From Candidatus Bathyarchaeota archaeon (GTDB taxonomy: Archaea; Thermoproteota; Bathyarchaeia; Bathyarchaeales; Bathycorpusculaceae): DNA of 64,000 nt. Below the pieces are notes generated by a model. It was not told the DNA's origin and did no database searches. It saw nothing but the letters and a program-made list of their open reading frames with translations. The position numbers were made by a program, and so were the translations under genes. Location: NCBI GenBank assembly GCA_963775895.1, contig CAVZKL010000027.1, positions 20,565 to 84,564 on the forward strand, given 5' to 3'. Position 1 is the stretch's first letter. The number at the start of each line of letters is the position of its first letter. Of the stretch, positions 1 through 64,000 are shown piece by piece.

Positions 1-118
1 GCGATCCGAGGTTACCACAAGGCTTTCATGGTGACGACCATGTGCTTTTGCTAAAAAAGTCTCCTGATACCCTAGCACCGGATAGAAATGATCGATTATA
101 TGTAATACTTTAAGCCTT

Positions 119-841
119 TTACTCACGCTTTTCACTCTTCACAACCAAGTCCCCGCCTAGAGTTGAAGACCACCACCGACGTTGCTTTGCCAAGACGCCG
201 CTACATGACACAGAGCTGATTTCAAATCCTTTCTTTGTAAGTAATTCACAGAGAGTTGACTTGGTGAATTCGTGTAAGTGTTCCCAATCTGCCCCAAAGT
301 AAACACCACCTGATCTGGGTAATTTTCCAAACAATAATTGAATTCGATACGGAATCCAAGCAATGTTGGGAACTTGCACGATGAAAGTGCCACCTTGTTT
401 TAACACTCTACGAATCTCATCTAGTACCCTAGGCGGATTAAAAACGTGTTCAAGGACGGCAATGCATGACACCGCGTCAAAAAACGAATTGCTGAAAGGC
501 AATCCTTCATCAACATCACATTCATAGAAATGAAAATCATCTCCATCTGATCTCTCTTTTGAGCCCTCCTTTGCTCGTTCAATTCTTAGCGGTGAAACAT
601 CAACCCCATAACATTCTTTGAACTTATCTTTTGCCATAAAGATAAAGTAACCATCACCACAACCTACATCCAGCAATCTTCCTTGATCAGACTGCAACAA
701 GGCATAAGCAACCTGATAACGGTTCACCTCAAACCTCAAAAGCTTCCCGTAAAGAAAAGCGATTACACCATGAGAAGGCTCATAGGAAATTTCCTTACGA
801 CCGTATACATTATCGTAAACCTTTTTCTTGGCGTCTTCCAT
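119..841 (-). CDS. Class I SAM-dependent methyltransferase
   Basis: SAM motif LLDVGCGDG and LPFSNSFFDAV..VLEHV; last gene of the glycosylation cluster. Confidence 0.85.
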   Translation of the reverse strand: MEDAKKKVYDNVYGRKEISYEPSHGVIAFLYGKLLRFEVNRYQVAYALLQSDQGRLLDVGCGDGYFIFMAKDKFKECYGVDVSPLRIERAKEGSKERSDGDDFHFYECDVDEGLPFSNSFFDAVSCIAVLEHVFNPPRVLDEIRRVLKQGGTFIVQVPNIAWIPYRIQLLFGKLPRSGGVYFGADWEHLHEFTKSTLCELLTKKGFEISSVSCSGVLAKQRRWWSSTLGGDLVVKSEKRE

Positions 842-965
842 AAATCAGCTCACCAAAGCATTTTTGCCAAGCCAACGCCTGATGGCACGCGTGCTCACAG
901 CTTTTTACATCTTCGTAAACTTTTTCAAGTTTTGATTCACGCTGGTCAGCTGGCGCATGTAGGCC

Positions 966-2143
966 TTAATCAGTTCTTGTCACTTCGCCATAGATATGCT
1001 CTAACTTGTCAACGGTATTCTCCAAAGAAAAATCGTTCCTAACCATTAACCTACAGTTTCTGGAGAATTTTTCAGCCAATTCAGTATCGGAGAGCAGGGT
1101 ACAAATTGCCTTGGCTAAGGCGTAATACGTTGGTGGAGTCACATAGCCCACATTACCGTTTATCCAATCCAATGTGTCTCTCAGAGTTGTCGTAATTATG
1201 GGAGTCCCAACAGCGCATGCTTCCAGAAACGTCACAGGAAAACCATAGAATGAAGGTGTAACGAACATGTCAGCATCCACAAAAGCAGCAAGTTTATCCT
1301 TGCTATTGATAAAACCGGTGAATAAGACGGAATCAGATGTGCCTGCCGAATCTACTAAAGACTTGGCCTCGGCTAAATACCCATCGTCTGGTCCAGCTAT
1401 TACTAGTAGTATATTGTCACATTTCATTTTCTCAATCATGTACGCATGGGCTTTGATCAGAAGGTCTATTCCCTTAGTCTTGTGAATTCTGCCCAAGTAA
1501 AGTATTATCTTCTTGTCATCCTGAATGTTGAACCTCTTCTTTGAAAGAACCCTTGGGCGGCAGATCAGCATACTTTGACAAATCTATTCCATTAGGTACA
1601 ACTACAATTTTGTCATCTGGCACACCAGAACGCCTATACTGTTCAGCTTCAATTCGGCTGAGAGCGATAACTTTCGCAGCATCCCTCAATAATCTGTGAC
1701 CAAAGAAAACATAATAGAGCCACTTTCTGCCCTTCCTGCCTATCTTGGGCAGAGAACCATGAGCTTGAAGAACATAGGGAACGCCGTATTTCTTTGCAAA
1801 CCTATGAACAATTATGTTCTGATAAGTTGTATACTCGTGAGTGTGAACAACATCAAACGATTTCAAGTCAGACTTAATTTTCTTAGGTAATTCGGGCGTT
1901 ATGAAAAGCTTCGACTGCTTAACAAAAAACATCGACAAGTTACTGAAATAGTGAACCCTCATTCCTTCAACTTCATCACTTTCAACATCAAGCTTGTCCC
2001 CCAAATTCCTAGCATCAGAAGTAAAAACAACAACTTCATGGCCTTCGCTTCACCAATTCCTTCCCAACATCAAACGCAACCTTAACAGGACCCCCAAAAG
2101 CCTCGGCCGGATCAAGATACGGAGTTACGAATAAGACTTTCAA
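966..2143 (-). CDS. Glycosyltransferase family 4 (split by frameshifts)
   Basis: N-terminus KVLFVTPYL..GGP from TTG at 2143; ORFs 1516-2004 (DVVHTH, PYVLQAHG, VVPNGID) and 966-1571 (LGRIHKTKG, FPVTFLEA) join into one GT-B enzyme. Confidence 0.85.
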
Positions 2144-2183
2144 GGTTCAGAAACTCGTCTCTCTGTCAGCGCGCGCATTTATG

Positions 2184-3414
2184 TCAAGACGCGTATTTTG
2201 AAGAAGCGACTGAAGCCAAAACTGTGTACATTCGTTCGCCAATCTTTTCTGACGTCAAATGCTCCGAAACGTAATGTCTGCCGTTTATTCCAAGTTCGGC
2301 ACCCAATCGTCTATCCGTGCGAAGTCTAGTCACAGCTTCTGCAAAACCACCTGCATCTCTAGGTTTAACAATAAGGCCTGATCTACTTGTCTCAACGTAC
2401 CTAGCAGGTTCTCCATCAGAAACACAAACAATAGGCTTACCATAAGCTTGATACTCAAAAACCTTAGTCGGAAGCCCCAAATCCACAAAACTCATAGTAG
2501 CCATGGGAAGCACAAAAACATCCGCAGAGCCCAGTAAGGAAGCCAGCTCATCCTTAGGCAAAAAACCACGTATTCAAAACAACATTCTTAAGACCAAGCT
2601 CACTAATTGTCTTTTTTAGCATCGGAGCCAACTCGCCAACACCCCTGATAACGAAGACAACATCTTCATTTTTAGAAAGAAGCCTCGCAGCCTTCAAAAC
2701 GACATCAAAATCATAACCTAAACCCAAAACCCCAGAATACATAACAACAAAACGACCCTTCGAATTCTTTTCAGTGCTCAAGGGTTTAACACTCTCAACA
2801 CCGACCTCAATGACGTGCACTTTATCTGGAGAAACACCGTAGTCACCAACTATTTTACGCTTATATCCCGCGCTTATGGGCGTAATGGCTGCAGGAACGA
2901 CATAAGAGAGCCAAGCCAGGAAATTCAATACTTTCCGCGCAAACTTGGGCTTTATATATCCCAGCTCGTAAAAAACCTCAGGCCACAAATCATCCACATT
3001 TCGCACAATAGGCACATGCTTGACAACGCCATAAACAAAACTAGGAAAGAAAGAAAACAAGTTAGGGTTAGCGCCCCAAACCACATCAACCTTTCCTACG
3101 AAAGGTAAAGCAAACAGAGAAGAAACAACAAAACAAAAATGCAAAACAATCCTCTTTAACGGATTGCTATGTGGCAAAGCAGGAATCCACACACGATAAA
3201 CCATTGCAGCACCAAACCTTTCAGAAACAATAGCCTTACGATTATACTGGCTTGGAACTTCACCATGCGGATAATGCGGAAAAGCAGCCACAACAGTGAC
3301 GTCGCAACCGCTACTGAGCAGCCCATTTACAACATTAGTTGCCCTCGTGCTACCGCCGCCCATGTCAGGAGAAAAATATTGGGCTAGAACCAAAACCTTC
3401 AAGCGATTAACCAT
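2184..3414 (-). CDS. Glycosyltransferase family 4 (WbuB-like; one frameshift near 2560)
   Basis: KVLVLAQYFSPDMGG..PHYP N-terminus; PTKVFEYQAYGKPIV C-terminal GT4 motif. Confidence 0.85.
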
Positions 3415-3476
3415 AGCGACGACAGTTTTGGATGCAGCTCTGTTATCGCACGCTTGCATTCCAACGGACATGTAAC

Positions 3477-4443
<967 letters not shown>

Positions 4444-4457
4444 CTACCTTCCACCAT

Positions 4458-5480
4458 CTATTGGGAAACTTCTTCTAGAATTTCATATCCTTCACCTACA
4501 GGGTCTAAACCAGCTTTTTGCATGTCCGCATCCACCATTATTTTTATCAGTTCCTTAAATCTAATCTTCGGATTCCAAGCTAACTTTTTTCTAGCTTTAC
4601 TTGGATCAGCAACCAACTCTTCAGTCTCAGTAGGTCTAAAATACCTTGGATCAATCTTTACATATTTGTCAAACTGCAAATCGACATAAGAGAAAGCTTG
4701 TTCAACAAACTCTCTAACCGAATGCGCTTCACCTGTCCCTAAGACAAAATCCTCTGCGGGGTTGGTTTGTAATATTTTCCACATAGCCTCTACATATTCT
4801 GGTGCATATCCCCAATCACGTTTTGCATCAAGATTCCCAAGATAAAGAACATTTTGTTTCTTAGCCAAAATGTTCGCTATCGCTCTTGTTATTTTTCTGG
4901 TCACAAAAGTTTCACCTCTTCTGGGAGATTCGTGATTAAACAAAATTCCATTGCACGCAAATAGGTTGTACCCTTCCCGATAGTTAACCGTCGTCCAAAA
5001 CGCATGGACTTTCGCAATTGCATAAGGACTCCTCGGCCTGAAAGGCGTTTCTTCGTTTTGAGGAGGGGGAGAACTCCCAAACATCTCACTACTGGACGCT
5101 TGATAAAACTTCACATTATTTCCACTTCTTCGAATAGCTTCCAAAATCCTGGTTGTGCCCAACGCAGTGACGTTTCCTGTATATTCTGGAATATCAAAAC
5201 TTACTCGGACATGACTTTGAGCACCCAAATGATAGACTTCATCTGGCTTGATATTATAAATTATGTTTGATATTTGCTCAGCATCCGAAAGATCCCCGTA
5301 ATGAAGAAAGAATCTCGCCCCAGGTTCATGAGGATCTACATAGATATGATCTATCCTCGCAGTATTGAAGGTACTAGCTCTTCTAATTATTCCATGCACT
5401 TCATAGCCTTTTGAAAGCAAAAGTTCTGCTAAATACGAACCATCTTGTCCAGTTATTCCAGTAATGAGTACTTTCTTCAT
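4458..5480 (-). CDS. gmd: GDP-mannose 4,6-dehydratase
   Basis: [59 protein letters not shown]. Confidence 0.96.
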
Positions 5481-5544
5481 CAAAATCTTCCTATGATATT
5501 TTTCCGCGCGCGCGTTGCGTCCACCGGTAACCAGGACCTTTAAC

Positions 5545-6624
5545 TTAGGCAAATTCTTCCCTCAGTACTTTGACTATTTTCTTGCCTGCTTTTCCGTCTC
5601 CAAACGGATTCTTCCAGCCCCGATCCTTGTTAAGCATTAGTTCTGCTTTCTTGACTATTTCAGCCGGATCTGTGCCTGCTAAGGCATTGGCCCCAACCTC
5701 TAGAGTTTCCGGTCTTTCCGTGTTGTACCGCAGGGTCACACATGGGACGCCGAGAATGCAGGCTTCTTCCTGAACGCCGCCGGAATCTGTCAGGACAAGC
5801 TTGGCATTGCTCTCAAGCTGTAGAAAACTCAGATAGTCTAAAGCTTCAACAACTCTAATGCCGTTCGCCGCTAGATTGAACATCTCAAGCTGCTTCTTAG
5901 CCCTCGGGTGAATCGGATACACGACAGGAAAGCCGAACTTTTCCTGAACCATTTGCAATCCTTTCAGGATACCGTGAAATCTAGCTTCGTCGTCAACATT
6001 CTCTTGTCTGTGAACCGTGGCCAACGAGTAATTGCCATCTTCGATGCCTAACACGCCTGAGACTTCTCCCTTCTTCTTTGAGATTTCCAGGTTTTGGTAA
6101 ACAGCATCAACAATAGTGTTGCCAGTCACGAAAATCGTGCGAGCGTCCATTCCTTCGCCAAGCAATATTTCTCTCGCTTTTGCAGTTGGGGCAAACAACA
6201 AGTCTGAACAATGGTCGGCCAGAACCCTGTTTATCTCCTCCGGCATCTCACGGTCATAGCTTCTCAAGCCAGCTTCCACGTGTCCAACTTTGAAGCCTAG
6301 CTTTGCGGCTGCCAAGGCCCCAGCCAGAACTGTGTTGGTGTCGCCTTCAACCAAAATGACATCGGGCTTCTCCTGGCTCAATACCTTCTCTATTCCAATC
6401 AGCATCTTTCCAGTTTGTTCAGCATGTGTTCCGGAGCCCACGTCGAGATTATGGCGTGCTTGAGGCAATTCAAGCTGTTCAAAGAGTACCTCGTCCATGT
6501 TGTACGAGTAATGCTGGCCCGTGTGAAGAATAGAATAGTCTAAGGCAAGGCGTTCACATTCTCGGATGATCGGCGAGAACTTGATAATTTCTGGCCGAGT
6601 CCCCAAGATGATTGAAATCCTCAT
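5545..6624 (-). CDS. wecB: UDP-N-acetylglucosamine 2-epimerase (non-hydrolysing)
   Basis: [46 protein letters not shown]; start at ATG 6624. Confidence 0.95.
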
Positions 6625-6968
6625 CTTCGAGTTTCTCTCTTGTTCCGTGCGGTTATTTTTTGACTCTCCACGGCTCTTTTGACTTTTCCGATTCTGAAAA
6701 TAACTGTTCCGCCATGGGTGTAGGGCTCGCCCGGATCGACACACTGAATATATGCATGTTCTCTATCTCTTGGCTTGGACAGACCCAACTTGACCGGGTC
6801 AGCCCCTTGTTCTAATGCCAACACATGATGCAGCAAAGAAGAAAGAGCATGGGTACACAGAGCGTCTGTCTCCTCCAAGACAATGGCAGGGTCATCGACG
6901 GTTATCTTGTCGCCAACCTTGTAGACGGGACAGCGACCTCGCACTTCACAGACCTCAATCTCAATCAC
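6621..6968 (-). CDS. TIGR04076-like Cys-containing small protein
   Basis: IEVxEVRGRCPVYKVGDKI, LC..AL, IQCVDPG...GTVIFRI pattern. Confidence 0.7.
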   Translation of the reverse strand: MIEIEVCEVRGRCPVYKVGDKITVDDPAIVLEETDALCTHALSSLLHHVLALEQGADPVKLGLSKPRDREHAYIQCVDPGEPYTHGGTVIFRIGKVKRAVESQKITARNKRETRR

Positions 6969-6983
6969 GCCGATGCGCCACTC

Positions 6984-7946
6984 TCATTTTTTCCCATTCG
7001 TCCTCTGTGCAAGCCTCGCAATCGCGTACAATGTTATGGAAGTTGACAGCAGGAAGAACCCTATCAGCACGAATGCAAGTGAGGCCAACGCAATGTTCGT
7101 TACTATGTGACGTTCTGCACCGTAGATCTGAAGCATCCAAACCCCAAAAAAAACTCCTATCATCAGGGATAGAACACCAGGTATTCCCATAAACACCAAA
7201 GGACTGTCTTCAACTACGAGCTTGACGATGGACATCAATACGCCAACGCCGTGCCTCACCGGGTTGTGCACATGTTTCTTTAAGTCTGCTCCGTAATAGC
7301 ATGTTGCTGGGACCTCTTGAATTCTTAAACCGTTTTTTCTGGCGCTCATCAGGATTTCTACGCTTGCGCCCATGCCATTTTCTGCCACGACCAGCTTGTC
7401 TAGGCATTTGCCGCTGTAGGCTCTCAACCCGCATTGAGCATCCCCCACACCCTGCTTAGTGTTGTTAGCGCGCGCTACAAGTCGTGAAATGAATTTTATG
7501 CCGGCTCTCCTGTACCAGGGCATAACACTTGGCAAGTGTTCATCGATGAACCTTGAACCGAACGTGATGTCGGCCGCACCGTTCTTTATGGGCTCGACAA
7601 CGTTTGGAATATCGCGCGGATCATGCTGGCCGTCACCATCCAACGTGACTAGGATGTCAGCATCCAACTCTCTGGCCCGTCTGAACAATGTCTGAATCGC
7701 CGCGCCGTAACCAAGGTTCTTCTCATGTCTCACCACGTCAGCTCCTAACCCCTTCGCAATCTCCCCCGTCAAGTCCGTTCCGCCGTCGTCACAGACCACA
7801 ACCTTGTCCGCATACTTCTGAGACTGCAAAACTACCTTCGCAATAGTCTTCTCTTCATTAAAAGCTGGAATCCCAACCACAACGAAGGGTTTCAAAGCAG
7901 CTACAGCTTCAATCTCAATATTATGGCTTTTTGAAATCTCTACCAT
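6984..7946 (-). CDS. Glycosyltransferase family 2 (DPM1-like, C-terminal TM helices)
   Basis: IPAFNEE, VCDDG, NLGYG, LDGDGQH, GSRF; two hydrophobic C-terminal segments. Confidence 0.9.
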   Translation of the reverse strand: MVEISKSHNIEIEAVAALKPFVVVGIPAFNEEKTIAKVVLQSQKYADKVVVCDDGGTDLTGEIAKGLGADVVRHEKNLGYGAAIQTLFRRARELDADILVTLDGDGQHDPRDIPNVVEPIKNGAADITFGSRFIDEHLPSVMPWYRRAGIKFISRLVARANNTKQGVGDAQCGLRAYSGKCLDKLVVAENGMGASVEILMSARKNGLRIQEVPATCYYGADLKKHVHNPVRHGVGVLMSIVKLVVEDSPLVFMGIPGVLSLMIGVFFGVWMLQIYGAERHIVTNIALASLAFVLIGFFLLSTSITLYAIARLAQRTNGKK

Positions 7947-7950
7947 ATTC

Positions 7951-9537
7951 TCAACCTACATAAAGGTAAACTGAAATCCGATCAAAACTCGTCAATCGAA
8001 CAAAACTGCTTGGAACAGTAATTCCGTACCAGCCTATGTCCGTGTTCCACCATATAAAATACAGTGTGTCGAATCCGTGTGCATTCGCAGTCGTAATCGC
8101 CGCATGAAAATCATTCTTGAAGTCAACAATCGTGTGCGTGTTATCCAAATAGAGTTGACTCCAATAATAAAACGCGTCTTGAGCAAGAAAAGCAGAGCTG
8201 CTGCTCATTCGGGTATTAACCCATTTCAAAGCGTTAACTGCTGAATCAACGTCAATCAGTGGCAAGCTGTTGCTCTGCATTGAAGATGGTATATAGTTGA
8301 CCGTTGTTGGAAGACTGACCACTCCAATGCGTCCATACAACAAAGGACAAGCCATAAACACGAACCCCAAACAAGAAGAAACGACAAGAAGACTTTCTGC
8401 AACACGCTTCGAAATCCTCAGCCAATTCAATCTTATCCAAATCGGACGTGCACTTAACCCGCCTGCGTGCAAGACCTTGCCAATTCCGTTAACCACAAAG
8501 AAAGTGAAGGGATAAACAAGCATGAGCATCCATCTACTCCACATGTCCGGAGCAAACCACGGCACAACCAAAGCCCCAAACCCTCCAACAAGAAGAAGCC
8601 CAGACCAGAAAACCAGAAGCCTGTTTCTGAAGAAGCCAACCAAGACCAACGGCAGAACCAGAGCAAACAACAGAACGAAAAGAGAAAACACATGCGAAAA
8701 CAGAACCAAATATGAAGAGTAAGATTGAACAGTGTCAAACACGCTGAGATAGTTTGTGAAGAGACTGAAGACTCCGTGATAATGGCCAGTTATTTGGTAA
8801 GCAGTGAGAACATTCTCGGGTGGAGCGGCATAAGCAATGGGAAATGCCAGGAAATACACTTGCCCCAGAAGCACGGCAAGCGCGGGCACAAAGAATCCTA
8901 GAACCCTGATTGCAGTTAATTTCGTTTCCTTCAAGGCTGTGAACGCGACAACACCTAAAACGACAATGAACAGGATAATCGACGTAAACTCGTGACTGAA
9001 CATTACAAGAACCGAGAATAACACGAAAAACAAAGAAGCCTTCACGCTCTTGCCAACATCCTTAAGGAACGCAAGAGCAAAAAGCAAGAAACCTAAGCCT
9101 AGCATGTTTCTATAGAATTCCCACGAAATTGCCAATGCTGCAATCTGAAAGGAAAAAACCAAACTGCTAAACAAAGCCTTCCTATCCGTCCAATTCAAAG
9201 CTCTCTTAGCAAAATAGTAAATGCCACACGTGTTCAACCCAAAAAGCAAAGGCGCCGCCACTTTCAAAACCATAAACGGGTCTCCCAGAACAAAATTCTG
9301 AACCGGAACGAGAAACCCGTACAGCAGCCACGAAGAGAAAACCTGTGACCAATTATACCATACAACACCTGTCCTAATTCTCCAAGCATAGTAAACAGTG
9401 TCAAAACCAATAGCATGAGGATAAGACAACAGTTCAGGCACAAGCCTGATAATAAACCCTACAAGAAAAGCAATAACTAGAGCCTTCCAGCCAGAAGCTC
9501 TGAAGTTAGAAAAGAAACTTGTCACTCTGGAGCTCAA
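7951..9537 (-). CDS. Multi-pass membrane protein, possible GT-C-fold glycosyltransferase
   Basis: About 12 hydrophobic segments, loop GFDTVYY, soluble C-terminal domain; TTG start overlaps upstream stop (TTGA); GT-C role is inference. Confidence 0.6.
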   Translation of the reverse strand: MSSRVTSFFSNFRASGWKALVIAFLVGFIIRLVPELLSYPHAIGFDTVYYAWRIRTGVVWYNWSQVFSSWLLYGFLVPVQNFVLGDPFMVLKVAAPLLFGLNTCGIYYFAKRALNWTDRKALFSSLVFSFQIAALAISWEFYRNMLGLGFLLFALAFLKDVGKSVKASLFFVLFSVLVMFSHEFTSIILFIVVLGVVAFTALKETKLTAIRVLGFFVPALAVLLGQVYFLAFPIAYAAPPENVLTAYQITGHYHGVFSLFTNYLSVFDTVQSYSSYLVLFSHVFSLFVLLFALVLPLVLVGFFRNRLLVFWSGLLLVGGFGALVVPWFAPDMWSRWMLMLVYPFTFFVVNGIGKVLHAGGLSARPIWIRLNWLRISKRVAESLLVVSSCLGFVFMACPLLYGRIGVVSLPTTVNYIPSSMQSNSLPLIDVDSAVNALKWVNTRMSSSSAFLAQDAFYYWSQLYLDNTHTIVDFKNDFHAAITTANAHGFDTLYFIWWNTDIGWYGITVPSSFVRLTSFDRISVYLYVG

Positions 9538-10805
9538 TCGTCTCCAACCAAGGTTCGCGCGCGCGATGTGGGACGTGTGATCGTGCCCTTCTTGTCCGTC
9601 TTCAACCACTTGTGTGGTCTTCGTAGCACAATGAGCAGCATCGCATAGAACGCGATGAAAGCTTGGGCACTCCAATAGGCGTAGATGAACGGGACCCAGA
9701 GCAGGTCCAATGCTTTTCTCGGTTTCGAAGAGTAGAGCAAGGCTAAACCGCAAGCAAACATAGTGGCTGTCGCAAGGATAACCGTGAATTCCGTGATAAG
9801 ATACAGAAAAGTGCCAAGTGGAAACGGCATCAACGCCACAAAGGAACCCGCAAAGTAAGCCAGCAAGGATGCTATCAACACAAACGGTCCGAACAGGGTC
9901 ATTTCGGCATCAAAGCTCTTTTTGCTCGGCTTGGCCATCAATCGACCATACTTCATTGCGACTTCCATGGTTCCTCTGTACCAACGAGCACGCTGCCTGA
10001 ACAACTGCTTCAGGTCACACGGGCTCTCCTGCCAAGATCGAACGTCCGGGGCATACTTAATCTTGTAACCTTTTTCGGTTGTTTTCGCTGAAAGTTCCAT
10101 ATCCTCAGACAGGGCGTTTTCGTCGAAGCCTTCCACTTGTTCCAAAACATCTCGCCTGATGAACTGGCAGCTTCCTTTCAAATGGACAAACAAGTTCAGA
10201 GCGTCTTTGCCGCGCAAATACGTCTCATACCAAATGTCCTCCTCTCGTGAAATCATTCTTGTCAACATGTTTTCTTCGGAGTTGATCGACAACGTTCGAC
10301 CCTGAACTGCCGCCACCTGCGGATCCTCAAAATACCTAGAGACATTCAGCAAAGCATCGCTAGCAGGAACACTGTCCGCGTCAAAAACCCCGACTATCTC
10401 GCCCTTTGCACACGTGATACCAGCATTCAGAGCCGAAGGCTTTCCATCCGAAAATGGTCTTTGAACAATTCTTATGTTCAACCTCTGCTCTCTGGCAAAA
10501 GCTTCACACACACCGACACTTCTGTCGGTTGAACCATCCACAACGACTATTATCTCCTCCTTATCAGAAGGATAGCTCATCTCAGTCAAAGCGTTCAGCA
10601 ATCTGCCCACCACTTTTTCCTCATTTTTCACGGGCACAATAATCGAAAAGACTGGCAACGCTTCTCTTTTAGCAGACTTCCTACGCGACTTTCTTTTGCT
10701 TTCGCGAAGGTTCTTTACGCCTGCCACCAAAATCGGAAGATTGTAGAACGACCAAGCGTAGACGATGAGGAGTGTGCAGACTAATCCGATATACGGCCAG
10801 ATCAA
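9534..10805 (-). CDS. Glycosyltransferase family 2, cellulose-synthase/IcaA-like
   Basis: IVPVKNEE, DGSTD, GKPSALN, FDAD, SEDME, QRARW; N- and C-terminal TM helices. Confidence 0.9.
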   Translation of the reverse strand: MIWPYIGLVCTLLIVYAWSFYNLPILVAGVKNLRESKRKSRRKSAKREALPVFSIIVPVKNEEKVVGRLLNALTEMSYPSDKEEIIVVVDGSTDRSVGVCEAFAREQRLNIRIVQRPFSDGKPSALNAGITCAKGEIVGVFDADSVPASDALLNVSRYFEDPQVAAVQGRTLSINSEENMLTRMISREEDIWYETYLRGKDALNLFVHLKGSCQFIRRDVLEQVEGFDENALSEDMELSAKTTEKGYKIKYAPDVRSWQESPCDLKQLFRQRARWYRGTMEVAMKYGRLMAKPSKKSFDAEMTLFGPFVLIASLLAYFAGSFVALMPFPLGTFLYLITEFTVILATATMFACGLALLYSSKPRKALDLLWVPFIYAYWSAQAFIAFYAMLLIVLRRPHKWLKTDKKGTITRPTSRARTLVGDD

Positions 10806-10851
10806 AGTAATCGTTTTTGCTCTTTCAACTTTTCCAAAGTGTCCTCAATGA

Positions 10852-11238
10852 TTAACGGTCAATGACTCCGGACTTGTTGAGATTCATTATGGCCAGAAAA
10901 TTTGCGAAGGAAATGTCGAATGCCCAGTTTCGAGCACGTGTGTTGCCCCATTTCTGAGCTAAGGAACTGAGCCTACGGGCGAGCCGAAGTCCAATTTCTC
11001 TCATTATACGTGAGAAGGCAAGATTGTTCTCAGAAACTCCCTCCAACTTGTTCACGACGGAGAAAATGGCTTTCGCCAACGCTGGACTGTGAACTCTGTC
11101 AGCAACCCTAATAGTCAGATTGACCAACACGCGATCGATTCTATTTAGATTTCTCAGCCATGAGCCTACTCTTTGTGCCCTCAACCTCAGCTTCAACAGC
11201 CCAGTTCTACCAAGAACAAAATTATCCTTTCCACTCAC
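10852..11238 (-). CDS. Hypothetical basic protein heading the glycosylation cluster
   Basis: 128-aa ORF co-oriented with the cluster; no recognised domain. Confidence 0.55.
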   Translation of the reverse strand: MSGKDNFVLGRTGLLKLRLRAQRVGSWLRNLNRIDRVLVNLTIRVADRVHSPALAKAIFSVVNKLEGVSENNLAFSRIMREIGLRLARRLSSLAQKWGNTRARNWAFDISFANFLAIMNLNKSGVIDR

Positions 11239-11437
11239 GCTATCCCTTCATGCATTCAAGATTATGCGCGCGCCACCTAACCTCCAATTTCTGTGAAGCA
11301 ATCAGATAAAAGACTTGCGTACACAAACGTTTCCCAGTGTACGCCGCAAATCTTGGCAGATAGTGAAATCTTGTCCCAGCTCATAGAATGCATAAATCCA
11401 AGGTTTTATCTCCTCAAACGATGTCCTACTGGCTAAG

Positions 11438-11905
11438 GTGGGTCAGATGAAGGCAGAGATTGCAATGCACAAATTGGCTAGGAATTGTCTCGAAGCTGGA
11501 GAATGGAAAGACATGCACCTGCCCGGAGGATGGTTAGGCAAAAAAGTGTTCGGCAAAATTATCGCCTGGTTCTCTGGCGAAATTCCATCCACTCAGGTTG
11601 AACTAGTGATCGACGATGACGGTCTGTCTTTGAGGGACTATGGAATTTCTGGAAGAATCGTCTACACTCCCGGGCACACGATGGGTTCAGTCAGCGTGCT
11701 GTTGGATTCTGGAGAGGCTTTTGTGGGAGATCTCACAATGAACAAGTTTCCCCTCAGGCTTGGACCAGGACTGCCCACCATCGCTGAAGATGACCTCAAT
11801 GTCAAGGAAAGCTGGAAAAAGTTACTGGAACTCGGAGCAACAACAGTCTATCCTGCACACGGAAAACCCTTCTCAACCGAAGTCATCAAGAAAGCTCTTA
11901 AGTAA
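11438..11905 (+). pseudogene. MBL-fold metallo-hydrolase, N-terminally truncated
   Basis: TPGHTMGS, AFVGD, VYPAHG present; the HxHxDH motif is absent from the ORF. Confidence 0.65.
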
Positions 11906-12041
11906 TACACCATAGGCATGAGTGTTGTATTCGCGCCAGCTGGCAAGTTGGAGATAAGACTGGGAAAGCCACTGCTCTTCTACACCGTCACCGTGAATGG
12001 CTGTCGCTCGAATACGTTTCCCTTTCACAAGAACAGCGTTC

Positions 12042-12473
12042 TCAGAAGATATTGCGTTTCCTTTTCTTTGACCCTTCTTGGGGCACTTCAGCTTCGCTTT
12101 GCTCAGGCTGCGGCAACACGCCTGCGCTAACGCCCTCGCCAGCTTCTTCAGAAATCTCTTGTACAGGCTCAGGAGGCGTCTCGCTTGGAGTGCTCTCTAT
12201 TGCAGACGAAGTCTTCAGTTGCTGTTCCAAGATCGCTATCTTGTCCTCCAGTTCTTTCACTGCAGCATCGTGCGTACGCTTCTCTTCTTCAAGAATTTGG
12301 ACAAGTAGATTCCTATCGATAGCGAGTTTTTCCGCGCGCGCTTTTTCCTCCAGAATCTTAGTCTTCTCTTCCAGCGATCTTCGTCCCTTTTCAAGGCGTT
12401 TGGATTCTTCTTCTGGTCTTGTCTTTGTCTGTTGAAGTCCCTGAAGGTTGTCTGTGTTGCTCAATTGGTTCAC
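12042..12473 (-). CDS. Hypothetical coiled-coil protein with acidic/Pro tail
   Basis: E/K/L heptad-rich N-half; ends in KKRKRNIF. Confidence 0.6.
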   Translation of the reverse strand: MNQLSNTDNLQGLQQTKTRPEEESKRLEKGRRSLEEKTKILEEKARAEKLAIDRNLLVQILEEEKRTHDAAVKELEDKIAILEQQLKTSSAIESTPSETPPEPVQEISEEAGEGVSAGVLPQPEQSEAEVPQEGSKKRKRNIF

Positions 12474-12628
12474 CTTGAAGGGTAGTTTCTGTTGAAGATA
12501 TAATTGATTTATGAATTGGAACTATGTATCGCAGATATACTCAAGGGACGCGCACTTCAGCGCGCGCGTTGCTAGAGAATGAAATTTGATTGATTTCTCA
12601 TAGAAAAAAGAGAGAAGAAAGAGCTGTC

Positions 12629-12883
12629 TTAGCTCTTTCCAAAGTTCTTAACAACTTCAGCAATGTCCCTCAGATCTATGCGTCCATCTAGGTTGAGATC
12701 ACAGGCAGGATTCCATCTGGGATCAGACGGAAAAGCTCCAAAAGCTTTCACAACAAGTGCTACATCTTTCATGTCAACCTTTCCGTCACCATTGACATCA
12801 CCTGCAATAGCATGTACCGAAGAGATGCAGAACACAGACATGAGGAACAGTAGAGCTATTCCGACAAGTATTTTCCGGTTCAC
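12629..12883 (-). CDS. Secreted dockerin type I domain protein
   Basis: Signal peptide (..SSVHA) then GDVNGDGKVDMKD and DLNLDGRIDLRD duplicated Ca-binding repeats. Confidence 0.85.
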   Translation of the reverse strand: MNRKILVGIALLFLMSVFCISSVHAIAGDVNGDGKVDMKDVALVVKAFGAFPSDPRWNPACDLNLDGRIDLRDIAEVVKNFGKS

Positions 12884-13041
12884 GGGTTATCACCTCAAGA
12901 TAACATACGTATGTTGAATCACTAAAGATTGTTTTCAGTTTAACGCGTTGAAATGATGGTTGAAGTCCTGTTGAATGAGTTTACTCTGTTGAAAGAGGGA
13001 ATTTTGATTGAGCATGCACGCTAAAGTCTAGGCATAAAAGA

Positions 13042-13959
13042 CTACTTGTTGTATTTCTCCCTAAGCTGTGGGATGGCCTCCGTCGCTATCCTCTCGAACA
13101 TGGGCAGCTGCTCCTCACGGTAAGGATAGTAGAGTCCGAACTCGGTAATCCCCACCCCGATGAATTTCTGCACCATATCGACGAAGATTTCCTCTGATTC
13201 ATAGTAGTTAATCAACCCACCACTCGTTCGAGCCTTCGTATCGAACATCAAGTAAGAACGACGAAGTGAGGAGGGGTCCCTCCCGATATCTGAACAGTAT
13301 TTGTCAACAAGTTGGTTGCGTTTGCGCGTCTCATCCAGCTGTTCCTCTAGAGTGTTGGCTTGGCTGATTGAATTCCAAGTATCCGCGTATCGAGCCGCAT
13401 ACTTCATCATAATGATCCTCCATGCAGCAATGGTGATGGGAGGACGAGGTTTCTGAATCGAACGCGGTTTCATCACGGCTCCCTCAACATTGTAATAGCG
13501 TCCTTTGTAGGTTGTGACCTCGTTTGACAACATTTGATCCACGATCTCAACATACTCTTTGAAGCGTGCCACTCTTTCTTTGTTGCTCCAATTCGGGATA
13601 CCCATCATGTCACAGGCAGGGTCGATTCGAAACCCCGTGCCCAAGCCCAGCTCCAGTCGACCGTTCGAAATGTGGTCGACCGTCAGGGCTTGACGGGCAA
13701 GGAGAGCAGGGTTCCGGAATGGAATCTGAGTCACCAACGTTGCTAGTCGTATGTTGGTTGTTTCAGCAGCTACCGCAGCTAGGAGGGTCCATAGCTCAAA
13801 CCAGGGGTCATTTGGGTTAGACCAATTTACAAAATGGTCTCCGGTCCCTGTGATATCGAAGCCTAACTCTTCAACGTGTTTAAAACGCTTAATCATCTCT
13901 TTCCAAGATGCGTTTGGCAATGGACCTGTGAAGAATCTCAGCTTATGATTCAACTTCAT
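13042..13959 (-). CDS. LLM-class flavin/F420-dependent oxidoreductase
   Basis: GDHF, LAAVAAETTNIRL, FRNPALLARQALTVDHISNGRLELGLGTG, QKPRPPI. Confidence 0.9.
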   Translation of the reverse strand: MKLNHKLRFFTGPLPNASWKEMIKRFKHVEELGFDITGTGDHFVNWSNPNDPWFELWTLLAAVAAETTNIRLATLVTQIPFRNPALLARQALTVDHISNGRLELGLGTGFRIDPACDMMGIPNWSNKERVARFKEYVEIVDQMLSNEVTTYKGRYYNVEGAVMKPRSIQKPRPPITIAAWRIIMMKYAARYADTWNSISQANTLEEQLDETRKRNQLVDKYCSDIGRDPSSLRRSYLMFDTKARTSGGLINYYESEEIFVDMVQKFIGVGITEFGLYYPYREEQLPMFERIATEAIPQLREKYNK

Positions 13960-13999
13960 ATTCTTCTCGATGTTTTTGTTATACACTTCTAAGGATAAG

Positions 14000-14025
14000 G
14001 GTTTGGGGTAAAGTTTTATCCAACC
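14000..14025. repeat. Imperfect palindromic repeat, copy A (GGTTTGGGGTAAAGTTTTATCCAACC)
   Basis: 16-bp core GGGGTAAAGTTTTATC identical to 17513-17528; related inverted copy at 17784-17808. Confidence 0.75.
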
Positions 14026-14058
14026 ACACCAAATCAAAAAGACTGTGCGCGCGTCACT

Positions 14059-14856
14059 TCATACTCCTATCTTGAATAGTAATTGACTTAGAGTTTCAAC
14101 CGTTACCCCAATGCTTTTCAGATAAGCCATCTGAATTGTAAAGTCATCTGTCGTAACACTATATTCAGTTCCACTGTCCAATTGATGATAAACCAACGCT
14201 ACTATCTCACTTCCACCAGCAGAATCCGTAATATTCTCAAAAATGTCAATGTTTGTCATGTTGGTGATTGTGTAAGCTGGAATTGCCCATCTGTCAAACT
14301 CAGTGTCATTTATGTCGAAACTTCCTTCCTCAACTGTTCTTGCTGAAAGATAATACTTAGCAACTTCATTCCTTACTGTATTGTTATCGAAACCTTCTCC
14401 CTCTGGATATATGAATAACTTTGAATCATAACCTTGTTCCTTGAGAACCTTCTGACTTTGCGAAAGTTCAAAATCTAGTTCAGCAGAAGACACATTGTTT
14501 AGATTTGGGTGTGTTACTGAATGACTTTCAATGTCATTGCCTTTATCGAACAATTGCTTCACTTCGTCCCAAGTAACGTATGCTGGATATTCTCCATCAA
14601 CATAACTTGTTACTATTCCGAATGTAGCTTTGAATCCAAAAGTATCAAGTATTTCAGACATATTCATTTGACTCTTCCAACCGTCATCAAAAAACAATAT
14701 TACCACACTTTGATTATCATTTGGAATGTTTGGACTATAGATTATGGCATCTAATGTAGAAGAAGGTAAAGTAATTACAAATTCGTAAGCTATGAATCCG
14801 AAAGTGACACAAAATATGAGAACGAACACTATTAATAGATTATTCATGCTTCTCAT
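14059..14856 (-). CDS. Membrane-anchored polysaccharide deacetylase (NodB/CE4)
   Basis: N-terminal TM; FFDDG, IESHSVTHPNL, FIYPEG, LVYH motifs. Confidence 0.88.
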   Translation of the reverse strand: MRSMNNLLIVFVLIFCVTFGFIAYEFVITLPSSTLDAIIYSPNIPNDNQSVVILFFDDGWKSQMNMSEILDTFGFKATFGIVTSYVDGEYPAYVTWDEVKQLFDKGNDIESHSVTHPNLNNVSSAELDFELSQSQKVLKEQGYDSKLFIYPEGEGFDNNTVRNEVAKYYLSARTVEEGSFDINDTEFDRWAIPAYTITNMTNIDIFENITDSAGGSEIVALVYHQLDSGTEYSVTTDDFTIQMAYLKSIGVTVETLSQLLFKIGV

Positions 14857-16007
14857 CCAGTATGCTCAGTCTTAGTTTCTCCCCATGACTTTGTAAAAGA
14901 AGAAAGAATGAAAACTAGTAACCAATGGTAAGAAAAAATATAATGTGCTGGAAGATATTTCAACAAACGCTTTCCATTATTCTTGATTAAAACAATCGAC
15001 ACTGCTACATAAACACTTAAAGATGAAATTAGCCAAACAGCTACAGGAGGATACCAATATTTTATAGAATTTGTCAATATATAAACTGCCATCAAACAGT
15101 TTGAAGAATACCACGCAATGTTGTAAAATGGATGAACCATATAAAGAAAATCAGCGAAGTTCATCTTTTCTCTAAAACGTTTTTTCATAACATTAAAATG
15201 ACCTTTATTCCATCGTCTTCTCTGACGAAAAACTGTTGACCAAGTAGAAGGTTTTTCATCAAACGAAATTAGATTTGGAACATACATTATTTTTGCTTTT
15301 TCTTTTTCAAGTTTGCAGAATAAATCATAATCTTCTGTTAATTCGTGGTCCCATCCACCTACTTTTTCGATAAGTTTTTTTCTGAAGAATACTCCAGTAC
15401 CTCCTAACGTGCAACTAATATTCCACGCATTTCTTCCTCCCCAATATATATGAGCAAACGCTTCGTATTCTAAACATTGAACTTTTGTTAGTATGTTAAA
15501 ATTCTCGTTTGCTGTTTTGAGTTTTGACTGAATAGCGTCTGCATTTACTGGAGGCTCAAAATACTTAACGGCTCTTTCTAAATATGTGTTTGAATTGATT
15601 CTATTATCAGCATCCATTTCTAAAATCAAATCGCCCTTGGCATATTTTAATGCGTAATTTAATGGATATGTTTTACCACTTTTAGCTGTTTTAAGTGGTA
15701 GCACTCTAATTCTTGGATCTGAATATTTTAGAGCTACTTCTTCAGTATTATCTTTACAATTATGAGGTATTACAATTATCTCAAAGTTCTTATATGTCTG
15801 AACGAGTAAGTCAGAAATGAGATTTCCTATGACTTTTCCTTCATTGTTTGCTGGTATAAAAACTGAAACCATTTTACTGCTTTCTGTTTTTTCATTTGTT
15901 TTGGGTGGATGATAGAATAAACTTGAAACAGCAAAAAACACCCACGTAAGTGCATACAATGCCATAAAAGAAGAAATTATGATTGAAAGTATAGAAACAT
16001 CAATCAT
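14853..16007 (-). CDS. Processive-type GT2 (IcaA/PgaC/cellulose-synthase-like)
   Basis: IPANNEG, GKTYPLN, MDAD, LGGTG, LTEDYD, QRRRW; TM helices at both ends. Confidence 0.88.
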   Translation of the reverse strand: MIDVSILSIIISSFMALYALTWVFFAVSSLFYHPPKTNEKTESSKMVSVFIPANNEGKVIGNLISDLLVQTYKNFEIIVIPHNCKDNTEEVALKYSDPRIRVLPLKTAKSGKTYPLNYALKYAKGDLILEMDADNRINSNTYLERAVKYFEPPVNADAIQSKLKTANENFNILTKVQCLEYEAFAHIYWGGRNAWNISCTLGGTGVFFRKKLIEKVGGWDHELTEDYDLFCKLEKEKAKIMYVPNLISFDEKPSTWSTVFRQRRRWNKGHFNVMKKRFREKMNFADFLYMVHPFYNIAWYSSNCLMAVYILTNSIKYWYPPVAVWLISSLSVYVAVSIVLIKNNGKRLLKYLPAHYIFSYHWLLVFILSSFTKSWGETKTEHTG

Positions 16008-16387
16008 CCAATAACACCTACAGGCAAAGGCAAAGAAAATCCAATTGAAGACAAAAGCGTAGTTACGAGAATTGTAGAAACAGAGCTAGCAAACAAAAAA
16101 GTTAACAAAAAAAGAGCTAAGTCACTTAGATTTTCAATGCCCAATTCTGATCGTAATGGTCTAGCATGTATCTTACTACGAGACAAAGTAACAAAAATCA
16201 AAAGAGTAACTATTATTCCTATAGGAGATGCTAGTGTCCTTGTAAAAACTACACCAACCATACTAGAAGCAATAATTATTAATATCCACACATAAAATTT
16301 CACTCTATAAGCGCGCGCTTTGGTTATTCCAGAAACTGCTATAGAATATTTATTCTTCTTCTTGCGTAGAAACATTAAATGCACCAT
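16004..16387 (-). CDS. Small multi-TM membrane protein
   Basis: Basic N-terminus then about 3-4 hydrophobic segments; overlaps both neighbours in operon fashion. Confidence 0.65.
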   Translation of the reverse strand: MVHLMFLRKKKNKYSIAVSGITKARAYRVKFYVWILIIIASSMVGVVFTRTLASPIGIIVTLLIFVTLSRSKIHARPLRSELGIENLSDLALFLLTFLFASSVSTILVTTLLSSIGFSLPLPVGVIG

Positions 16388-17174
16388 TTTCTAGCGCGCG
16401 CGCCAAAAATTTCTTATATTCTTCATCTATGTTTATCGCACCTTGAAGAATAGGTGAACTCATCATATGAAGAAGATAGCGAACATCTTTTGGAAGACAT
16501 TCACCACCTATGCCTTTTCGTGCTTCAAGTATTTGCAAACTATAATCTTCCCTTTTTAGAGTATTACAAGCACGCCTAAGTTCTGCAAAAGAAACCTTAC
16601 TTTTCTTACAAGCCATCAACAACGATTCTGCAAATGCAATTTGAACGAAACGATATGCATTCTCTGTCACTTTTGTCATTTCTGCAATTTCCAATGATGA
16701 CAAAACTGTTATAGGAATGCCGAGACTTTCGTAAAATCCTTTTCCTAATACTAAACTTTCATCATTTAGTGCTCCAAAAACTCTTTTTTGTACTACACCG
16801 TAGTTCTTTTGGTCGTATTGCCACCATCTATGTGGACAAACAACTACATGATTAAACCCGTATTTGTTTGCCATTGCTCTTGCTGTACCAACTGATAAAG
16901 TAGATTCAAAACAAATAAGCGATTCTTTGTCTGCTATTTTACTGCAAACTGAATCTACAGCAGACATATCGGGCTCATTATTCTTGAACCAAGTGTTTAC
17001 TGCAATAATATAAACATCTGGGTCTTCTAATTTCATTGAAGCTTTCAATCCCGCTTTGATGGCCGTCTCTATAGCGACACTAGATATATCACACCCATAC
17101 GTTTCATAAAATTTAGAAACATGCAAAGCTACTGGCAACCCTATGTTTCCTAGTCCTATTACACAAACTTTCAT
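16350..17174 (-). CDS. UDP-glucose/GDP-mannose dehydrogenase family protein (short)
   Basis: MKVCVIGLGNIGLP, FEST, AEMTKVTENAYR..IAFA, GIGGECLPKD; lacks the usual C-terminal domain. Confidence 0.85.
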   Translation of the reverse strand: MKVCVIGLGNIGLPVALHVSKFYETYGCDISSVAIETAIKAGLKASMKLEDPDVYIIAVNTWFKNNEPDMSAVDSVCSKIADKESLICFESTLSVGTARAMANKYGFNHVVVCPHRWWQYDQKNYGVVQKRVFGALNDESLVLGKGFYESLGIPITVLSSLEIAEMTKVTENAYRFVQIAFAESLLMACKKSKVSFAELRRACNTLKREDYSLQILEARKGIGGECLPKDVRYLLHMMSSPILQGAINIDEEYKKFLARALENGAFNVSTQEEE

Positions 17175-17267
17175 ATCGCGCGCGCAGGGTGTCATATACT
17201 CTGCGTCATGGGAACCTATTTGGCCTGATCCAATTATGAGCATGTCAGATTTGCTAACGCTCAAGCC

Positions 17268-17307
17268 TTACGACCTCAGAATCCGTATACGGAATCTTGA
17301 GTCGTAA
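17268..17307. promoter_or_regulatory. 40-bp imperfect inverted repeat upstream of the polysaccharide operon
   Basis: TTACGACCTCAGAATCCGTATACGGAATCTTGAGTCGTAA, with perfect core TCCGTATACGGA and ends TTACGAC/GTCGTAA; function unknown. Confidence 0.5.
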
Positions 17308-17507
17308 TAAACGTTGTGCCAGCCCTGTCTTACACAACTACACACACCGCGAAACGACCTTTTCATAGCGCGCTATTGGTCTTAGGTTTATTATGAGGGG
17401 TAAATTTTCGTTCTTTTTTGACCCTCGTAGCATCAACTGACTATCCTGTCCTTTTCTGTTACACTGATATTCCGTGTGGTCGTCGTGGTCCGTGATCGTT
17501 CGTCGTT

Positions 17508-17528
17508 GGTTGGGGGTAAAGTTTTATC
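17508..17528. repeat. Repeat copy B (GGTTGGGGGTAAAGTTTTATC), same orientation as copy A
   Basis: Direct match to 14000-14020. Confidence 0.75.
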
Positions 17529-17582
17529 GCACGCGCGGTACATTTTTAACTGTCTTTCGTCCAATAGAGTGAAGGTGCGTTC

Positions 17583-17756
17583 ATGGACAAGTATGATGTC
17601 CTGTTCCTTTTTGGGGCTATCTTAGCACTGTGTGGTGCTATCTTGGCTGCACCCTTGCAGCTGCAAGGAGGCAATAATCCTGGAGTGGTGCTTCTGTTCG
17701 TGGGAATCATTGTGATGATTGTCGGCGTAGCTCTCAAGTTCACCAAAAAGCCATAG
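17583..17756 (+). CDS. Small two-TM membrane protein (57 aa), not in ORF track
   Basis: ATG..TAG; MDKYDVLFLFGAILALCGAILAAPLQLQGGNNPGVVLLFVGIIVMIVGVALKFTKKP; GAAGGTG upstream. Confidence 0.6.
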   Translation: MDKYDVLFLFGAILALCGAILAAPLQLQGGNNPGVVLLFVGIIVMIVGVALKFTKKP

Positions 17757-17783
17757 TCAGGTTGTGGTTTACCTGTTGGGTTT

Positions 17784-17808
17784 GGTTCGATAAAACTTCA
17801 CGTCAACC
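17784..17808. repeat. Repeat copy C, inverted (reverse complement GGTTGACGTGAAGTTTTATCGAACC)
   Basis: Shares AAGTTTTATC core and GGTT/AACC ends with copy A. Confidence 0.65.
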
Positions 17809-17935
17809 AACCAAAATGACGATGAATGCGGAAAAGTCATAGCTGAAACCGAAAATGGGGAAGTATCGTTCTGTAAATGAACCGAGTTATTGGATGTGGC
17901 CATAGTCTTAAATAGATCCCTGAAAGAGTGTTTTT

Positions 17936-18334
17936 TTGGCAAACATCATGAATTTGGCGAAACTGTTGTGGGTGTGTGCGTTTGCCTTTATGGTCTATCT
18001 ATCGTTGTTGCTTCTCAGACTGTCTAGTGTCCTGGGAAGCGAGTTCGACATCTTGATGCGATCGGTTTCAGCTATTGACTTAATCTTGTTAGGAGTTTTT
18101 GTGGGAACACTCATCTCGCAAAAGCAGATTCGAGTTCGAGCGATGCTGTTACCCTCTCTCTTGTTTGTCCTAGGATTCTTAGCTGCTCCATTCGTTGGAA
18201 TTGGAGTGCTGGTGCTGTTTGAAAACCTAGGTTTTGACAATCCAGCGATGTTTGGAGTGAGTATCACAACCTACCTCTTTCTCTACATGGGACTATGGTT
18301 CTGGCTTAAAAAGAAGGGCATATTCAAGAGGTGA
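17936..18334 (+). CDS. Hypothetical four-TM membrane protein
   Basis: Four hydrophobic segments, basic C-terminus. Confidence 0.6.
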   Translation: MANIMNLAKLLWVCAFAFMVYLSLLLLRLSSVLGSEFDILMRSVSAIDLILLGVFVGTLISQKQIRVRAMLLPSLLFVLGFLAAPFVGIGVLVLFENLGFDNPAMFGVSITTYLFLYMGLWFWLKKKGIFKR

Positions 18335-18538
18335 AACACTTAAAAGCGCGTGCGAAGCTGGCAATGTGGCGATCGGATACGCGGCAGTTCTATGCATACA
18401 CCAAATTGAACATAACGGCCACGTAGAAACTACTTAAACGCTGCTACATTCACCTCGAGCTAGGACAACGCGTGGAACCTGAATCTGAATTCGGTCTTCA
18501 TAATCGAGATATCCCCCTCAACAGCAGACCCTCACCCT

Positions 18539-18904
18539 ATGGAATCAGAAACCGAGAAACCCGCGATTCAAATAGACGCGCAAAACAAACGGGAGACTCG
18601 TCCAAAAAACTTTGTGCTGTACGAGGAATTCAGCCACAAAAACATTGCGGAAACCATCAAAATTCACAGAACCAAGTTCGAACGGGCAAACGCTGAAAAG
18701 AAGAACAGTCTCGAAGTCGAAGCCGACGACGAAGTACAAGCCTTCCGCATCTGGCTCGAAGAAACCAAACACTTCCAACCCATCGAAGCCCACTACTACT
18801 CGATAAGCCTCAAAAGCCTACTCGTCGGCCTACCCACAGGCATCAGCCTCGCACGCCTGTTCAACACAATCCTCGACAGACTCCCCACACCCGACGACGT
18901 TTAA
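18539..18904 (+). CDS. Hypothetical protein
   Basis: 121-aa ATG ORF with coding-like composition. Confidence 0.55.
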   Translation: MESETEKPAIQIDAQNKRETRPKNFVLYEEFSHKNIAETIKIHRTKFERANAEKKNSLEVEADDEVQAFRIWLEETKHFQPIEAHYYSISLKSLLVGLPTGISLARLFNTILDRLPTPDDV

Positions 18905-19033
18905 CACGCACACACCGGGCATATTTGGATCCTAATATTCATGATACATTGAAACCGAGGAGGGGGAGGTACACAATAAGCTTTTTTCAGCGAATAAACA
19001 GCCTCCAACCCACACTCAAACCGCGCTAAAACC

Positions 19034-19405
19034 CTAACCGGCTGCACTAATCCTTCTTATGCCTCTCCTTCTCATCCGCTTTTTCCCATGTTTCTTCCTG
19101 AAAAACCAAGGATAACGCTGCATATCCTCATAAATGGGTCTCGGCATGCGACCCGTGTAAACGTCCGGACGCCCCTCAGGGTTCACCAACGGATACTTCA
19201 TCCTAGCATTCTTAATCGTGACCCAGTACACAAAATACACCGAAAACACGAAGGCAGCCACCGCCAACGCCAACGGCCAAATCAACCCAGCGTAAGCAAG
19301 ACCACCCATCGGAAGCAAATACAAGAGAACGACAAACAGGAAACCCAACCAGAACCTCGTCTTCCTGCGCATCCCACCCACCAAAAACACAATGGAAACA
19401 ACCAA
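19034..19405 (-). CDS. Hypothetical two-TM membrane protein with basic tail
   Basis: RRKTRF then two TM segments; R/K-rich C-terminus. Confidence 0.55.
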   Translation of the reverse strand: MVVSIVFLVGGMRRKTRFWLGFLFVVLLYLLPMGGLAYAGLIWPLALAVAAFVFSVYFVYWVTIKNARMKYPLVNPEGRPDVYTGRMPRPIYEDMQRYPWFFRKKHGKKRMRRRGIRRISAAG

Positions 19406-19527
19406 CTCTTACATCTTACGGTCAACACCCAAGCCCAGCTCTCCACACTCCACCGAGAAACAAACGAGAAGTTGTCAAAAAACAGAACCACCAAACAGCT
19501 TTGAATTGATTTTAAACCATTTTGACC

Positions 19528-19546
19528 GAAGGAAAACCATATAAAT
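19528..19546 (+). promoter_or_regulatory. Putative BRE/TATA promoter of the ribosomal protein operon
   Basis: GAAGGAAAACCATATAAAT about 45 bp upstream of the rpl22 ATG. Confidence 0.5.
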
Positions 19547-19588
19547 CACCATACCGCTGTTGAATTGCACAACTGGAGAGTACATAGA

Positions 19589-20077
19589 ATGCCAAAATGG
19601 GGATACTCGATACCCGAAGAAAGGCTGGACCCCGAAAAAAGCGTGAAAGCCAGCGCACGCGAGATCAGAGTATCCCATAAAGCAGCCAGAGAAGTGTGCA
19701 AAGCCATAAAAGGAATGATGCTAACCCAGGCCAAAAAGTACCTCAACGACGTCATCGCCAAGAAAAAACCCGTGCCGTACAAACGCTTCACAAAAAAAGT
19801 CGGACACAGACACGGGTTGGAAAAGGCTTTCGCCGGCAGATACCCCGTGAAAGCCTCAAAACACATCCTCAAACTCCTCGAAGGCGCCGAAGCCAACGCT
19901 GAAAACAAAGGCTTAGACACAGACCGCATGCGCATCATCCACGCGGCTTCTCATCAAGGCATGAAACAAAAACGTTTTCAACCCAGGGCCCAAGGAAGAG
20001 CAAGCCCCAGTTTTGAAACCCTAACACACGTGGAAGTGGCCCTCGAAGAAATGGGCGAGAAAGGAGAAGCCACGTAA
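19589..20077 (+). CDS. rpl22: 50S ribosomal protein uL22
   Basis: VSHKAAREVC, VGHRHG, GRYPVKA, PRAQGRA. Confidence 0.95.
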   Translation: MPKWGYSIPEERLDPEKSVKASAREIRVSHKAAREVCKAIKGMMLTQAKKYLNDVIAKKKPVPYKRFTKKVGHRHGLEKAFAGRYPVKASKHILKLLEGAEANAENKGLDTDRMRIIHAASHQGMKQKRFQPRAQGRASPSFETLTHVEVALEEMGEKGEAT

Positions 20078-20893
20078 TGTCAGTCGTCAAACACTTCATA
20101 ACAGAATCCATCAAAAGAACAGAAATCGACGAGTACCTGCAGAAAAAACTCGACAGAGCCGGCTACGGCGGCGTGAACATCTCAAAAACCCCGCTGGGAA
20201 CCCACATCGTCATCTACGCGATGCGCCCCGGCATCGTCATAGGACGCGGCGGAGAAACCATAAGAGAACTCGCAACCTTTCTACAAGAACGATTCAACGT
20301 TTCAAACCCGCAGATCTCTGTTTCTGAAATAGAAGTTCCCGAACTAAACGCTTACGTCGTGGCATCACGCGTTGCCTCCGCCCTGCAGCGAGGAGTACAC
20401 TTCAGACGCGCAGGCTTCTGGTCTCTGAACCAGGTCATGGAGGCAGGCGCCTTAGGCGCCGAAATAGTCATCAGCGGAAAACTCAGAACCGAACGAGCAA
20501 GATTCGAGAAGTTCCGCGCCGGCTACCTAGTCAAGTGCGGCGAACCATCCCTCAAGTACATGCAGAAAGCCGAAGTCCACGTGCAACTCAAACCCGGCAT
20601 GTTCGGAATAAGAGTCAGAATCATGCCGCCAGACGCCGTTTTTCCAGACAAACTGAAAATCGTCGAAACCGCACCACCCGACGAAGAACTCGCAGCGAAA
20701 GCGGCTGAAAAAGAAGCCAAAACAGAAGAAGTCGAGACCGACGAAGAAGCGACCGAAGAAACAGTACAAGAAGAGACCCAACAGGCCGTAGAAGCCACGG
20801 AAACCGAAGCTACCAAACCTGAAACCGAAGAAGCCGAGGCCAAAGAACGCCGAACCCCAAGAACCCGAACAGAAAGAGGAGGACGACAAGTAA
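20077..20893 (+). CDS. rps3: 30S ribosomal protein uS3 with acidic tail (frameshift near 20848)
   Basis: RPGIVIGRGG KH motif, HFRRAG, ISGKLRTERAR; true stop probably TAA 20891-20893 in the shifted frame. Confidence 0.95.
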
Positions 20894-21129
20894 TGCCGAT
20901 CATCCGAATCAAAGACATACGAAACCTCTCAGCGGAAGACAGAACCGCAAGACTCGAAGAAATGCGCACCGAACTCATGCGATTGAAAACCATGATCAAG
21001 GCAGGCGGAACGGTCGAAAACCCAGCGAGAATGAGACAGCTGCGCAAGACAATCGCCAAGATACTCACGGTGGAACATGAAGAAAAGCTTGGAATAAGAA
21101 CCAAGACAGAAAGGAAGAAAACCAAATGA
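20893..21129 (+). CDS. rpl29: 50S ribosomal protein uL29
   Basis: MPIIRIKDIR..ENPARMRQLRKTIAKILT; ATG overlaps TAA (TAATG). Confidence 0.92.
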   Translation: MPIIRIKDIRNLSAEDRTARLEEMRTELMRLKTMIKAGGTVENPARMRQLRKTIAKILTVEHEEKLGIRTKTERKKTK

Positions 21130-21407
21130 ACGTGACCCCGGACATCGTTCGCCGCGAACTCATAGGAACACACGCAAAGATAAGCAAAAGCAGCCACCGA
21201 GGCAACGTAGGAATATCCGGAAAAATCTTGGACGAGACGCGAAACACCTTCACGATCCTGCACAACGGAAGAACGAAAACAATCATAAAAAACACAAACG
21301 TTTTTCACTTCAAGTTTCACGATGACACCGTCGTTGAAATCGACGGAAAAATCCTCGTCGGAAGACCAGAAGACCGTCTCAAGAAGACCATCAGGAGACT
21401 ATGGTAA
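21126..21407 (+). CDS. rnp1: Ribonuclease P protein component 1 (Rpp29)
   Basis: ELIG, GKILDETRNT, IDGKILVGRPEDRLKK. Confidence 0.93.
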   Translation: MNVTPDIVRRELIGTHAKISKSSHRGNVGISGKILDETRNTFTILHNGRTKTIIKNTNVFHFKFHDDTVVEIDGKILVGRPEDRLKKTIRRLW

Positions 21408-21724
21408 TGTCACTAACCTTCAAGAAACCAAAGAAAGCATGCGACGACATAAACTGCCCGTTTCACGGAGAACTACCCGTGAGAGGCCGCGTTTTTGAAG
21501 GAATCGTCGTGAGCGCGAAAATGGACAAAACCGTGGTTGTGGAACGCAACTACCTCCAGTACATATCGAAGTTTCACAGGTACGAGAGAAGACGCAGCCG
21601 AATTCCATCGCACAACCCACCATGCATAGACGCCAAAGAAGGCGACCGCGTGGTCATAGCCGAAACCCGCCCAGTCAGCAAGACAGTCTCGTTCGCCGTC
21701 GTCGAAAAAGTGGAGGAAAAATAG
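21407..21724 (+). CDS. rps17: 30S ribosomal protein uS17
   Basis: [36 protein letters not shown]. Confidence 0.95.
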
Positions 21725-21725
21725 C

Positions 21726-22166
21726 ATGGCAGCCAAGGCGAAGGGAAGAGGACTCGTCGCAAAAGGAATGCTCGGACACGGAGTCAAACTGTCAAGGGGA
21801 CTTCAACCCCCAGCCGTACTCAAATGCACCGACAACACCGGAGCCAGAAGGCTAAGACTGATTCAGGTGATGGGTTACAAGGGCAGACTGAGACGCTACC
21901 CCTCAGCAACGGTCGGCGACAAGATAACAGTGTCCGTACGCCAAGGAACGCCAGACATGAAGAAGAAAATATTCCAAGCCGTGATCGTCCGGCAGAGGAA
22001 ACCTTTCAGAAGAATAGACGGCTCCTGGATCCAGTTCGAAGACAACGCAGCCGTCATAATCACTCCCGAAGGAGAAATGAAAGGATCAGAAATTCGCGGA
22101 CCAGTCGCAAAAGAGGCAGCCGAAAGATGGCCCAGAATAGCCAGCGCCTCAAGCATAATCGTATAA
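21726..22166 (+). CDS. rpl14: 50S ribosomal protein uL14
   Basis: [33 protein letters not shown]. Confidence 0.96.
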
Positions 22167-22179
22167 CGGTGAAAGAAGA

Positions 22180-22887
22180 ATGCAGACACACAGACCAGTG
22201 ACGAAACCGACAAAACAAAGAAAAATGATCTACCAGGCTCCAGACCACGTGAGACACAAGCTCCTGGCCGCACATCTTTCACCCGAACTGAGAGCCTCAC
22301 ACCTCATAAGAAGCCTACCAGTCAGAACCGGAGACACGGTTCGCGTCATGCGGGGAGACCACAAGAGCGTAGAAGGAAAAATCACGCGAGTGGACCTGAA
22401 GAAGTATCGAATATACGTTGAAGGACTGACACGCGAGAAAGTCGATGGAACAACCATTTTCGTTCCGATTCACGCTTCAAAAGTGATGATAACACGCCTA
22501 AATCTCGACGATAAATGGCGCAAAGAAATTCTGGAAACGAAGCTCAAAGCGAAGAAACCAAAGCGAACCGAAGAGAAACCCAAACGCGCGAAAAAACCCG
22601 AAGAAAAGCCCATGGAAATCGAAGAACCGAAGAAAGTGATTGAAGAAAAACCACCAGAAGCCGTCGAAGAAGTCAAGGAAATCGTCGAGGAGAAACCAGC
22701 CAAGAAAGAGAAGGCTCCAAAGAAGGAAGTAGCAAAAGCCAAAAAACCAACGAGAAAGAAAACCGCTGAGAAAACCAAAACAAAGACCAAAGCAGAAGAA
22801 GCTGAGAAAGAAGAACAACCCAAAGAAAGGAAACCAAGGCGAACAACCAAGAAAACCGCGAAGAAAACCGTAGAGGAAGAAGAGTAA
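22180..22887 (+). CDS. rpl24: 50S ribosomal protein uL24 with long K/E-rich C-terminal extension
   Basis: HLSPELR, RSLPVRTGDTVRVMRG, IHASKV; about 115-aa low-complexity tail. Confidence 0.93.
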   Translation: MQTHRPVTKPTKQRKMIYQAPDHVRHKLLAAHLSPELRASHLIRSLPVRTGDTVRVMRGDHKSVEGKITRVDLKKYRIYVEGLTREKVDGTTIFVPIHASKVMITRLNLDDKWRKEILETKLKAKKPKRTEEKPKRAKKPEEKPMEIEEPKKVIEEKPPEAVEEVKEIVEEKPAKKEKAPKKEVAKAKKPTRKKTAEKTKTKTKAEEAEKEEQPKERKPRRTTKKTAKKTVEEEE

Positions 22888-22889
22888 TC

Positions 22890-23648
22890 ATGGGAAGAAA
22901 AGGAATATCGTCAGGACTGAAACGCAAACCAGCGCCAAGATTCTGGCCAATCCACAGAAAAGAATTCACTTGGGTCGTGAGGCCCACACCAGGACCGCAC
23001 TCATCAATGAAATGCATGCCTCTCGCAATCGTTTTGCGCGACACTCTGGGCTTCGCCAACACTCGAAAAGAGGCAAAAACAATAGTCGCACAGGGCAGAG
23101 TCCTAGTGGACGGAAAAATAAGGAGAAACGACGACTTTCCAGTCGGGGTCATGGACGTAATCTCCATTCCAGACGCTGGCAAAGCCTTCTGTGTTCTGCC
23201 TTACTACAAGGGACTGTTGCTGAATGAAATCGACATGGAACAGTCTAGGTTCAAGCTATGCCGAATAGAAGACAAGACGACAGGCAAGAACGGGCACGTT
23301 CAGCTTCACCTTCACGACGGATCAAACATGATCATCAAGGTCGCCGACCCGAAGAACCCGCAGGAAGACAAATACCAAACACTCGACACGTTGAAGATCA
23401 GTCTTCCAGAAAAACAGATCCTTGAACACACGAAGATGAAGGAAAAAGACTTCGCGGCCATAATTGGTGGAAAAAACGTCGGCAAATTCGGCAAGATAGT
23501 CGAGATTGAAAAGGCAGAAGGAAGGAAGCGCCGCAGCGCGCTCGTGACCGTTGAAGATGAGAAGGGCAATCGCTACCAGACGACTCTCGAATTTGTTTTC
23601 GCCATAGGAGAGGCAAAGCCATTGATTTCGCTCCCGGAGGCAGCCTGA
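22890..23648 (+). CDS. rps4e: 30S ribosomal protein eS4
   Basis: KRKPAPRFW, PGPH, VDGKIR, FPVGVMDVI, KLCRI, LHDG. Confidence 0.96.
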   Translation: MGRKGISSGLKRKPAPRFWPIHRKEFTWVVRPTPGPHSSMKCMPLAIVLRDTLGFANTRKEAKTIVAQGRVLVDGKIRRNDDFPVGVMDVISIPDAGKAFCVLPYYKGLLLNEIDMEQSRFKLCRIEDKTTGKNGHVQLHLHDGSNMIIKVADPKNPQEDKYQTLDTLKISLPEKQILEHTKMKEKDFAAIIGGKNVGKFGKIVEIEKAEGRKRRSALVTVEDEKGNRYQTTLEFVFAIGEAKPLISLPEAA

Positions 23649-23649
23649 A

Positions 23650-24186
23650 TTGTCTGAAGAAGAAATCCGCAGGCGATGGGAGACGCAACCCATGCTCAAG
23701 CCGCGAATAGAAAAAGTCGTCGTCAACATCAGCGTTGGCAAGTCGGGCGAACCTCTTGAAAAAGCCGTAAAGGTTCTGAAGGAAATAACCGGACAGACCC
23801 CGTGCAAGAGAAAGGCCAAAGAATCAATTCGCGATTTCAACGTGAGAAAAGGTGAATCAATAGCCTGCATCGTGACGCTCAGAGGAGAAGATGCCATTGC
23901 ATTCCTGAACAGAGTGCTGCCCGTCGTCGACAAGAAGCTTTCCAGCAGGAGTTTCGACAGACAGGGCAACTTCAGTTTCGGCATAAAAGAGCACATCGAA
24001 ATCGCAGGAATCAAGTATGACCCTGAAGTGGGTATATTTGGAATGGACGTGTGCGTGTCAGTCACCCGCCCAGGCTACCGAGTCAAGAACAGGAGGAACG
24101 AGAACAAACTCGGTGCGAAACACGTGTTGACACCCGAGGAATCCATAGTGTTCGCGAAGGACGCGCTTGGAGTCGAGATAGTCTAG
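23650..24186 (+). CDS. rpl5: 50S ribosomal protein uL5
   Basis: KVVVNISVG, VTLRG, GNFSFGIKEHI, YDPEVGIFGMD. Confidence 0.96.
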   Translation: MSEEEIRRRWETQPMLKPRIEKVVVNISVGKSGEPLEKAVKVLKEITGQTPCKRKAKESIRDFNVRKGESIACIVTLRGEDAIAFLNRVLPVVDKKLSSRSFDRQGNFSFGIKEHIEIAGIKYDPEVGIFGMDVCVSVTRPGYRVKNRRNENKLGAKHVLTPEESIVFAKDALGVEIV

Positions 24187-24201
24187 CAAGGTGATTGGGA
24201 A

Positions 24202-24366
24202 ATGGGAAAACAGAAAGCTGGTAAACAACGAAAATACGGTAAAGGCGCTAGACCCTGTAGTAGATGCGGATCCTACGGTCCAATCATCCGCCGTTACAAT
24301 TTATATTTATGTCGGCAATGTTTCAGAGAGGTAGCCAAAAAACTCGGGTTCAAAAAGTATGAATGA
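24202..24366 (+). CDS. rps14: 30S ribosomal protein uS14 (Zn-binding), not in ORF track
   Basis: [49 protein letters not shown]. Confidence 0.95.
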
Positions 24367-24378
24367 TAGAGGAAAGGC

Positions 24379-24765
24379 ATGATGGATACACTGGCAAACG
24401 GGTTGACGTCGGTCGTCAACAACGAGATGCGGAACAAACACGAGTGCATAATCTCTCCAGCGTCCAAGCTGCTCGGCCGGGTGTTGAGGATTATGCAGTT
24501 GAACGGTTACATCGGTGAATTCGAGTTCGTGGACGATGGACGAAGTGGAAAGTTCAAGGTTCAACTGCTCGGAAGAATAAACAAGTGCGGCGCAATCAGG
24601 CCACGCTTCTCAATCAGAACGGACGAATTCGAGGAATGGGAGAAAAAGTTCCTGCCGTCAAGAGAAGTGGGCTTACTGGTCGTTTCGACGCCGCAGGGCG
24701 TACTGTCACACAGAGACGCGAAGGAAAAGCACGCTGGAGGCAGGCTGCTCGCCTTCGTCTATTGA
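24379..24765 (+). CDS. rps8: 30S ribosomal protein uS8
   Basis: GYIGEFEFVDDGR, INKCGAIRPRF, STPQG, GGRLLAFVY. Confidence 0.96.
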   Translation: MMDTLANGLTSVVNNEMRNKHECIISPASKLLGRVLRIMQLNGYIGEFEFVDDGRSGKFKVQLLGRINKCGAIRPRFSIRTDEFEEWEKKFLPSREVGLLVVSTPQGVLSHRDAKEKHAGGRLLAFVY

Positions 24766-24773
24766 AGAGGTAA

Positions 24774-25329
24774 ATGCCCATGCGCGTTCCAGAGAAGTCA
24801 GAAACAATTCAAGTCCCGGACGATGTGCAGCTGATGCTCGACGGTAGAAAGAGTCACCGTGAATGGACCGAAAGGCACTTTGACACGCGACTTCTCTCAC
24901 GAACCCGTCTCGCTTGGAATGGACGGAAAAACCGTCAAGGTATGGGCCGAATGGCCACGCAAGAAAGAGTCAGCGTTGGTGGGTACGATTCATTCACACA
25001 TTCAGAACATGATCACGGGTGTAAGGAAAGGCTACACGTACAAACTCAAGATCGTTTTCTCTCACTTTCCCATTTCAACCAAGGTCAAAGAGAAGACTTT
25101 CCTCATCGAGAACTTCACGGGCGAACGGAGTCCGAGGAAAGCCAAGATAATCGGCGGTGTCCAAGTCAAGGTTCAAGGAGACGACATCATCGTTCAAGGC
25201 ATAAACCTTGAAGAAGTCAGTCAGACCGCGGCAAACATTGAACAGGCGACGAAGGTGAAGAGGAAAGACCCGCGCATCTTCTTGGATGGACTTTACGTTT
25301 TCGAGCAGGCCGAAGGGATGGAAGCATGA
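24774..25329 (+). CDS. rpl6: 50S ribosomal protein uL6 (frameshift near 24850)
   Basis: GPKGTL, NMITGV, SHFPI, ENFTGE, KDPRIFLDG. Confidence 0.93.
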
Positions 25330-25874
25330 CTGAAACAGGCAAGATAACCCGTGAAAAAGCCTTGAAGGTCAGACAGCGCGTCAAGAAGAACAAGCCGAAG
25401 TTCGTCAGACCTGAAAGCTGGCGTTACGTGAGACTGAAGAAAAACTGGCGCAAACCCAAAGGCTTAGATCATAAGGTGAGACTGATGTACAAGGGCTGGC
25501 CACCAGCGGTCAGTTCAGGATATGGCGGACCCAAGGTTAGCAGACACCTCCATCCGTCGGGATACATGGAAGTCCTCATCTACAACGTGGAACAATTAGC
25601 CAAAGTGGACTCCTCCACCCAAGCCGTGCGGATTGCCCACACGGTAGGCAAGAGAAAGAAAACCCGAATCCTCGCCGAAGCGAGAAAAAAGAAAATAGTT
25701 GTGCTCAACCTCAGAGAAGTCAAAGAACCAGTTGAAGAAAAACCCGCTGAAGAAAAGAAAGAAGAAACAATCAAAGAAACGGGCAAAGAAGCCGAGAAGG
25801 AAGAGACGGCCGAAGCAGGGAAGAAGCAGGAAGAAGCACGCAAGACATCCAAAAGGAGAGCTGCGAAACGATGA
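25326..25874 (+). CDS. rpl32e: 50S ribosomal protein eL32 with K/E-rich tail
   Basis: PKFVRPES, WRKPKGLD, LHPSG, IAHTVG. Confidence 0.94.
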   Translation: MTETGKITREKALKVRQRVKKNKPKFVRPESWRYVRLKKNWRKPKGLDHKVRLMYKGWPPAVSSGYGGPKVSRHLHPSGYMEVLIYNVEQLAKVDSSTQAVRIAHTVGKRKKTRILAEARKKKIVVLNLREVKEPVEEKPAEEKKEETIKETGKEAEKEETAEAGKKQEEARKTSKRRAAKR

Positions 25875-26326
25875 CCACGTTGAACAGTCAACGCCGTGTT
25901 GCGGCCCAGGTCCTCAAGGTCGGTCAGAACCGCGTGTGGATAGATCCTGAAAAAACAGACGACGTTGAGGCAGCGATGACACGTGATGAAATAAGAAGAC
26001 TAATCCATGAAGGAGTAATCAAGTCCTTGCCCCAGACCGGCGTCAGCCGTGGAAGAGCGAGAATACTGCACGAAAAGAAGAAGAAGGGGCGCCGCGGCGG
26101 GCCCGGAAGCAGAACGGGGACAGCTCACGCAAGAGTCTCCCAAAAGGAGGCTTGGATGAGCAAGATAAGGGCTTTGAGAAAACGGTTGAAGACTTTGAAG
26201 GCTAAGAAAATCATCCCCGAAGACTCTTATCAGCAACTGTACAGGATGGCCGGCAGCGGCAGGTTTGCATCAGTCGCCGACTTGGAGCGCTACTTGAAGG
26301 CGCATGAGCTCTGGAGGAAGCGGTAG
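25871..26326 (+). CDS. rpl19e: 50S ribosomal protein eL19
   Basis: QRRVAA, RVWIDP, GPGSRTG, WMSKIRALR. Confidence 0.95.
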   Translation: MTTLNSQRRVAAQVLKVGQNRVWIDPEKTDDVEAAMTRDEIRRLIHEGVIKSLPQTGVSRGRARILHEKKKKGRRGGPGSRTGTAHARVSQKEAWMSKIRALRKRLKTLKAKKIIPEDSYQQLYRMAGSGRFASVADLERYLKAHELWRKR

Positions 26327-26926
26327 TGGCAAGGAACGCACGGTACTGCACAAAGTTCCGCCGCAGAAGGGAGGGCAAGACCGATTACAAGGCTAGGAAA
26401 GCCCTCATAATCTCTGGGAGACCTAGACTCGTAACTCGCGCCAGCATCAACAACGTTATCGCCCAGGTGATAGTAGCCAAACCGAAAGGAGACGAAGTCC
26501 TCGTCTCAGCTCACAGTCGAGAACTCGAAAAATTCGGTTGGAAAGCCCCCCGAGGAAATCTTCCAGCCGCATATCTGACAGGCTACCTTTGTGGATTGAA
26601 AGCCAAGGCCGCGGGTGTTCAAGAAGCAATCTTTGACATAGGATTGTATGCTCCCACGAAGGGCGCAAGGATCTTCGCCGTGCTAAAAGGAGTATTGGAC
26701 GCCAAGTTAAACGTGCCTCACAGCGAAGACAAACTTCCAGATGAAAAGAGACTGAGGGGCGAACACATAGCCGCGTACGCGCAGAACTTGGCTTCAGAGC
26801 CTGAAGAGTATCAGACAAAAGTTTTCAAAATACTTGCAGCAGGATGTCAAACCTGAAACGCTTCCAAAGCATCTGGCACAAGTGAAAAGCGACATGCTTG
26901 CTGCATTCAAGAACAGAGGTAAATAA
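26326..26926 (+). CDS. rpl18: 50S ribosomal protein uL18 (frameshift near 26820)
   Basis: RRRREGKTDY, NLPAAYLTG, DIGL, RGEHIA; C-terminus FSKYL.. continues in the shifted frame to TAA 26926. Confidence 0.93.
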
Positions 26927-26929
26927 AAA

Positions 26930-27595
26930 TTGGCACACCGAGGTCGTAGAAGACAAACCGAAAGAGAATCGCGTTCACAAAATCTTGAACAGTGGGTCCC
27001 AAAGACCAGATTGGGAAAAATGATCCAAGAAGGCAAGATAAGTTCGATTGAAGAGGTTTTTATGGCCGGGCTCCAAATCCGTGAATCGCAGATCGTCGAC
27101 GCCCTAATACCCGACCTACAAGAAGAAGTCATCAACATAAACCTCGTTCAAAAACAGACGGACGCCGGCGAGAAATCAAGGTTCAAAGCCGTCGTTGCCG
27201 TCGGCAACCGCGACGGTTACATAGGCCTAGGCTCAGGAAAAGCCAGCCAAGTACGAAACGCGATAGAAAAGGCGGCCACGGACGCAAGACTGAAGATCGT
27301 GCCCGTCCGAAGGGGATGCGGAAGCTGGGAATGCGGTTGCGGAAGACCGCACTCGGTGCCCTTCCAGATCGAAGGCAAAACGGGCGGCGTCAGAGTGGTC
27401 TTCGTCCCAGGACCCAGAGGTTTAGGACTCGTGGCAAGCGAGGTTTCCAAAGTAATCCTCGGGTTAGCAGGTGTAAAAGACTGTTGGGCAAGAAGTTACG
27501 GGTCAACCCGTACGATTCCGTCGTTTGCCTACGCAGTTTTTGATGCGCTCAAACAGACGTACAGCCTAATAACTCCGGCAGATTGGGTGAAGTAG
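26930..27595 (+). CDS. rps5: 30S ribosomal protein uS5
   Basis: WVPKTRLG, VQKQTDAG, RRGCGSWEC, PGPRGLG. Confidence 0.96.
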   Translation: MAHRGRRRQTERESRSQNLEQWVPKTRLGKMIQEGKISSIEEVFMAGLQIRESQIVDALIPDLQEEVININLVQKQTDAGEKSRFKAVVAVGNRDGYIGLGSGKASQVRNAIEKAATDARLKIVPVRRGCGSWECGCGRPHSVPFQIEGKTGGVRVVFVPGPRGLGLVASEVSKVILGLAGVKDCWARSYGSTRTIPSFAYAVFDALKQTYSLITPADWVK

Positions 27596-28084
27596 TTGGA
27601 CGAGAAAACTGAACAACGCAAATGCATCGCCGTTGTAAGAATCCGCGGAACCATCAGCGCTTCGATGCAAGCCAGAGAGACATTGGAGATGCTCCACCTG
27701 AAACACAGCAACCACGCCGCGTTGGTCGATGATCGTCCGTCGTATTCAGGCATGCTAAGAATTGTGCGGGACTACGTTACCTACGGCGAGCCTTCGAAAG
27801 AGACTGTTGCCCAACTCATAAAGCACAGGGGAAGAGTCCTAGGCGACAAAAAGCTCACCGAAGAGTACGCACAGAAGTCTGGGTTCAAATCACTCGACGA
27901 TCTTGCTGAAGCAGTTCAGACTGGACGTTCCGAATACTGGAAGCTCCCAAGCATACAGCCTTTCTTCCGATTGCACCCACCTTCCAAAGGCTATAAGGGC
28001 AAGATCAAAAGGAACTTTGGGTCAGGCGGGGAGCTAGGATACCGCGGAGACAAGATCAACGAACTTCTGAAGCGCATGTTCTAG
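27596..28084 (+). CDS. rpl30: 50S ribosomal protein uL30
   Basis: AVVRIRG, YVTYGE, FRLHPP, GELGYRG..INELL.RM. Confidence 0.95.
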   Translation: MDEKTEQRKCIAVVRIRGTISASMQARETLEMLHLKHSNHAALVDDRPSYSGMLRIVRDYVTYGEPSKETVAQLIKHRGRVLGDKKLTEEYAQKSGFKSLDDLAEAVQTGRSEYWKLPSIQPFFRLHPPSKGYKGKIKRNFGSGGELGYRGDKINELLKRMF

Positions 28085-28175
28085 TTGCTTCACGCAAACT
28101 CGTTTTTTCATTTTCCGTGTGCGATACGTTTTATAGTCACTTTTCAAATGCCATGTAGTCTGGGGGAAGGCGGAA

Positions 28176-28631
28176 GTGAGCGCGAGGTGGCGGAGACACA
28201 AAAAACCCGCGAGAAAATTCAACATCTTCAACGTTTTTAACAAGAACAAAGAAAAGAACGTTCCGAGAACCTTCCGAGTCAAAGCTTCAAACGTGAAATG
28301 CAACACGCGCAACGTTAAGTACCGAGTTGAGAGCATACCCGGGGAGAAGCTGAAGGAGCCCCCACGGCTGATCGACGTTCTTGAGGAGAACGAAGAGATC
28401 GCAGTGTTCGCCGAGTTTGCGGGGTTCAGCAAAGAGAACCTGAGAATTAACGTTAAAAACCAGAGACTGACGCTGTCAGCCCACACTTCGGAACGCAAGT
28501 ACCATAAAAGCTTAAATCTTCCGAAGAGAGTGATTCCCGAAACCCTGTGCACAACATATAAGAATGGCGTGCTCGAAATACGGTTAAAAAAGGCACTTGA
28601 ACAGGAAACACTGGACAAAATAGCAGGTTAA
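28176..28631 (+). CDS. Hsp20/alpha-crystallin family protein with basic N-terminus
   Basis: IDVLEENEEIAVFAEFAGFSKENL, YHKSLNLP, YKNGVLEIRLKK. Confidence 0.82.
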   Translation: MSARWRRHKKPARKFNIFNVFNKNKEKNVPRTFRVKASNVKCNTRNVKYRVESIPGEKLKEPPRLIDVLEENEEIAVFAEFAGFSKENLRINVKNQRLTLSAHTSERKYHKSLNLPKRVIPETLCTTYKNGVLEIRLKKALEQETLDKIAG

Positions 28632-28635
28632 AAAA

Positions 28636-29127
28636 ATGCCCCATGATCTGAGGAAAACAAGGAAGAAACGCGGTTCAAGAACTGTAGGTTGGGGTAAGGT
28701 AGGTCAGCACAGGCGAACGGGCGGAAAGCCATACCGCAACCCGGGAAGACACAAAGCCTTATGGTCCTACGTCATAAAGTACGAACCAGACTATTACAGC
28801 AAAACAGGTTTCACCTCCCCGAAGAGTCACCGGCTCAGACACAGGACCAACGTTGTGAATGTCGGAGCGCTAGACGGGTTAGCGGCCAAGTTTGCTGTTG
28901 AACAGGAGAAGGGAAAAATGTTCGTAGACTTGGAGAATCTGGGTTACACAAAGCTCCTGGCTACAGGCAAAGTCACGAAGCCTCTCGTATTGAAAGTCCC
29001 CGCCTTTTCAGACTCTGCGGCTGAAAAAGTAAAAAGGGCGGGCGGAGAAATCGTGGGAGCCGCGGATAAGCAAGCGGAAGCGGGAGAAGCAACGGAAGAG
29101 AAAGCAGAAGAGGAAACCGAGGAGTAG
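28636..29127 (+). CDS. rpl15: 50S ribosomal protein uL15
   Basis: RKKRGSRTVGWG..GQHR, GYTKLL, FSDSAAEKVKRAGG; acidic tail. Confidence 0.95.
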   Translation: MPHDLRKTRKKRGSRTVGWGKVGQHRRTGGKPYRNPGRHKALWSYVIKYEPDYYSKTGFTSPKSHRLRHRTNVVNVGALDGLAAKFAVEQEKGKMFVDLENLGYTKLLATGKVTKPLVLKVPAFSDSAAEKVKRAGGEIVGAADKQAEAGEATEEKAEEETEE

Positions 29128-29137
29128 CAGTTAGCCA

Positions 29138-30585
29138 ATGGCCGGCAGATTCCTTAGTATTTTCAAACCTGTTGCAAGGATCATCCCGGAAGTAAAAATG
29201 CCCGAGCGCAGGATCAGATTTAACGAGAAACTCTTCTGGACAGCACTCGTTCTGATAGTCTTTCTCATCATGTCAGAGGTTCCTCTTTACGGAGTCCAGA
29301 CGCGCGCCTCTCGGTGAACTTGCTGCGTTAAGGGTGATTTTCGCTTCAACCCGAGGCAGTCTCATGGAGCTTGGAATAGGCCCCATCGTAACCGCCGGTT
29401 TGATCTTGCAGCTTCTGGTCGGGTCCAACATGATTCAGGCCGACATGGGTGATCCTGAAGACCGAGGCTTGTTCACTACCGCCAGCAAAGTGTTCTCCAT
29501 TGTTCTTACAGGTGTGCAGGCATCTGCCTACATCATAGGCGGCATGTACGGCACGCTAACTGGCACTATTGCAGTGATAGTGTTCTTGCAGTTGATAGCC
29601 GCAGGGATAGTTGTTCTTCTGCTTGACGAACTGGTTCAGAAAGGTTGGGGGTTCGGCAGCGGCATCAGCCTCTTCATCATGGCAGGAGTGGCCCAGCACA
29701 TCTTCTGGCAGTCTTTCTCGCCAGCCCCGGCGGTCGGCGAAACAGGATCCTACGGCTTCTTCGTGCAGTTAGGCGAATATCTCACGTCAAGCAAGAATCT
29801 CTCTCAGCTGTGGCTGAGACAGAACGCACAGAACCCGTCTCTTGTGGGTTTGATCGCCACGATATCCGCATTCTTGGTCATCATCTACATGGAAGGTGTG
29901 AGAGTCGAATTACCTCTCTCCTATGCTGGATACAAGGGCTACCGCAGCAGATACCCAATAAAGCTGCTGTACGTGTCAAACCTTCCTGTGATCTTTGCGT
30001 CAGCTCTTTTCGCTAACGTTTACTTCTTTTCACAGCTCTTCTGGGGTATGAGCGGACACCTCGCCGCGGGCAAGAACCTGTGGCTTGACATTCTGGGACA
30101 ATTCAAAGAAGTCCCGCCCACGGCAAGCTGGCCAGCGTCAGTGCAGTCAATTGGAGGACTAGTGTATTACGTGACTGCGCCCACAAACCTTCCTGCTGTC
30201 ATGGCAGACCCTTTGAGAGCCTTAGGATATCTCGGCATCTTAACGGTTTTCTGCGTCGTGTTCTCACTCACGTGGCTTGAAGTCGGCAGGCCTGGGAGCT
30301 TCAACGGTGGCCGGGCAGCTCGTCGATGCTGGGATGCAGATTCCAGGTTACAGGCGGTCAGGGAAGGCCATCGAACAGATTCTGAACCGCTACATTCCTG
30401 CGGTCACAGTGGTCGGCGGAATACTAGTTGCACTCGTTGCGGGTATCACAGACTTTTTCGGAGTCTTCGGTTCAGGAATGGGCATCCTGCTTTCAGTGGG
30501 CATAATCTACCAGTACTACGAGATACTGATGCAAGAGAGAGCCGCGGAAATGTATCCGGCGTTTAGACGTATATTCGGCGAGTAG
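29138..30585 (+). CDS. secY: Preprotein translocase SecY (frameshifts near 29310 and 30290)
   Basis: EKLFWT, MELGIGPIVTAG, GSGISLFI, YPIKLLYVSNLP, GMQIPGYR, GMGILLSVGI. Confidence 0.96.
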
Positions 30586-30726
30586 CGGCGAGAACACCGA
30601 GACTCTCCTAAATATCTGGGCAGAAGAATAATCGTCCTCGGTTTTCTGAAGGTTCTCCCGATCGCTATGAGGAAAACTTGAAGAAGCCACAAAAGATATA
30701 CTAAGGGTTCAGGAAGTAGTGTAGGT

Positions 30727-31227
30727 ATGCTGCCAATAGTCATGGACATACTTCCAGCTTTGTTGAAGGATCTTCCTTACGCTACGCTATTCCTATTTGG
30801 GCTTAGTGCCTTGATCTCGCTTTTGACAACCTCGGCGAACCGCCTCTTAACGAACCCCGAGCAGGCTAAAACGGTGAGAAAAGAAGTGGGTGAGTGGAAC
30901 AAAGAACTTCGAGAGGCACAACGAAAAAAGGACAAGAAAACGACTGATAAGCTGATGAAGAAACAGCAATACATGATGCAGCTTCAGTCTAAAATGATGT
31001 GGCAGTCTATGAAAGTATCGCTTCTGTTCTTGATTCCGTTGCTGTTAATGTGGCAGTTGCTGGGCCAGTTCTTTGCTGGCTATGCCGTGGCCATTTTTCC
31101 AGGAGCTGGTCCTGTTCTTCCAATTCCAATATTCAGCGGTTCTCTTTTGTGGTGGTATCTTCTATGCTCGCTTCTCTGCGGTACAGCTTTTTCGCACTTG
31201 TTGGGAATAACCGAGGTGAGCGAATAA
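30727..31227 (+). CDS. EMC3/TMCO1 (DUF106) Oxa1-superfamily membrane insertase
   Basis: TM, coiled coil, Met-rich segment, WY.L.S motif; conserved position between secY and rpl34e. Confidence 0.85.
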   Translation: MLPIVMDILPALLKDLPYATLFLFGLSALISLLTTSANRLLTNPEQAKTVRKEVGEWNKELREAQRKKDKKTTDKLMKKQQYMMQLQSKMMWQSMKVSLLFLIPLLLMWQLLGQFFAGYAVAIFPGAGPVLPIPIFSGSLLWWYLLCSLLCGTAFSHLLGITEVSE

Positions 31228-31228
31228 C

Positions 31229-31492
31229 ATGCCAAGACCAAGTGAACGAACTCGAAGCAGGAAACGCGTAACCAAACCCCTGCCCGGCGGCAGAACAGGA
31301 ACCTTTTTCAAGGGTGAGTCAGGCGCACGACAAAGGTGCAGCATCTGTGGACAAGAACTCGCAGGAGTTCCTAACACTGCAAAGACGAGGAAACTCAACC
31401 AATCCAAGAAGACAGTCAGGCGCCCGTACGGTGGACAACTGTGCGCTAGCTGCCTCAAAACAGCCTTCAGACAAGCTGTGAGAGCAGCCTAA
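31229..31492 (+). CDS. rpl34e: 50S ribosomal protein eL34
   Basis: PGGRT, CSICG..LAGV, RPYGGQLCASC. Confidence 0.94.
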   Translation: MPRPSERTRSRKRVTKPLPGGRTGTFFKGESGARQRCSICGQELAGVPNTAKTRKLNQSKKTVRRPYGGQLCASCLKTAFRQAVRAA

Positions 31493-31513
31493 CTGGTTTC
31501 TGAGGCAGCCCAG

Positions 31514-32119
31514 ATGTCTTCAGTTAGGAAGACGCCGACAAAAAAGGAGAGAGCTTCCATTGTACTCTGCATCTGTGGCATGGCCGGAAGCGGCAAGAGT
31601 ACTCTCTCAAGAAAGATCGCTGAAAAATACCACTTACAATACTTTTCCGGTGGGGATGCTTTGATGGCGCTGGCTTTGGAAAAGGGTTATTCTGCTCTTG
31701 AACGTGGATGGTGGGAGAGCAAAGAAGGACTACGTTTCCTTGAGAAAAGAGGCAAAGACCCAGCCTTTGACATGGCTGTTGACAAGAAGCAACTAGAAAT
31801 GGCTGAAGAGGGAAACGTGGTTTTGGACAGCTGGACCATGCCGTGGCTTCTCCAGAAAGGCTTCAAGATATGGTTGGAAGCGTCACCTGAGAAGAGGGCT
31901 GAACGAATCGCTGGAAGGGACAAAATTGGCTTCAACGAGGCGTTGGCAGCTTTGAAACAAAAGGAAAAGCGGACCCAGGTTATCTATAAGAAGATGTACG
32001 GCTTCAGTCTGGGAGAGGATTTCGCGCCCTTCAACTTCATTCTTGACACGGAGACGTTGGACGCTGAAGAAGTTTTTCGAGTTTTGTGTATGGTAGTAGA
32101 GAACGTTGCGTTTGGGTAG
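31514..32119 (+). CDS. cmk: Cytidylate kinase (archaeal type)
   Basis: GMAGSGKST, SGGD, KIWLEAS..RAERIA.RD, YKKMYG. Confidence 0.9.
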   Translation: MSSVRKTPTKKERASIVLCICGMAGSGKSTLSRKIAEKYHLQYFSGGDALMALALEKGYSALERGWWESKEGLRFLEKRGKDPAFDMAVDKKQLEMAEEGNVVLDSWTMPWLLQKGFKIWLEASPEKRAERIAGRDKIGFNEALAALKQKEKRTQVIYKKMYGFSLGEDFAPFNFILDTETLDAEEVFRVLCMVVENVAFG

Positions 32120-32205
32120 GTTTTTTCTGGAGCACGAACCTGCTCTCTTGGTCCCTGGAAAATTGTGAATGAGTATTGCGTATGAATGGTCAGCACAAGA
32201 TCATC

Positions 32206-32334
32206 TTATATGACGACGGCTTCTTCGTCAAGCGTTCCGTTTCTGATAAATTCCTCTGGATTGGTTACGATGACAACAAAGCCTTGGACCTGAATGCTGA
32301 TGCTGAATTCTTCCGTATTTTCCTCGATGGACAT
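32206..32334 (-). CDS. Possible small acidic peptide (42 aa), not in ORF track
   Basis: ATG..TAA; MSIEENTEEFSISIQVQGFVVIVTNPEEFIRNGTLDEEAVVI. Confidence 0.35.
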   Translation of the reverse strand: MSIEENTEEFSISIQVQGFVVIVTNPEEFIRNGTLDEEAVVI

Positions 32335-32699
32335 GATCTATCAATAGTCGTTTTCGTCGTATTGATTTGACAGTTCTATCGTTGCTGGCATGCCTAGAAC
32401 ATCTTGTGCGCGTTCATGCGGTCAACAGCCATTCGATTTGGCAGAAAAAGATTGACAAAACTCCGAGATTTCAGCATTTGGCTAGGCCAAACCGCTTTTC
32501 TAGTGCATTAAGACTTAAGTCGTTCCGCAAAATATTTAAACAAACCGAACTCTAAAACACTAGCGATCGACTACATGGCAGATCGCGAACTGTTTCAGCT
32601 CGAGAACACGGAAATCAAGCAAATCTCGAAAGATTTGGCGCTCGTCTGGAAACAACTGGCTCGTCTCGTTGACATCGAAGCAGTTGGTGACAAAAAAGC

Positions 32700-33785
32700 C
32701 TAGTACGCCGCGACCCGCTGTTCCCAACGCAATTGCGCGATCGGTTTCTTTCTTAGAATCAGCCGTCTGGCGTTTTTCCATTGTTCCTGTGCCACTAGAA
32801 TGTTGGCGAGTACGCTTCCGTGCAATGAATAGAAAATGTAGCACATGTAAGTGCAGCGCTTGCATTTGCTGTATTGCTCCTGCAGCGCCTTCAGTTCTGG
32901 TGTATCCCAGATTGATGGCAAATCAAACACGGTCGTGGTCGGGTCGTGCAGGTGGCATCCAGCGACTCTTCCTACGTGGTCGATCATGAAGAAGTTTTGG
33001 AAAGCTCGGCATTCCCAAGGTCTTTCTCCCGTCAAGTATAGATTCTTGATTGCCTTCAGCAATTTCGTGGTCATCATGATGTTGCTGGTTTTCTTCTTCA
33101 TCTCTATGAGAGAATCGCACAGCTTGACCATTGCGTCTTTGTCAACGATCGTGAACTGGTCATCTTTTTTGCCTATCTTGAAAAGATTGCCTTCGTCGGG
33201 CGTTGTATCATAGGAGTAGAGGCTGTACCAGACGGGTATATCCTTGGCTGCAAAGTACTTGGTGAAGTCGAGAATTTCGTGGAGGTTGTACTGAGATATC
33301 GTCGGTGCGACTCCTACAGAGACGCCTTGGTTGTGCAGCTCTTCAACAGCCTGCATAGCCATGCGCCATGCCCCTTTGACGCCTCTGATGTAATCGTTCT
33401 TCTTGGGATCAAGACTGTCAATCGAGATTGCGACGAGATCCGCGTGGCGTAAAGCATCGATTTTCTTGAGAGCCATGCTTCCGTTGTCGTATACTGTTGT
33501 TATGAAAAACTGTGAAGCGTATTCTACTATTTCGTTAATGTCGTCTCTCAAAAGCGGGTTGCCACCCGATAGAACCAGGTCTACCACACCTATGTCTCGC
33601 AGAATACTGAGGCCCCTCTTCACCGCTTCTGTTGACAGTTCGTTTCTGTCTTGTTGTCGCCACACGTTACAGCCCCTGCAACGGAAGTTGCATTTTCTGG
33701 TGAGCATCCACTGAGCGTGGTGGGGCTTGTTGGGGGTGAGTGAACGAATCGCTATGCTTCGGGCCTTTTTGAGAGACATTACCAA
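32700..33785 (-). CDS. Radical SAM protein with SPASM/twitch-like C-terminus
   Basis: CNFRCRGC, SGGNPLLR, ISIDS; C-terminal C..F.ID..G.V.GC and CKRCTYMC. Confidence 0.88.
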   Translation of the reverse strand: MVMSLKKARSIAIRSLTPNKPHHAQWMLTRKCNFRCRGCNVWRQQDRNELSTEAVKRGLSILRDIGVVDLVLSGGNPLLRDDINEIVEYASQFFITTVYDNGSMALKKIDALRHADLVAISIDSLDPKKNDYIRGVKGAWRMAMQAVEELHNQGVSVGVAPTISQYNLHEILDFTKYFAAKDIPVWYSLYSYDTTPDEGNLFKIGKKDDQFTIVDKDAMVKLCDSLIEMKKKTSNIMMTTKLLKAIKNLYLTGERPWECRAFQNFFMIDHVGRVAGCHLHDPTTTVFDLPSIWDTPELKALQEQYSKCKRCTYMCYIFYSLHGSVLANILVAQEQWKNARRLILRKKPIAQLRWEQRVAAY

Positions 33786-33860
33786 ATATTATTACGCCTT
33801 GTGAAGTGATTCCCTAATCGACAAACTGCCGCTCTTGCTAGGAGCGACATAGTGGGGAAT

Positions 33861-33872
33861 CCTATATAAAGG
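33861..33872. promoter_or_regulatory. Possible TATA box between divergent radical SAM and GT2 genes
   Basis: CCTATATAAAGG near-palindrome in the intergenic gap. Confidence 0.35.
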
Positions 33873-34012
33873 TAAACTCTTCAGGACATAGAACTGGAAG
33901 TTTCCTGGTCTTGCTTGACGATGGAATCGGATGTGTTTCAGAAGACTCTTCCTGTGAGGCCGCGAAGGTTCATGGCGAAATGGTTTACTGTCAGCAATTA
34001 GGTGCATGATGG

Positions 34013-34753
34013 ATGAAAACAGACCGAGTGGATGTCGTTGTGCTCACGAAGAACAGCGAAAGGCTTCTCGAGTTATGCTTTGACTCGATATTTGCAAACG
34101 TTCCCGTGAACCGCCTGATCGTGGTAGATGGATGCTCAACTGATTCTACTCAGAGCATAGTGCAAACGTACATGGAGAAATATGGAAACGTGGTTCTGTT
34201 AGAGGACGATGGGACTCGCGGAAGTGCAAGGTTAAAGGGAATAAGAGAAGTTGAAACCGACTGGTTTGTTTTTGTCGACAGCGACGTAATCTTGTGCACC
34301 GACTGGTTTAGCAAGGCCAAGAGATACGTTGAGAAAGATGTGGGCGGAATCTGGGGAACGGAAGTCTGGACAGGCATTCGCAATCCCGAGGTGCTGAAAC
34401 TCTTTTTGATGGTTACGCGGCGAATTTTCGAGTTGAGAGGCGGAACGCATGATCTGCTCGTACGTTCCGAGGCTGTCAGAGGAATAGATATCCCGTGGAA
34501 TCTGCACGTTTTTGAGGACGCTTACATCAAGGACTGGATAGAGAAGAAAGGTTATCGGGTGGTTCCCACGTACATTCCGTTCTGTTTGCATCACAGGCCC
34601 GAGTCCGTCTGGACAGTTCGAGGAAGTCGAAACCTCATAGTTGAAGCCTTGAGATACGGTTCACTACGAAAAATGCCCAGCTATTTCCTTGCCTATGGTT
34701 TCTACACCCTCTACGTCGGTTACAGAATGTTCGCAGAAAGGCGGAGAAAATGA
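34013..34753 (+). CDS. Glycosyltransferase family 2
   Basis: VVLTKNSE, VVDGCSTD, FVDSD, FED. Confidence 0.85.
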   Translation: MKTDRVDVVVLTKNSERLLELCFDSIFANVPVNRLIVVDGCSTDSTQSIVQTYMEKYGNVVLLEDDGTRGSARLKGIREVETDWFVFVDSDVILCTDWFSKAKRYVEKDVGGIWGTEVWTGIRNPEVLKLFLMVTRRIFELRGGTHDLLVRSEAVRGIDIPWNLHVFEDAYIKDWIEKKGYRVVPTYIPFCLHHRPESVWTVRGSRNLIVEALRYGSLRKMPSYFLAYGFYTLYVGYRMFAERRRK

Positions 34754-34773
34754 TTACTGATGCGTAATGATAA

Positions 34774-35784
34774 TTAGGACTTTGCCAAGGCCATCCACAA
34801 ATGGTCACAGATAGGCCGCGCAAGTTCCTTTTCAGTTCCGTCTCTAAATATTATAGTCCGCTTCTTGGTTGCGGGCAAGAATTCACCGACCACGGTTGCC
34901 AAGATACTTTTCTTTTCTAGGTTGTGCACAATGTTTCCTGCGCGATTCCTGCTTGCTGCAATCAACATGCTCCCTGAGGCAATCAAGTAGAACGGATCGA
35001 TTTCGAAGCTCTTGCATATTTGAATGGTCTCATCTGCGATGGGAACTTTTTCTTCATAGATTTTGAAGCCAAGGTTTGACGCGTCTGCCATTTCGTGTAT
35101 TCCTCCGGCTACTCCACCTTCTGTCGGGTCGTGCATTGCATGGACGCCGCCAGTCTTGTACGCTGTTAAGGCTTCTTTTGTCACGCTGATCTGGGAAAAG
35201 AACTCTTGGGCCTTTTTGATGACAGATACGTTGATGGTTTTTGACAGTTTGTTTTCTCGGTCTGACGCCAGTATCGCGGTTCCTTCAATGCCAGCGGTCT
35301 TGGTCAGGATTATCCAATCGCCTGCTCTGGCTCCTGCTGCTGTCACGTAGTCGTTCTTCTCTGCTATGCCCATGGCACAACCTACGATTATGGGGTTTTT
35401 GAGTCCGGGAGTCGTTTCGCAGTGTCCTCCGATTATTGCCATTCCAAGCTCTTTTGCTGCCTTGTCCATTTGTGTACTGATGATTTCGACGGTATTTTTG
35501 TCGACCTTTTCTGGAAGCAGGATGCATGAGAGAAAGAAGGCTGGTTCAACCCCGAATGTGGAGACATCGTTGGCGTTTACGTTTACTGCGAGCCAACCGA
35601 TTCTTTCGAGGGCTCCTGTTATCGGATCTATTTTTGCGATTAGCGATTTGTTTCCTAGACTTATGACGGCGCAGTCAATTCCAGCGGCGGGTCCAAGTAT
35701 CACATCTGCGCGTTTGGCGCCTAAGTTTTTGAACACTATTTGTTTCAGGATGTCTACAGGGATTTTTCCAGGTGGCAATGGCAT
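34774..35784 (-). CDS. AIR synthase-related (PurM-like) family protein
   Basis: GIDCAV, IDPITG, NANDV, IIGGHCE, MHDPTEGG. Confidence 0.85.
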   Translation of the reverse strand: MPLPPGKIPVDILKQIVFKNLGAKRADVILGPAAGIDCAVISLGNKSLIAKIDPITGALERIGWLAVNVNANDVSTFGVEPAFFLSCILLPEKVDKNTVEIISTQMDKAAKELGMAIIGGHCETTPGLKNPIIVGCAMGIAEKNDYVTAAGARAGDWIILTKTAGIEGTAILASDRENKLSKTINVSVIKKAQEFFSQISVTKEALTAYKTGGVHAMHDPTEGGVAGGIHEMADASNLGFKIYEEKVPIADETIQICKSFEIDPFYLIASGSMLIAASRNRAGNIVHNLEKKSILATVVGEFLPATKKRTIIFRDGTEKELARPICDHLWMALAKS

Positions 35785-35804
35785 CGCAAGGCCTCCTGCA
35801 AGCT

Positions 35805-36572
35805 CTAGACGTTCGTCCAGCTTTTAAGCTGTGGAAGGCTTCGCAGGACAATTCGTGCGACGGGCAGGGCGACCACCAGGCCGATTATCATTTGTCCAAT
35901 GTTGATCGGAACCTCCACGATCGCCGCGCCTTTGCCCAGAATGAAGGTTTCGTAGAGGAAATACCCCAGAACCATTTCCAGGCCTCCAGCTATCATGGCG
36001 AGCATAGCTCTTCCAGATTCGGGGTCAGTTTTGAATCCTAAGAAAACTATGAGCAAAGCTACGATTGCTCCCAAGATGAACCAGAACTCCACTGGAAGAG
36101 AGAATGTGAAGGTCGGGTTCAAAGGAGGAGGGATTCCGAGGAATAATTGAATTTCTCCGGTGTAGTAGATGGAGCCTGTGAGAATCAAGGCACCTCCAAC
36201 GATAACTCCCAGAATAGCGGTTAGTACGCGCCAACTGGCTTTAGAAGTTCCTCGCAACCTATCGCTGACGAATCCCACGATGGCTCCTTCACACGCCTTT
36301 ATCACGAGCGTTCCTGGGAAGAAGGGAAAAGCGACAAGCATGTCGGCAAGGGCCGCACCAACACCGCCCGCGAAACCGCCGACGTATGGTCCGAAAACAA
36401 TTGCGGCGACGTAGATTACGGTCTCTCCGATGTTGAAATACCCTGATGTGGCCGGAACTGCGACAGTGAAAACCAGCGTTGCCACAAATGTAAGGGCGGC
36501 GAACACTGCGCACAGGGCCAGTGTGAAAACAACTCTCGCGGAGTGTGTGACGGCGTACATCTCGCAGACCAC
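35805..36572 (-). CDS. ECF transporter S component
   Basis: GYFNIGE, FGPYVGGFAGGVGAALAD, TLVIK. Confidence 0.82.
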   Translation of the reverse strand: MVCEMYAVTHSARVVFTLALCAVFAALTFVATLVFTVAVPATSGYFNIGETVIYVAAIVFGPYVGGFAGGVGAALADMLVAFPFFPGTLVIKACEGAIVGFVSDRLRGTSKASWRVLTAILGVIVGGALILTGSIYYTGEIQLFLGIPPPLNPTFTFSLPVEFWFILGAIVALLIVFLGFKTDPESGRAMLAMIAGGLEMVLGYFLYETFILGKGAAIVEVPINIGQMIIGLVVALPVARIVLRSLPQLKSWTNV

Positions 36573-36708
36573 TTGAATATTACATCAAGGTACTCGTCTT
36601 TAGTCTTTCGCAATAGGTGGAAGAATTTTGGCGTTTTTGTTCGTTTTGTGGGCAAAGAATGAGAAAACCTAAATGCAAGTCTCACGATGATACGTAGCAA
36701 ATTGCGGG

Positions 36709-37095
36709 TTGAAAATCATGAGCCAAGAGAAAGAAGATCCGGTCAGACTGCACAAACAGGCTAACGCTCTTTTCGATGCGGGGAAATTTAAGGAAGCAGA
36801 AGAGATCTTTGCGAAGACCGCCGAACTTTACTACAAGGTGCAAGACTACTTCGATTCAACTTCGATGCACTACAAGGCTGGCGAGTCTGCCTTTGCGCTT
36901 AAGAACTACGAAAAAGCGGTTGAACATTTCTCGAAATCAGCTGAAATTGCCTTCCAGAAAGGGTTCGATAGGTTCGGAGTTAGCGCTCTTGAGTACGAGA
37001 GAGACTGCTACAAAGCCTTGACCAAGAGTGCAAAGGTCAAAGAACTGGACAAGAAGATTCAAGAAATCAAGAAGAAACTGGAAGAGACGTTCTAA
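36709..37095 (+). CDS. TPR/SNAP-like helical repeat protein
   Basis: Helical repeats ANALFDAGKFKEA, YEKAVEHFSKSA. Confidence 0.65.
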   Translation: MKIMSQEKEDPVRLHKQANALFDAGKFKEAEEIFAKTAELYYKVQDYFDSTSMHYKAGESAFALKNYEKAVEHFSKSAEIAFQKGFDRFGVSALEYERDCYKALTKSAKVKELDKKIQEIKKKLEETF

Positions 37096-37206
37096 ATCTT
37101 TCTGCTTTGTTCCGCTATTCTTTTTGGTTTTCTGGTCCAAGGCAATGCTTATCTTTTCATTATTGGTAGAGGACACCGTGAAACTGTCTTAAGGGTTTCA
37201 GCGGTT

Positions 37207-38898
37207 ATGTCGACACCATTTAAGTCTCTGGCAGAACTGGGAGAAAAACTGGAGGCAACGACAAAACGGTTGCTCATGATAGATTTTGCTGCTGCTTTCT
37301 TGAAGTCAGTGGAGTCAAAAGAGATCGAACCCGCCGTGAACATGCTTCTCGGCAGACCTTTCCCGAAGTGGGACCAGCGAACCCTTGACGTAAGCTGGAC
37401 AATTCTGAGCGATATCATCAGGCGCATAACTGGCGTGGATTGGAAAGTCTTCGGAGAAGCTTTCGGCAAAACGGGCGATATAGGCGCAGCAACGATGATA
37501 GTGTTCGAAAACAGCATGGTCAAACGACAGGCTTCACTTTTTGAAAAAGTCTTGACGATATCAGAGGTCAGACATAACTTTGAAGCAATCGCAGAGACAG
37601 CGGGTGCTGGTTCGCGAGAAAAGAAGGAACGCCTCATAGAAGCTTTGCTGAGCAGGGCCTCTCCCCTCGAAGCAAAATATTTGGTTAAGATTTTCACAGG
37701 GGAGATGCGAACTGGTTTTCATGAGGGTCTGATGGAGCAGGCGGTCTCTGAGGCTTTTCAAATCCCTCTTCATGAAGTGCAGGAAGCCAGCATGATCCTC
37801 GGAGACGTTGGAACGGTGGCGTCGACAGCGAAGACCTATGGCCAGAATGGTCTCAGCAGGGTTGAGTTCAAGATTTTTCGTCCCGTCAGTCTCATGCTCG
37901 CGCAGGTGGCAGAGGATGTCAAGACCGCATTGAAAGAGCACGGCGGTAGAACGGCTTTTGAATTCAAGTATGATGGGGCAAGGATTCAGATTCACAAATC
38001 AGAGGACGGCGTCAGAATTTTCAGTCGAAGACTGACAGATGTTACGGACAGTCTGCCAGAAATCGTCGACTTGGCCAAAGAATTGTCCGCTGAAGAAGTG
38101 ATCTTGGAGGGAGAAGTGGTCGCAGTTGACGATAAGGGCTACCCTATTCCATTTCAGCATCTTATGCGTAGATTCAGAAGAGTCCATGGAATAGCGGACG
38201 CTGCTGAAAAGATTCCTTTGAGACTATTTTTGTTCGACATACTGTATTTGGATGGAAAGAGTCTCATCGCGTGTCCCTACGTGCAGCGCAGGGAAACGTT
38301 GGCTTCCGCTGCAGGAAAGCTTCCTTTGACCTCTCAACTGGTGACCGGCAATGTGGAAGAGGCTGAACACTTTCTCGAACAGGCCATGGACGCTGGGCAT
38401 GAGGGTTTGATGGCTAAGAAACTCGATGGCCCATACACGCCTGGTGTACGCGGGAAGCGTTGGCTCAAAGTCAAACCCGTTCTAGACCTTCTGGATCTCG
38501 TGATAGTCGCTGCTGAATGGGGTTACGGGCGAAGGCACGATTGGCTTTCGGACTACTACTTGGCGGCGAGGGATACTGAGAAAGGCGGCTTTCAACCTGT
38601 CGGGAAGACGTTCAAGGGATTAACTGACGCTGAAATAATAGAGATGACCAGGCGACTCAAAGAATTGACTGTGGAAACCGAGCCCAGAAGGGTGGTTGTC
38701 TTGCCCAAAATAGTCGTTGAAGTAGCGTACAACGAGGTTCAGAAGAGTCCAAAGTATGAGTGTCAAATGGCGTTGCGATTCGCGCGAATAACCAGAATTC
38801 GAGACGACAAGACGCCTGAAGAAGCGGACACGATCCAACGGGTCAGAGAGATCTATGAGAGACAGTTTCAGAAAAAAGGCAGATATACGACTGAGTGA
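37207..38898 (+). CDS. lig: ATP-dependent DNA ligase
   Basis: EFKYDGAR, LEGE, FDIL, EGLMAK, WLKVK, LRFARI..RDDK. Confidence 0.96.
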   Translation: MSTPFKSLAELGEKLEATTKRLLMIDFAAAFLKSVESKEIEPAVNMLLGRPFPKWDQRTLDVSWTILSDIIRRITGVDWKVFGEAFGKTGDIGAATMIVFENSMVKRQASLFEKVLTISEVRHNFEAIAETAGAGSREKKERLIEALLSRASPLEAKYLVKIFTGEMRTGFHEGLMEQAVSEAFQIPLHEVQEASMILGDVGTVASTAKTYGQNGLSRVEFKIFRPVSLMLAQVAEDVKTALKEHGGRTAFEFKYDGARIQIHKSEDGVRIFSRRLTDVTDSLPEIVDLAKELSAEEVILEGEVVAVDDKGYPIPFQHLMRRFRRVHGIADAAEKIPLRLFLFDILYLDGKSLIACPYVQRRETLASAAGKLPLTSQLVTGNVEEAEHFLEQAMDAGHEGLMAKKLDGPYTPGVRGKRWLKVKPVLDLLDLVIVAAEWGYGRRHDWLSDYYLAARDTEKGGFQPVGKTFKGLTDAEIIEMTRRLKELTVETEPRRVVVLPKIVVEVAYNEVQKSPKYECQMALRFARITRIRDDKTPEEADTIQRVREIYERQFQKKGRYTTE

Positions 38899-38926
38899 CA
38901 GCAGAATAGTTGTTCAGAGGGTCAGT

Positions 38927-39967
38927 GTGTCGAGAAAAAGTGCGCTTCCATCGTTTGCCGAGTACTATAACCGTCAGATTAGGTTGAACGAGTTCGGGGT
39001 CAAGGGACAGAGGAAGCTTTCCAAGTCAAGGGTCGCGATTGTAGGACTCGGCGGGTTGGGGACGGTTTCATCCTTGTATCTTGCCGTTGCAGGGATTGGG
39101 CATTTGCGTTTGATCGATCAGGATACGGTTGAGGTGGCAAACTTGCATCGGCAGATTCTGTACACTCCGGAGGACGTGGGCTATCCGAAGGTTGAAGCAT
39201 CGGCGAAGAGATTGGCTAAGACGAATCCGTTGGTTGAGGTTGAACCAGTTCCTGAAAACGTGAACGCGAACAACGTTGAGAAGCTGCTTTCAGGAGTGGA
39301 CTGCGTTGTTGATGGTCTGGATAATTTGCGTACACGGTATTTGGTCAATCGGGCTTGTGTGAAGTTGACTGTTCCGTACGTTTTTGGAGCGGCTATAGGG
39401 CTTGAGGGTAACCTTTCAGTTTTTCAACCGCCCGAGACGCCTTGTTTGGAGTGTGTGTTGTCAGGGGTCGATGACAATTATCTTCAGACGTGTGACGTGA
39501 GAGGGGTTCTCGGCGCCACGGCTGGAATTATCGGAACGATGCAGGCTATGGAAACAATTAAGGTCTTAGCCGGGATTGGCTCGACTTTGAAGGGTCGACT
39601 GATGATCTGCGACTTCAGCGATATGTACTTTTCAACGATCGAGATTTACAGACGAGAAGGGTGCTCGGCATGTCAGCCTGGGGTTGCTGCCCCAGCAACG
39701 AGGGAGAAGTTGGTTTGGCTGTGCGGACGGGATACGGCTAACATAAACCCTGACTTACCGTTGAAAATGAGCTTGGACGATGCTTACCAACTGATCGAGA
39801 AGGACTTTAAGGTGCGTATCAAGTCCAAGCTTGCCGTGATATTCGACTACAACGGTTTTGAGGTGACGTTGTTCAACGGGGGACGGATGTTGATCAAGAA
39901 CGTGAAGACTGAGAAAGCCGCTTTGAACGTTTACAGGCAGATCAGAAGAAAGCTCGGCGATGGCTGA
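38927..39967 (+). CDS. ThiF/MoeB/UbaA family adenylyltransferase
   Basis: YNRQI, GLGGLG, D.D.VEVANLHRQ, PCLEC, C..C, C-terminal LCGRD domain; start uncertain. Confidence 0.9.
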   Translation: MSRKSALPSFAEYYNRQIRLNEFGVKGQRKLSKSRVAIVGLGGLGTVSSLYLAVAGIGHLRLIDQDTVEVANLHRQILYTPEDVGYPKVEASAKRLAKTNPLVEVEPVPENVNANNVEKLLSGVDCVVDGLDNLRTRYLVNRACVKLTVPYVFGAAIGLEGNLSVFQPPETPCLECVLSGVDDNYLQTCDVRGVLGATAGIIGTMQAMETIKVLAGIGSTLKGRLMICDFSDMYFSTIEIYRREGCSACQPGVAAPATREKLVWLCGRDTANINPDLPLKMSLDDAYQLIEKDFKVRIKSKLAVIFDYNGFEVTLFNGGRMLIKNVKTEKAALNVYRQIRRKLGDG

Positions 39968-40003
39968 TAAGCTATTTATCTGAGTGTTTTCGATATCTTC
40001 CTT

Positions 40004-40076
40004 GCCGGGGTGGCCGAACGGTTCAGGCGGTTGCCTGCAGAGCAGCTATATATGGGTTCAACTCCCATCCCCGGCT
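40004..40076 (+). tRNA. tRNA-Cys (GCA), intronless
   Basis: Acceptor GCCGGGG/CCCCGGC, anticodon stem GTTGC/GCAGC with loop CTGCAGA, T-arm ATGGG-TTCAACT-CCCAT, discriminator T. Confidence 0.93.
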
Positions 40077-40413
40077 TTTCAGCATAAACCCATAGATTCA
40101 ATCATGTTTAATGGATGGCTTGACGTGCGCGCGCCTCATTCCTCATCCTACCGTTGCTCTTCATAATGATACTGTAGGCAGTCGTTGTCCGCGAGCATAG
40201 TGCCCGCTATTGGGAGATTTCGGTGCATTATGGGCCCTCCCCTCCTCGGTTTCAATGTATCGTGAATATTAGGATCCAAATATGCACGCATGCGATTGGA
40301 GGAATTCACTCAAGCCATTGGGTTTTCAGCCTTTCTCTGACACTCATTTTGAGTGTCACTAGCGCGCGTTACCGTGCTGTTCTTTCATACAGTGGGCTTT
40401 TCCAAATGCGCGC

Positions 40414-40971
40414 TCACAGCTTGACGCTCACTTCAAGTCCGTCCTCACCCATCGGAACATATTTGCTACTGTACTTACCTGAAGACCTTATGTAACTGAG
40501 AAAGTCTTTCATCTCATCAGCGAAGATCCCTGCGTTGTCCGCGACAATGTTGCTTCCTTTGTGCAGTTTGTTCTCAACAAGCCGCAAATAGTCCAGATAT
40601 TCACTTTTTTCAGCATCCAGAAAAACCAAGTCAAACTTGCCCCTCAGAGTTGGAATGACCTCGATTGCATCTCCCACGACTACCTCTACGGTTGCCGCCA
40701 CTTCAGCCTTTTTTATGTTTTTTCTCGCTTCTTCTGCTTCCTGTGGATGAATTTCAATGGTTATCAGATGGGCGTCGCTCTCGAGCTCCTTCGCCATCAG
40801 AATGGCCGAATAACCGATGAAAGTTCCAACTTCCAAAACTCGCTTTGGTCTGATTTTTCGAATGACTTCCACTAGGACTTGACCTTTTTGAGGTCCGACG
40901 ATGGGTAGAAACTTTCTTTTAGTCATTGCTTCAATTTCCATCAATACACTGTCGGCCTTACTCAAAATCAT
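40414..40971 (-). CDS. O-methyltransferase (caffeoyl-CoA OMT-like)
   Basis: LEVGTFIGYS, FDLVFLDAEK, VADN. Confidence 0.88.
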   Translation of the reverse strand: MILSKADSVLMEIEAMTKRKFLPIVGPQKGQVLVEVIRKIRPKRVLEVGTFIGYSAILMAKELESDAHLITIEIHPQEAEEARKNIKKAEVAATVEVVVGDAIEVIPTLRGKFDLVFLDAEKSEYLDYLRLVENKLHKGSNIVADNAGIFADEMKDFLSYIRSSGKYSSKYVPMGEDGLEVSVKL

Positions 40972-41339
40972 CCAACCCTAAACAAACTGTTCTTCCCCTT
41001 TAATCAAGTCATCCTTGGCCACGGTTGTTTTTGATGGAAGGAAGTAATCAGGAGCCAATCTTGGCTTCTTTCACCACTGGACGAGCTATTGCGCGCGCGT
41101 GGATGACTTCCGATCACTGCATACTGGGGCATGATCATTTCACCTAATACATGATGTCGTCAGAGCACCTTTTGAGTATGAGTGACTGCCACCCGACAGC
41201 AACAGCGAAGAAGACGTACCGTTGACCATGTTAACACTTGCCGTTCTGGCGAACAGATTTGCGCAGTTGCAAATCACGATATCTCTCTTAACTCGAGACC
41301 ACAGATTAATGACCAGTCGAAAAGTGAGAAAAAGGCCGA

Positions 41340-41858
41340 TTAGACTCCACGTCTTCTCCTGAAGGCTAACGCGACGGTCATCGTACACGCGGCCAGAATT
41401 GAAAGCATGATCAGTGGCTGGAATTCTGGGACTGCAGGGGTCACGATAAAAGTGCCGTACATCGGACTTGGATGGAACACGCAATAATAAGTAAAAGTGC
41501 CTGAAACATTCGCTGTAAAAGTTAGAACGACGGTTTGTCCGGGACCGATATCGGAAGAGACGACATCACCCGAATGTTGAGTCGAACTGTTTTCATAGCT
41601 AAGCAGGAATCGATGGGAAGCAGCGTAGTATCCCGTGTCCACGTTTATGAGCGTCAAATTCACAACATCGTTCAAGTCAACGACAATGACAGGTCCTGGA
41701 CTGGTAATGTTGCTAGCCGAAAAGCCCCATCCAGAAACATAGGAACCGTACAAAGTGAAGTTGCGGACAGTTGCTGCTTGTGCCTTCAAAACTTGCCCAG
41801 CCCCACACATAACGGCGCAGAGAATCAGTATCCTTGCGATAATCCGTTTCACATTCAT
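41340..41858 (-). CDS. Secreted cupredoxin with PEF-CTERM sorting signal
   Basis: Signal peptide; H...YYCVFHPSPM type-1 Cu ligands; VPEF, TM segment, RRRR. Confidence 0.82.
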   Translation of the reverse strand: MNVKRIIARILILCAVMCGAGQVLKAQAATVRNFTLYGSYVSGWGFSASNITSPGPVIVVDLNDVVNLTLINVDTGYYAASHRFLLSYENSSTQHSGDVVSSDIGPGQTVVLTFTANVSGTFTYYCVFHPSPMYGTFIVTPAVPEFQPLIMLSILAACTMTVALAFRRRRGV

Positions 41859-42050
41859 TTCTTGATCCCTTCTTTTTCCATACCTGCTTGGATTATTGTG
41901 CGAGTGGATTGTTTTCCCAAACTTCTCCAAAAAAGTAAAGCCGAGAGCCTGTTTATAGCTTTTGCTCATACGTTTTTTCGCGGTGCAGACCTCAGCTGAA
42001 AGAGATTTAATCCACAAATTACCTCCTACAGGTGAAGAAGCTCCTCACCG

Positions 42051-42287
42051 GTGAAGAGTGTGAAGATAAGTAAGAAGTACTCAACCCTGCTACTCGCCAC
42101 GTTCATGACGCTTGCCATGGATTTCGCGATGACGCTAACCATGACCATTGCAATGACAGGAATCGATCCTGGTTTTCTCATTAGATTCTTTGGCGGTTAC
42201 ATGATCGGGCTCATAGTAGGCATCCCAACAAGTGTACTGGTGATTCCTTACGCTCGAAAACTCGTGGAAGTACTCACCGTAGACTAG
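42051..42287 (+). CDS. Small membrane protein (DUF2798-like)
   Basis: Two TM segments, Met-rich, ending P..RKLV. Confidence 0.55.
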   Translation: MKSVKISKKYSTLLLATFMTLAMDFAMTLTMTIAMTGIDPGFLIRFFGGYMIGLIVGIPTSVLVIPYARKLVEVLTVD

Positions 42288-42401
42288 TTCCTGAATGTGC
42301 ACGCGCGCCAGGTTTAAGCCGAAATTCAGTTTTCCTGTCATCTGCGGTGTCCCTGACTAAATCTTTAAGTCACTTCGAACAAATATTAAAATGAGCGCAA
42401 A

Positions 42402-43378
42402 ATGCTTAGCGTCAACCAGCTCGCCGTCAAAATATGCAGAGAACTGATGGACAACGCTGACGAGTTCAATGTGAAGCACACTCGTTTCAAGAACGGGGTT
42501 CATCTCATCGACACTGGAAACAAGGTCTTCGGAGGAACAGAAGTTGGATTGCACGTAACTGAAATCTGTTTAGGCGGGGTCGACAACGTCTCTGTTACGT
42601 CCAAGGATCTTGACGGACTGACACTTCCTGCAATCGAAGTTTCAACAGACTTTCCAGTACTGTCTCTCTGTGTCAAGCGTCAGGCGGTTACCGTGAGGCC
42701 ATGGAAGGCTGGATCAACTTCAAAAGCGGCTCGTACTCCGCGATAGCAAGCGGACCGGCTAGAGCGATTGTACACGAGCCAGAAGAATTGTTTGATACGC
42801 TTGGGTATTGGGATGATGCTGACGTCGCTGTGGTCGTTCTCCAATCAGAACATAACGACGAAAAAGTGGCAGCGCGACTTCTCGAAAGATGCAAGGTGAA
42901 CCCAGAGAACCTGTACCTGGTTTTGTCTCCACTTTCAAGTATGTCAGGCTTAGTTCAGGCGACTGGAAGATCCGTTAAGAATGCAATGGTGAAATTGCTC
43001 AGTCTGAGCTACGACGTTAAAACAGTGAAGCATGCTTTAGGGGTCGCTCCTTTGCCGCCGCTAGGATCAAGGACAATAGTACCAGACGATATGCTCTCGT
43101 ACGCCAGCATCGTTCACCTTTACGTTGAGCCTAATGAAAAAACAGATCTCCGAGATATGGCCCAAAAAATGCCATAGCAAACATCCAAAGACTACGGCAA
43201 GTCATTCACAGAACTCACTAAAGAACACAGAGTGAGAGGAATCGACATCAACCTAATTGCTCCAGCACAAATCTACGTCAATGATCTGAAGAGCGGCGAA
43301 CTCTACACATATGGAAAAGTCAACAGCGAGTTGATAAAGAAAATGATGGGCTTTCAATCAAGGACAAACGTCAGATGA
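42402..43378 (+). pseudogene. mch: Methenyl-H4MPT cyclohydrolase homolog, frameshift near 42675 and in-frame TAG at 43175
   Basis: MLSVN, EICLGG, SGPARA, APLPP, and after the TAG SKDYGK.F..APAQIYVND..SG. Confidence 0.78.
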
Positions 43379-43449
43379 CGAAATGGTCAAGCATCGGTCA
43401 AAAAACTTGTTAGAAAAAGAGAAACGAAGAAAAATGGGGAAGTGAACAA

Positions 43450-44940
43450 ATGCCTTCGCGCGAGTATCTGCTAGGCATCGATGTTGGAACTGAAGGATGC
43501 AAAGCACTACTTTTCAACATCGAAGGTAAATCTGTGGCCCGTTCGTACAGCAGATACGCGGTGGTTGTCCCAAAGTCGTCTTGGGCAGAACAAGACCCCT
43601 TGTTATGGTGGGAAGGTGTCAGAAGCAGCGTTAAAGAAGTTGTCAAGAAGGGTCGCGTCTCAGCAAGAGACGTCGCTTGCGTTTGCCTCACTGGCCAATC
43701 TCCTGTGGTGGTCGCCGTTGACAAAAAAGGCAACCCAATGATGAACGCAATCATCTGGATGGACCGTCGTGCAGTCAAGGAAGCCAAGGAACTATTGAAA
43801 CTCACAGGTTTGAAAGAAGATCCTTCCATGATTTTACCGAAAATCATGTGGCTCAAAAAGCACAGACCGAAGATTTTTCGTGAAACCCACAAGTTTTTGC
43901 AGGCAACTGATTTTGTTGGGTACCGATTGACGGGGAAATTCGCAACGGACCCAGTTACTGCAAGCACTATCCACTATGATGCAGAGAAGCGAAAATACCC
44001 ACTTGACGTGCTGAGCAAACTGCAGATACCTCCAGAAAAGCTGCCGAACGTCCTCCTTCCGACGAAAAGCAAAGAAACCGTTTCTGGGGAAGCCTCGCGA
44101 CTCACTGGGCTCAGAATAGGAACTCCCGTTGTTCTAGCAGGAGTCGACGCGTACATGGCTTTGATCGGCGTCAACGCGTTACAACCAGGTCGGGCGTGTG
44201 AAATAACAGGAACATCAACCTGCATCATGGTTCCTTCTCGTAAAAAAATAGTGGATCCCGAGGCAAGAGTAGAGTGTTCACCATTCCCCTCCGTGCCAAA
44301 CCTGTGGATACTCTGGGGAATGATGTCCTCCACCGGTGCCTCACTGAGCTGGTATCGTGACAACTTCGGCGGAAGAGAGTCGTTCAGCGAGATAGACATC
44401 GAAGCCGCAGAAATACCGCCTGGATCTCAGGGTCTTATTTTTCTCCCGTACATGATGGGTGAGCGTAACCCCATCTCGGACACTTCTGCTCGAGGAGTGT
44501 TTGCAGGCTTGTCGCTCAACCATACTCGCAAGCACTTCGCGAGAGCCATACTCGAAGGATGTGCCTTTGGAATTCGTCATAACCTAGAAACAATCGAGGA
44601 ATTGGGCGGAAAGATCACTGAGATCTGGAGCTGCGGAGGAGCTGCGAGCAGCCGGATTTTTGGACAGATCAAAGCCGACGTCCTCGGAAAATCAATAATC
44701 ATTCCAAAAGAAATTGAGGCCCCCGCACTGGGATCAGCCATCATCGGAGCCGTAAACATCAGAATCTACAAAAACCTCGCTCAAGCCGCAAAAAGCATGG
44801 TGAGTGCAGAATGCACAATCGCCCCTCAGAAGTCTATTCAAGAGAAATACGAACGGTTCTTCAGAAAGTACAAAGACCTGTATCCTCCCCTTAAAGAGTA
44901 TTTCAGACGCTACTACCAAAATCAAACTAGCGTGCGCTGA
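43450..44940 (+). CDS. FGGY family carbohydrate kinase (xylulokinase-like)
   Basis: LGIDVGT, WAEQDP, IIWMDRRA, GTS, FLPYMMGER, RAILEG, GGAA. Confidence 0.9.
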   Translation: MPSREYLLGIDVGTEGCKALLFNIEGKSVARSYSRYAVVVPKSSWAEQDPLLWWEGVRSSVKEVVKKGRVSARDVACVCLTGQSPVVVAVDKKGNPMMNAIIWMDRRAVKEAKELLKLTGLKEDPSMILPKIMWLKKHRPKIFRETHKFLQATDFVGYRLTGKFATDPVTASTIHYDAEKRKYPLDVLSKLQIPPEKLPNVLLPTKSKETVSGEASRLTGLRIGTPVVLAGVDAYMALIGVNALQPGRACEITGTSTCIMVPSRKKIVDPEARVECSPFPSVPNLWILWGMMSSTGASLSWYRDNFGGRESFSEIDIEAAEIPPGSQGLIFLPYMMGERNPISDTSARGVFAGLSLNHTRKHFARAILEGCAFGIRHNLETIEELGGKITEIWSCGGAASSRIFGQIKADVLGKSIIIPKEIEAPALGSAIIGAVNIRIYKNLAQAAKSMVSAECTIAPQKSIQEKYERFFRKYKDLYPPLKEYFRRYYQNQTSVR

Positions 44941-45081
44941 AGGTAGTTTCGCGTCAAGAGCTTGAAGAGAGAATTTGCACGTGTCACGTGTCTTGACTTC
45001 CGGTGTGGCTATTCTAGCAAGTTTTATTAACGTTGTGTGAAAAACTACATAGCTGTGAAACAATTAACATTGAATGGTTGA

Positions 45082-45840
45082 GTGTTCATGGTTCAAAGAT
45101 ACGTCACCAACTCAGTTTTTGTGGCCTTGACTGCAATTTGGAGTTCTCTGGTACTGATTTTTGCATGGGTTCCTGCGTACCCAGTTTTTGGAACGTCTGC
45201 TGTAATCACCGTGGCAAGTATAGTATCAACGGCCTTAACGGCGCCAATTCTCGGGCCAGCTTGGGGCACTCTGGCTGGATTCGCTTATGGATTTTTCTCT
45301 CCTTACGTAAACCCTTCGACCTCCATAGGAGTGTTGACTTTCTTGGCTCCAACGATGGCCGCTCTCATGAGCGGGCTTGTCCTGTTCAACCGTTGGAAAG
45401 AAGCAGCGTTGATTCTTTCCGCTCAAATTGCAATCTGGTTCTTGCATCCTTTCGCATGGTATCAAGCGATGCCTATCGTAACATGGGAATACTGGCTTGC
45501 AATGGCTCTTATCATCGTGCCTCCTGTAAGAAAACGAATCCTTAGCGCATTCAGAAGCAGAAATCCAGCCAGCCTGCCGATAGCGTTATGGTGTCTTGCG
45601 TGGATTGCCCGAGTGGGAGGAGAAGTTGTAACCGGCAACAACATCGGCGTGTGGGTCAATGGCTGGGGCGTTCCAAGCATGTACATGTTCTGGGCTCCGT
45701 TGACTATATACTATGCCATCGCCGATTCGCTTGGCTGTCTTGCAGGAGCTCTCATTGGAACGGCTGTACTCGTTACTCTCAAATCAGCCAAGATGCGAAT
45801 ACTTGCAATTGACCTTGTGGAATCCAAGACAGAACACTGA
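45082..45840 (+). CDS. Multi-TM membrane protein, ECF S-component-like
   Basis: About 7 TM segments with PILGPAWG motif. Confidence 0.6.
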   Translation: MFMVQRYVTNSVFVALTAIWSSLVLIFAWVPAYPVFGTSAVITVASIVSTALTAPILGPAWGTLAGFAYGFFSPYVNPSTSIGVLTFLAPTMAALMSGLVLFNRWKEAALILSAQIAIWFLHPFAWYQAMPIVTWEYWLAMALIIVPPVRKRILSAFRSRNPASLPIALWCLAWIARVGGEVVTGNNIGVWVNGWGVPSMYMFWAPLTIYYAIADSLGCLAGALIGTAVLVTLKSAKMRILAIDLVESKTEH

Positions 45841-46097
45841 TTTTTCTCTGCTGAAGAGTCTCAGATGTTAAAAAGCGCGCGCAAGTTCTCGTTTTGGCTG
45901 GATGGCAATATTTATATGTTAATCGCTCCGTCTATGTATTCCTTCACAAAGTCTGGGGCATAACAATGCTCAAGATTGAGTTGGCACTGGCCGTTCACAA
46001 CCAGTGTCGAATTATCTGTCCTGCCCGTTATGTGAGAATTCAAGTGGGAAGAACACCTTGGAAGTGAAGTTGGACAGCCCTTCCGTCGGAACTGATT

Positions 46098-47069
46098 ATG
46101 AAGAGGTGTGGACTTTTGAACAAGACCATTGTCGTTGCTCTGGGCGGTAATGCAATCAAAATGGCAGATGAAGCTGGGGCGGCGGACGAGCAGTACAAAA
46201 ACGTAAGAAGTGCGTGTAAGCAGTTGTTGGAACTGATCAAGGAAGGTTATCGCATCGTCATTACGCACGGCAACGGTCCTCAGGCTGGCAATTTGCTTTT
46301 GCAGCAGGAGGAAGGGGTCAAGCTTGTTCCTCCGCAACCGCTGGATATCGTGGTGGCTATGACGCAAGGCCAAATAGGGTACATGTTGCAGCGGGCGATG
46401 GTTGAACACCTGAGGAAAGCTAAGATGGATGCGCGTGTGGTGACGGTCGTAACTCAAGTGGTCGTGGACCAGAGCGACCCTGATTTCGATGATCCCTCGA
46501 AACCTGTGGGGCCATTCTACACGAAACGTGATTCGGAAGAGCTCGTCTCAAGCAAGGGGTACACGATAAAGAAGGTAAGACCGAACGGCAAGAAAGCTTA
46601 CAGAAGAACCGTGCCGTCGCCAGACCCCAAGGCCATAGTTGAAAAAGACGTCATCAAAGAGTTGGTGCAGGCAGGAACGATAGTGATTGCTTCTGGCGGT
46701 GGGGGGATACCGGTCGCGTTGGAGAAGGATGGGTCAATGAAAGGGGTTGAAGCGGTTATCGACAAAGACTTGGCAGCAGAAAAGCTGGCAGAAGTGGTTG
46801 GCGCCGACATCCTCTTGATTCTGACCGACGTCGAGAAGGTGAAACTGAATTACGGTAAACCCAACGAAAAGGACCTAGATGTGCTAACCTTGAAAGAAGC
46901 ACGGAAACACTTGGAAAATGGCCAGTTCTTTTCGGGAAGCATGGGTCCGAAGGTCGAAGCATGCGCCCGATTCCTCGAATCTGGTGGAAAGAAGGCAATT
47001 ATTACGTCACTGTATAAGGCCAGAGAGGCGCTTGATGGTAAGACTGGGACTTTGTTCACGCCTCGCTAG
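46098..47069 (+). CDS. arcC: Carbamate kinase
   Basis: VALGGNA, THGNGPQ, QGQIGY, KPVGP, VPSP.P, GGGGIPV, EAVIDKD, GSMGPK. Confidence 0.95.
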   Translation: MKRCGLLNKTIVVALGGNAIKMADEAGAADEQYKNVRSACKQLLELIKEGYRIVITHGNGPQAGNLLLQQEEGVKLVPPQPLDIVVAMTQGQIGYMLQRAMVEHLRKAKMDARVVTVVTQVVVDQSDPDFDDPSKPVGPFYTKRDSEELVSSKGYTIKKVRPNGKKAYRRTVPSPDPKAIVEKDVIKELVQAGTIVIASGGGGIPVALEKDGSMKGVEAVIDKDLAAEKLAEVVGADILLILTDVEKVKLNYGKPNEKDLDVLTLKEARKHLENGQFFSGSMGPKVEACARFLESGGKKAIITSLYKAREALDGKTGTLFTPR

Positions 47070-47598
47070 GTTTTTTCGAAGCGATTGATCTGCCAGGCTT
47101 TGAGGTTATGGTCAAATCCCGAAAAAAGGTGTGATGAGGGCTTTTGGCTAGCAGGTTCATGTCTGTTGTACGAGTCTTTTTCCTGCGCACATCTTTTTCT
47201 TGTGTTCTGGGCACCAATCGGGATCGCAAATGAAGCAACTGCCCATTGAAATCAAACCCGAATTATCCCATCTTCGCACTGGTCTGGCTGATGTGTTCTG
47301 TTTGTTGAGAAACACCGCGAGATGACGGCTCTGGGACAGCAATCAAGGTGTCGATGTTTCCTGTGTCCTTCAAAAGTTGGATGTCGGTTTGGTTACCGTT
47401 TTTTTGTTCCTTTTCAATCTCACTAATATGGGTCTTCATGACCCGCACCAACAGTTCTACTGTTCGGCTTATAAGATTTTCTTACACGTTTCTGTGATAT
47501 CTGAAAAATATAGGTGTTTTTGAAGTTCAGACGGTCAGTAGGAGCAGGGCCTCAATGCACGTCTGTTGCAGATTTATCAGCTTGCAGGAAGAGGTTTT

Positions 47599-47874
47599 TT
47601 ACCGAGTCAGAAGCGGGTAGTTCTGAACTTCTCTGTGCGAGATCGTTGGTTTCCTTTTTCTGTACAGAACCGTTGCTTTGGGCGGCGTTACTTTTTCTTC
47701 ATGGCCTATGTTCAGCGCCTTTCCGATGCTGTCGGCCAAAGTGGTTATTGCGGGAAACTTGATGAAAGGCAAATCTCCGCTCTCACGGTATATCTCCAGA
47801 GCGAGCTCAACGGGAACATTGATCATCAAACCCAGTTCCTTGTGTTTTTTGGTTTTCAACTTGCGTCGACCCAA
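47599..47874 (-). CDS. Hypothetical basic protein
   Basis: 91-aa ORF; no recognised domain. Confidence 0.4.
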   Translation of the reverse strand: MGRRKLKTKKHKELGLMINVPVELALEIYRESGDLPFIKFPAITTLADSIGKALNIGHEEKVTPPKATVLYRKRKPTISHREVQNYPLLTR

Positions 47875-47977
47875 TCCTTAGGTTTCAAACCTGCAGTCAA
47901 AAGGGTTATGAATCGATAATCATTAGCCTAACTACGCTTCTGGCAGTTAGCGCGCGCTTGCCCAGCGCACGAATGAC

Positions 47978-48214
47978 CTATTCTTCGTGGGCAACCATCG
48001 TTAGGGTTTGTTTAACGCTTTCCAGTTTTCTTATTCTGTTGTGGATTTCCTTGATGCTCGCCATCGTGTTTGCTCTTGTTTTTACGATGATGTCGTAGAC
48101 GCCGTAGACAGCGTAAGCTGTCTCAACTCCCTTGGTGTTCCTCAGTTTTTTGATCAAGTCTGGGTTGAATGTTCCGGTCGTCAGCAACATGTAAGCTACA
48201 GGCGTGACTGTCAC
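47978..48214 (-). CDS. Lrp/AsnC ligand-binding (RAM) domain protein
   Basis: AYAVYGVYDIIVK..IRKLESVKQTLT. Confidence 0.85.
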   Translation of the reverse strand: MTVTPVAYMLLTTGTFNPDLIKKLRNTKGVETAYAVYGVYDIIVKTRANTMASIKEIHNRIRKLESVKQTLTMVAHEE

Positions 48215-48412
48215 CCCGTGTAGTAGCGACTTTCTTATTTTCTTGTATAAAAATCTGCGGGTATCTTCTAACTTGCGCGTCGTGCTCTATGGACTGCGGC
48301 GTCCAAACAATCGCCAGTAGCTTGCGGACTAATCGTTAATAAGACTGGAATCAGCTAAGATGTCTGACCTTCGTCTCGTGGAGTGATTGGCTCTCTTAGG
48401 GATGCAATTGGA

Positions 48413-50562
48413 ATGAGCAACGGAATACCCAAGGAAGACACGAAAATTGAGGAGCACCATTCTTTTTTCCTGGGTACGGCTAAGGCTGATCAGTCTCCGG
48501 TCGAGTTGCCAGTGCGTGCTTTTCAACGTCACTTCATGGCCCTTGGGAGGTAGCGGTTCAGGCAAGACCGTTTTGTGCAAATGCGTAATCGAAGAAGCAG
48601 TGAGGAACAACATTCCAGTGATCATAATTGATCCTCAGGGCGACATTTCCTCACTTGCGGCAAGAGCTGATCCGGGAGAGTTACAGGAACACGGAACTTC
48701 TCCCGAAGTTCAGGAGGAGTTTTTCTCGAAGGCACGGATAGCTATTTTCACTCCAGCCAGCAGGAAGGCGATCCCCATTAGCATCAACCCGTTCAGATCT
48801 CCTTCTCAAGAAATTGCTGCAGAAGAAGCTGTTCAAGCCATCGACATCACGGCCACTTCTCTGACAAGTTTTCTCGGTTACGATCTCAATTCAGACGCTG
48901 GAAAGGGCGCCAAAGCGTACATCTTCACAATTCTTGAGCACTTGTGGCGGGGACGGCGAAGAATAAACGACATGAGTCAAATGGCCCACCTGGTCCTGAA
49001 TCCGCCTGCCACAATTGCAGGGGCTCTCGGCGGGTTGGTGGCCAAGAAAGAGCCAGAAGAGATCGCCAGAAAACTGCGATTCCTCACGGTGGGGACATCG
49101 TCACTGATTTTTCAGATGGGGGTTCAGATCGATATTAACCTGTTCGTGGATCGCAGCGATGGAAAAGTACCGGTGAACATTATTTATCTGAACACTTTGT
49201 CGTCTGAGAACGACAAACAATTTTTCCTTGCGACCCTTTTCAAAGAGCTTTACTGTTGGATGTTGAAAAACCCCTCAGACAATTTGAGTCTACTCTTTTA
49301 TGTTGACGAAATCGCCCCTTACATTCCGCCCTTTCCAAGAAACCCGCCTCCAAAAGAAGCATACAGTCTTCTTTTCAAGCAAGCAAGAAAGTACGGGGTC
49401 GGCCTCGTGGCGGCAACTCAAAACATCACTGACATAGACTACAAAGCCTTGGCTCAAGTTAACACTTGGTGTCTTGGACGCCTGATGACGACGCAAGACA
49501 TTGCCAGAGTACAGAAAATCATTCAATCAATAAACCCAATGAAAGCCGATGCGATTCTTCAGAAACTGCCAAGTCTGCGAACAGGCGAATTTCTCATGCT
49601 GTCTCCTGACAATTACGACGACGTCGTCGATTTCAACGTGCGCTGGTTGGCGACCAAGCACTCGACGTTGGACGAAAGAGATCTCGCACAGTACGTGCCA
49701 GCAGAATCGCGAATCTTTTTTGAGAAGTACCTGCAAAAGGAGATAACAAAAAAGTGGACCAAAGCGGCGCATACTAAGCCACCCATGTCTCTGGACGAGA
49801 AGGCTCGCCGATTTCTCTATTCCGCAAGAAAGGCAATCTCAGCAAATTCTGTGGCTAAGAATCTGAAGATTAGCCAAACGGACTCGGAAAAGATCCTCCG
49901 CAAGCTTGTAAACACCCGCGTTGCAAGAAAAGGTCGAAGCAGACCCGGCAATGAGTACCTGTACTGGCTGTCAGAATTCAACCTCGACCCTTCAAAAGAC
50001 ATCAACGGTGAGGTTCTCGCGATTCCCGTGACGGATCACTCAGGTCGAGGCTTCCAGAAGAGTCCATCACATGCTTGAGGGCGGACGACTCCGCAAGGAC
50101 GAAGAAATCTACGATGCCGAACTCTGGTACGCTCCTATCTGGAAGGTCACGGCCACCCGTGAAACGACGAGAATGCTCCTTCTCAAAAAAGAAGTGACGC
50201 ACACATACTACGTGAGCGCACAAAATTCTTCAATAATATCACTTGAGAAAAACGAGATAGTTTTTCACAAACTCGTGACAAGAGCCATGGAGAAACTGAG
50301 AAATCTCGACGAGGACAAACGCATCACGTTCGTGCCAAAACTGCCAAGTGAAATTGCCAAGTTTCCAAAGATAGGACTTAACGTTGACCGAGCGTTTCAA
50401 GCGTTGGAACTGAAAACGGGAATCAGACCGGTTTCCGCAGAGATGATTATGCTGCCCGTGTGGAGTCTGAAAGTGCAACATAAGAGAAAAAAGATGAAAC
50501 GCACCATCAACATCGACGCAGCCACAGGCCGTTTGCTGGCGGGAGATTTTCAAAACAACTGA
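48413..50562 (+). CDS. HerA/FtsK-like (DUF87/DUF853) ATPase with C-terminal wHTH-like region (frameshifts near 48545 and 50030)
   Basis: RHFMALG/GSGSGKT Walker A, IIDPQGD, YVDE Walker B, QARKYGVGLVAATQ. Confidence 0.82.
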
Positions 50563-50627
50563 CACCATGCACGCGGATGAGTGAAGGTCTGAGAGGCAGG
50601 CATATCAGGTTGCCGTGAACGTAAGAA

Positions 50628-51545
50628 ATGCGGAAGATTCCCATGAGAAAGCGGTACTTGGCAGGCACATTGGTTCTAGTTCTGGCACTTGTGTCAGTCG
50701 TCGTCATCATTTTTTCAGAAAAAAGTCCCTCGGTTTCTACGGCATTGCACTACACGTATGAAGTTGTGCAAGTCTATCCCCACGACCAGAATGCTTTCAC
50801 AGAAGGTCTTGTGTTCGAAAATGGCTTTCTCTATGAAAGCACGGGACCCTACGGCAACTCTACACTGCGTCGCGTCGAATTAGAAACTGGAAGGATCTTG
50901 CAGATTTATTCCCTCTCAAATCAATTCTTCGGAGAAGGCATCACAATCGTTGGCGATAAGATCATACAATTAACGTGGCAGTCGCACACGGGTTTCGTTT
51001 ATGACAAAGACACGTTTCGCCTGCTGCAAGAGTTTAGCTATCCCACTGAAGGATGGGGGATAACAAACGATGGTAGTCGGCTGATAATGAGTGATGGAAC
51101 CGCAAACCTGTATTTTTTGGACATGAACACCTTTCAGAAAGTCGGACAAGTCGAGGTGCATGATACTTCCCCCGTGACGGAGCTTAATGAACTTGAATAC
51201 GTTCAAGGCGAAGTCTACGCAAACATATGGAGAGAAAACAAGATCGCGGTGATCAACCCTCAAACTGGAAAAGTCACGGCATGGCTGGACCTCAGCGGCA
51301 TCCAAGGCTCAGAAAACGAAGATCCAAACGATGTGCTCAACGGAATTGCATACGACGCGAAAGAAAACAGGCTCTTTGTAACAGGAAAAAGGTGGCCATG
51401 GCTCTATGAAATCAAGCTGGTCCCTGTCGTGATGAGTCTCTCTCGCGGGGTTAGTTATCGCTTTTCTTTCTCCCTTCTGGCTCTGGCGCAGATAATTGCT
51501 CTGAGCTTTTCAGCCATGTCTCTGAGACGCACGTCAACTTTGTAG
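50628..51545 (+). CDS. Glutaminyl-peptide cyclotransferase (plant/bacterial type)
   Basis: AFTEGL, YESTG, FGEG, EGWG, LNELE, VLNGIA, TGKRW; 3-prime end probably extended by a frameshift. Confidence 0.92.
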   Translation: MRKIPMRKRYLAGTLVLVLALVSVVVIIFSEKSPSVSTALHYTYEVVQVYPHDQNAFTEGLVFENGFLYESTGPYGNSTLRRVELETGRILQIYSLSNQFFGEGITIVGDKIIQLTWQSHTGFVYDKDTFRLLQEFSYPTEGWGITNDGSRLIMSDGTANLYFLDMNTFQKVGQVEVHDTSPVTELNELEYVQGEVYANIWRENKIAVINPQTGKVTAWLDLSGIQGSENEDPNDVLNGIAYDAKENRLFVTGKRWPWLYEIKLVPVVMSLSRGVSYRFSFSLLALAQIIALSFSAMSLRRTSTL

Positions 51546-53878
51546 TTCACTGTGTCTTTCTCGAATGTTCCATCTGGCTGTCTCACGCCAGCTTTTACTC
51601 CTGTGAGGATTTCTATTCCTTCGTCAATTGACTTCACAGCGCAAATTCGGAACTGTCCGGCTTTCACGGCCTCTATGATCTCCTCTTTCAGCATCAGGTT
51701 CTGAACGTTGCTCTCTGGTATCATTACGCCCTGTTTGCCGTTGAAACCTTTTGTCTTGCAGACCTCGAAGAACCCTTCGATCTTTTCGTTTACCCCACCG
51801 ATGGCTTGCACTTCTCCTTTCTGGTTCACGGACCCTGTCAGGGCGAAGTTCTGTTTTATCGGTAATCCTGAGAGCGCGGATAAAATCGCATAGAGTTCGG
51901 TGCTTGAGGCGCTGTCTCCTTCAACTCCCCCGTAGCTCTGCTCAAAGACGAGGCGAGCTGAGAGACTGAGTGGCTTGTCCTGGGCGTACTTCTCGTTGAG
52001 ATAGCCGCTTAGGATCAGAACACCCTTGGTGTGAATTGGCCCGCCCATTTTGGCTTCTCTCTCAATGTCAATTACTCCCTCTCGGCCCAGACCCACGCTG
52101 GCCGTTACCCGGGAAGGAGTGCCAAATTCAAAGTCGCCCGTCCCTGTCACCGAAAGACCGTTCACCTGTCCAACGGCTTCTGCGTCCGTGTCGATTAGAA
52201 GAACGCCTCTCTTTATCATTTCCTGAATCTTCTCCTGTATGAGTTTTGAACGGTAAACCTTCTCTTCGATGGCTTTTTTCACGTGAGTTCCTGTTACGAG
52301 GTTCGAATTTTCTTCGGCAGCATAATAGTTGGCTTCGCGGATTACGTCAGCAACATCTGCAAATCTGGTGGAAAGCTTTTGCTGGTCTTCAGCCAGTCTT
52401 GAGCTGTGTTCAATCAGTTTAGCCAACGCTGAACTGTCAAGGTGCTTCAGGTTCTCTTTTTGGCACAACGTGCACACGAAAGCGGCGTATTGTTCGATGT
52501 TTTCCTCCGTCCATTCCATAGTCGTGTCGAAGTCTGCTTTGACCTTGAAAAGCTGGTTGAATTCCATGTCCAGAACGTACAATTGCTCGTACAGGTATGG
52601 GTCTCCGATCAGTACCACTTTGATATTCATAGGGATGGGTTCAGGCTTCAAGGTCTTTGAGGTTATGTAACCTAAACGTTCTTCCAGCTCCTCGATGTTG
52701 ATGTGCTCGCTTTTGAGGGCTCTCTTTAACCCCTCGTAGCTGAATGGGTTGCGAAGCAAATCCTCAACTGGCAGGATCAGATATCCGTTGTTCGCTCTGT
52801 GCAAGGATCCGCCTCTGATCATCGTAAAATCTGTAACGAGCGCGCCGAACTGAGCTTCCTTCTCAACTCTGCCAAAAAGGTTCTGATAGGTGGGGTTCGA
52901 TTCCATCACTACAGGAGCCCCTTTAGCGTTTGAGTTGTCGACGACAACGTTCACCTCAAACTTCTTGAATGGTTTCTCTCTGATCCACGGAAGTGCCAAA
53001 GGAGTCTGAGGAGTTGCTTCGGAACTCTTTATGAACTGGGACAAGTTGTCTAGAACGTCACTCTGTACGTCTTTTAGGTAGTCCGTAACGTCGGCCATGT
53101 CCTTGTATTTTTCAGTGAGGTCTGCAACTAGGTGGCCAATGGCGAAGAGTGCGACATCTCTGTTCATTTTGTCAAGTTTTTCGTGGATCGTCCTGTCCAT
53201 GTCCATGAATTGTCTCATTGCGCTTCTGAGTTCTGATCCCAATCGCTCTCTCTTCTTCTGCACATCGTCCCTGATTTTCTGCGGCAGAGCCAACAGCTCC
53301 TGCTCGCTGACCGGTTTGCCCTTTATCACCGGGATCAAGAGCAGTCCTATTGGCGTACTTTGGATGACGAAACCCTCTCTCTGAGCTTCGGCATTGAGTT
53401 GGTCGATGAGTTCTTTTCTCTGATTTTCCACTTCCTTGATCGTTGAGTCTCTCTTCGTCGCGTAGTCTTCGCTTTCAAAGGCTTTAGTAAGGGCGCTTCT
53501 GCCGTTCTCGACAAAACTCTTCATGTCTTTTTGGAATTCCTTTCCTTTGCCGGGCGGCAGCTTGATGGCTTTGGGCGCGTACTCGTTGGAAAAATTGTTC
53601 ACGTAGCACCAGTCGGAAGGAACGGGCTTGGTGCGAGCTACTTCCTCTAGGAAGTTCTTGACCGCCGTTGTCCTTCCCGTCCCAGGATAGCCGGCTACGT
53701 ATATGTTGAATCCCTTGTCTCTGATTCCTATCCCGAACTTGAGTGCTCTCACAGCTCTTTCCTGACCAATAATCTCTTCAAGGGGTGTTAATTCTCGTGT
53801 TGTTTCACAAGGCATGAGATTAGCCTGACATTCTCTTCTCAGTTTTTCCACGGGTAATGGATTCACCATTCTAATCAT
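51455..53878 (-). CDS. Lon-family ATP-dependent protease (LonC/AAA_32 type, no TM insert)
   Basis: IGQERA, GYPGTGRT, GSLHRANNG, GQVNGL, GDSASSTE (Ser), GGVNEKIEGF (Lys). Confidence 0.9.
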   Translation of the reverse strand: MIRMVNPLPVEKLRRECQANLMPCETTRELTPLEEIIGQERAVRALKFGIGIRDKGFNIYVAGYPGTGRTTAVKNFLEEVARTKPVPSDWCYVNNFSNEYAPKAIKLPPGKGKEFQKDMKSFVENGRSALTKAFESEDYATKRDSTIKEVENQRKELIDQLNAEAQREGFVIQSTPIGLLLIPVIKGKPVSEQELLALPQKIRDDVQKKRERLGSELRSAMRQFMDMDRTIHEKLDKMNRDVALFAIGHLVADLTEKYKDMADVTDYLKDVQSDVLDNLSQFIKSSEATPQTPLALPWIREKPFKKFEVNVVVDNSNAKGAPVVMESNPTYQNLFGRVEKEAQFGALVTDFTMIRGGSLHRANNGYLILPVEDLLRNPFSYEGLKRALKSEHINIEELEERLGYITSKTLKPEPIPMNIKVVLIGDPYLYEQLYVLDMEFNQLFKVKADFDTTMEWTEENIEQYAAFVCTLCQKENLKHLDSSALAKLIEHSSRLAEDQQKLSTRFADVADVIREANYYAAEENSNLVTGTHVKKAIEEKVYRSKLIQEKIQEMIKRGVLLIDTDAEAVGQVNGLSVTGTGDFEFGTPSRVTASVGLGREGVIDIEREAKMGGPIHTKGVLILSGYLNEKYAQDKPLSLSARLVFEQSYGGVEGDSASSTELYAILSALSGLPIKQNFALTGSVNQKGEVQAIGGVNEKIEGFFEVCKTKGFNGKQGVMIPESNVQNLMLKEEIIEAVKAGQFRICAVKSIDEGIEILTGVKAGVRQPDGTFEKDTVNYKVDVRLRDMAEKLRAIICARARREKEKR

Positions 53879-53981
53879 CCCAACACAGAATGAAAGACTG
53901 CATGCAATCAGAATATTTACATCTTGTTGTTATATATTGCGATTGGACATATCCGCGCTACTATCGGATGGAGGGCAGAAT

Positions 53982-54542
53982 ATGAACGGTTCAGTCACCA
54001 TTCTCGGTTTTGCAGGAAGCTTGCGAAAAGAGTCATACAACAAGGCGTTGTTACGTGCGGCCGCTGAATTGCTGCCAAAGGACGCCGTGCTTGAAATCTT
54101 TGACCTTGAAGGCATTCCCCCCTTCAATCAGGACCTTGAAGATCATCCGCCTGAAAGGGTGAGAGACTTTAAAACGAGAATCAGAGCAGCAGATGCGATT
54201 CTGATTGCGACGCCCGAGTACAACTATTCCATTCCTGGTGTTTTGAAGAACGCGATTGATTGGGCTTCGAGACCCCCAAAAGATAACGCTTGGAGAGACA
54301 AGCCAGTGGCAATAATGAGCGCCTCCACGGGAATGATGGGAGGCGCCAGAGCACAATATCACCTCAGGCAATGTTTCGTGTTTCTTGACATGCACCCTAT
54401 CAACAAGCCAGAAGTCGTAGTCACGTATGCCCCTCAAAAAATAGACACAAATGGCAGAGTAACCGAGGAGCAAACAAGAGAACACATCAGAAACCTGCTT
54501 GAGAACCTCGTCGCTTGGACCAGACGACTGAAAAAGCAATAG
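53982..54542 (+). CDS. NADPH-dependent FMN reductase
   Basis: GSLRKESYN, TPEYNYSIPGVLKNAIDW, GGARAQ. Confidence 0.92.
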   Translation: MNGSVTILGFAGSLRKESYNKALLRAAAELLPKDAVLEIFDLEGIPPFNQDLEDHPPERVRDFKTRIRAADAILIATPEYNYSIPGVLKNAIDWASRPPKDNAWRDKPVAIMSASTGMMGGARAQYHLRQCFVFLDMHPINKPEVVVTYAPQKIDTNGRVTEEQTREHIRNLLENLVAWTRRLKKQ

Positions 54543-54754
54543 CGAGTAATTAGGAAGGAAGACCTGTCGCCCGCACATGTATTGCTTCTGTGCAAAAACA
54601 ACAAACCTCAGACGACTCACAAATCGAAGAAAGTTACACGCAGCCGCGTCTCTCAACTTTAAGAAAGATTATAATGGTCTTCCTCCTCTCAGAAGAAGGA
54701 CATTTGACACGATGAGAATAGTGGGCAGAAGTAGACGTGCATGAGGAAAGACTA

Positions 54755-55663
54755 ATGTTCAAATTCAGCATGGAACAGAAAATCTATGATATCGCCGGAT
54801 TGAAGATTGGCGGGCAACCTGGGCAACTGCCAACTGTTATGATCGGAAGCATTTTCTATCATAAGGATAAGATCGTTTGCGATCCGAAAATAGGCAGCTT
54901 CGACAGGAATCAAGCGGAGCAAATGTTGAAAACGGAAGATGCCGTATCCAATGCAACTGGCAACCCTAGGATAGTTGACGTCTGTGCCTCCTGGTCTGCA
55001 GCCTTTCCAAAACACATCGAGTTCGTGGCAAGCACCGTCAAAGGTCCGTTCACCATCGACGGCACAACCGCTGAAGTCCGAATGGCAGGCGCCAAATACG
55101 TCAGTGAAACAGGCCTATCCGACAGAGTCGTCTATAACAGCATAAACCCTGAAACTCGAGACGAGGAACTGGTAGCAATCAAAGACGCAAAAATAAAAGC
55201 AGCGATACTGCTTGCTTTGAACGCCAAGAACCCCACTATTTCGGGAAGATTGGCAGTCGTCGACAAGTTGCTGGAAAGAGCCAAAGCAGCTGGAGTAGAG
55301 AAATCACTCGTGGACACCACCGTGCTCGACGTTCCTGACCCGGGACCAGCAGGAAAAACCGCCTATTTGGTCAAAGAAAAATACGGTTTGCCATGCGGGT
55401 GCGGTGCACACAATGCCGTTGAAATGTGGCACAGACGCAAGAAACTTGAACCCGAGGCGCTACTCACGAGCAGTGTGGTCGCGAATGTTCTGCCGATTAT
55501 CATGGGATCAAGTTTCATGTTGTACGGTCCAATCGGAAACGCACCAAGAATGTACATTCCAGTCGCGGTTGCTGATGCTTACATTGCCTACACAATGATG
55601 CAAGAGTACAACATCCGACCTTTGACCAACGCTCACCCGCTGTTCAGAATTTTCAGAACGTAG
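54755..55663 (+). CDS. mtrH: MtrH-family H4MPT methyltransferase
   Basis: IGGQPGQLPTVMIGSIFY, VYNSIN, GCGAHNA, LYGPI, HPL. Confidence 0.9.
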   Translation: MFKFSMEQKIYDIAGLKIGGQPGQLPTVMIGSIFYHKDKIVCDPKIGSFDRNQAEQMLKTEDAVSNATGNPRIVDVCASWSAAFPKHIEFVASTVKGPFTIDGTTAEVRMAGAKYVSETGLSDRVVYNSINPETRDEELVAIKDAKIKAAILLALNAKNPTISGRLAVVDKLLERAKAAGVEKSLVDTTVLDVPDPGPAGKTAYLVKEKYGLPCGCGAHNAVEMWHRRKKLEPEALLTSSVVANVLPIIMGSSFMLYGPIGNAPRMYIPVAVADAYIAYTMMQEYNIRPLTNAHPLFRIFRT

Positions 55664-55798
55664 AAGCACAATCACCCGTCGAAGTTTCTAAACCTACTTG
55701 TCTCCACATTTCTCATGGGCTCCCATGAAGATGGCAAGCAAAAGTTTACATAGCCAACTCATGCCTTTTGAACCAACCTTCGAATTGGCAAAGAGAAG

Positions 55799-56966
55799 AT
55801 GTCGATGAAAGCCTCTGACAGAATCAGCCTGATAAAACCATCAGGGATACGAAAGATGCTCGACCTTTCGGCCGGAATGTCGAACGTCGTCCACCTTGAG
55901 CAAGGAGAACCCAATTTTGTTACACCTCCACACATCGTGGATGCAGCGGTAGAAGCAATGAGGAAAGGATTTACGCATTACACGGACACCAGTGGAACAC
56001 TGGAACTTCGACAAGCCATAGCTGAAAAACTTGAAAAAGAGAACAATATTCACGCGGATCCACGAACAGAAGTGACAGTGACCTCGGGTTCTCAAGAGGC
56101 CATGTTCACTGCTGCTTTGGGTTTCTTGGGTGCACGGCGATGAAGCGTTAGTGATTGATCCCTACTATCCTGCTTACTTTGAGGACACAATACTGGCGGG
56201 TGCCGTTCCTGTCACAATTCCGCTCAGTGCAGAAGACGACTACAAAATAGAGATCGAAATGTTAGAAAAGAAGATAACACGCAAGACAAAGATGATTTGG
56301 GTATGCAACCCATCCAACCCGACTGGTCACGTTTTTTCGAAACAGGACCTGGAAACGTTAGCCGAAATCGCAAAGAAACATGATTTGGTGGTTTTCGCGG
56401 ACGAGATTTACGAGAAAATAGTTTACGAAGGACAGAAACCAATTAGCATTGCTTCCTTGTCAGGCATGGAGGAACGGACGATAACGGTACAAGGGTTTTC
56501 AAAAGCCTACGCCATGACAGGGTGGAGAATAGGCTACATGGTTGCAGCCAAGAACCTCTCGTCGACACTTCGCACTCTACATTATTATGCGACTCTATGT
56601 CCAAACATAATTTCGCAGAAAGCTGCCCTTGCAGCCCTTAAAGGTTCTCAGAAATGCGTCCAAGAGATGCTTACAGAGTATGCGCGAAGAAGAAAACTCG
56701 TGCTCAGCGAGATTAGCAGACTGAAATTGTTGTCCTGTGTTCCGCCGAAAGGAGCTTTCTACGTCTTCCCTGACTGCTCTAAACTTGAGAAATCGGACGA
56801 AAAGTTAGCAACTGAAATCTTGGAAAAAGCCAAAGTTGTGACCGTACCCGGCTCTGGTTTCGGAAAAGCTGGACAAGGGCATCTGAGGATATCCTATTCA
56901 CCTGAATATGAACAAGTCAAGGAAGGAATGAAGCGAATAAGATCTTTTGTGGACTCCAAAACCTGA
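55799..56966 (+). CDS. PLP-dependent aminotransferase class I/II (frameshift near 56130)
   Basis: GEPNF, NPSNPTG, DEIY, GFSKAYAMTGWRIG, PGSGFG, LRISY. Confidence 0.92.
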
Positions 56967-57104
56967 ACGCGGCACTCATTCCCCAACCGGTTTGAGATAG
57001 TATAATGATATGCCAATGATGAAAAAGCAAAAGTTTAAGGAAGTGGCTTCACGAAGTAGAAGTGACCAAGAAAGTCCTTAGAAGCTTGCCTGAAGTGTGA
57101 GTAA

Positions 57105-57549
57105 ATGCCAAGAATAGTTGTATTCTATTACAGTCGAACGGGAAACACTGAGAAGATGGCTCAGGCGATAGCTGAAGGATGCAGATCGGTTTCAGGAATC
57201 GAAGTCGATGTAAGTTATTACTTGCCTCCAGAACAGCTCGTAGGTTTCGACGCCATCCTCGTCGGGTCTCCGACTTATCACCATGATATGCCGGGCACGA
57301 TCAAGAGCTACTTTGAGGAGGCAGCAGTCAAGAACGTCAATTTGAAAGATAAGGTCGGCTGCAGCTTTCGGTTCCTACGGATGGAGTGGCGAAGCTCCGA
57401 AATTCGTCATAGAGATTTTGAAGAACAAGTTTGGAATGAACGTCACTGAACCTCCTTTCCTAATCAAGTACGCGCCAGACCAAACTGGTCTGGAGAGATG
57501 TTCTGCTTTGGGCAAGAGGGTTGCCGAAAGCCTTATTCACAAAGCCTGA
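57105..57549 (+). CDS. Flavodoxin-like protein (frameshift near 57360)
   Basis: YSRTGNTEKMA, GSPTY, then FGSYGWSGEA in the shifted frame. Confidence 0.85.
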
Positions 57550-57577
57550 CATGTGCTAAACGAAAGGAGGAAACCGA

Positions 57578-58057
57578 ATGAGTTCAAAAGACGAACTTGT
57601 CGAATTCTTGAAGGAACAGGTCAAAGTTGAGAATAAGATCGTTGATTCGTTGAACAAGTCCTTGCCTGAAATTGAAAACCCCACGGTCCGAGGAGTTCTG
57701 AAGGGAGTCTCGCTAGATTCAGTGAAGCATGCTGAAATGTACGCCTCAGCAGTTCGGTTGATGACCACTGTTTCCAAGGCACTGACACAGGAAAACCTGG
57801 ACAAGCAAAGAGACCTTGTAGAAAGGCACATACAGATGGAGGCAGAACTCATAAAGAAAATCAGCAAAGTGCTACCCACGGTCAAAGACGGCAAAGTTAA
57901 GCTCTTGCTGAGCGCGATACTGGAAGACGAGAAAAGACATCATGGTCTTCTGAAGCAAATACTGGAGATCCTAGTTAAAGGCGAAACGATAACCGAAGCA
58001 GACTGGTGGGACATAATCTGGAAAGATGTTCCCTTCCATGGTTCACCAGGCGGCTAG
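57578..58057 (+). CDS. Ferritin-like/rubrerythrin-type diiron protein
   Basis: E..E, DSVKH, HIQME, EDEKRHH four-helix bundle motifs. Confidence 0.78.
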   Translation: MSSKDELVEFLKEQVKVENKIVDSLNKSLPEIENPTVRGVLKGVSLDSVKHAEMYASAVRLMTTVSKALTQENLDKQRDLVERHIQMEAELIKKISKVLPTVKDGKVKLLLSAILEDEKRHHGLLKQILEILVKGETITEADWWDIIWKDVPFHGSPGG

Positions 58058-58084
58058 ACATCAAGCACAAGCTCAAACAACTTT

Positions 58085-58100
58085 TTCCCTAAATCCGTGC
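58085..58100. other. Abrupt archaeal to high-GC bacterial junction (probable chimera or contig join)
   Basis: Composition and gene content switch within a few bases; a bacterial gene is cut at the junction. Confidence 0.85.
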
Positions 58101-58657
58101 AGCGGCAAACTGCATCACCGGCGGCGCACGTCTTCTGTTTCGGACTGCAGTTGCTTCAGTTCGCGGTCGGTCTGCGCGCTGGCCAGCGTCGAGAGCTGGC
58201 CCGCATCGCGCGACAGTTCGGTGAATTCGCGCAGCGTGCTGGTGATGCGTGTGGGTGACTTTGAACTCAAGGCTTCGGCAATCGTCTCGATTGTCTTTTC
58301 CATGTTCGCGATGACACGCGCGCGTTCGTCGTTGCCGCCTGGCAGCGCCGAGAAGTTCTTCAACGTCTTCGTGAGCAGGTCGCGGTTCTGCGTGAAGGTA
58401 TCCAGCAGTGCCGGCCGCGGGATGATCTGGTAGAGACGCACGGTGCGCTCCAGTGACGAGACCTGCCGCACCAGGGCCTGCGTGTACTGAGTCGCTGCGA
58501 CGCCGTTCACCACCAGCCGCTCGCTCGCAGCCGACAGTGTCCGCATCTCGATGGCCGCGCTGATCGTGCCGAGCAGGGCGGGCAGTGCGACGATCACGAA
58601 CCCGAGCAGGATCAGTCCGGTGAGGGAGCGGGGGCGGAGGTCGAAGGAGCGTGTCAC
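58093..58657 (-). CDS. Sensor histidine kinase N-terminal part (GlrK/QseE-like), truncated
   Basis: RPRSLTGLILLGFVIVALP TM and periplasmic helical domain; HAMP/kinase part missing past the junction. Confidence 0.6.
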
Positions 58658-58725
58658 GCTTGGCTTGGGGCCTGGCTGCAGGACGAAGTGCCGGCAAGCG
58701 TACGTGAGCCCGTACAATCGAAGCA

Positions 58726-59749
58726 ATGAATGCCCCGCATCCGTATTCCGCGCTGACCCCCGACGTCGTCGTCAGCGCCGTCGAAGCGCTGGGGCACGCG
58801 TGCGACGGTCGCATCCTGGCCCTGAATAGTTACGAAAACCGCGTCTACCAGGTGGGCCGAGAAGACACCACGCCTGTCGTGGTGAAGTTCTACCGACCCG
58901 AGCGCTGGCCCGACGCCGCGATTCTCGAGGAGCACGAGTTTGCGCTGGAACTCGCGCGTGCCGAGATCCCGGTGATCGCGCCGGACGTGCACGACGGCCG
59001 CACGCTCTTCAAGCACGAAGGCTTCCGTTACGCCGTGTACCGTCGGGCGGGCGGCCGCTGGCCCGAGCTCGGCACCAAGGACGACCGCCGGTGGATGGGA
59101 CGCTTCCTGGCGCGCATCCATGCCATCGGCCGCACCCGCGCATTTCGGCACCGACCCCGGCTCGACTGGCGCGTGCTGGGGCAGGACCGGCCGACTACCT
59201 GCTGGAACGGGCTGGATTCCATCGCACATCGAGGCCGCGTACGAGACGCTTGCCGAGGACGTGCTGGGCCTGGTCGAGCAGCGCTTCGACGAGGCGCAGC
59301 CGTCTGCGCATGCTGCGCCTGCATGGCGACTGCCACCCGGGCAACGTGCTGTGGACTGACGCCGGACCGCACTTCGTGGACCTGGACGACTGCATGACGG
59401 GCCCGGCGGTGCAGGACCTGTGGATGCTGCTTTCCGGTCGACCGGAGGAAATGCGGCAGCAGCTGACGACACGTGCTGAGGGCTACCAGGAGTTCGGCGA
59501 CTTCGAGCAGCACGAGGTGGCGCTGATCGAGCCGCTGCGCACGCTGCGCATCATGCATTACACGGGCTGGTTGGCCCGGCGCTGGGAAGATCCTGCGTTT
59601 CCGCGCGCGTTTCCTGGTTCGAGGAGCCCAAGTACTGGGAGCAGCACGTGCTGAACCTGCGCGAACAGCTCTCCGCGATGGAAGAGGGGCCCTTCGACTC
59701 CGAAAAAAGCGAACACGGTCCCAAGAACCGGACCGCCGAGGCTTGGTAG
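58726..59749 (+). CDS. srkA: Stress response Ser/Thr kinase SrkA/RdoA (frameshifted)
   Basis: LNSYENRVYQ, KFYRPERW, LHGDCHPGN, VDLDD, GPAVQDLWM, RWEDPAFPRAFP. Confidence 0.92.
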
Positions 59750-59752
59750 CAT

Positions 59753-60752
<1,000 letters not shown>

Positions 60753-60921
60753 CGCGGAATTGATCGTCGCCGAACCGCAGGTGTCCACGAGCGGCACCCG
60801 GAGCCGTGCGTGCGCCGTGATATTCTGGGCGAATCCGAACACTTCGCTGCGGTGACCCGTAGTCATGTGCTGACTTCCTTTCGCCTGCGATTCCAGTCCG
60901 ATCCAACGGCTGGCGACGCGT

Positions 60922-63108
60922 TTGCGCCTGGCCGGGCTCGGCGTCGTGGCGGCGGCGCTGACCGCGTGCGGTGGCGGCGGTGGCAGCAGTGGTGGTGGCA
61001 GCGTCAACCCGGCACCGACGGCGTCCTTTACGGCGACACCCACCGCGGGTACGGCACCGCTCACGGTGGACTTCAACGCGGCGGCCTCGACGGACGCGGG
61101 CGGCTCGATCAGCACCTACAGCTGGAATTTCGGTGATGGCGGGACCTCGGCCTCGACCAGCCCGACGGCGAGCCGCACTTACACCACCGCCGGCACCTTC
61201 ACCGTCACATTGATCGTGACGGACAACCAGGGCGCCACCGGCTCCACGACACGCACCGTCACGGTCAGCACGCCGAACCTCCCGCCCACGGCCGCTTTCC
61301 AGTTCCTGCCCACCGGCGGTCCCGCGCCGCTGTTCGTGTTCTTCGACGGTTCGTCCTCGACGGATCCCGACGGCACGATTGCCGGTTACACTTGGGATTT
61401 CGGCGATGGCACGGGCGTCGTCAGCGGCAAGACACCGGCCCACACTTTCGCGACCGCGGGCACGTTATGGTACGCCTGACGGTGCAGGACACGCAGGGCG
61501 CCACGGTCTCGACCACGCAGTCGATCACCGTGACGGCGGGTGCGGGCGGCGGGGCAGGGCCTACCGTCAGCGGCCGCATCACGTACGCACGCGTGCCGCT
61601 ATCGAGCACGTTCAGCCTGGGTCTCAACTACGGCAACACCAGCGACCAGCCCGCGCGGGAAGTCATCGTCGAATTGATCCCGGCCGGTGGCGGCGCGCCA
61701 CTCGCAACAACGACAACCGACAGCGACGCAACTGCGCCTTCACCTCCCCGGCCAACATCAACGTTTCGTTCGCGCCAAGGCCCAGGCTCGCCGCACCACC
61801 TCGCCGACGCTGGACATCCGCGTCTTCAACAACACGGGCGGCAATGCGCTGTACGTGCTGGATGGCTCGTCTTCAAAATCGGTCCGGCGCTGGCACGCTG
61901 ACGCGCAACCTGGCGGCAGGCTCTGGCTGGGGCGGCACGGGGTATGTCGGGGTGCGGGCCGCGGCACCCTTTGCCATCCTCGACACGTTGTATGCCGCCG
62001 CCGAGTTCGTGCACGACAACGGTGCCAGCGTCGACTTGCCCACGCTGGATGCCTTCTGGAGCCCGCTCAATAATCCGAACAGCGGCGACGTGGCCAGCGG
62101 CAACATCGTCTCGACGCTATCGCCCCGCGCCGGTGTGGCCGGCGATCCACCCAAGGGCATCTATGTACTGGGGCTCGAGAATGTCGATACCGACGAGTAC
62201 GACCCGCACGTGCTGGCGCACGAGTTCCACCATTACCTGGAGGACAACCTGAGCCGCACTGACACGACCGGCGGCGAGCATTCACGCAACGAGCGGCTCG
62301 ACCTGCGACTCGCATTCAGCGAAGGTTTCGCGAACGCGTTCTCCGGCATGGTGCTGGGCAATCCTGTCTACCGCGACACGTTCGGGTCCCAGCAGGGGCA
62401 GAGCAACGGCGTGAACATGGAGACCGATGTCCCGCACCGGCAGGGTGGTTGAACGAGAACTCGATCCAGTCGATCGCCTGGGACCTCTTCGATCGCGCGG
62501 CCGACGCGGCCGATGCGGTGCAGGTGGGGTACCGACCGATGTTCCGGGCTTTCGCTGACCCGCTGCTCACCGGCGCGCCGCTGACCAGTATTTATCCGTT
62601 CCTTACGTACATCCGGTCACAGCCGGGCGTCGCGGGCGCGGACGTGGCATCCCTCGCACTTGAACAGGGCATCCGCGTCAACGACGCCTACGGCACCGGT
62701 GAGACCAACAGCGGCGATCCCGGAGGCGCTGCCAATTACACCGACATCACCCTCAACGCTACACCGGTGACCGTGTGCGGCAGCGCGACCGCGGCGGCTA
62801 CAACAAGCTCGGCAACCGCCGGTTCCTGCGCTTCACGCTCGGTGCAAGCCGGCTGATCTCGATTCGCGCGCTCTATTCCCGGCCGGCTCAACGGCGCCGT
62901 TCAGTCCTCGTCCGATCCCGACATCGTGCTGTTCCGCAGTGGGTTCCTTGCCGTCGCCGAAACCACTACCGTCGGTGACGAACTGCTCACGCGCACGCTG
63001 CAGGATGGCGAATACGTGATCGAGGTCTATGAGTGGAGCCACGTCGATCCGACATACTCGCCACTGCGACGGCGCGGCGACGTGCTTCAATGTATCGGTC
63101 AGGGCTGA
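60922..63108 (+). CDS. Lipoprotein with two PKD domains and a HEXXH metallopeptidase-like domain (frameshifted)
   Basis: LTAC-GGGGG lipobox; YSWNFGDG and YTWDFGDG PKD repeats; AHEFHH and FSEGFAN. Confidence 0.75.
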
Positions 63109-63142
63109 CGCAGTCCCAGGCAACGGGAACCCAGAGGCAGGC

Positions 63143-63816
63143 ATGCGCATGACATCGAACAACAACGACTTCGGCCCGGCACAGAGCGCTCCGCGTTTGC
63201 GGCGTATCGCTTTGACTGCAGCGGCGACCGCTTGCGGGCACGCTGGCGGCCGGTTGCAGCAACGCCGACAAGGACGCCGAGCACGACGCCAAGGTGGCCA
63301 AGCGAGCCGAATCGCAGGCTACGGCGGCGGCCCCCAATGCCGACGGCTCGCCGGGCAGGGCACCGGCGAACGCCGAAGACAAGAAGTCGCGACTGGCCGA
63401 TGCGGTGGTCGACAGCAAGACCACCGCGCCCGTCGACATGCAATACGACCTGCTGGCAAAGCCGGCACTCGGCCAGCCGTTCAAGTCGAACTGACGTTCA
63501 CGACGCGCCTGCCTGCCCGGCGTCGGAATAGAACTCGCCGAGAACCCGGGCCTGACGGTCGTCGGCGCGAGAAGCGCGCGCTTCGAGCCGGTCGAAAGGG
63601 GTCACGTCTACACGACCAAGGTGCTGGTCCAGGGCGACACCGCGGGGCTCTACTACCTGGGCGTCATGGCCAAGATGTCGACGCAGGTGCAGACCGAAAC
63701 CCGCGCCTTTGCGGTCCCGGTCGTCATCGGCACTCCCGGCGGCGCGGAGGGCGACTCCGACCGCAGATGCGTCGGGGCAGGCGATCCAGTCGATGCCGGC
63801 CGAGGAACCGAAGTAA
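63143..63816 (+). CDS. Hypothetical lipoprotein (frameshifted)
   Basis: LAAGC-like lipobox, low-complexity linker, APVDMQYDL.. beta-rich domain. Confidence 0.5.
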
Positions 63817-63914
63817 CGGTTCTTGGTCTCCGGGCTTCCACCTCGCACGCGTCAGCGGGAGAGGTCGCGCGAAGCGCGGGTGAGGGTCCGGCTGGCGGGT
63901 TCGGGCTATTGCCT

Positions 63915-63991
63915 GACGATCGATCCGGTGCCTTGTCCCGAGCTTGGAAAGGCAGACACGCGCTCGGGACAAGGCACCGAGATCGATCGTC
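63915..63991. terminator. Long stem-loop (29-bp stem with one bulge), terminator or REP-like
   Basis: GACGATCGATC-CGGTGCCTTGTCCCGAGC pairs with GCTCGGGACAAGGCACCG-A-GATCGATCGTC around an 18-nt loop. Confidence 0.6.
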
Positions 63992-64000
63992 CGAAACATC

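What the first reader, a model, noticed from the sequence alone, without database searches (positions are those of the whole stretch)
14000..17808. Accessory modules bracketed by a repeated ~25-bp imperfect palindrome: candidate site-specific cassette system
Seen: three related sites. A (14000-14025) is GGTTTGGGGTAAAGTTTTATCCAACC. B (17508-17528) is GGTTGGGGGTAAAGTTTTATC in the same orientation, with a 16-bp core identical to A. C (17784-17808) is inverted, reverse complement GGTTGACGTGAAGTTTTATCGAACC. A and B enclose the AT-rich polysaccharide operon with its upstream region. B and C enclose a 57-aa membrane gene. A also sits just upstream of the unrelated LLM gene. The motif folds into a hairpin with bulged G/T bases. 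Inference: these resemble recombination sites (Xer/dif-module or integron-att-like) or the ends of a small repeat element that assembles variable gene modules. No recombinase is present in the window, so it would have to act in trans.
Basis: partly seen in the sequence, partly recalled or inferred. Interest (0 to 1): 0.78.

Follow-up and report, generated by a model that had tools for sequence, protein, structure and literature searches.

The report
Repeated junction motif in archaeal genome
The three sites are copies of a short, almost invariant DNA motif that an uncultured group of archaea carries 30-50 times per genome between small swappable genes, but it behaves more like a free-standing punctuation mark than like the cut-and-paste site itself.

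Summary
A, B and C read as written. They belong to a family: a 16-bp invariant core, GGGGTAAAGTTTTATC, flanked by G/T-rich and C/A-rich simple-repeat arms. G000 has about 37-42 copies, 38 of 42 intergenic. Same-genus genomes at least 93% complete hold 29-47 copies; other genera hold 0-2.

Copies form arrays with about one gene per interval, 71% in direct orientation within 4 kb. These regions consist of small modules shared between species at 85-97% identity, against about 70-80% elsewhere.

The recombination-site reading is only partly supported.
- At four module ends the unit is forward, reversed or absent depending on genome or copy.
- Homology-block ends lie no closer to units than random intergenic positions do.
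- The island's left border maps to a (GC)n run, not to A.
- Arms show no hairpin covariation.
- No IntI, XerA or Y1 transposase passes its cut-off.

Best reading (about 0.4): an autonomous, protein-bound junction unit of REP/MITE type with a BRE/TATA-like centre. Main rival (about 0.3): a dif-like 11-6-11 recombination site. The earlier scan notes on this genome ((GC)n seams, the roughly 85-bp repeat) fit what I saw.

The parts
14000..14025 (+). Unit A: core GGGGTAAAGTTTTATC at 14005-14020, left arm GGTTT, right arm CAACCACACC
   Evidence: 33.9 bits. It lies about 40 bp upstream of the LLM ATG at 13959 (minus strand).
17508..17528 (+). Unit B: core at 17513-17528, left arm GTTGGTTGG, right flank is a (GC)-type run
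   Evidence: 33.2 bits. It lies 55 bp upstream of the 57-aa gene ATG and about 335 bp upstream of the operon ATG at 17174.
17784..17808 (-). Unit C: degenerate copy (GACGTGAAGTTTTATC) with typical arms
   Evidence: 14.7 bits. A perfect reverse-oriented copy sits at this place in an X3 contig.
17374..17507 (+). Conserved left extension of B ('long form'): a GGGGTAA...TTACCCC palindrome followed by a (GTC/GTG)n tract
   Evidence: It matches at 83% beside unit C9:213, and beside units in G002 and G008.
14047..14053 (.). (GC)n run that marks the left border of the AT-rich island
   Evidence: A 3221-nt X4 contig matches 14047-17222 at about 97% and is unlike the window before 14047. An X1 joint runs 13008->14047. 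Run list.
14059..17174 (-). AT-rich polysaccharide operon: deacetylase, GT2, 127-aa protein, truncated UDP-glucose dehydrogenase
13042..13959 (-). Luciferase-like monooxygenase gene next to A
   Evidence: PF00296, 4.9e-46. No DNA-level match in 10 relatives.
17583..17756 (+). 57-aa gene between B and C. The module 17536-17780 recurs elsewhere.
   Evidence: A 91% paralogue at G000:C11:8130-8354 lies between two degenerate units. An X5 contig holds 17536-17780 alone.
17828..17843 (+). Related second motif (GCGGAAAAGTCATAGC), promoter-like, pointing at the 132-aa gene
   Evidence: 13 copies in G000, 12 of 13 with a co-oriented downstream gene.
11398..11412 (+). TATA-like box AAGGTTTTATC of the metallo-beta-lactamase-fold gene. 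In G008 a unit occupies the same position.

Best explanation
A, B and the decayed C are copies of an autonomous junction unit of about 28-45 bp that is specific to one genus-level group of Bathyarchaeia. It has an invariant, asymmetric 16-bp core (GGGGTAAAGTTTTATC). The core can be read as two 11-bp inverted arms around AAGTTT, set between a G/T-rich and a C/A-rich simple-repeat arm.

Shown:
- The unit is extragenic.
- It accumulates in the flexible part of the genome, mostly as direct arrays with one gene per interval.
- It comes, goes and flips independently of the gene modules beside it.

Inferred:
- The core is the binding site of a sequence-specific host protein. That would explain why 16 bp stay identical in more than 15 species while the arms drift as microsatellites.
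- The unit is propagated or homogenised by a copy or conversion process in which the compositionally palindromic arms let a copy pair in either orientation. This is REP/MITE-like, with the enzyme unknown.
- Its AAAG-TTTTAT centre resembles the local BRE/TATA consensus. A unit can therefore supply or replace a promoter for a gene that starts 35-70 bp away on either side.

In this window the unit is not the crossover point of module exchange. That seam is the (GC)n run next to it.
For: **Family and invariance.** Searches give 87 distinct copies from G000 and 19 loci of relatives, with core positions 95-100% identical. Searches give 27-47 copies per genome in near-complete same-genus genomes (16-mer with 1-2 mismatches allowed), against reversed-pattern controls of 0-5. 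Exact 14-mers number 0-2 in 30 genomes of other genera. In one search only Bathyarchaeia-labelled MAGs are multi-copy.

**Extragenic, orientation unrelated to neighbouring genes.** 38 of 42 copies are intergenic. The four gene configurations number 11, 9, 8 and 8 of 36.

**Independence from modules.**
- Fer4 module: the left end carries a reversed core in G000 and G009 and a forward core in G005. The right end is forward in three genomes and reversed in G004.
- GNAT module: the right end is reversed in G000 and degenerate forward in two G001 copies.
- 240-bp module: the left end is reversed in G000:C20, forward in G005, and has no unit in G009 or G000:C22.
- A 96% paralogue pair has the unit in C19 and only a (GC)n run in C9.
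- The glyoxalase module has units in G000, G009 and G004 at differing distances, and none in G008 or G005.

**Island border.** It lies at 14047, not at A.

**Promoter likeness.**
- Local TATA and BRE words are given.
- In G008 the unit replaces the AAGG(T/C)TTTATC box of the same gene.
- The related family 2 behaves as a promoter in 12 of 13 copies.
- 18 of 35 start-adjacent distances fall in 30-70 bp (hand count).
Against: - No transposase or other enzyme has been linked to the unit. There is no Y1/RAYT in 6 of 6 genomes.
- Target-site duplications were not examined.
- Adjacent units are co-oriented in 60 of 84 pairs within 4 kb. Random insertion does not predict this; site-specific integration does.
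- The 11-6-11 geometry with an invariant spacer is typical of tyrosine-recombinase sites.
- In the cleanest case the 93%-identical Fer4 module ends at a unit on both sides in two species.
- Blocks that end at a unit are more alike (median 83.6% against 73.9%, p 0.0105).
- Recombinase genes lie within about 3 kb of units at roughly 10 loci across six genomes (hand tally; no formal test).
- If the unit were a promoter, its strict asymmetry should correlate with gene direction. It does not.
- No protein binding has been shown.
Confidence: 0.4

Rival explanations
1. The units are dif-like core sites for a trans-acting tyrosine recombinase: 11-bp arm, 6-bp spacer AAGTTT, 11-bp arm. Circular gene modules carrying one site integrate at resident sites and build direct arrays. 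Inversions between inverted sites shuffle the modules. This would be an archaeal chromosomal counterpart of integron cassettes or Acinetobacter dif modules.
For: - Mirror symmetry of the arms out to 9-11 bp, with only two asymmetric positions, and an invariant spacer.
- Arrays with one gene per interval and spacing of 0.4-3.6 kb.
- 60 of 84 adjacent pairs within 4 kb are direct.
- Cassette-type cargo: GNAT, glyoxalase, SnoaL, methyltransferases and small unknowns.
- The Fer4 module, at 93% identity between species, is bounded by units at both ends, with unrelated DNA outside.
- The 57-aa module is duplicated between degenerate units, beside a broken recombinase gene.
- Recombinase genes lie inside or beside arrays in G000:C9 and G009:C8.
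- Rare copies have two G-type arms or two T-type arms.
Against: - Strand exchange inside the core would keep each module end tied to one arm. Three module ends carry the core in opposite orientations in different genomes.
- The unit is absent at the same module ends in other genomes or copies.
- 14 of 138 block ends lie within 40 bp of a unit, equal to the 10.4% expected for random intergenic positions.
- The island border lies at a (GC)n run, not at A.
- No contig clearly fuses A with B. The 14026->17817 joint has only 24 letters on its shorter side, which is the motif itself.
- No XerA or IntI passes its cut-off.
- The C9-type recombinase was not found in G001, which has 34 units.
- Variants with two like arms are no commoner than other single-base variants (hand count).
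Confidence: 0.3
2. The unit is purely a cis-regulatory or chromatin site. It could be a bidirectional BRE/TATA promoter, an operator of one regulon, or an insulator or nucleoid-protein site. On this reading its link with module borders only reflects that it lies in intergenic DNA.
For: - The core resembles local promoter words and the promoter-like family 2, with which it shares 11 of 16 positions.
- In G008 the unit replaces the TATA-like box of the MBL-fold gene.
- Start codons cluster 33-67 bp from units on either side.
- The block-end test is compatible with no special recombination role.
Against: - Orientation is unrelated to gene direction: 16 of 36 units point at a downstream gene, against 12 of 13 for family 2.
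- 9 of 36 units lie between convergent gene ends by my crude gene calls, at least 5 of them with short gaps.
- A and B have separate TATA-like boxes between the unit and the ATG.
- The paralogue of the 57-aa module keeps that box but not the unit.
- The unit is not kept at the same genes in other species.
- It sits almost only in the flexible genome.
Confidence: 0.15
3. The sites are integron attC sites, and the arrays are CALIN-type integron cassette arrays as reported in Archaea.
For: Arrays of short genes separated by imperfect palindromes, with cargo typical of cassettes. Archaeal integrons exist (PMC9668308, passages read).
Against: - The best integron-integrase score is 69.7 bits against a cut-off of 265.
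- The unit is sequence-conserved and about 28 bp at its core, whereas attC sites are structure-conserved.
- There is no hairpin covariation.
- GTT lies 5' and AAC lies 3', the reverse of the attC box order as I recall it.
- Genes are not co-oriented, and 29% of neighbouring sites are inverted.
Confidence: 0.02

Closest known systems
Acinetobacter plasmid dif modules (pdif sites, XerC/XerD)
   Same: Short 28-bp-type sites of 11-6-11 geometry lie between small accessory modules. Modules recur in different contexts, and both inversions and deletions occur (PMC13141974, passages read).
   Different: - There the sites alternate in orientation and each module keeps its internal arm type. Here 71% of neighbours are direct and the arm-module linkage is broken.
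- This system is chromosomal and archaeal.
- All spacers here are identical.
- No Xer equivalog was detected.
REP/BIME elements with RAYT transposases, and REPINs
   Same: Short extragenic imperfect palindromes, lineage-specific, present or absent at given intergenic spots, in either orientation (search listings and abstracts of PMC3733652, PMC2817692 and PMC3116915 only).
   Different: - No GTAG or CGTC tag.
- No Y1 transposase in 6 of 6 genomes.
- 30-47 copies rather than hundreds.
- Conserved centre with variable arms, and no hairpin covariation.
Integron attC sites, including archaeal integrons
   Same: Sites punctuate arrays of single-gene cassettes with similar cargo (PMC9668308, passages read).
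   Different: - No IntI.
- Sequence conservation rather than structure conservation.
- Shorter sites.
- Mixed gene and site orientation.
Archaeal dif / XerA
   Same: Imperfect 11-bp inverted repeats around a 6-bp spacer in non-coding DNA (PMC2958812, passages read).
   Different: dif is single-copy near the terminus. This motif has 30-47 copies scattered in flexible regions.
Archaeal BRE/TATA promoters
   Same: The AAAG-TTTTAT centre resembles the local consensus and the promoter-like family 2.
   Different: No consistent orientation or position relative to genes. The likeness to the SSV T6 promoter is recalled from memory, not tested.

Membership tests
Integron (attC + IntI) | Integron integrase encoded at the array | tested here: not met
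   Six G000 recombinases were scanned. The best TIGR02249 score is 69.7 bits against a cut-off of 265.
Integron (attC + IntI) | Site conserved as a folded hairpin, with paired arms covarying | tested here: not met
   Matched arms fold at -5.12 kcal/mol against -5.68 +/- 0.29 for permuted arms; 197 of 200 permutations are as stable or more stable.
Integron (attC + IntI) | Cassette genes and sites co-oriented | tested here: not met
   Genes lie on both strands within arrays. 24 of 84 neighbouring sites within 4 kb are inverted.
dif modules (Xer-dependent) | Site made of two 11-bp inverted arms and a 6-bp spacer | tested here: met
   Mirror table of 87 copies: arms agree at positions 2-5 and 7-9 from the centre. 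The only asymmetries are at positions 1 and 6.
dif modules (Xer-dependent) | Neighbouring sites alternate in orientation (C and D modules) | tested here: not met
   60 of 84 adjacent pairs within 4 kb are direct.
dif modules (Xer-dependent) | A module keeps the same internal arm type wherever it is found | tested here: not met
   The Fer4, GNAT and 240-bp modules carry opposite core orientations at the same end.
dif modules (Xer-dependent) | Xer recombinase binds and recombines the sites | not testable with these tools
   No XerA equivalog was found: best score 103.9 bits in G000 and 159.8 bits in five relatives, against a cut-off of 220.
REP/RAYT | Cognate Y1 (RAYT) transposase in the genome | tested here: not met
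   PF01797 gives 0 matches in G000 and in G001, G002, G008, G009 and G042.
REP/RAYT | GTAG or CGTC tag at one end of the palindrome | tested here: not met
   Neither tetranucleotide appears in the consensus. The criterion comes from the abstract of PMC3733652.
Archaeal promoter (BRE/TATA) | Fixed orientation and distance to a downstream gene | tested here: not met
   16 of 36 units have a co-oriented downstream gene. The family 2 control has 12 of 13.
MITE | Terminal inverted repeats with target-site duplication, and a parent transposase | not tested
   The arms are inverted in composition only. No target-site-duplication analysis was done. No transposase appeared among 183 neighbouring proteins scanned.

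The most novel reading that the evidence does not exclude
This genus of Bathyarchaeia runs a chromosomal gene-cassette exchange system of its own. Small modules are stitched between 28-bp dif-like sites (11-6-11, a single spacer type) and (GC)n seams by a trans-acting tyrosine recombinase. This would be a third kind of cassette platform beside integrons and Acinetobacter dif modules, and the first on archaeal chromosomes. On this reading the flipped cores reflect recombination in the symmetric arms.
Probability: 0.25. Interest if true: 0.85.

Novelty: new variant of a known kind. Interest (0 to 1): 0.58.

Why it matters
Bathyarchaeia are abundant, uncultured sediment archaea, and how they exchange genes is largely unknown. 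This work defines a sharply bounded, genus-specific DNA signal that marks the flexible, inter-species-exchanged part of their genomes.

If the signal proves to be a recombination site, it opens a new cassette system to experiment: a defined 28-bp substrate and a short list of candidate recombinases.

If it proves to be a REP-like element without a Y1 transposase, it shows that such elements exist in Archaea with another enzyme behind them.

Either way the motif is a practical marker for finding accessory-gene arrays in these MAGs. It is also a caution that assemblies break at such arrays: many units lie near contig ends.

Tried and rejected
- **Rfam** on 11000-20000 at E up to 1: nothing at the sites. 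tRNA scan: none near.
- **Bacterial-type promoter and terminator scan**: uninformative.
- **RNA evidence**: no RNA holder listed.
- **Empty site or circle.** The joints 14026->17817/17819 and 14033->17827 have only 24 and 21 letters on their shorter side, which is the motif itself. They do not show an A-C or A-B fusion.
- **Replichore polarity.**
  - In the one-contig genome G001 the orientation switches only twice, once near an orc1/cdc6 gene at 692 kb.
  - By my count of about 10 clusters this has p of about 0.09.
  - Pairs more than 20 kb apart in seven genomes are 24 same to 17 opposite.
  - Orientation in G000 does not follow GC skew, AT skew or gene-strand bias.
- **Synteny test at the window.** The 20 kb upstream of L22 in five relatives shares nothing with window 100-19500, so no island-free orthologous site could be examined.
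- **Unit between DUF790 and a proteasome-like gene.** This too is a non-syntenic junction.
- **Phyletic profile of the C9 recombinase.** It is sporadic and was not found in G001.
- **The 338-aa SAM-like protein in the G041 array.** It is unrelated to G000 recombinases by BLASTP.
- **Viral contigs.** 29 hits, about the chance level. Only 5 contigs carry units with the arm signature.
- **Literature.** Searches found no description of this motif.
- **Not run:** IntegronFinder, and a covariance model of the site.

Full report
**1. Observation**

A and B share the 16-mer GGGGTAAAGTTTTATC. C is a reversed copy with three changes in that 16-mer.

Chance does not explain this.
- In the window, the 14-mer core with up to 3 mismatches occurs 10 times, against 5.0 +/- 2.0 in shuffles; no shuffle of 100 reaches 10.
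- The window's genome (G000, 1.77 Mb, 28 contigs, 89% complete) holds 19 exact 14-mers.
- Thirty position-weight-matrix hits score 22 bits or more. Three Markov shuffles give none.

C alone scores 14.7 bits and could not be told from chance by that score. It does have the family's arms, and a metagenome contig carries a perfect reversed copy at its place.

**2. Anatomy of the family**

Aligning copies shows an invariant core of 16 bp. A G/T-rich simple repeat lies on its left: (GGTT)n, (GGGTTT)n, (GT)n, sometimes (GA)n. A C/A-rich repeat, or (GC)n or (TC)n, lies on its right. Beyond about 25 bp the flanks are unrelated.

Read from its centre, the site has two 11-bp arms that mirror each other out to 9-11 bp, around AAGTTT. 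Only two positions are asymmetric, and both are kept in 95-100% of 87 copies.

The arms of a given copy are not more complementary to each other than arms swapped among copies. Mean folding energy is -5.12 against -5.68 +/- 0.29 kcal/mol, and 197 of 200 permutations are as stable or more stable. A hairpin is therefore not the conserved feature.

**3. Distribution**

- The exact 14-mer occurs in 10 of 10 genomes of the same genus, with 12-32 copies in those at least 93% complete. It occurs 0-2 times in 30 genomes of other genera of the family and order, where reversed-pattern controls give 0-1.
- With two mismatches allowed, five near-complete relatives have 29-47 copies, against controls of 0-5.
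Single hits are scattered over unrelated bacteria, as chance predicts. Multi-copy records all bear Bathyarchaeia or Bathyarchaeota labels.
- Five of those further genomes hold 6-47 copies at up to one mismatch.

**4. Position relative to genes**

With my own crude gene caller, 38 of 42 copies are intergenic. In the motif's frame the neighbouring genes show all four arrangements: 11, 9, 8 and 8 of 36. This is close to the genome's background for intergenic regions.

A related motif that I met by accident, GCGGAAAAGTTATAGC (13 copies), points at a downstream gene in 12 of 13 cases. The method can therefore see a promoter, and the main family does not behave like one.

Even so, its AAAG-TTTTAT centre resembles the local promoter words. 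In one relative a unit sits exactly where three other genomes have the AAGG(T/C)TTTATC box of the same gene.

**5. Context**

Units cluster.
- G000:C9 has seven in 8.4 kb, all in one orientation, with one gene per interval and a 224-aa tyrosine recombinase gene among them.
- Arrays in three other genomes look the same.
- In seven genomes, adjacent units are co-oriented in 28 of 40 pairs under 1 kb apart and 32 of 44 pairs 1-4 kb apart. The bias fades beyond 20 kb, to 24 of 41 (coordinates typed by hand).
- Cargo consists of small accessory genes: GNAT acetyltransferases, glyoxalases, SnoaL, methyltransferases, DJ-1/PfpI and many unknowns.

**6. Are these regions mobile?**

Yes.
- The 12-kb region around the C16 units and the 11-kb C9 array are mosaics. 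Each piece maps to a different place in each relative, at 85-97% identity. Ordinary matches run at about 65-80%.
- The cleanest case is a 1.05-kb ferredoxin-domain gene module. It is 93.4% identical between G000 and G009, with similarity starting and stopping at a unit on both sides and unrelated DNA outside.
- In the window, the 57-aa module has a 91% paralogue on another contig. The paralogue also lies between degenerate units, beside a broken recombinase gene.

**7. Are the units the crossover points?**

The evidence is against it.

(a) In 20 loci of relatives, 14 of 138 homology-block ends lie within 40 bp of a unit. That exceeds the 3.6% expected for random bases (p 5e-4). It equals the 10.4% expected for random intergenic positions (p 0.58). 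Many of these loci were fetched because they matched unit-flanked modules, so the sample leans towards the hypothesis. Blocks ending at a unit are more alike (median 83.6%, n 13, against 73.9%, n 72; p 0.0105).

(b) The unit's state differs at one and the same module end.

| Module end | Unit state |
|---|---|
| Ferredoxin module, left | reversed in G000 and G009; forward in G005 |
| Ferredoxin module, right | forward in three genomes; reversed in G004 |
| GNAT module, right | reversed in G000; degenerate forward in two G001 copies |
| 240-bp module, left | reversed in G000:C20; forward in G005; none in G009 and G000:C22 |
| 96% paralogue pair | unit in C19; only a (GC)n run in C9 |

Strand exchange inside an asymmetric core cannot change which arm a module end is joined to.

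(c) In the window itself, a 3.2-kb metagenome contig carries the island from 14047 to 17222 at about 97% identity, with unlike sequence before 14047. Another contig joins 13008 to 14047. Such runs number 694 in G000, of which 430 are intergenic, and they are enriched beside units.

(d) No contig clearly fuses A with B or C. The joints found have only 21-24 letters on their shorter side, which is the motif itself. All laid runs are contigs, not reads, so this is weak evidence.

**8. Enzymes**

G000 has about ten tyrosine recombinase genes or fragments, and none lies in the window's contig.
- None reaches the XerA cut-off (best 103.9 against 220 bits) or the integron-integrase cut-off (69.7 against 265 bits).
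- The same holds for XerA in five relatives, where the best score is 159.8 bits.
- The recombinase family inside the C9 array recurs beside the G009:C8 array. It is sporadic, occurs in genera without the motif, and was not found in G001, which has 34 units.
- No Y1 (IS200/RAYT) transposase occurs in six of six genomes.

**9. Reading**

The sites are real and belong to an undescribed, genus-wide junction unit. Five literature searches found no description of it.

I rate as most likely (0.4) that it is an autonomous, protein-bound punctuation element of REP/MITE type. On this reading it is gained, lost and flipped on its own, and its centre can act as a promoter.

The main rival (0.3) is a dif-like recombination site. 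The 11-6-11 geometry, the single spacer type and the direct arrays keep that reading alive. A purely regulatory role (0.15) and integron attC (0.02) follow.

The unit fails the defining tests of integrons, of Acinetobacter dif modules and of REP/RAYT systems. I therefore file it under none of them.

**10. Limits**

- Gene calls are my own simple model.
- Relatives are different species (about 75-80% identity), so no true empty-site comparison was possible.
- Orientation tallies treat neighbouring pairs as independent.
- Recombinase-proximity counts are hand tallies without a test.
- Figures and supplements of the cited papers, including the archaeal dif sequences, were not seen.

Noticed in passing
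window 14047-14053, 16311-16318, 16394-16403, 17177-17185, 17368-17373, 17532-17537: Runs of alternating G and C sit at nearly every gene border of the AT-rich island. Genome-wide there are 694 such runs, 430 of them in the 18% of DNA that is intergenic. 13 of 37 units have one within 60 bp, against 15.6% of random intergenic positions.
   Followed up: partly
window 17828-17843; G000:C13 15450-19290: A second motif family, GCGGAAAAGTTATAGC, has 13 copies and similar GGTT...AACC flanks. 12 of 13 point at a downstream gene 12-92 bp away, so it is promoter-like. Five copies form a direct array next to two main-family units.
   Followed up: partly
window 18913-19010: A copy of a multi-copy repeat of about 85 bp, with more than 25 matches at 90-99% in G000 and shorter matches in all relatives.
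   Followed up: no
window 19500-19600: Synteny with five relatives ends just upstream of ribosomal protein L22. Nothing in window 100-19500 is found in their upstream 20 kb.
   Followed up: partly
G000:C20 38452-38716 and C22 59712-59951: A 240-bp non-coding module is 90-97% identical in three species. It has box C (TGATGA) and box D (CTGA) look-alikes between GGCGCC stems, so it may be a C/D-box sRNA gene. The motif names are recalled from memory.
   Followed up: no
window 11438-11905: The metallo-beta-lactamase-fold gene is an internal-deletion derivative. Relatives have a 224-aa ORF. The window copy lacks about 250 bp between two AAGGC..AGATT repeats.
   Followed up: partly
window 16350-17174: The UDP-glucose dehydrogenase gene has the N-terminal and central domains only, with no C-terminal domain hit.
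   Followed up: no
G000:C16 45199-45318 (L026 8199-8318): An element of about 115 bp occurs as tandem arrays in relatives, for example G001 1731782-1734940 and G002:C16 33584-34288.
   Followed up: no
G000:C9 78660-78738: A 79-nt stretch is 97-100% identical in six genomes. It may be a tRNA or another RNA gene. I did not scan it.
   Followed up: no
G001:C1 whole chromosome: Unit orientation is '+' from 2.29 Mb through 0 to 0.68 Mb and almost all '-' from 0.79 to 2.29 Mb. One switch lies beside an orc1/cdc6 gene at 692 kb. The pattern is not significant at cluster level.
   Followed up: partly
window 5102-5115 (-): A further 2-mismatch match to the core (TGTGAAGTTTTATC) lies in the window. I did not examine its context.
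   Followed up: no
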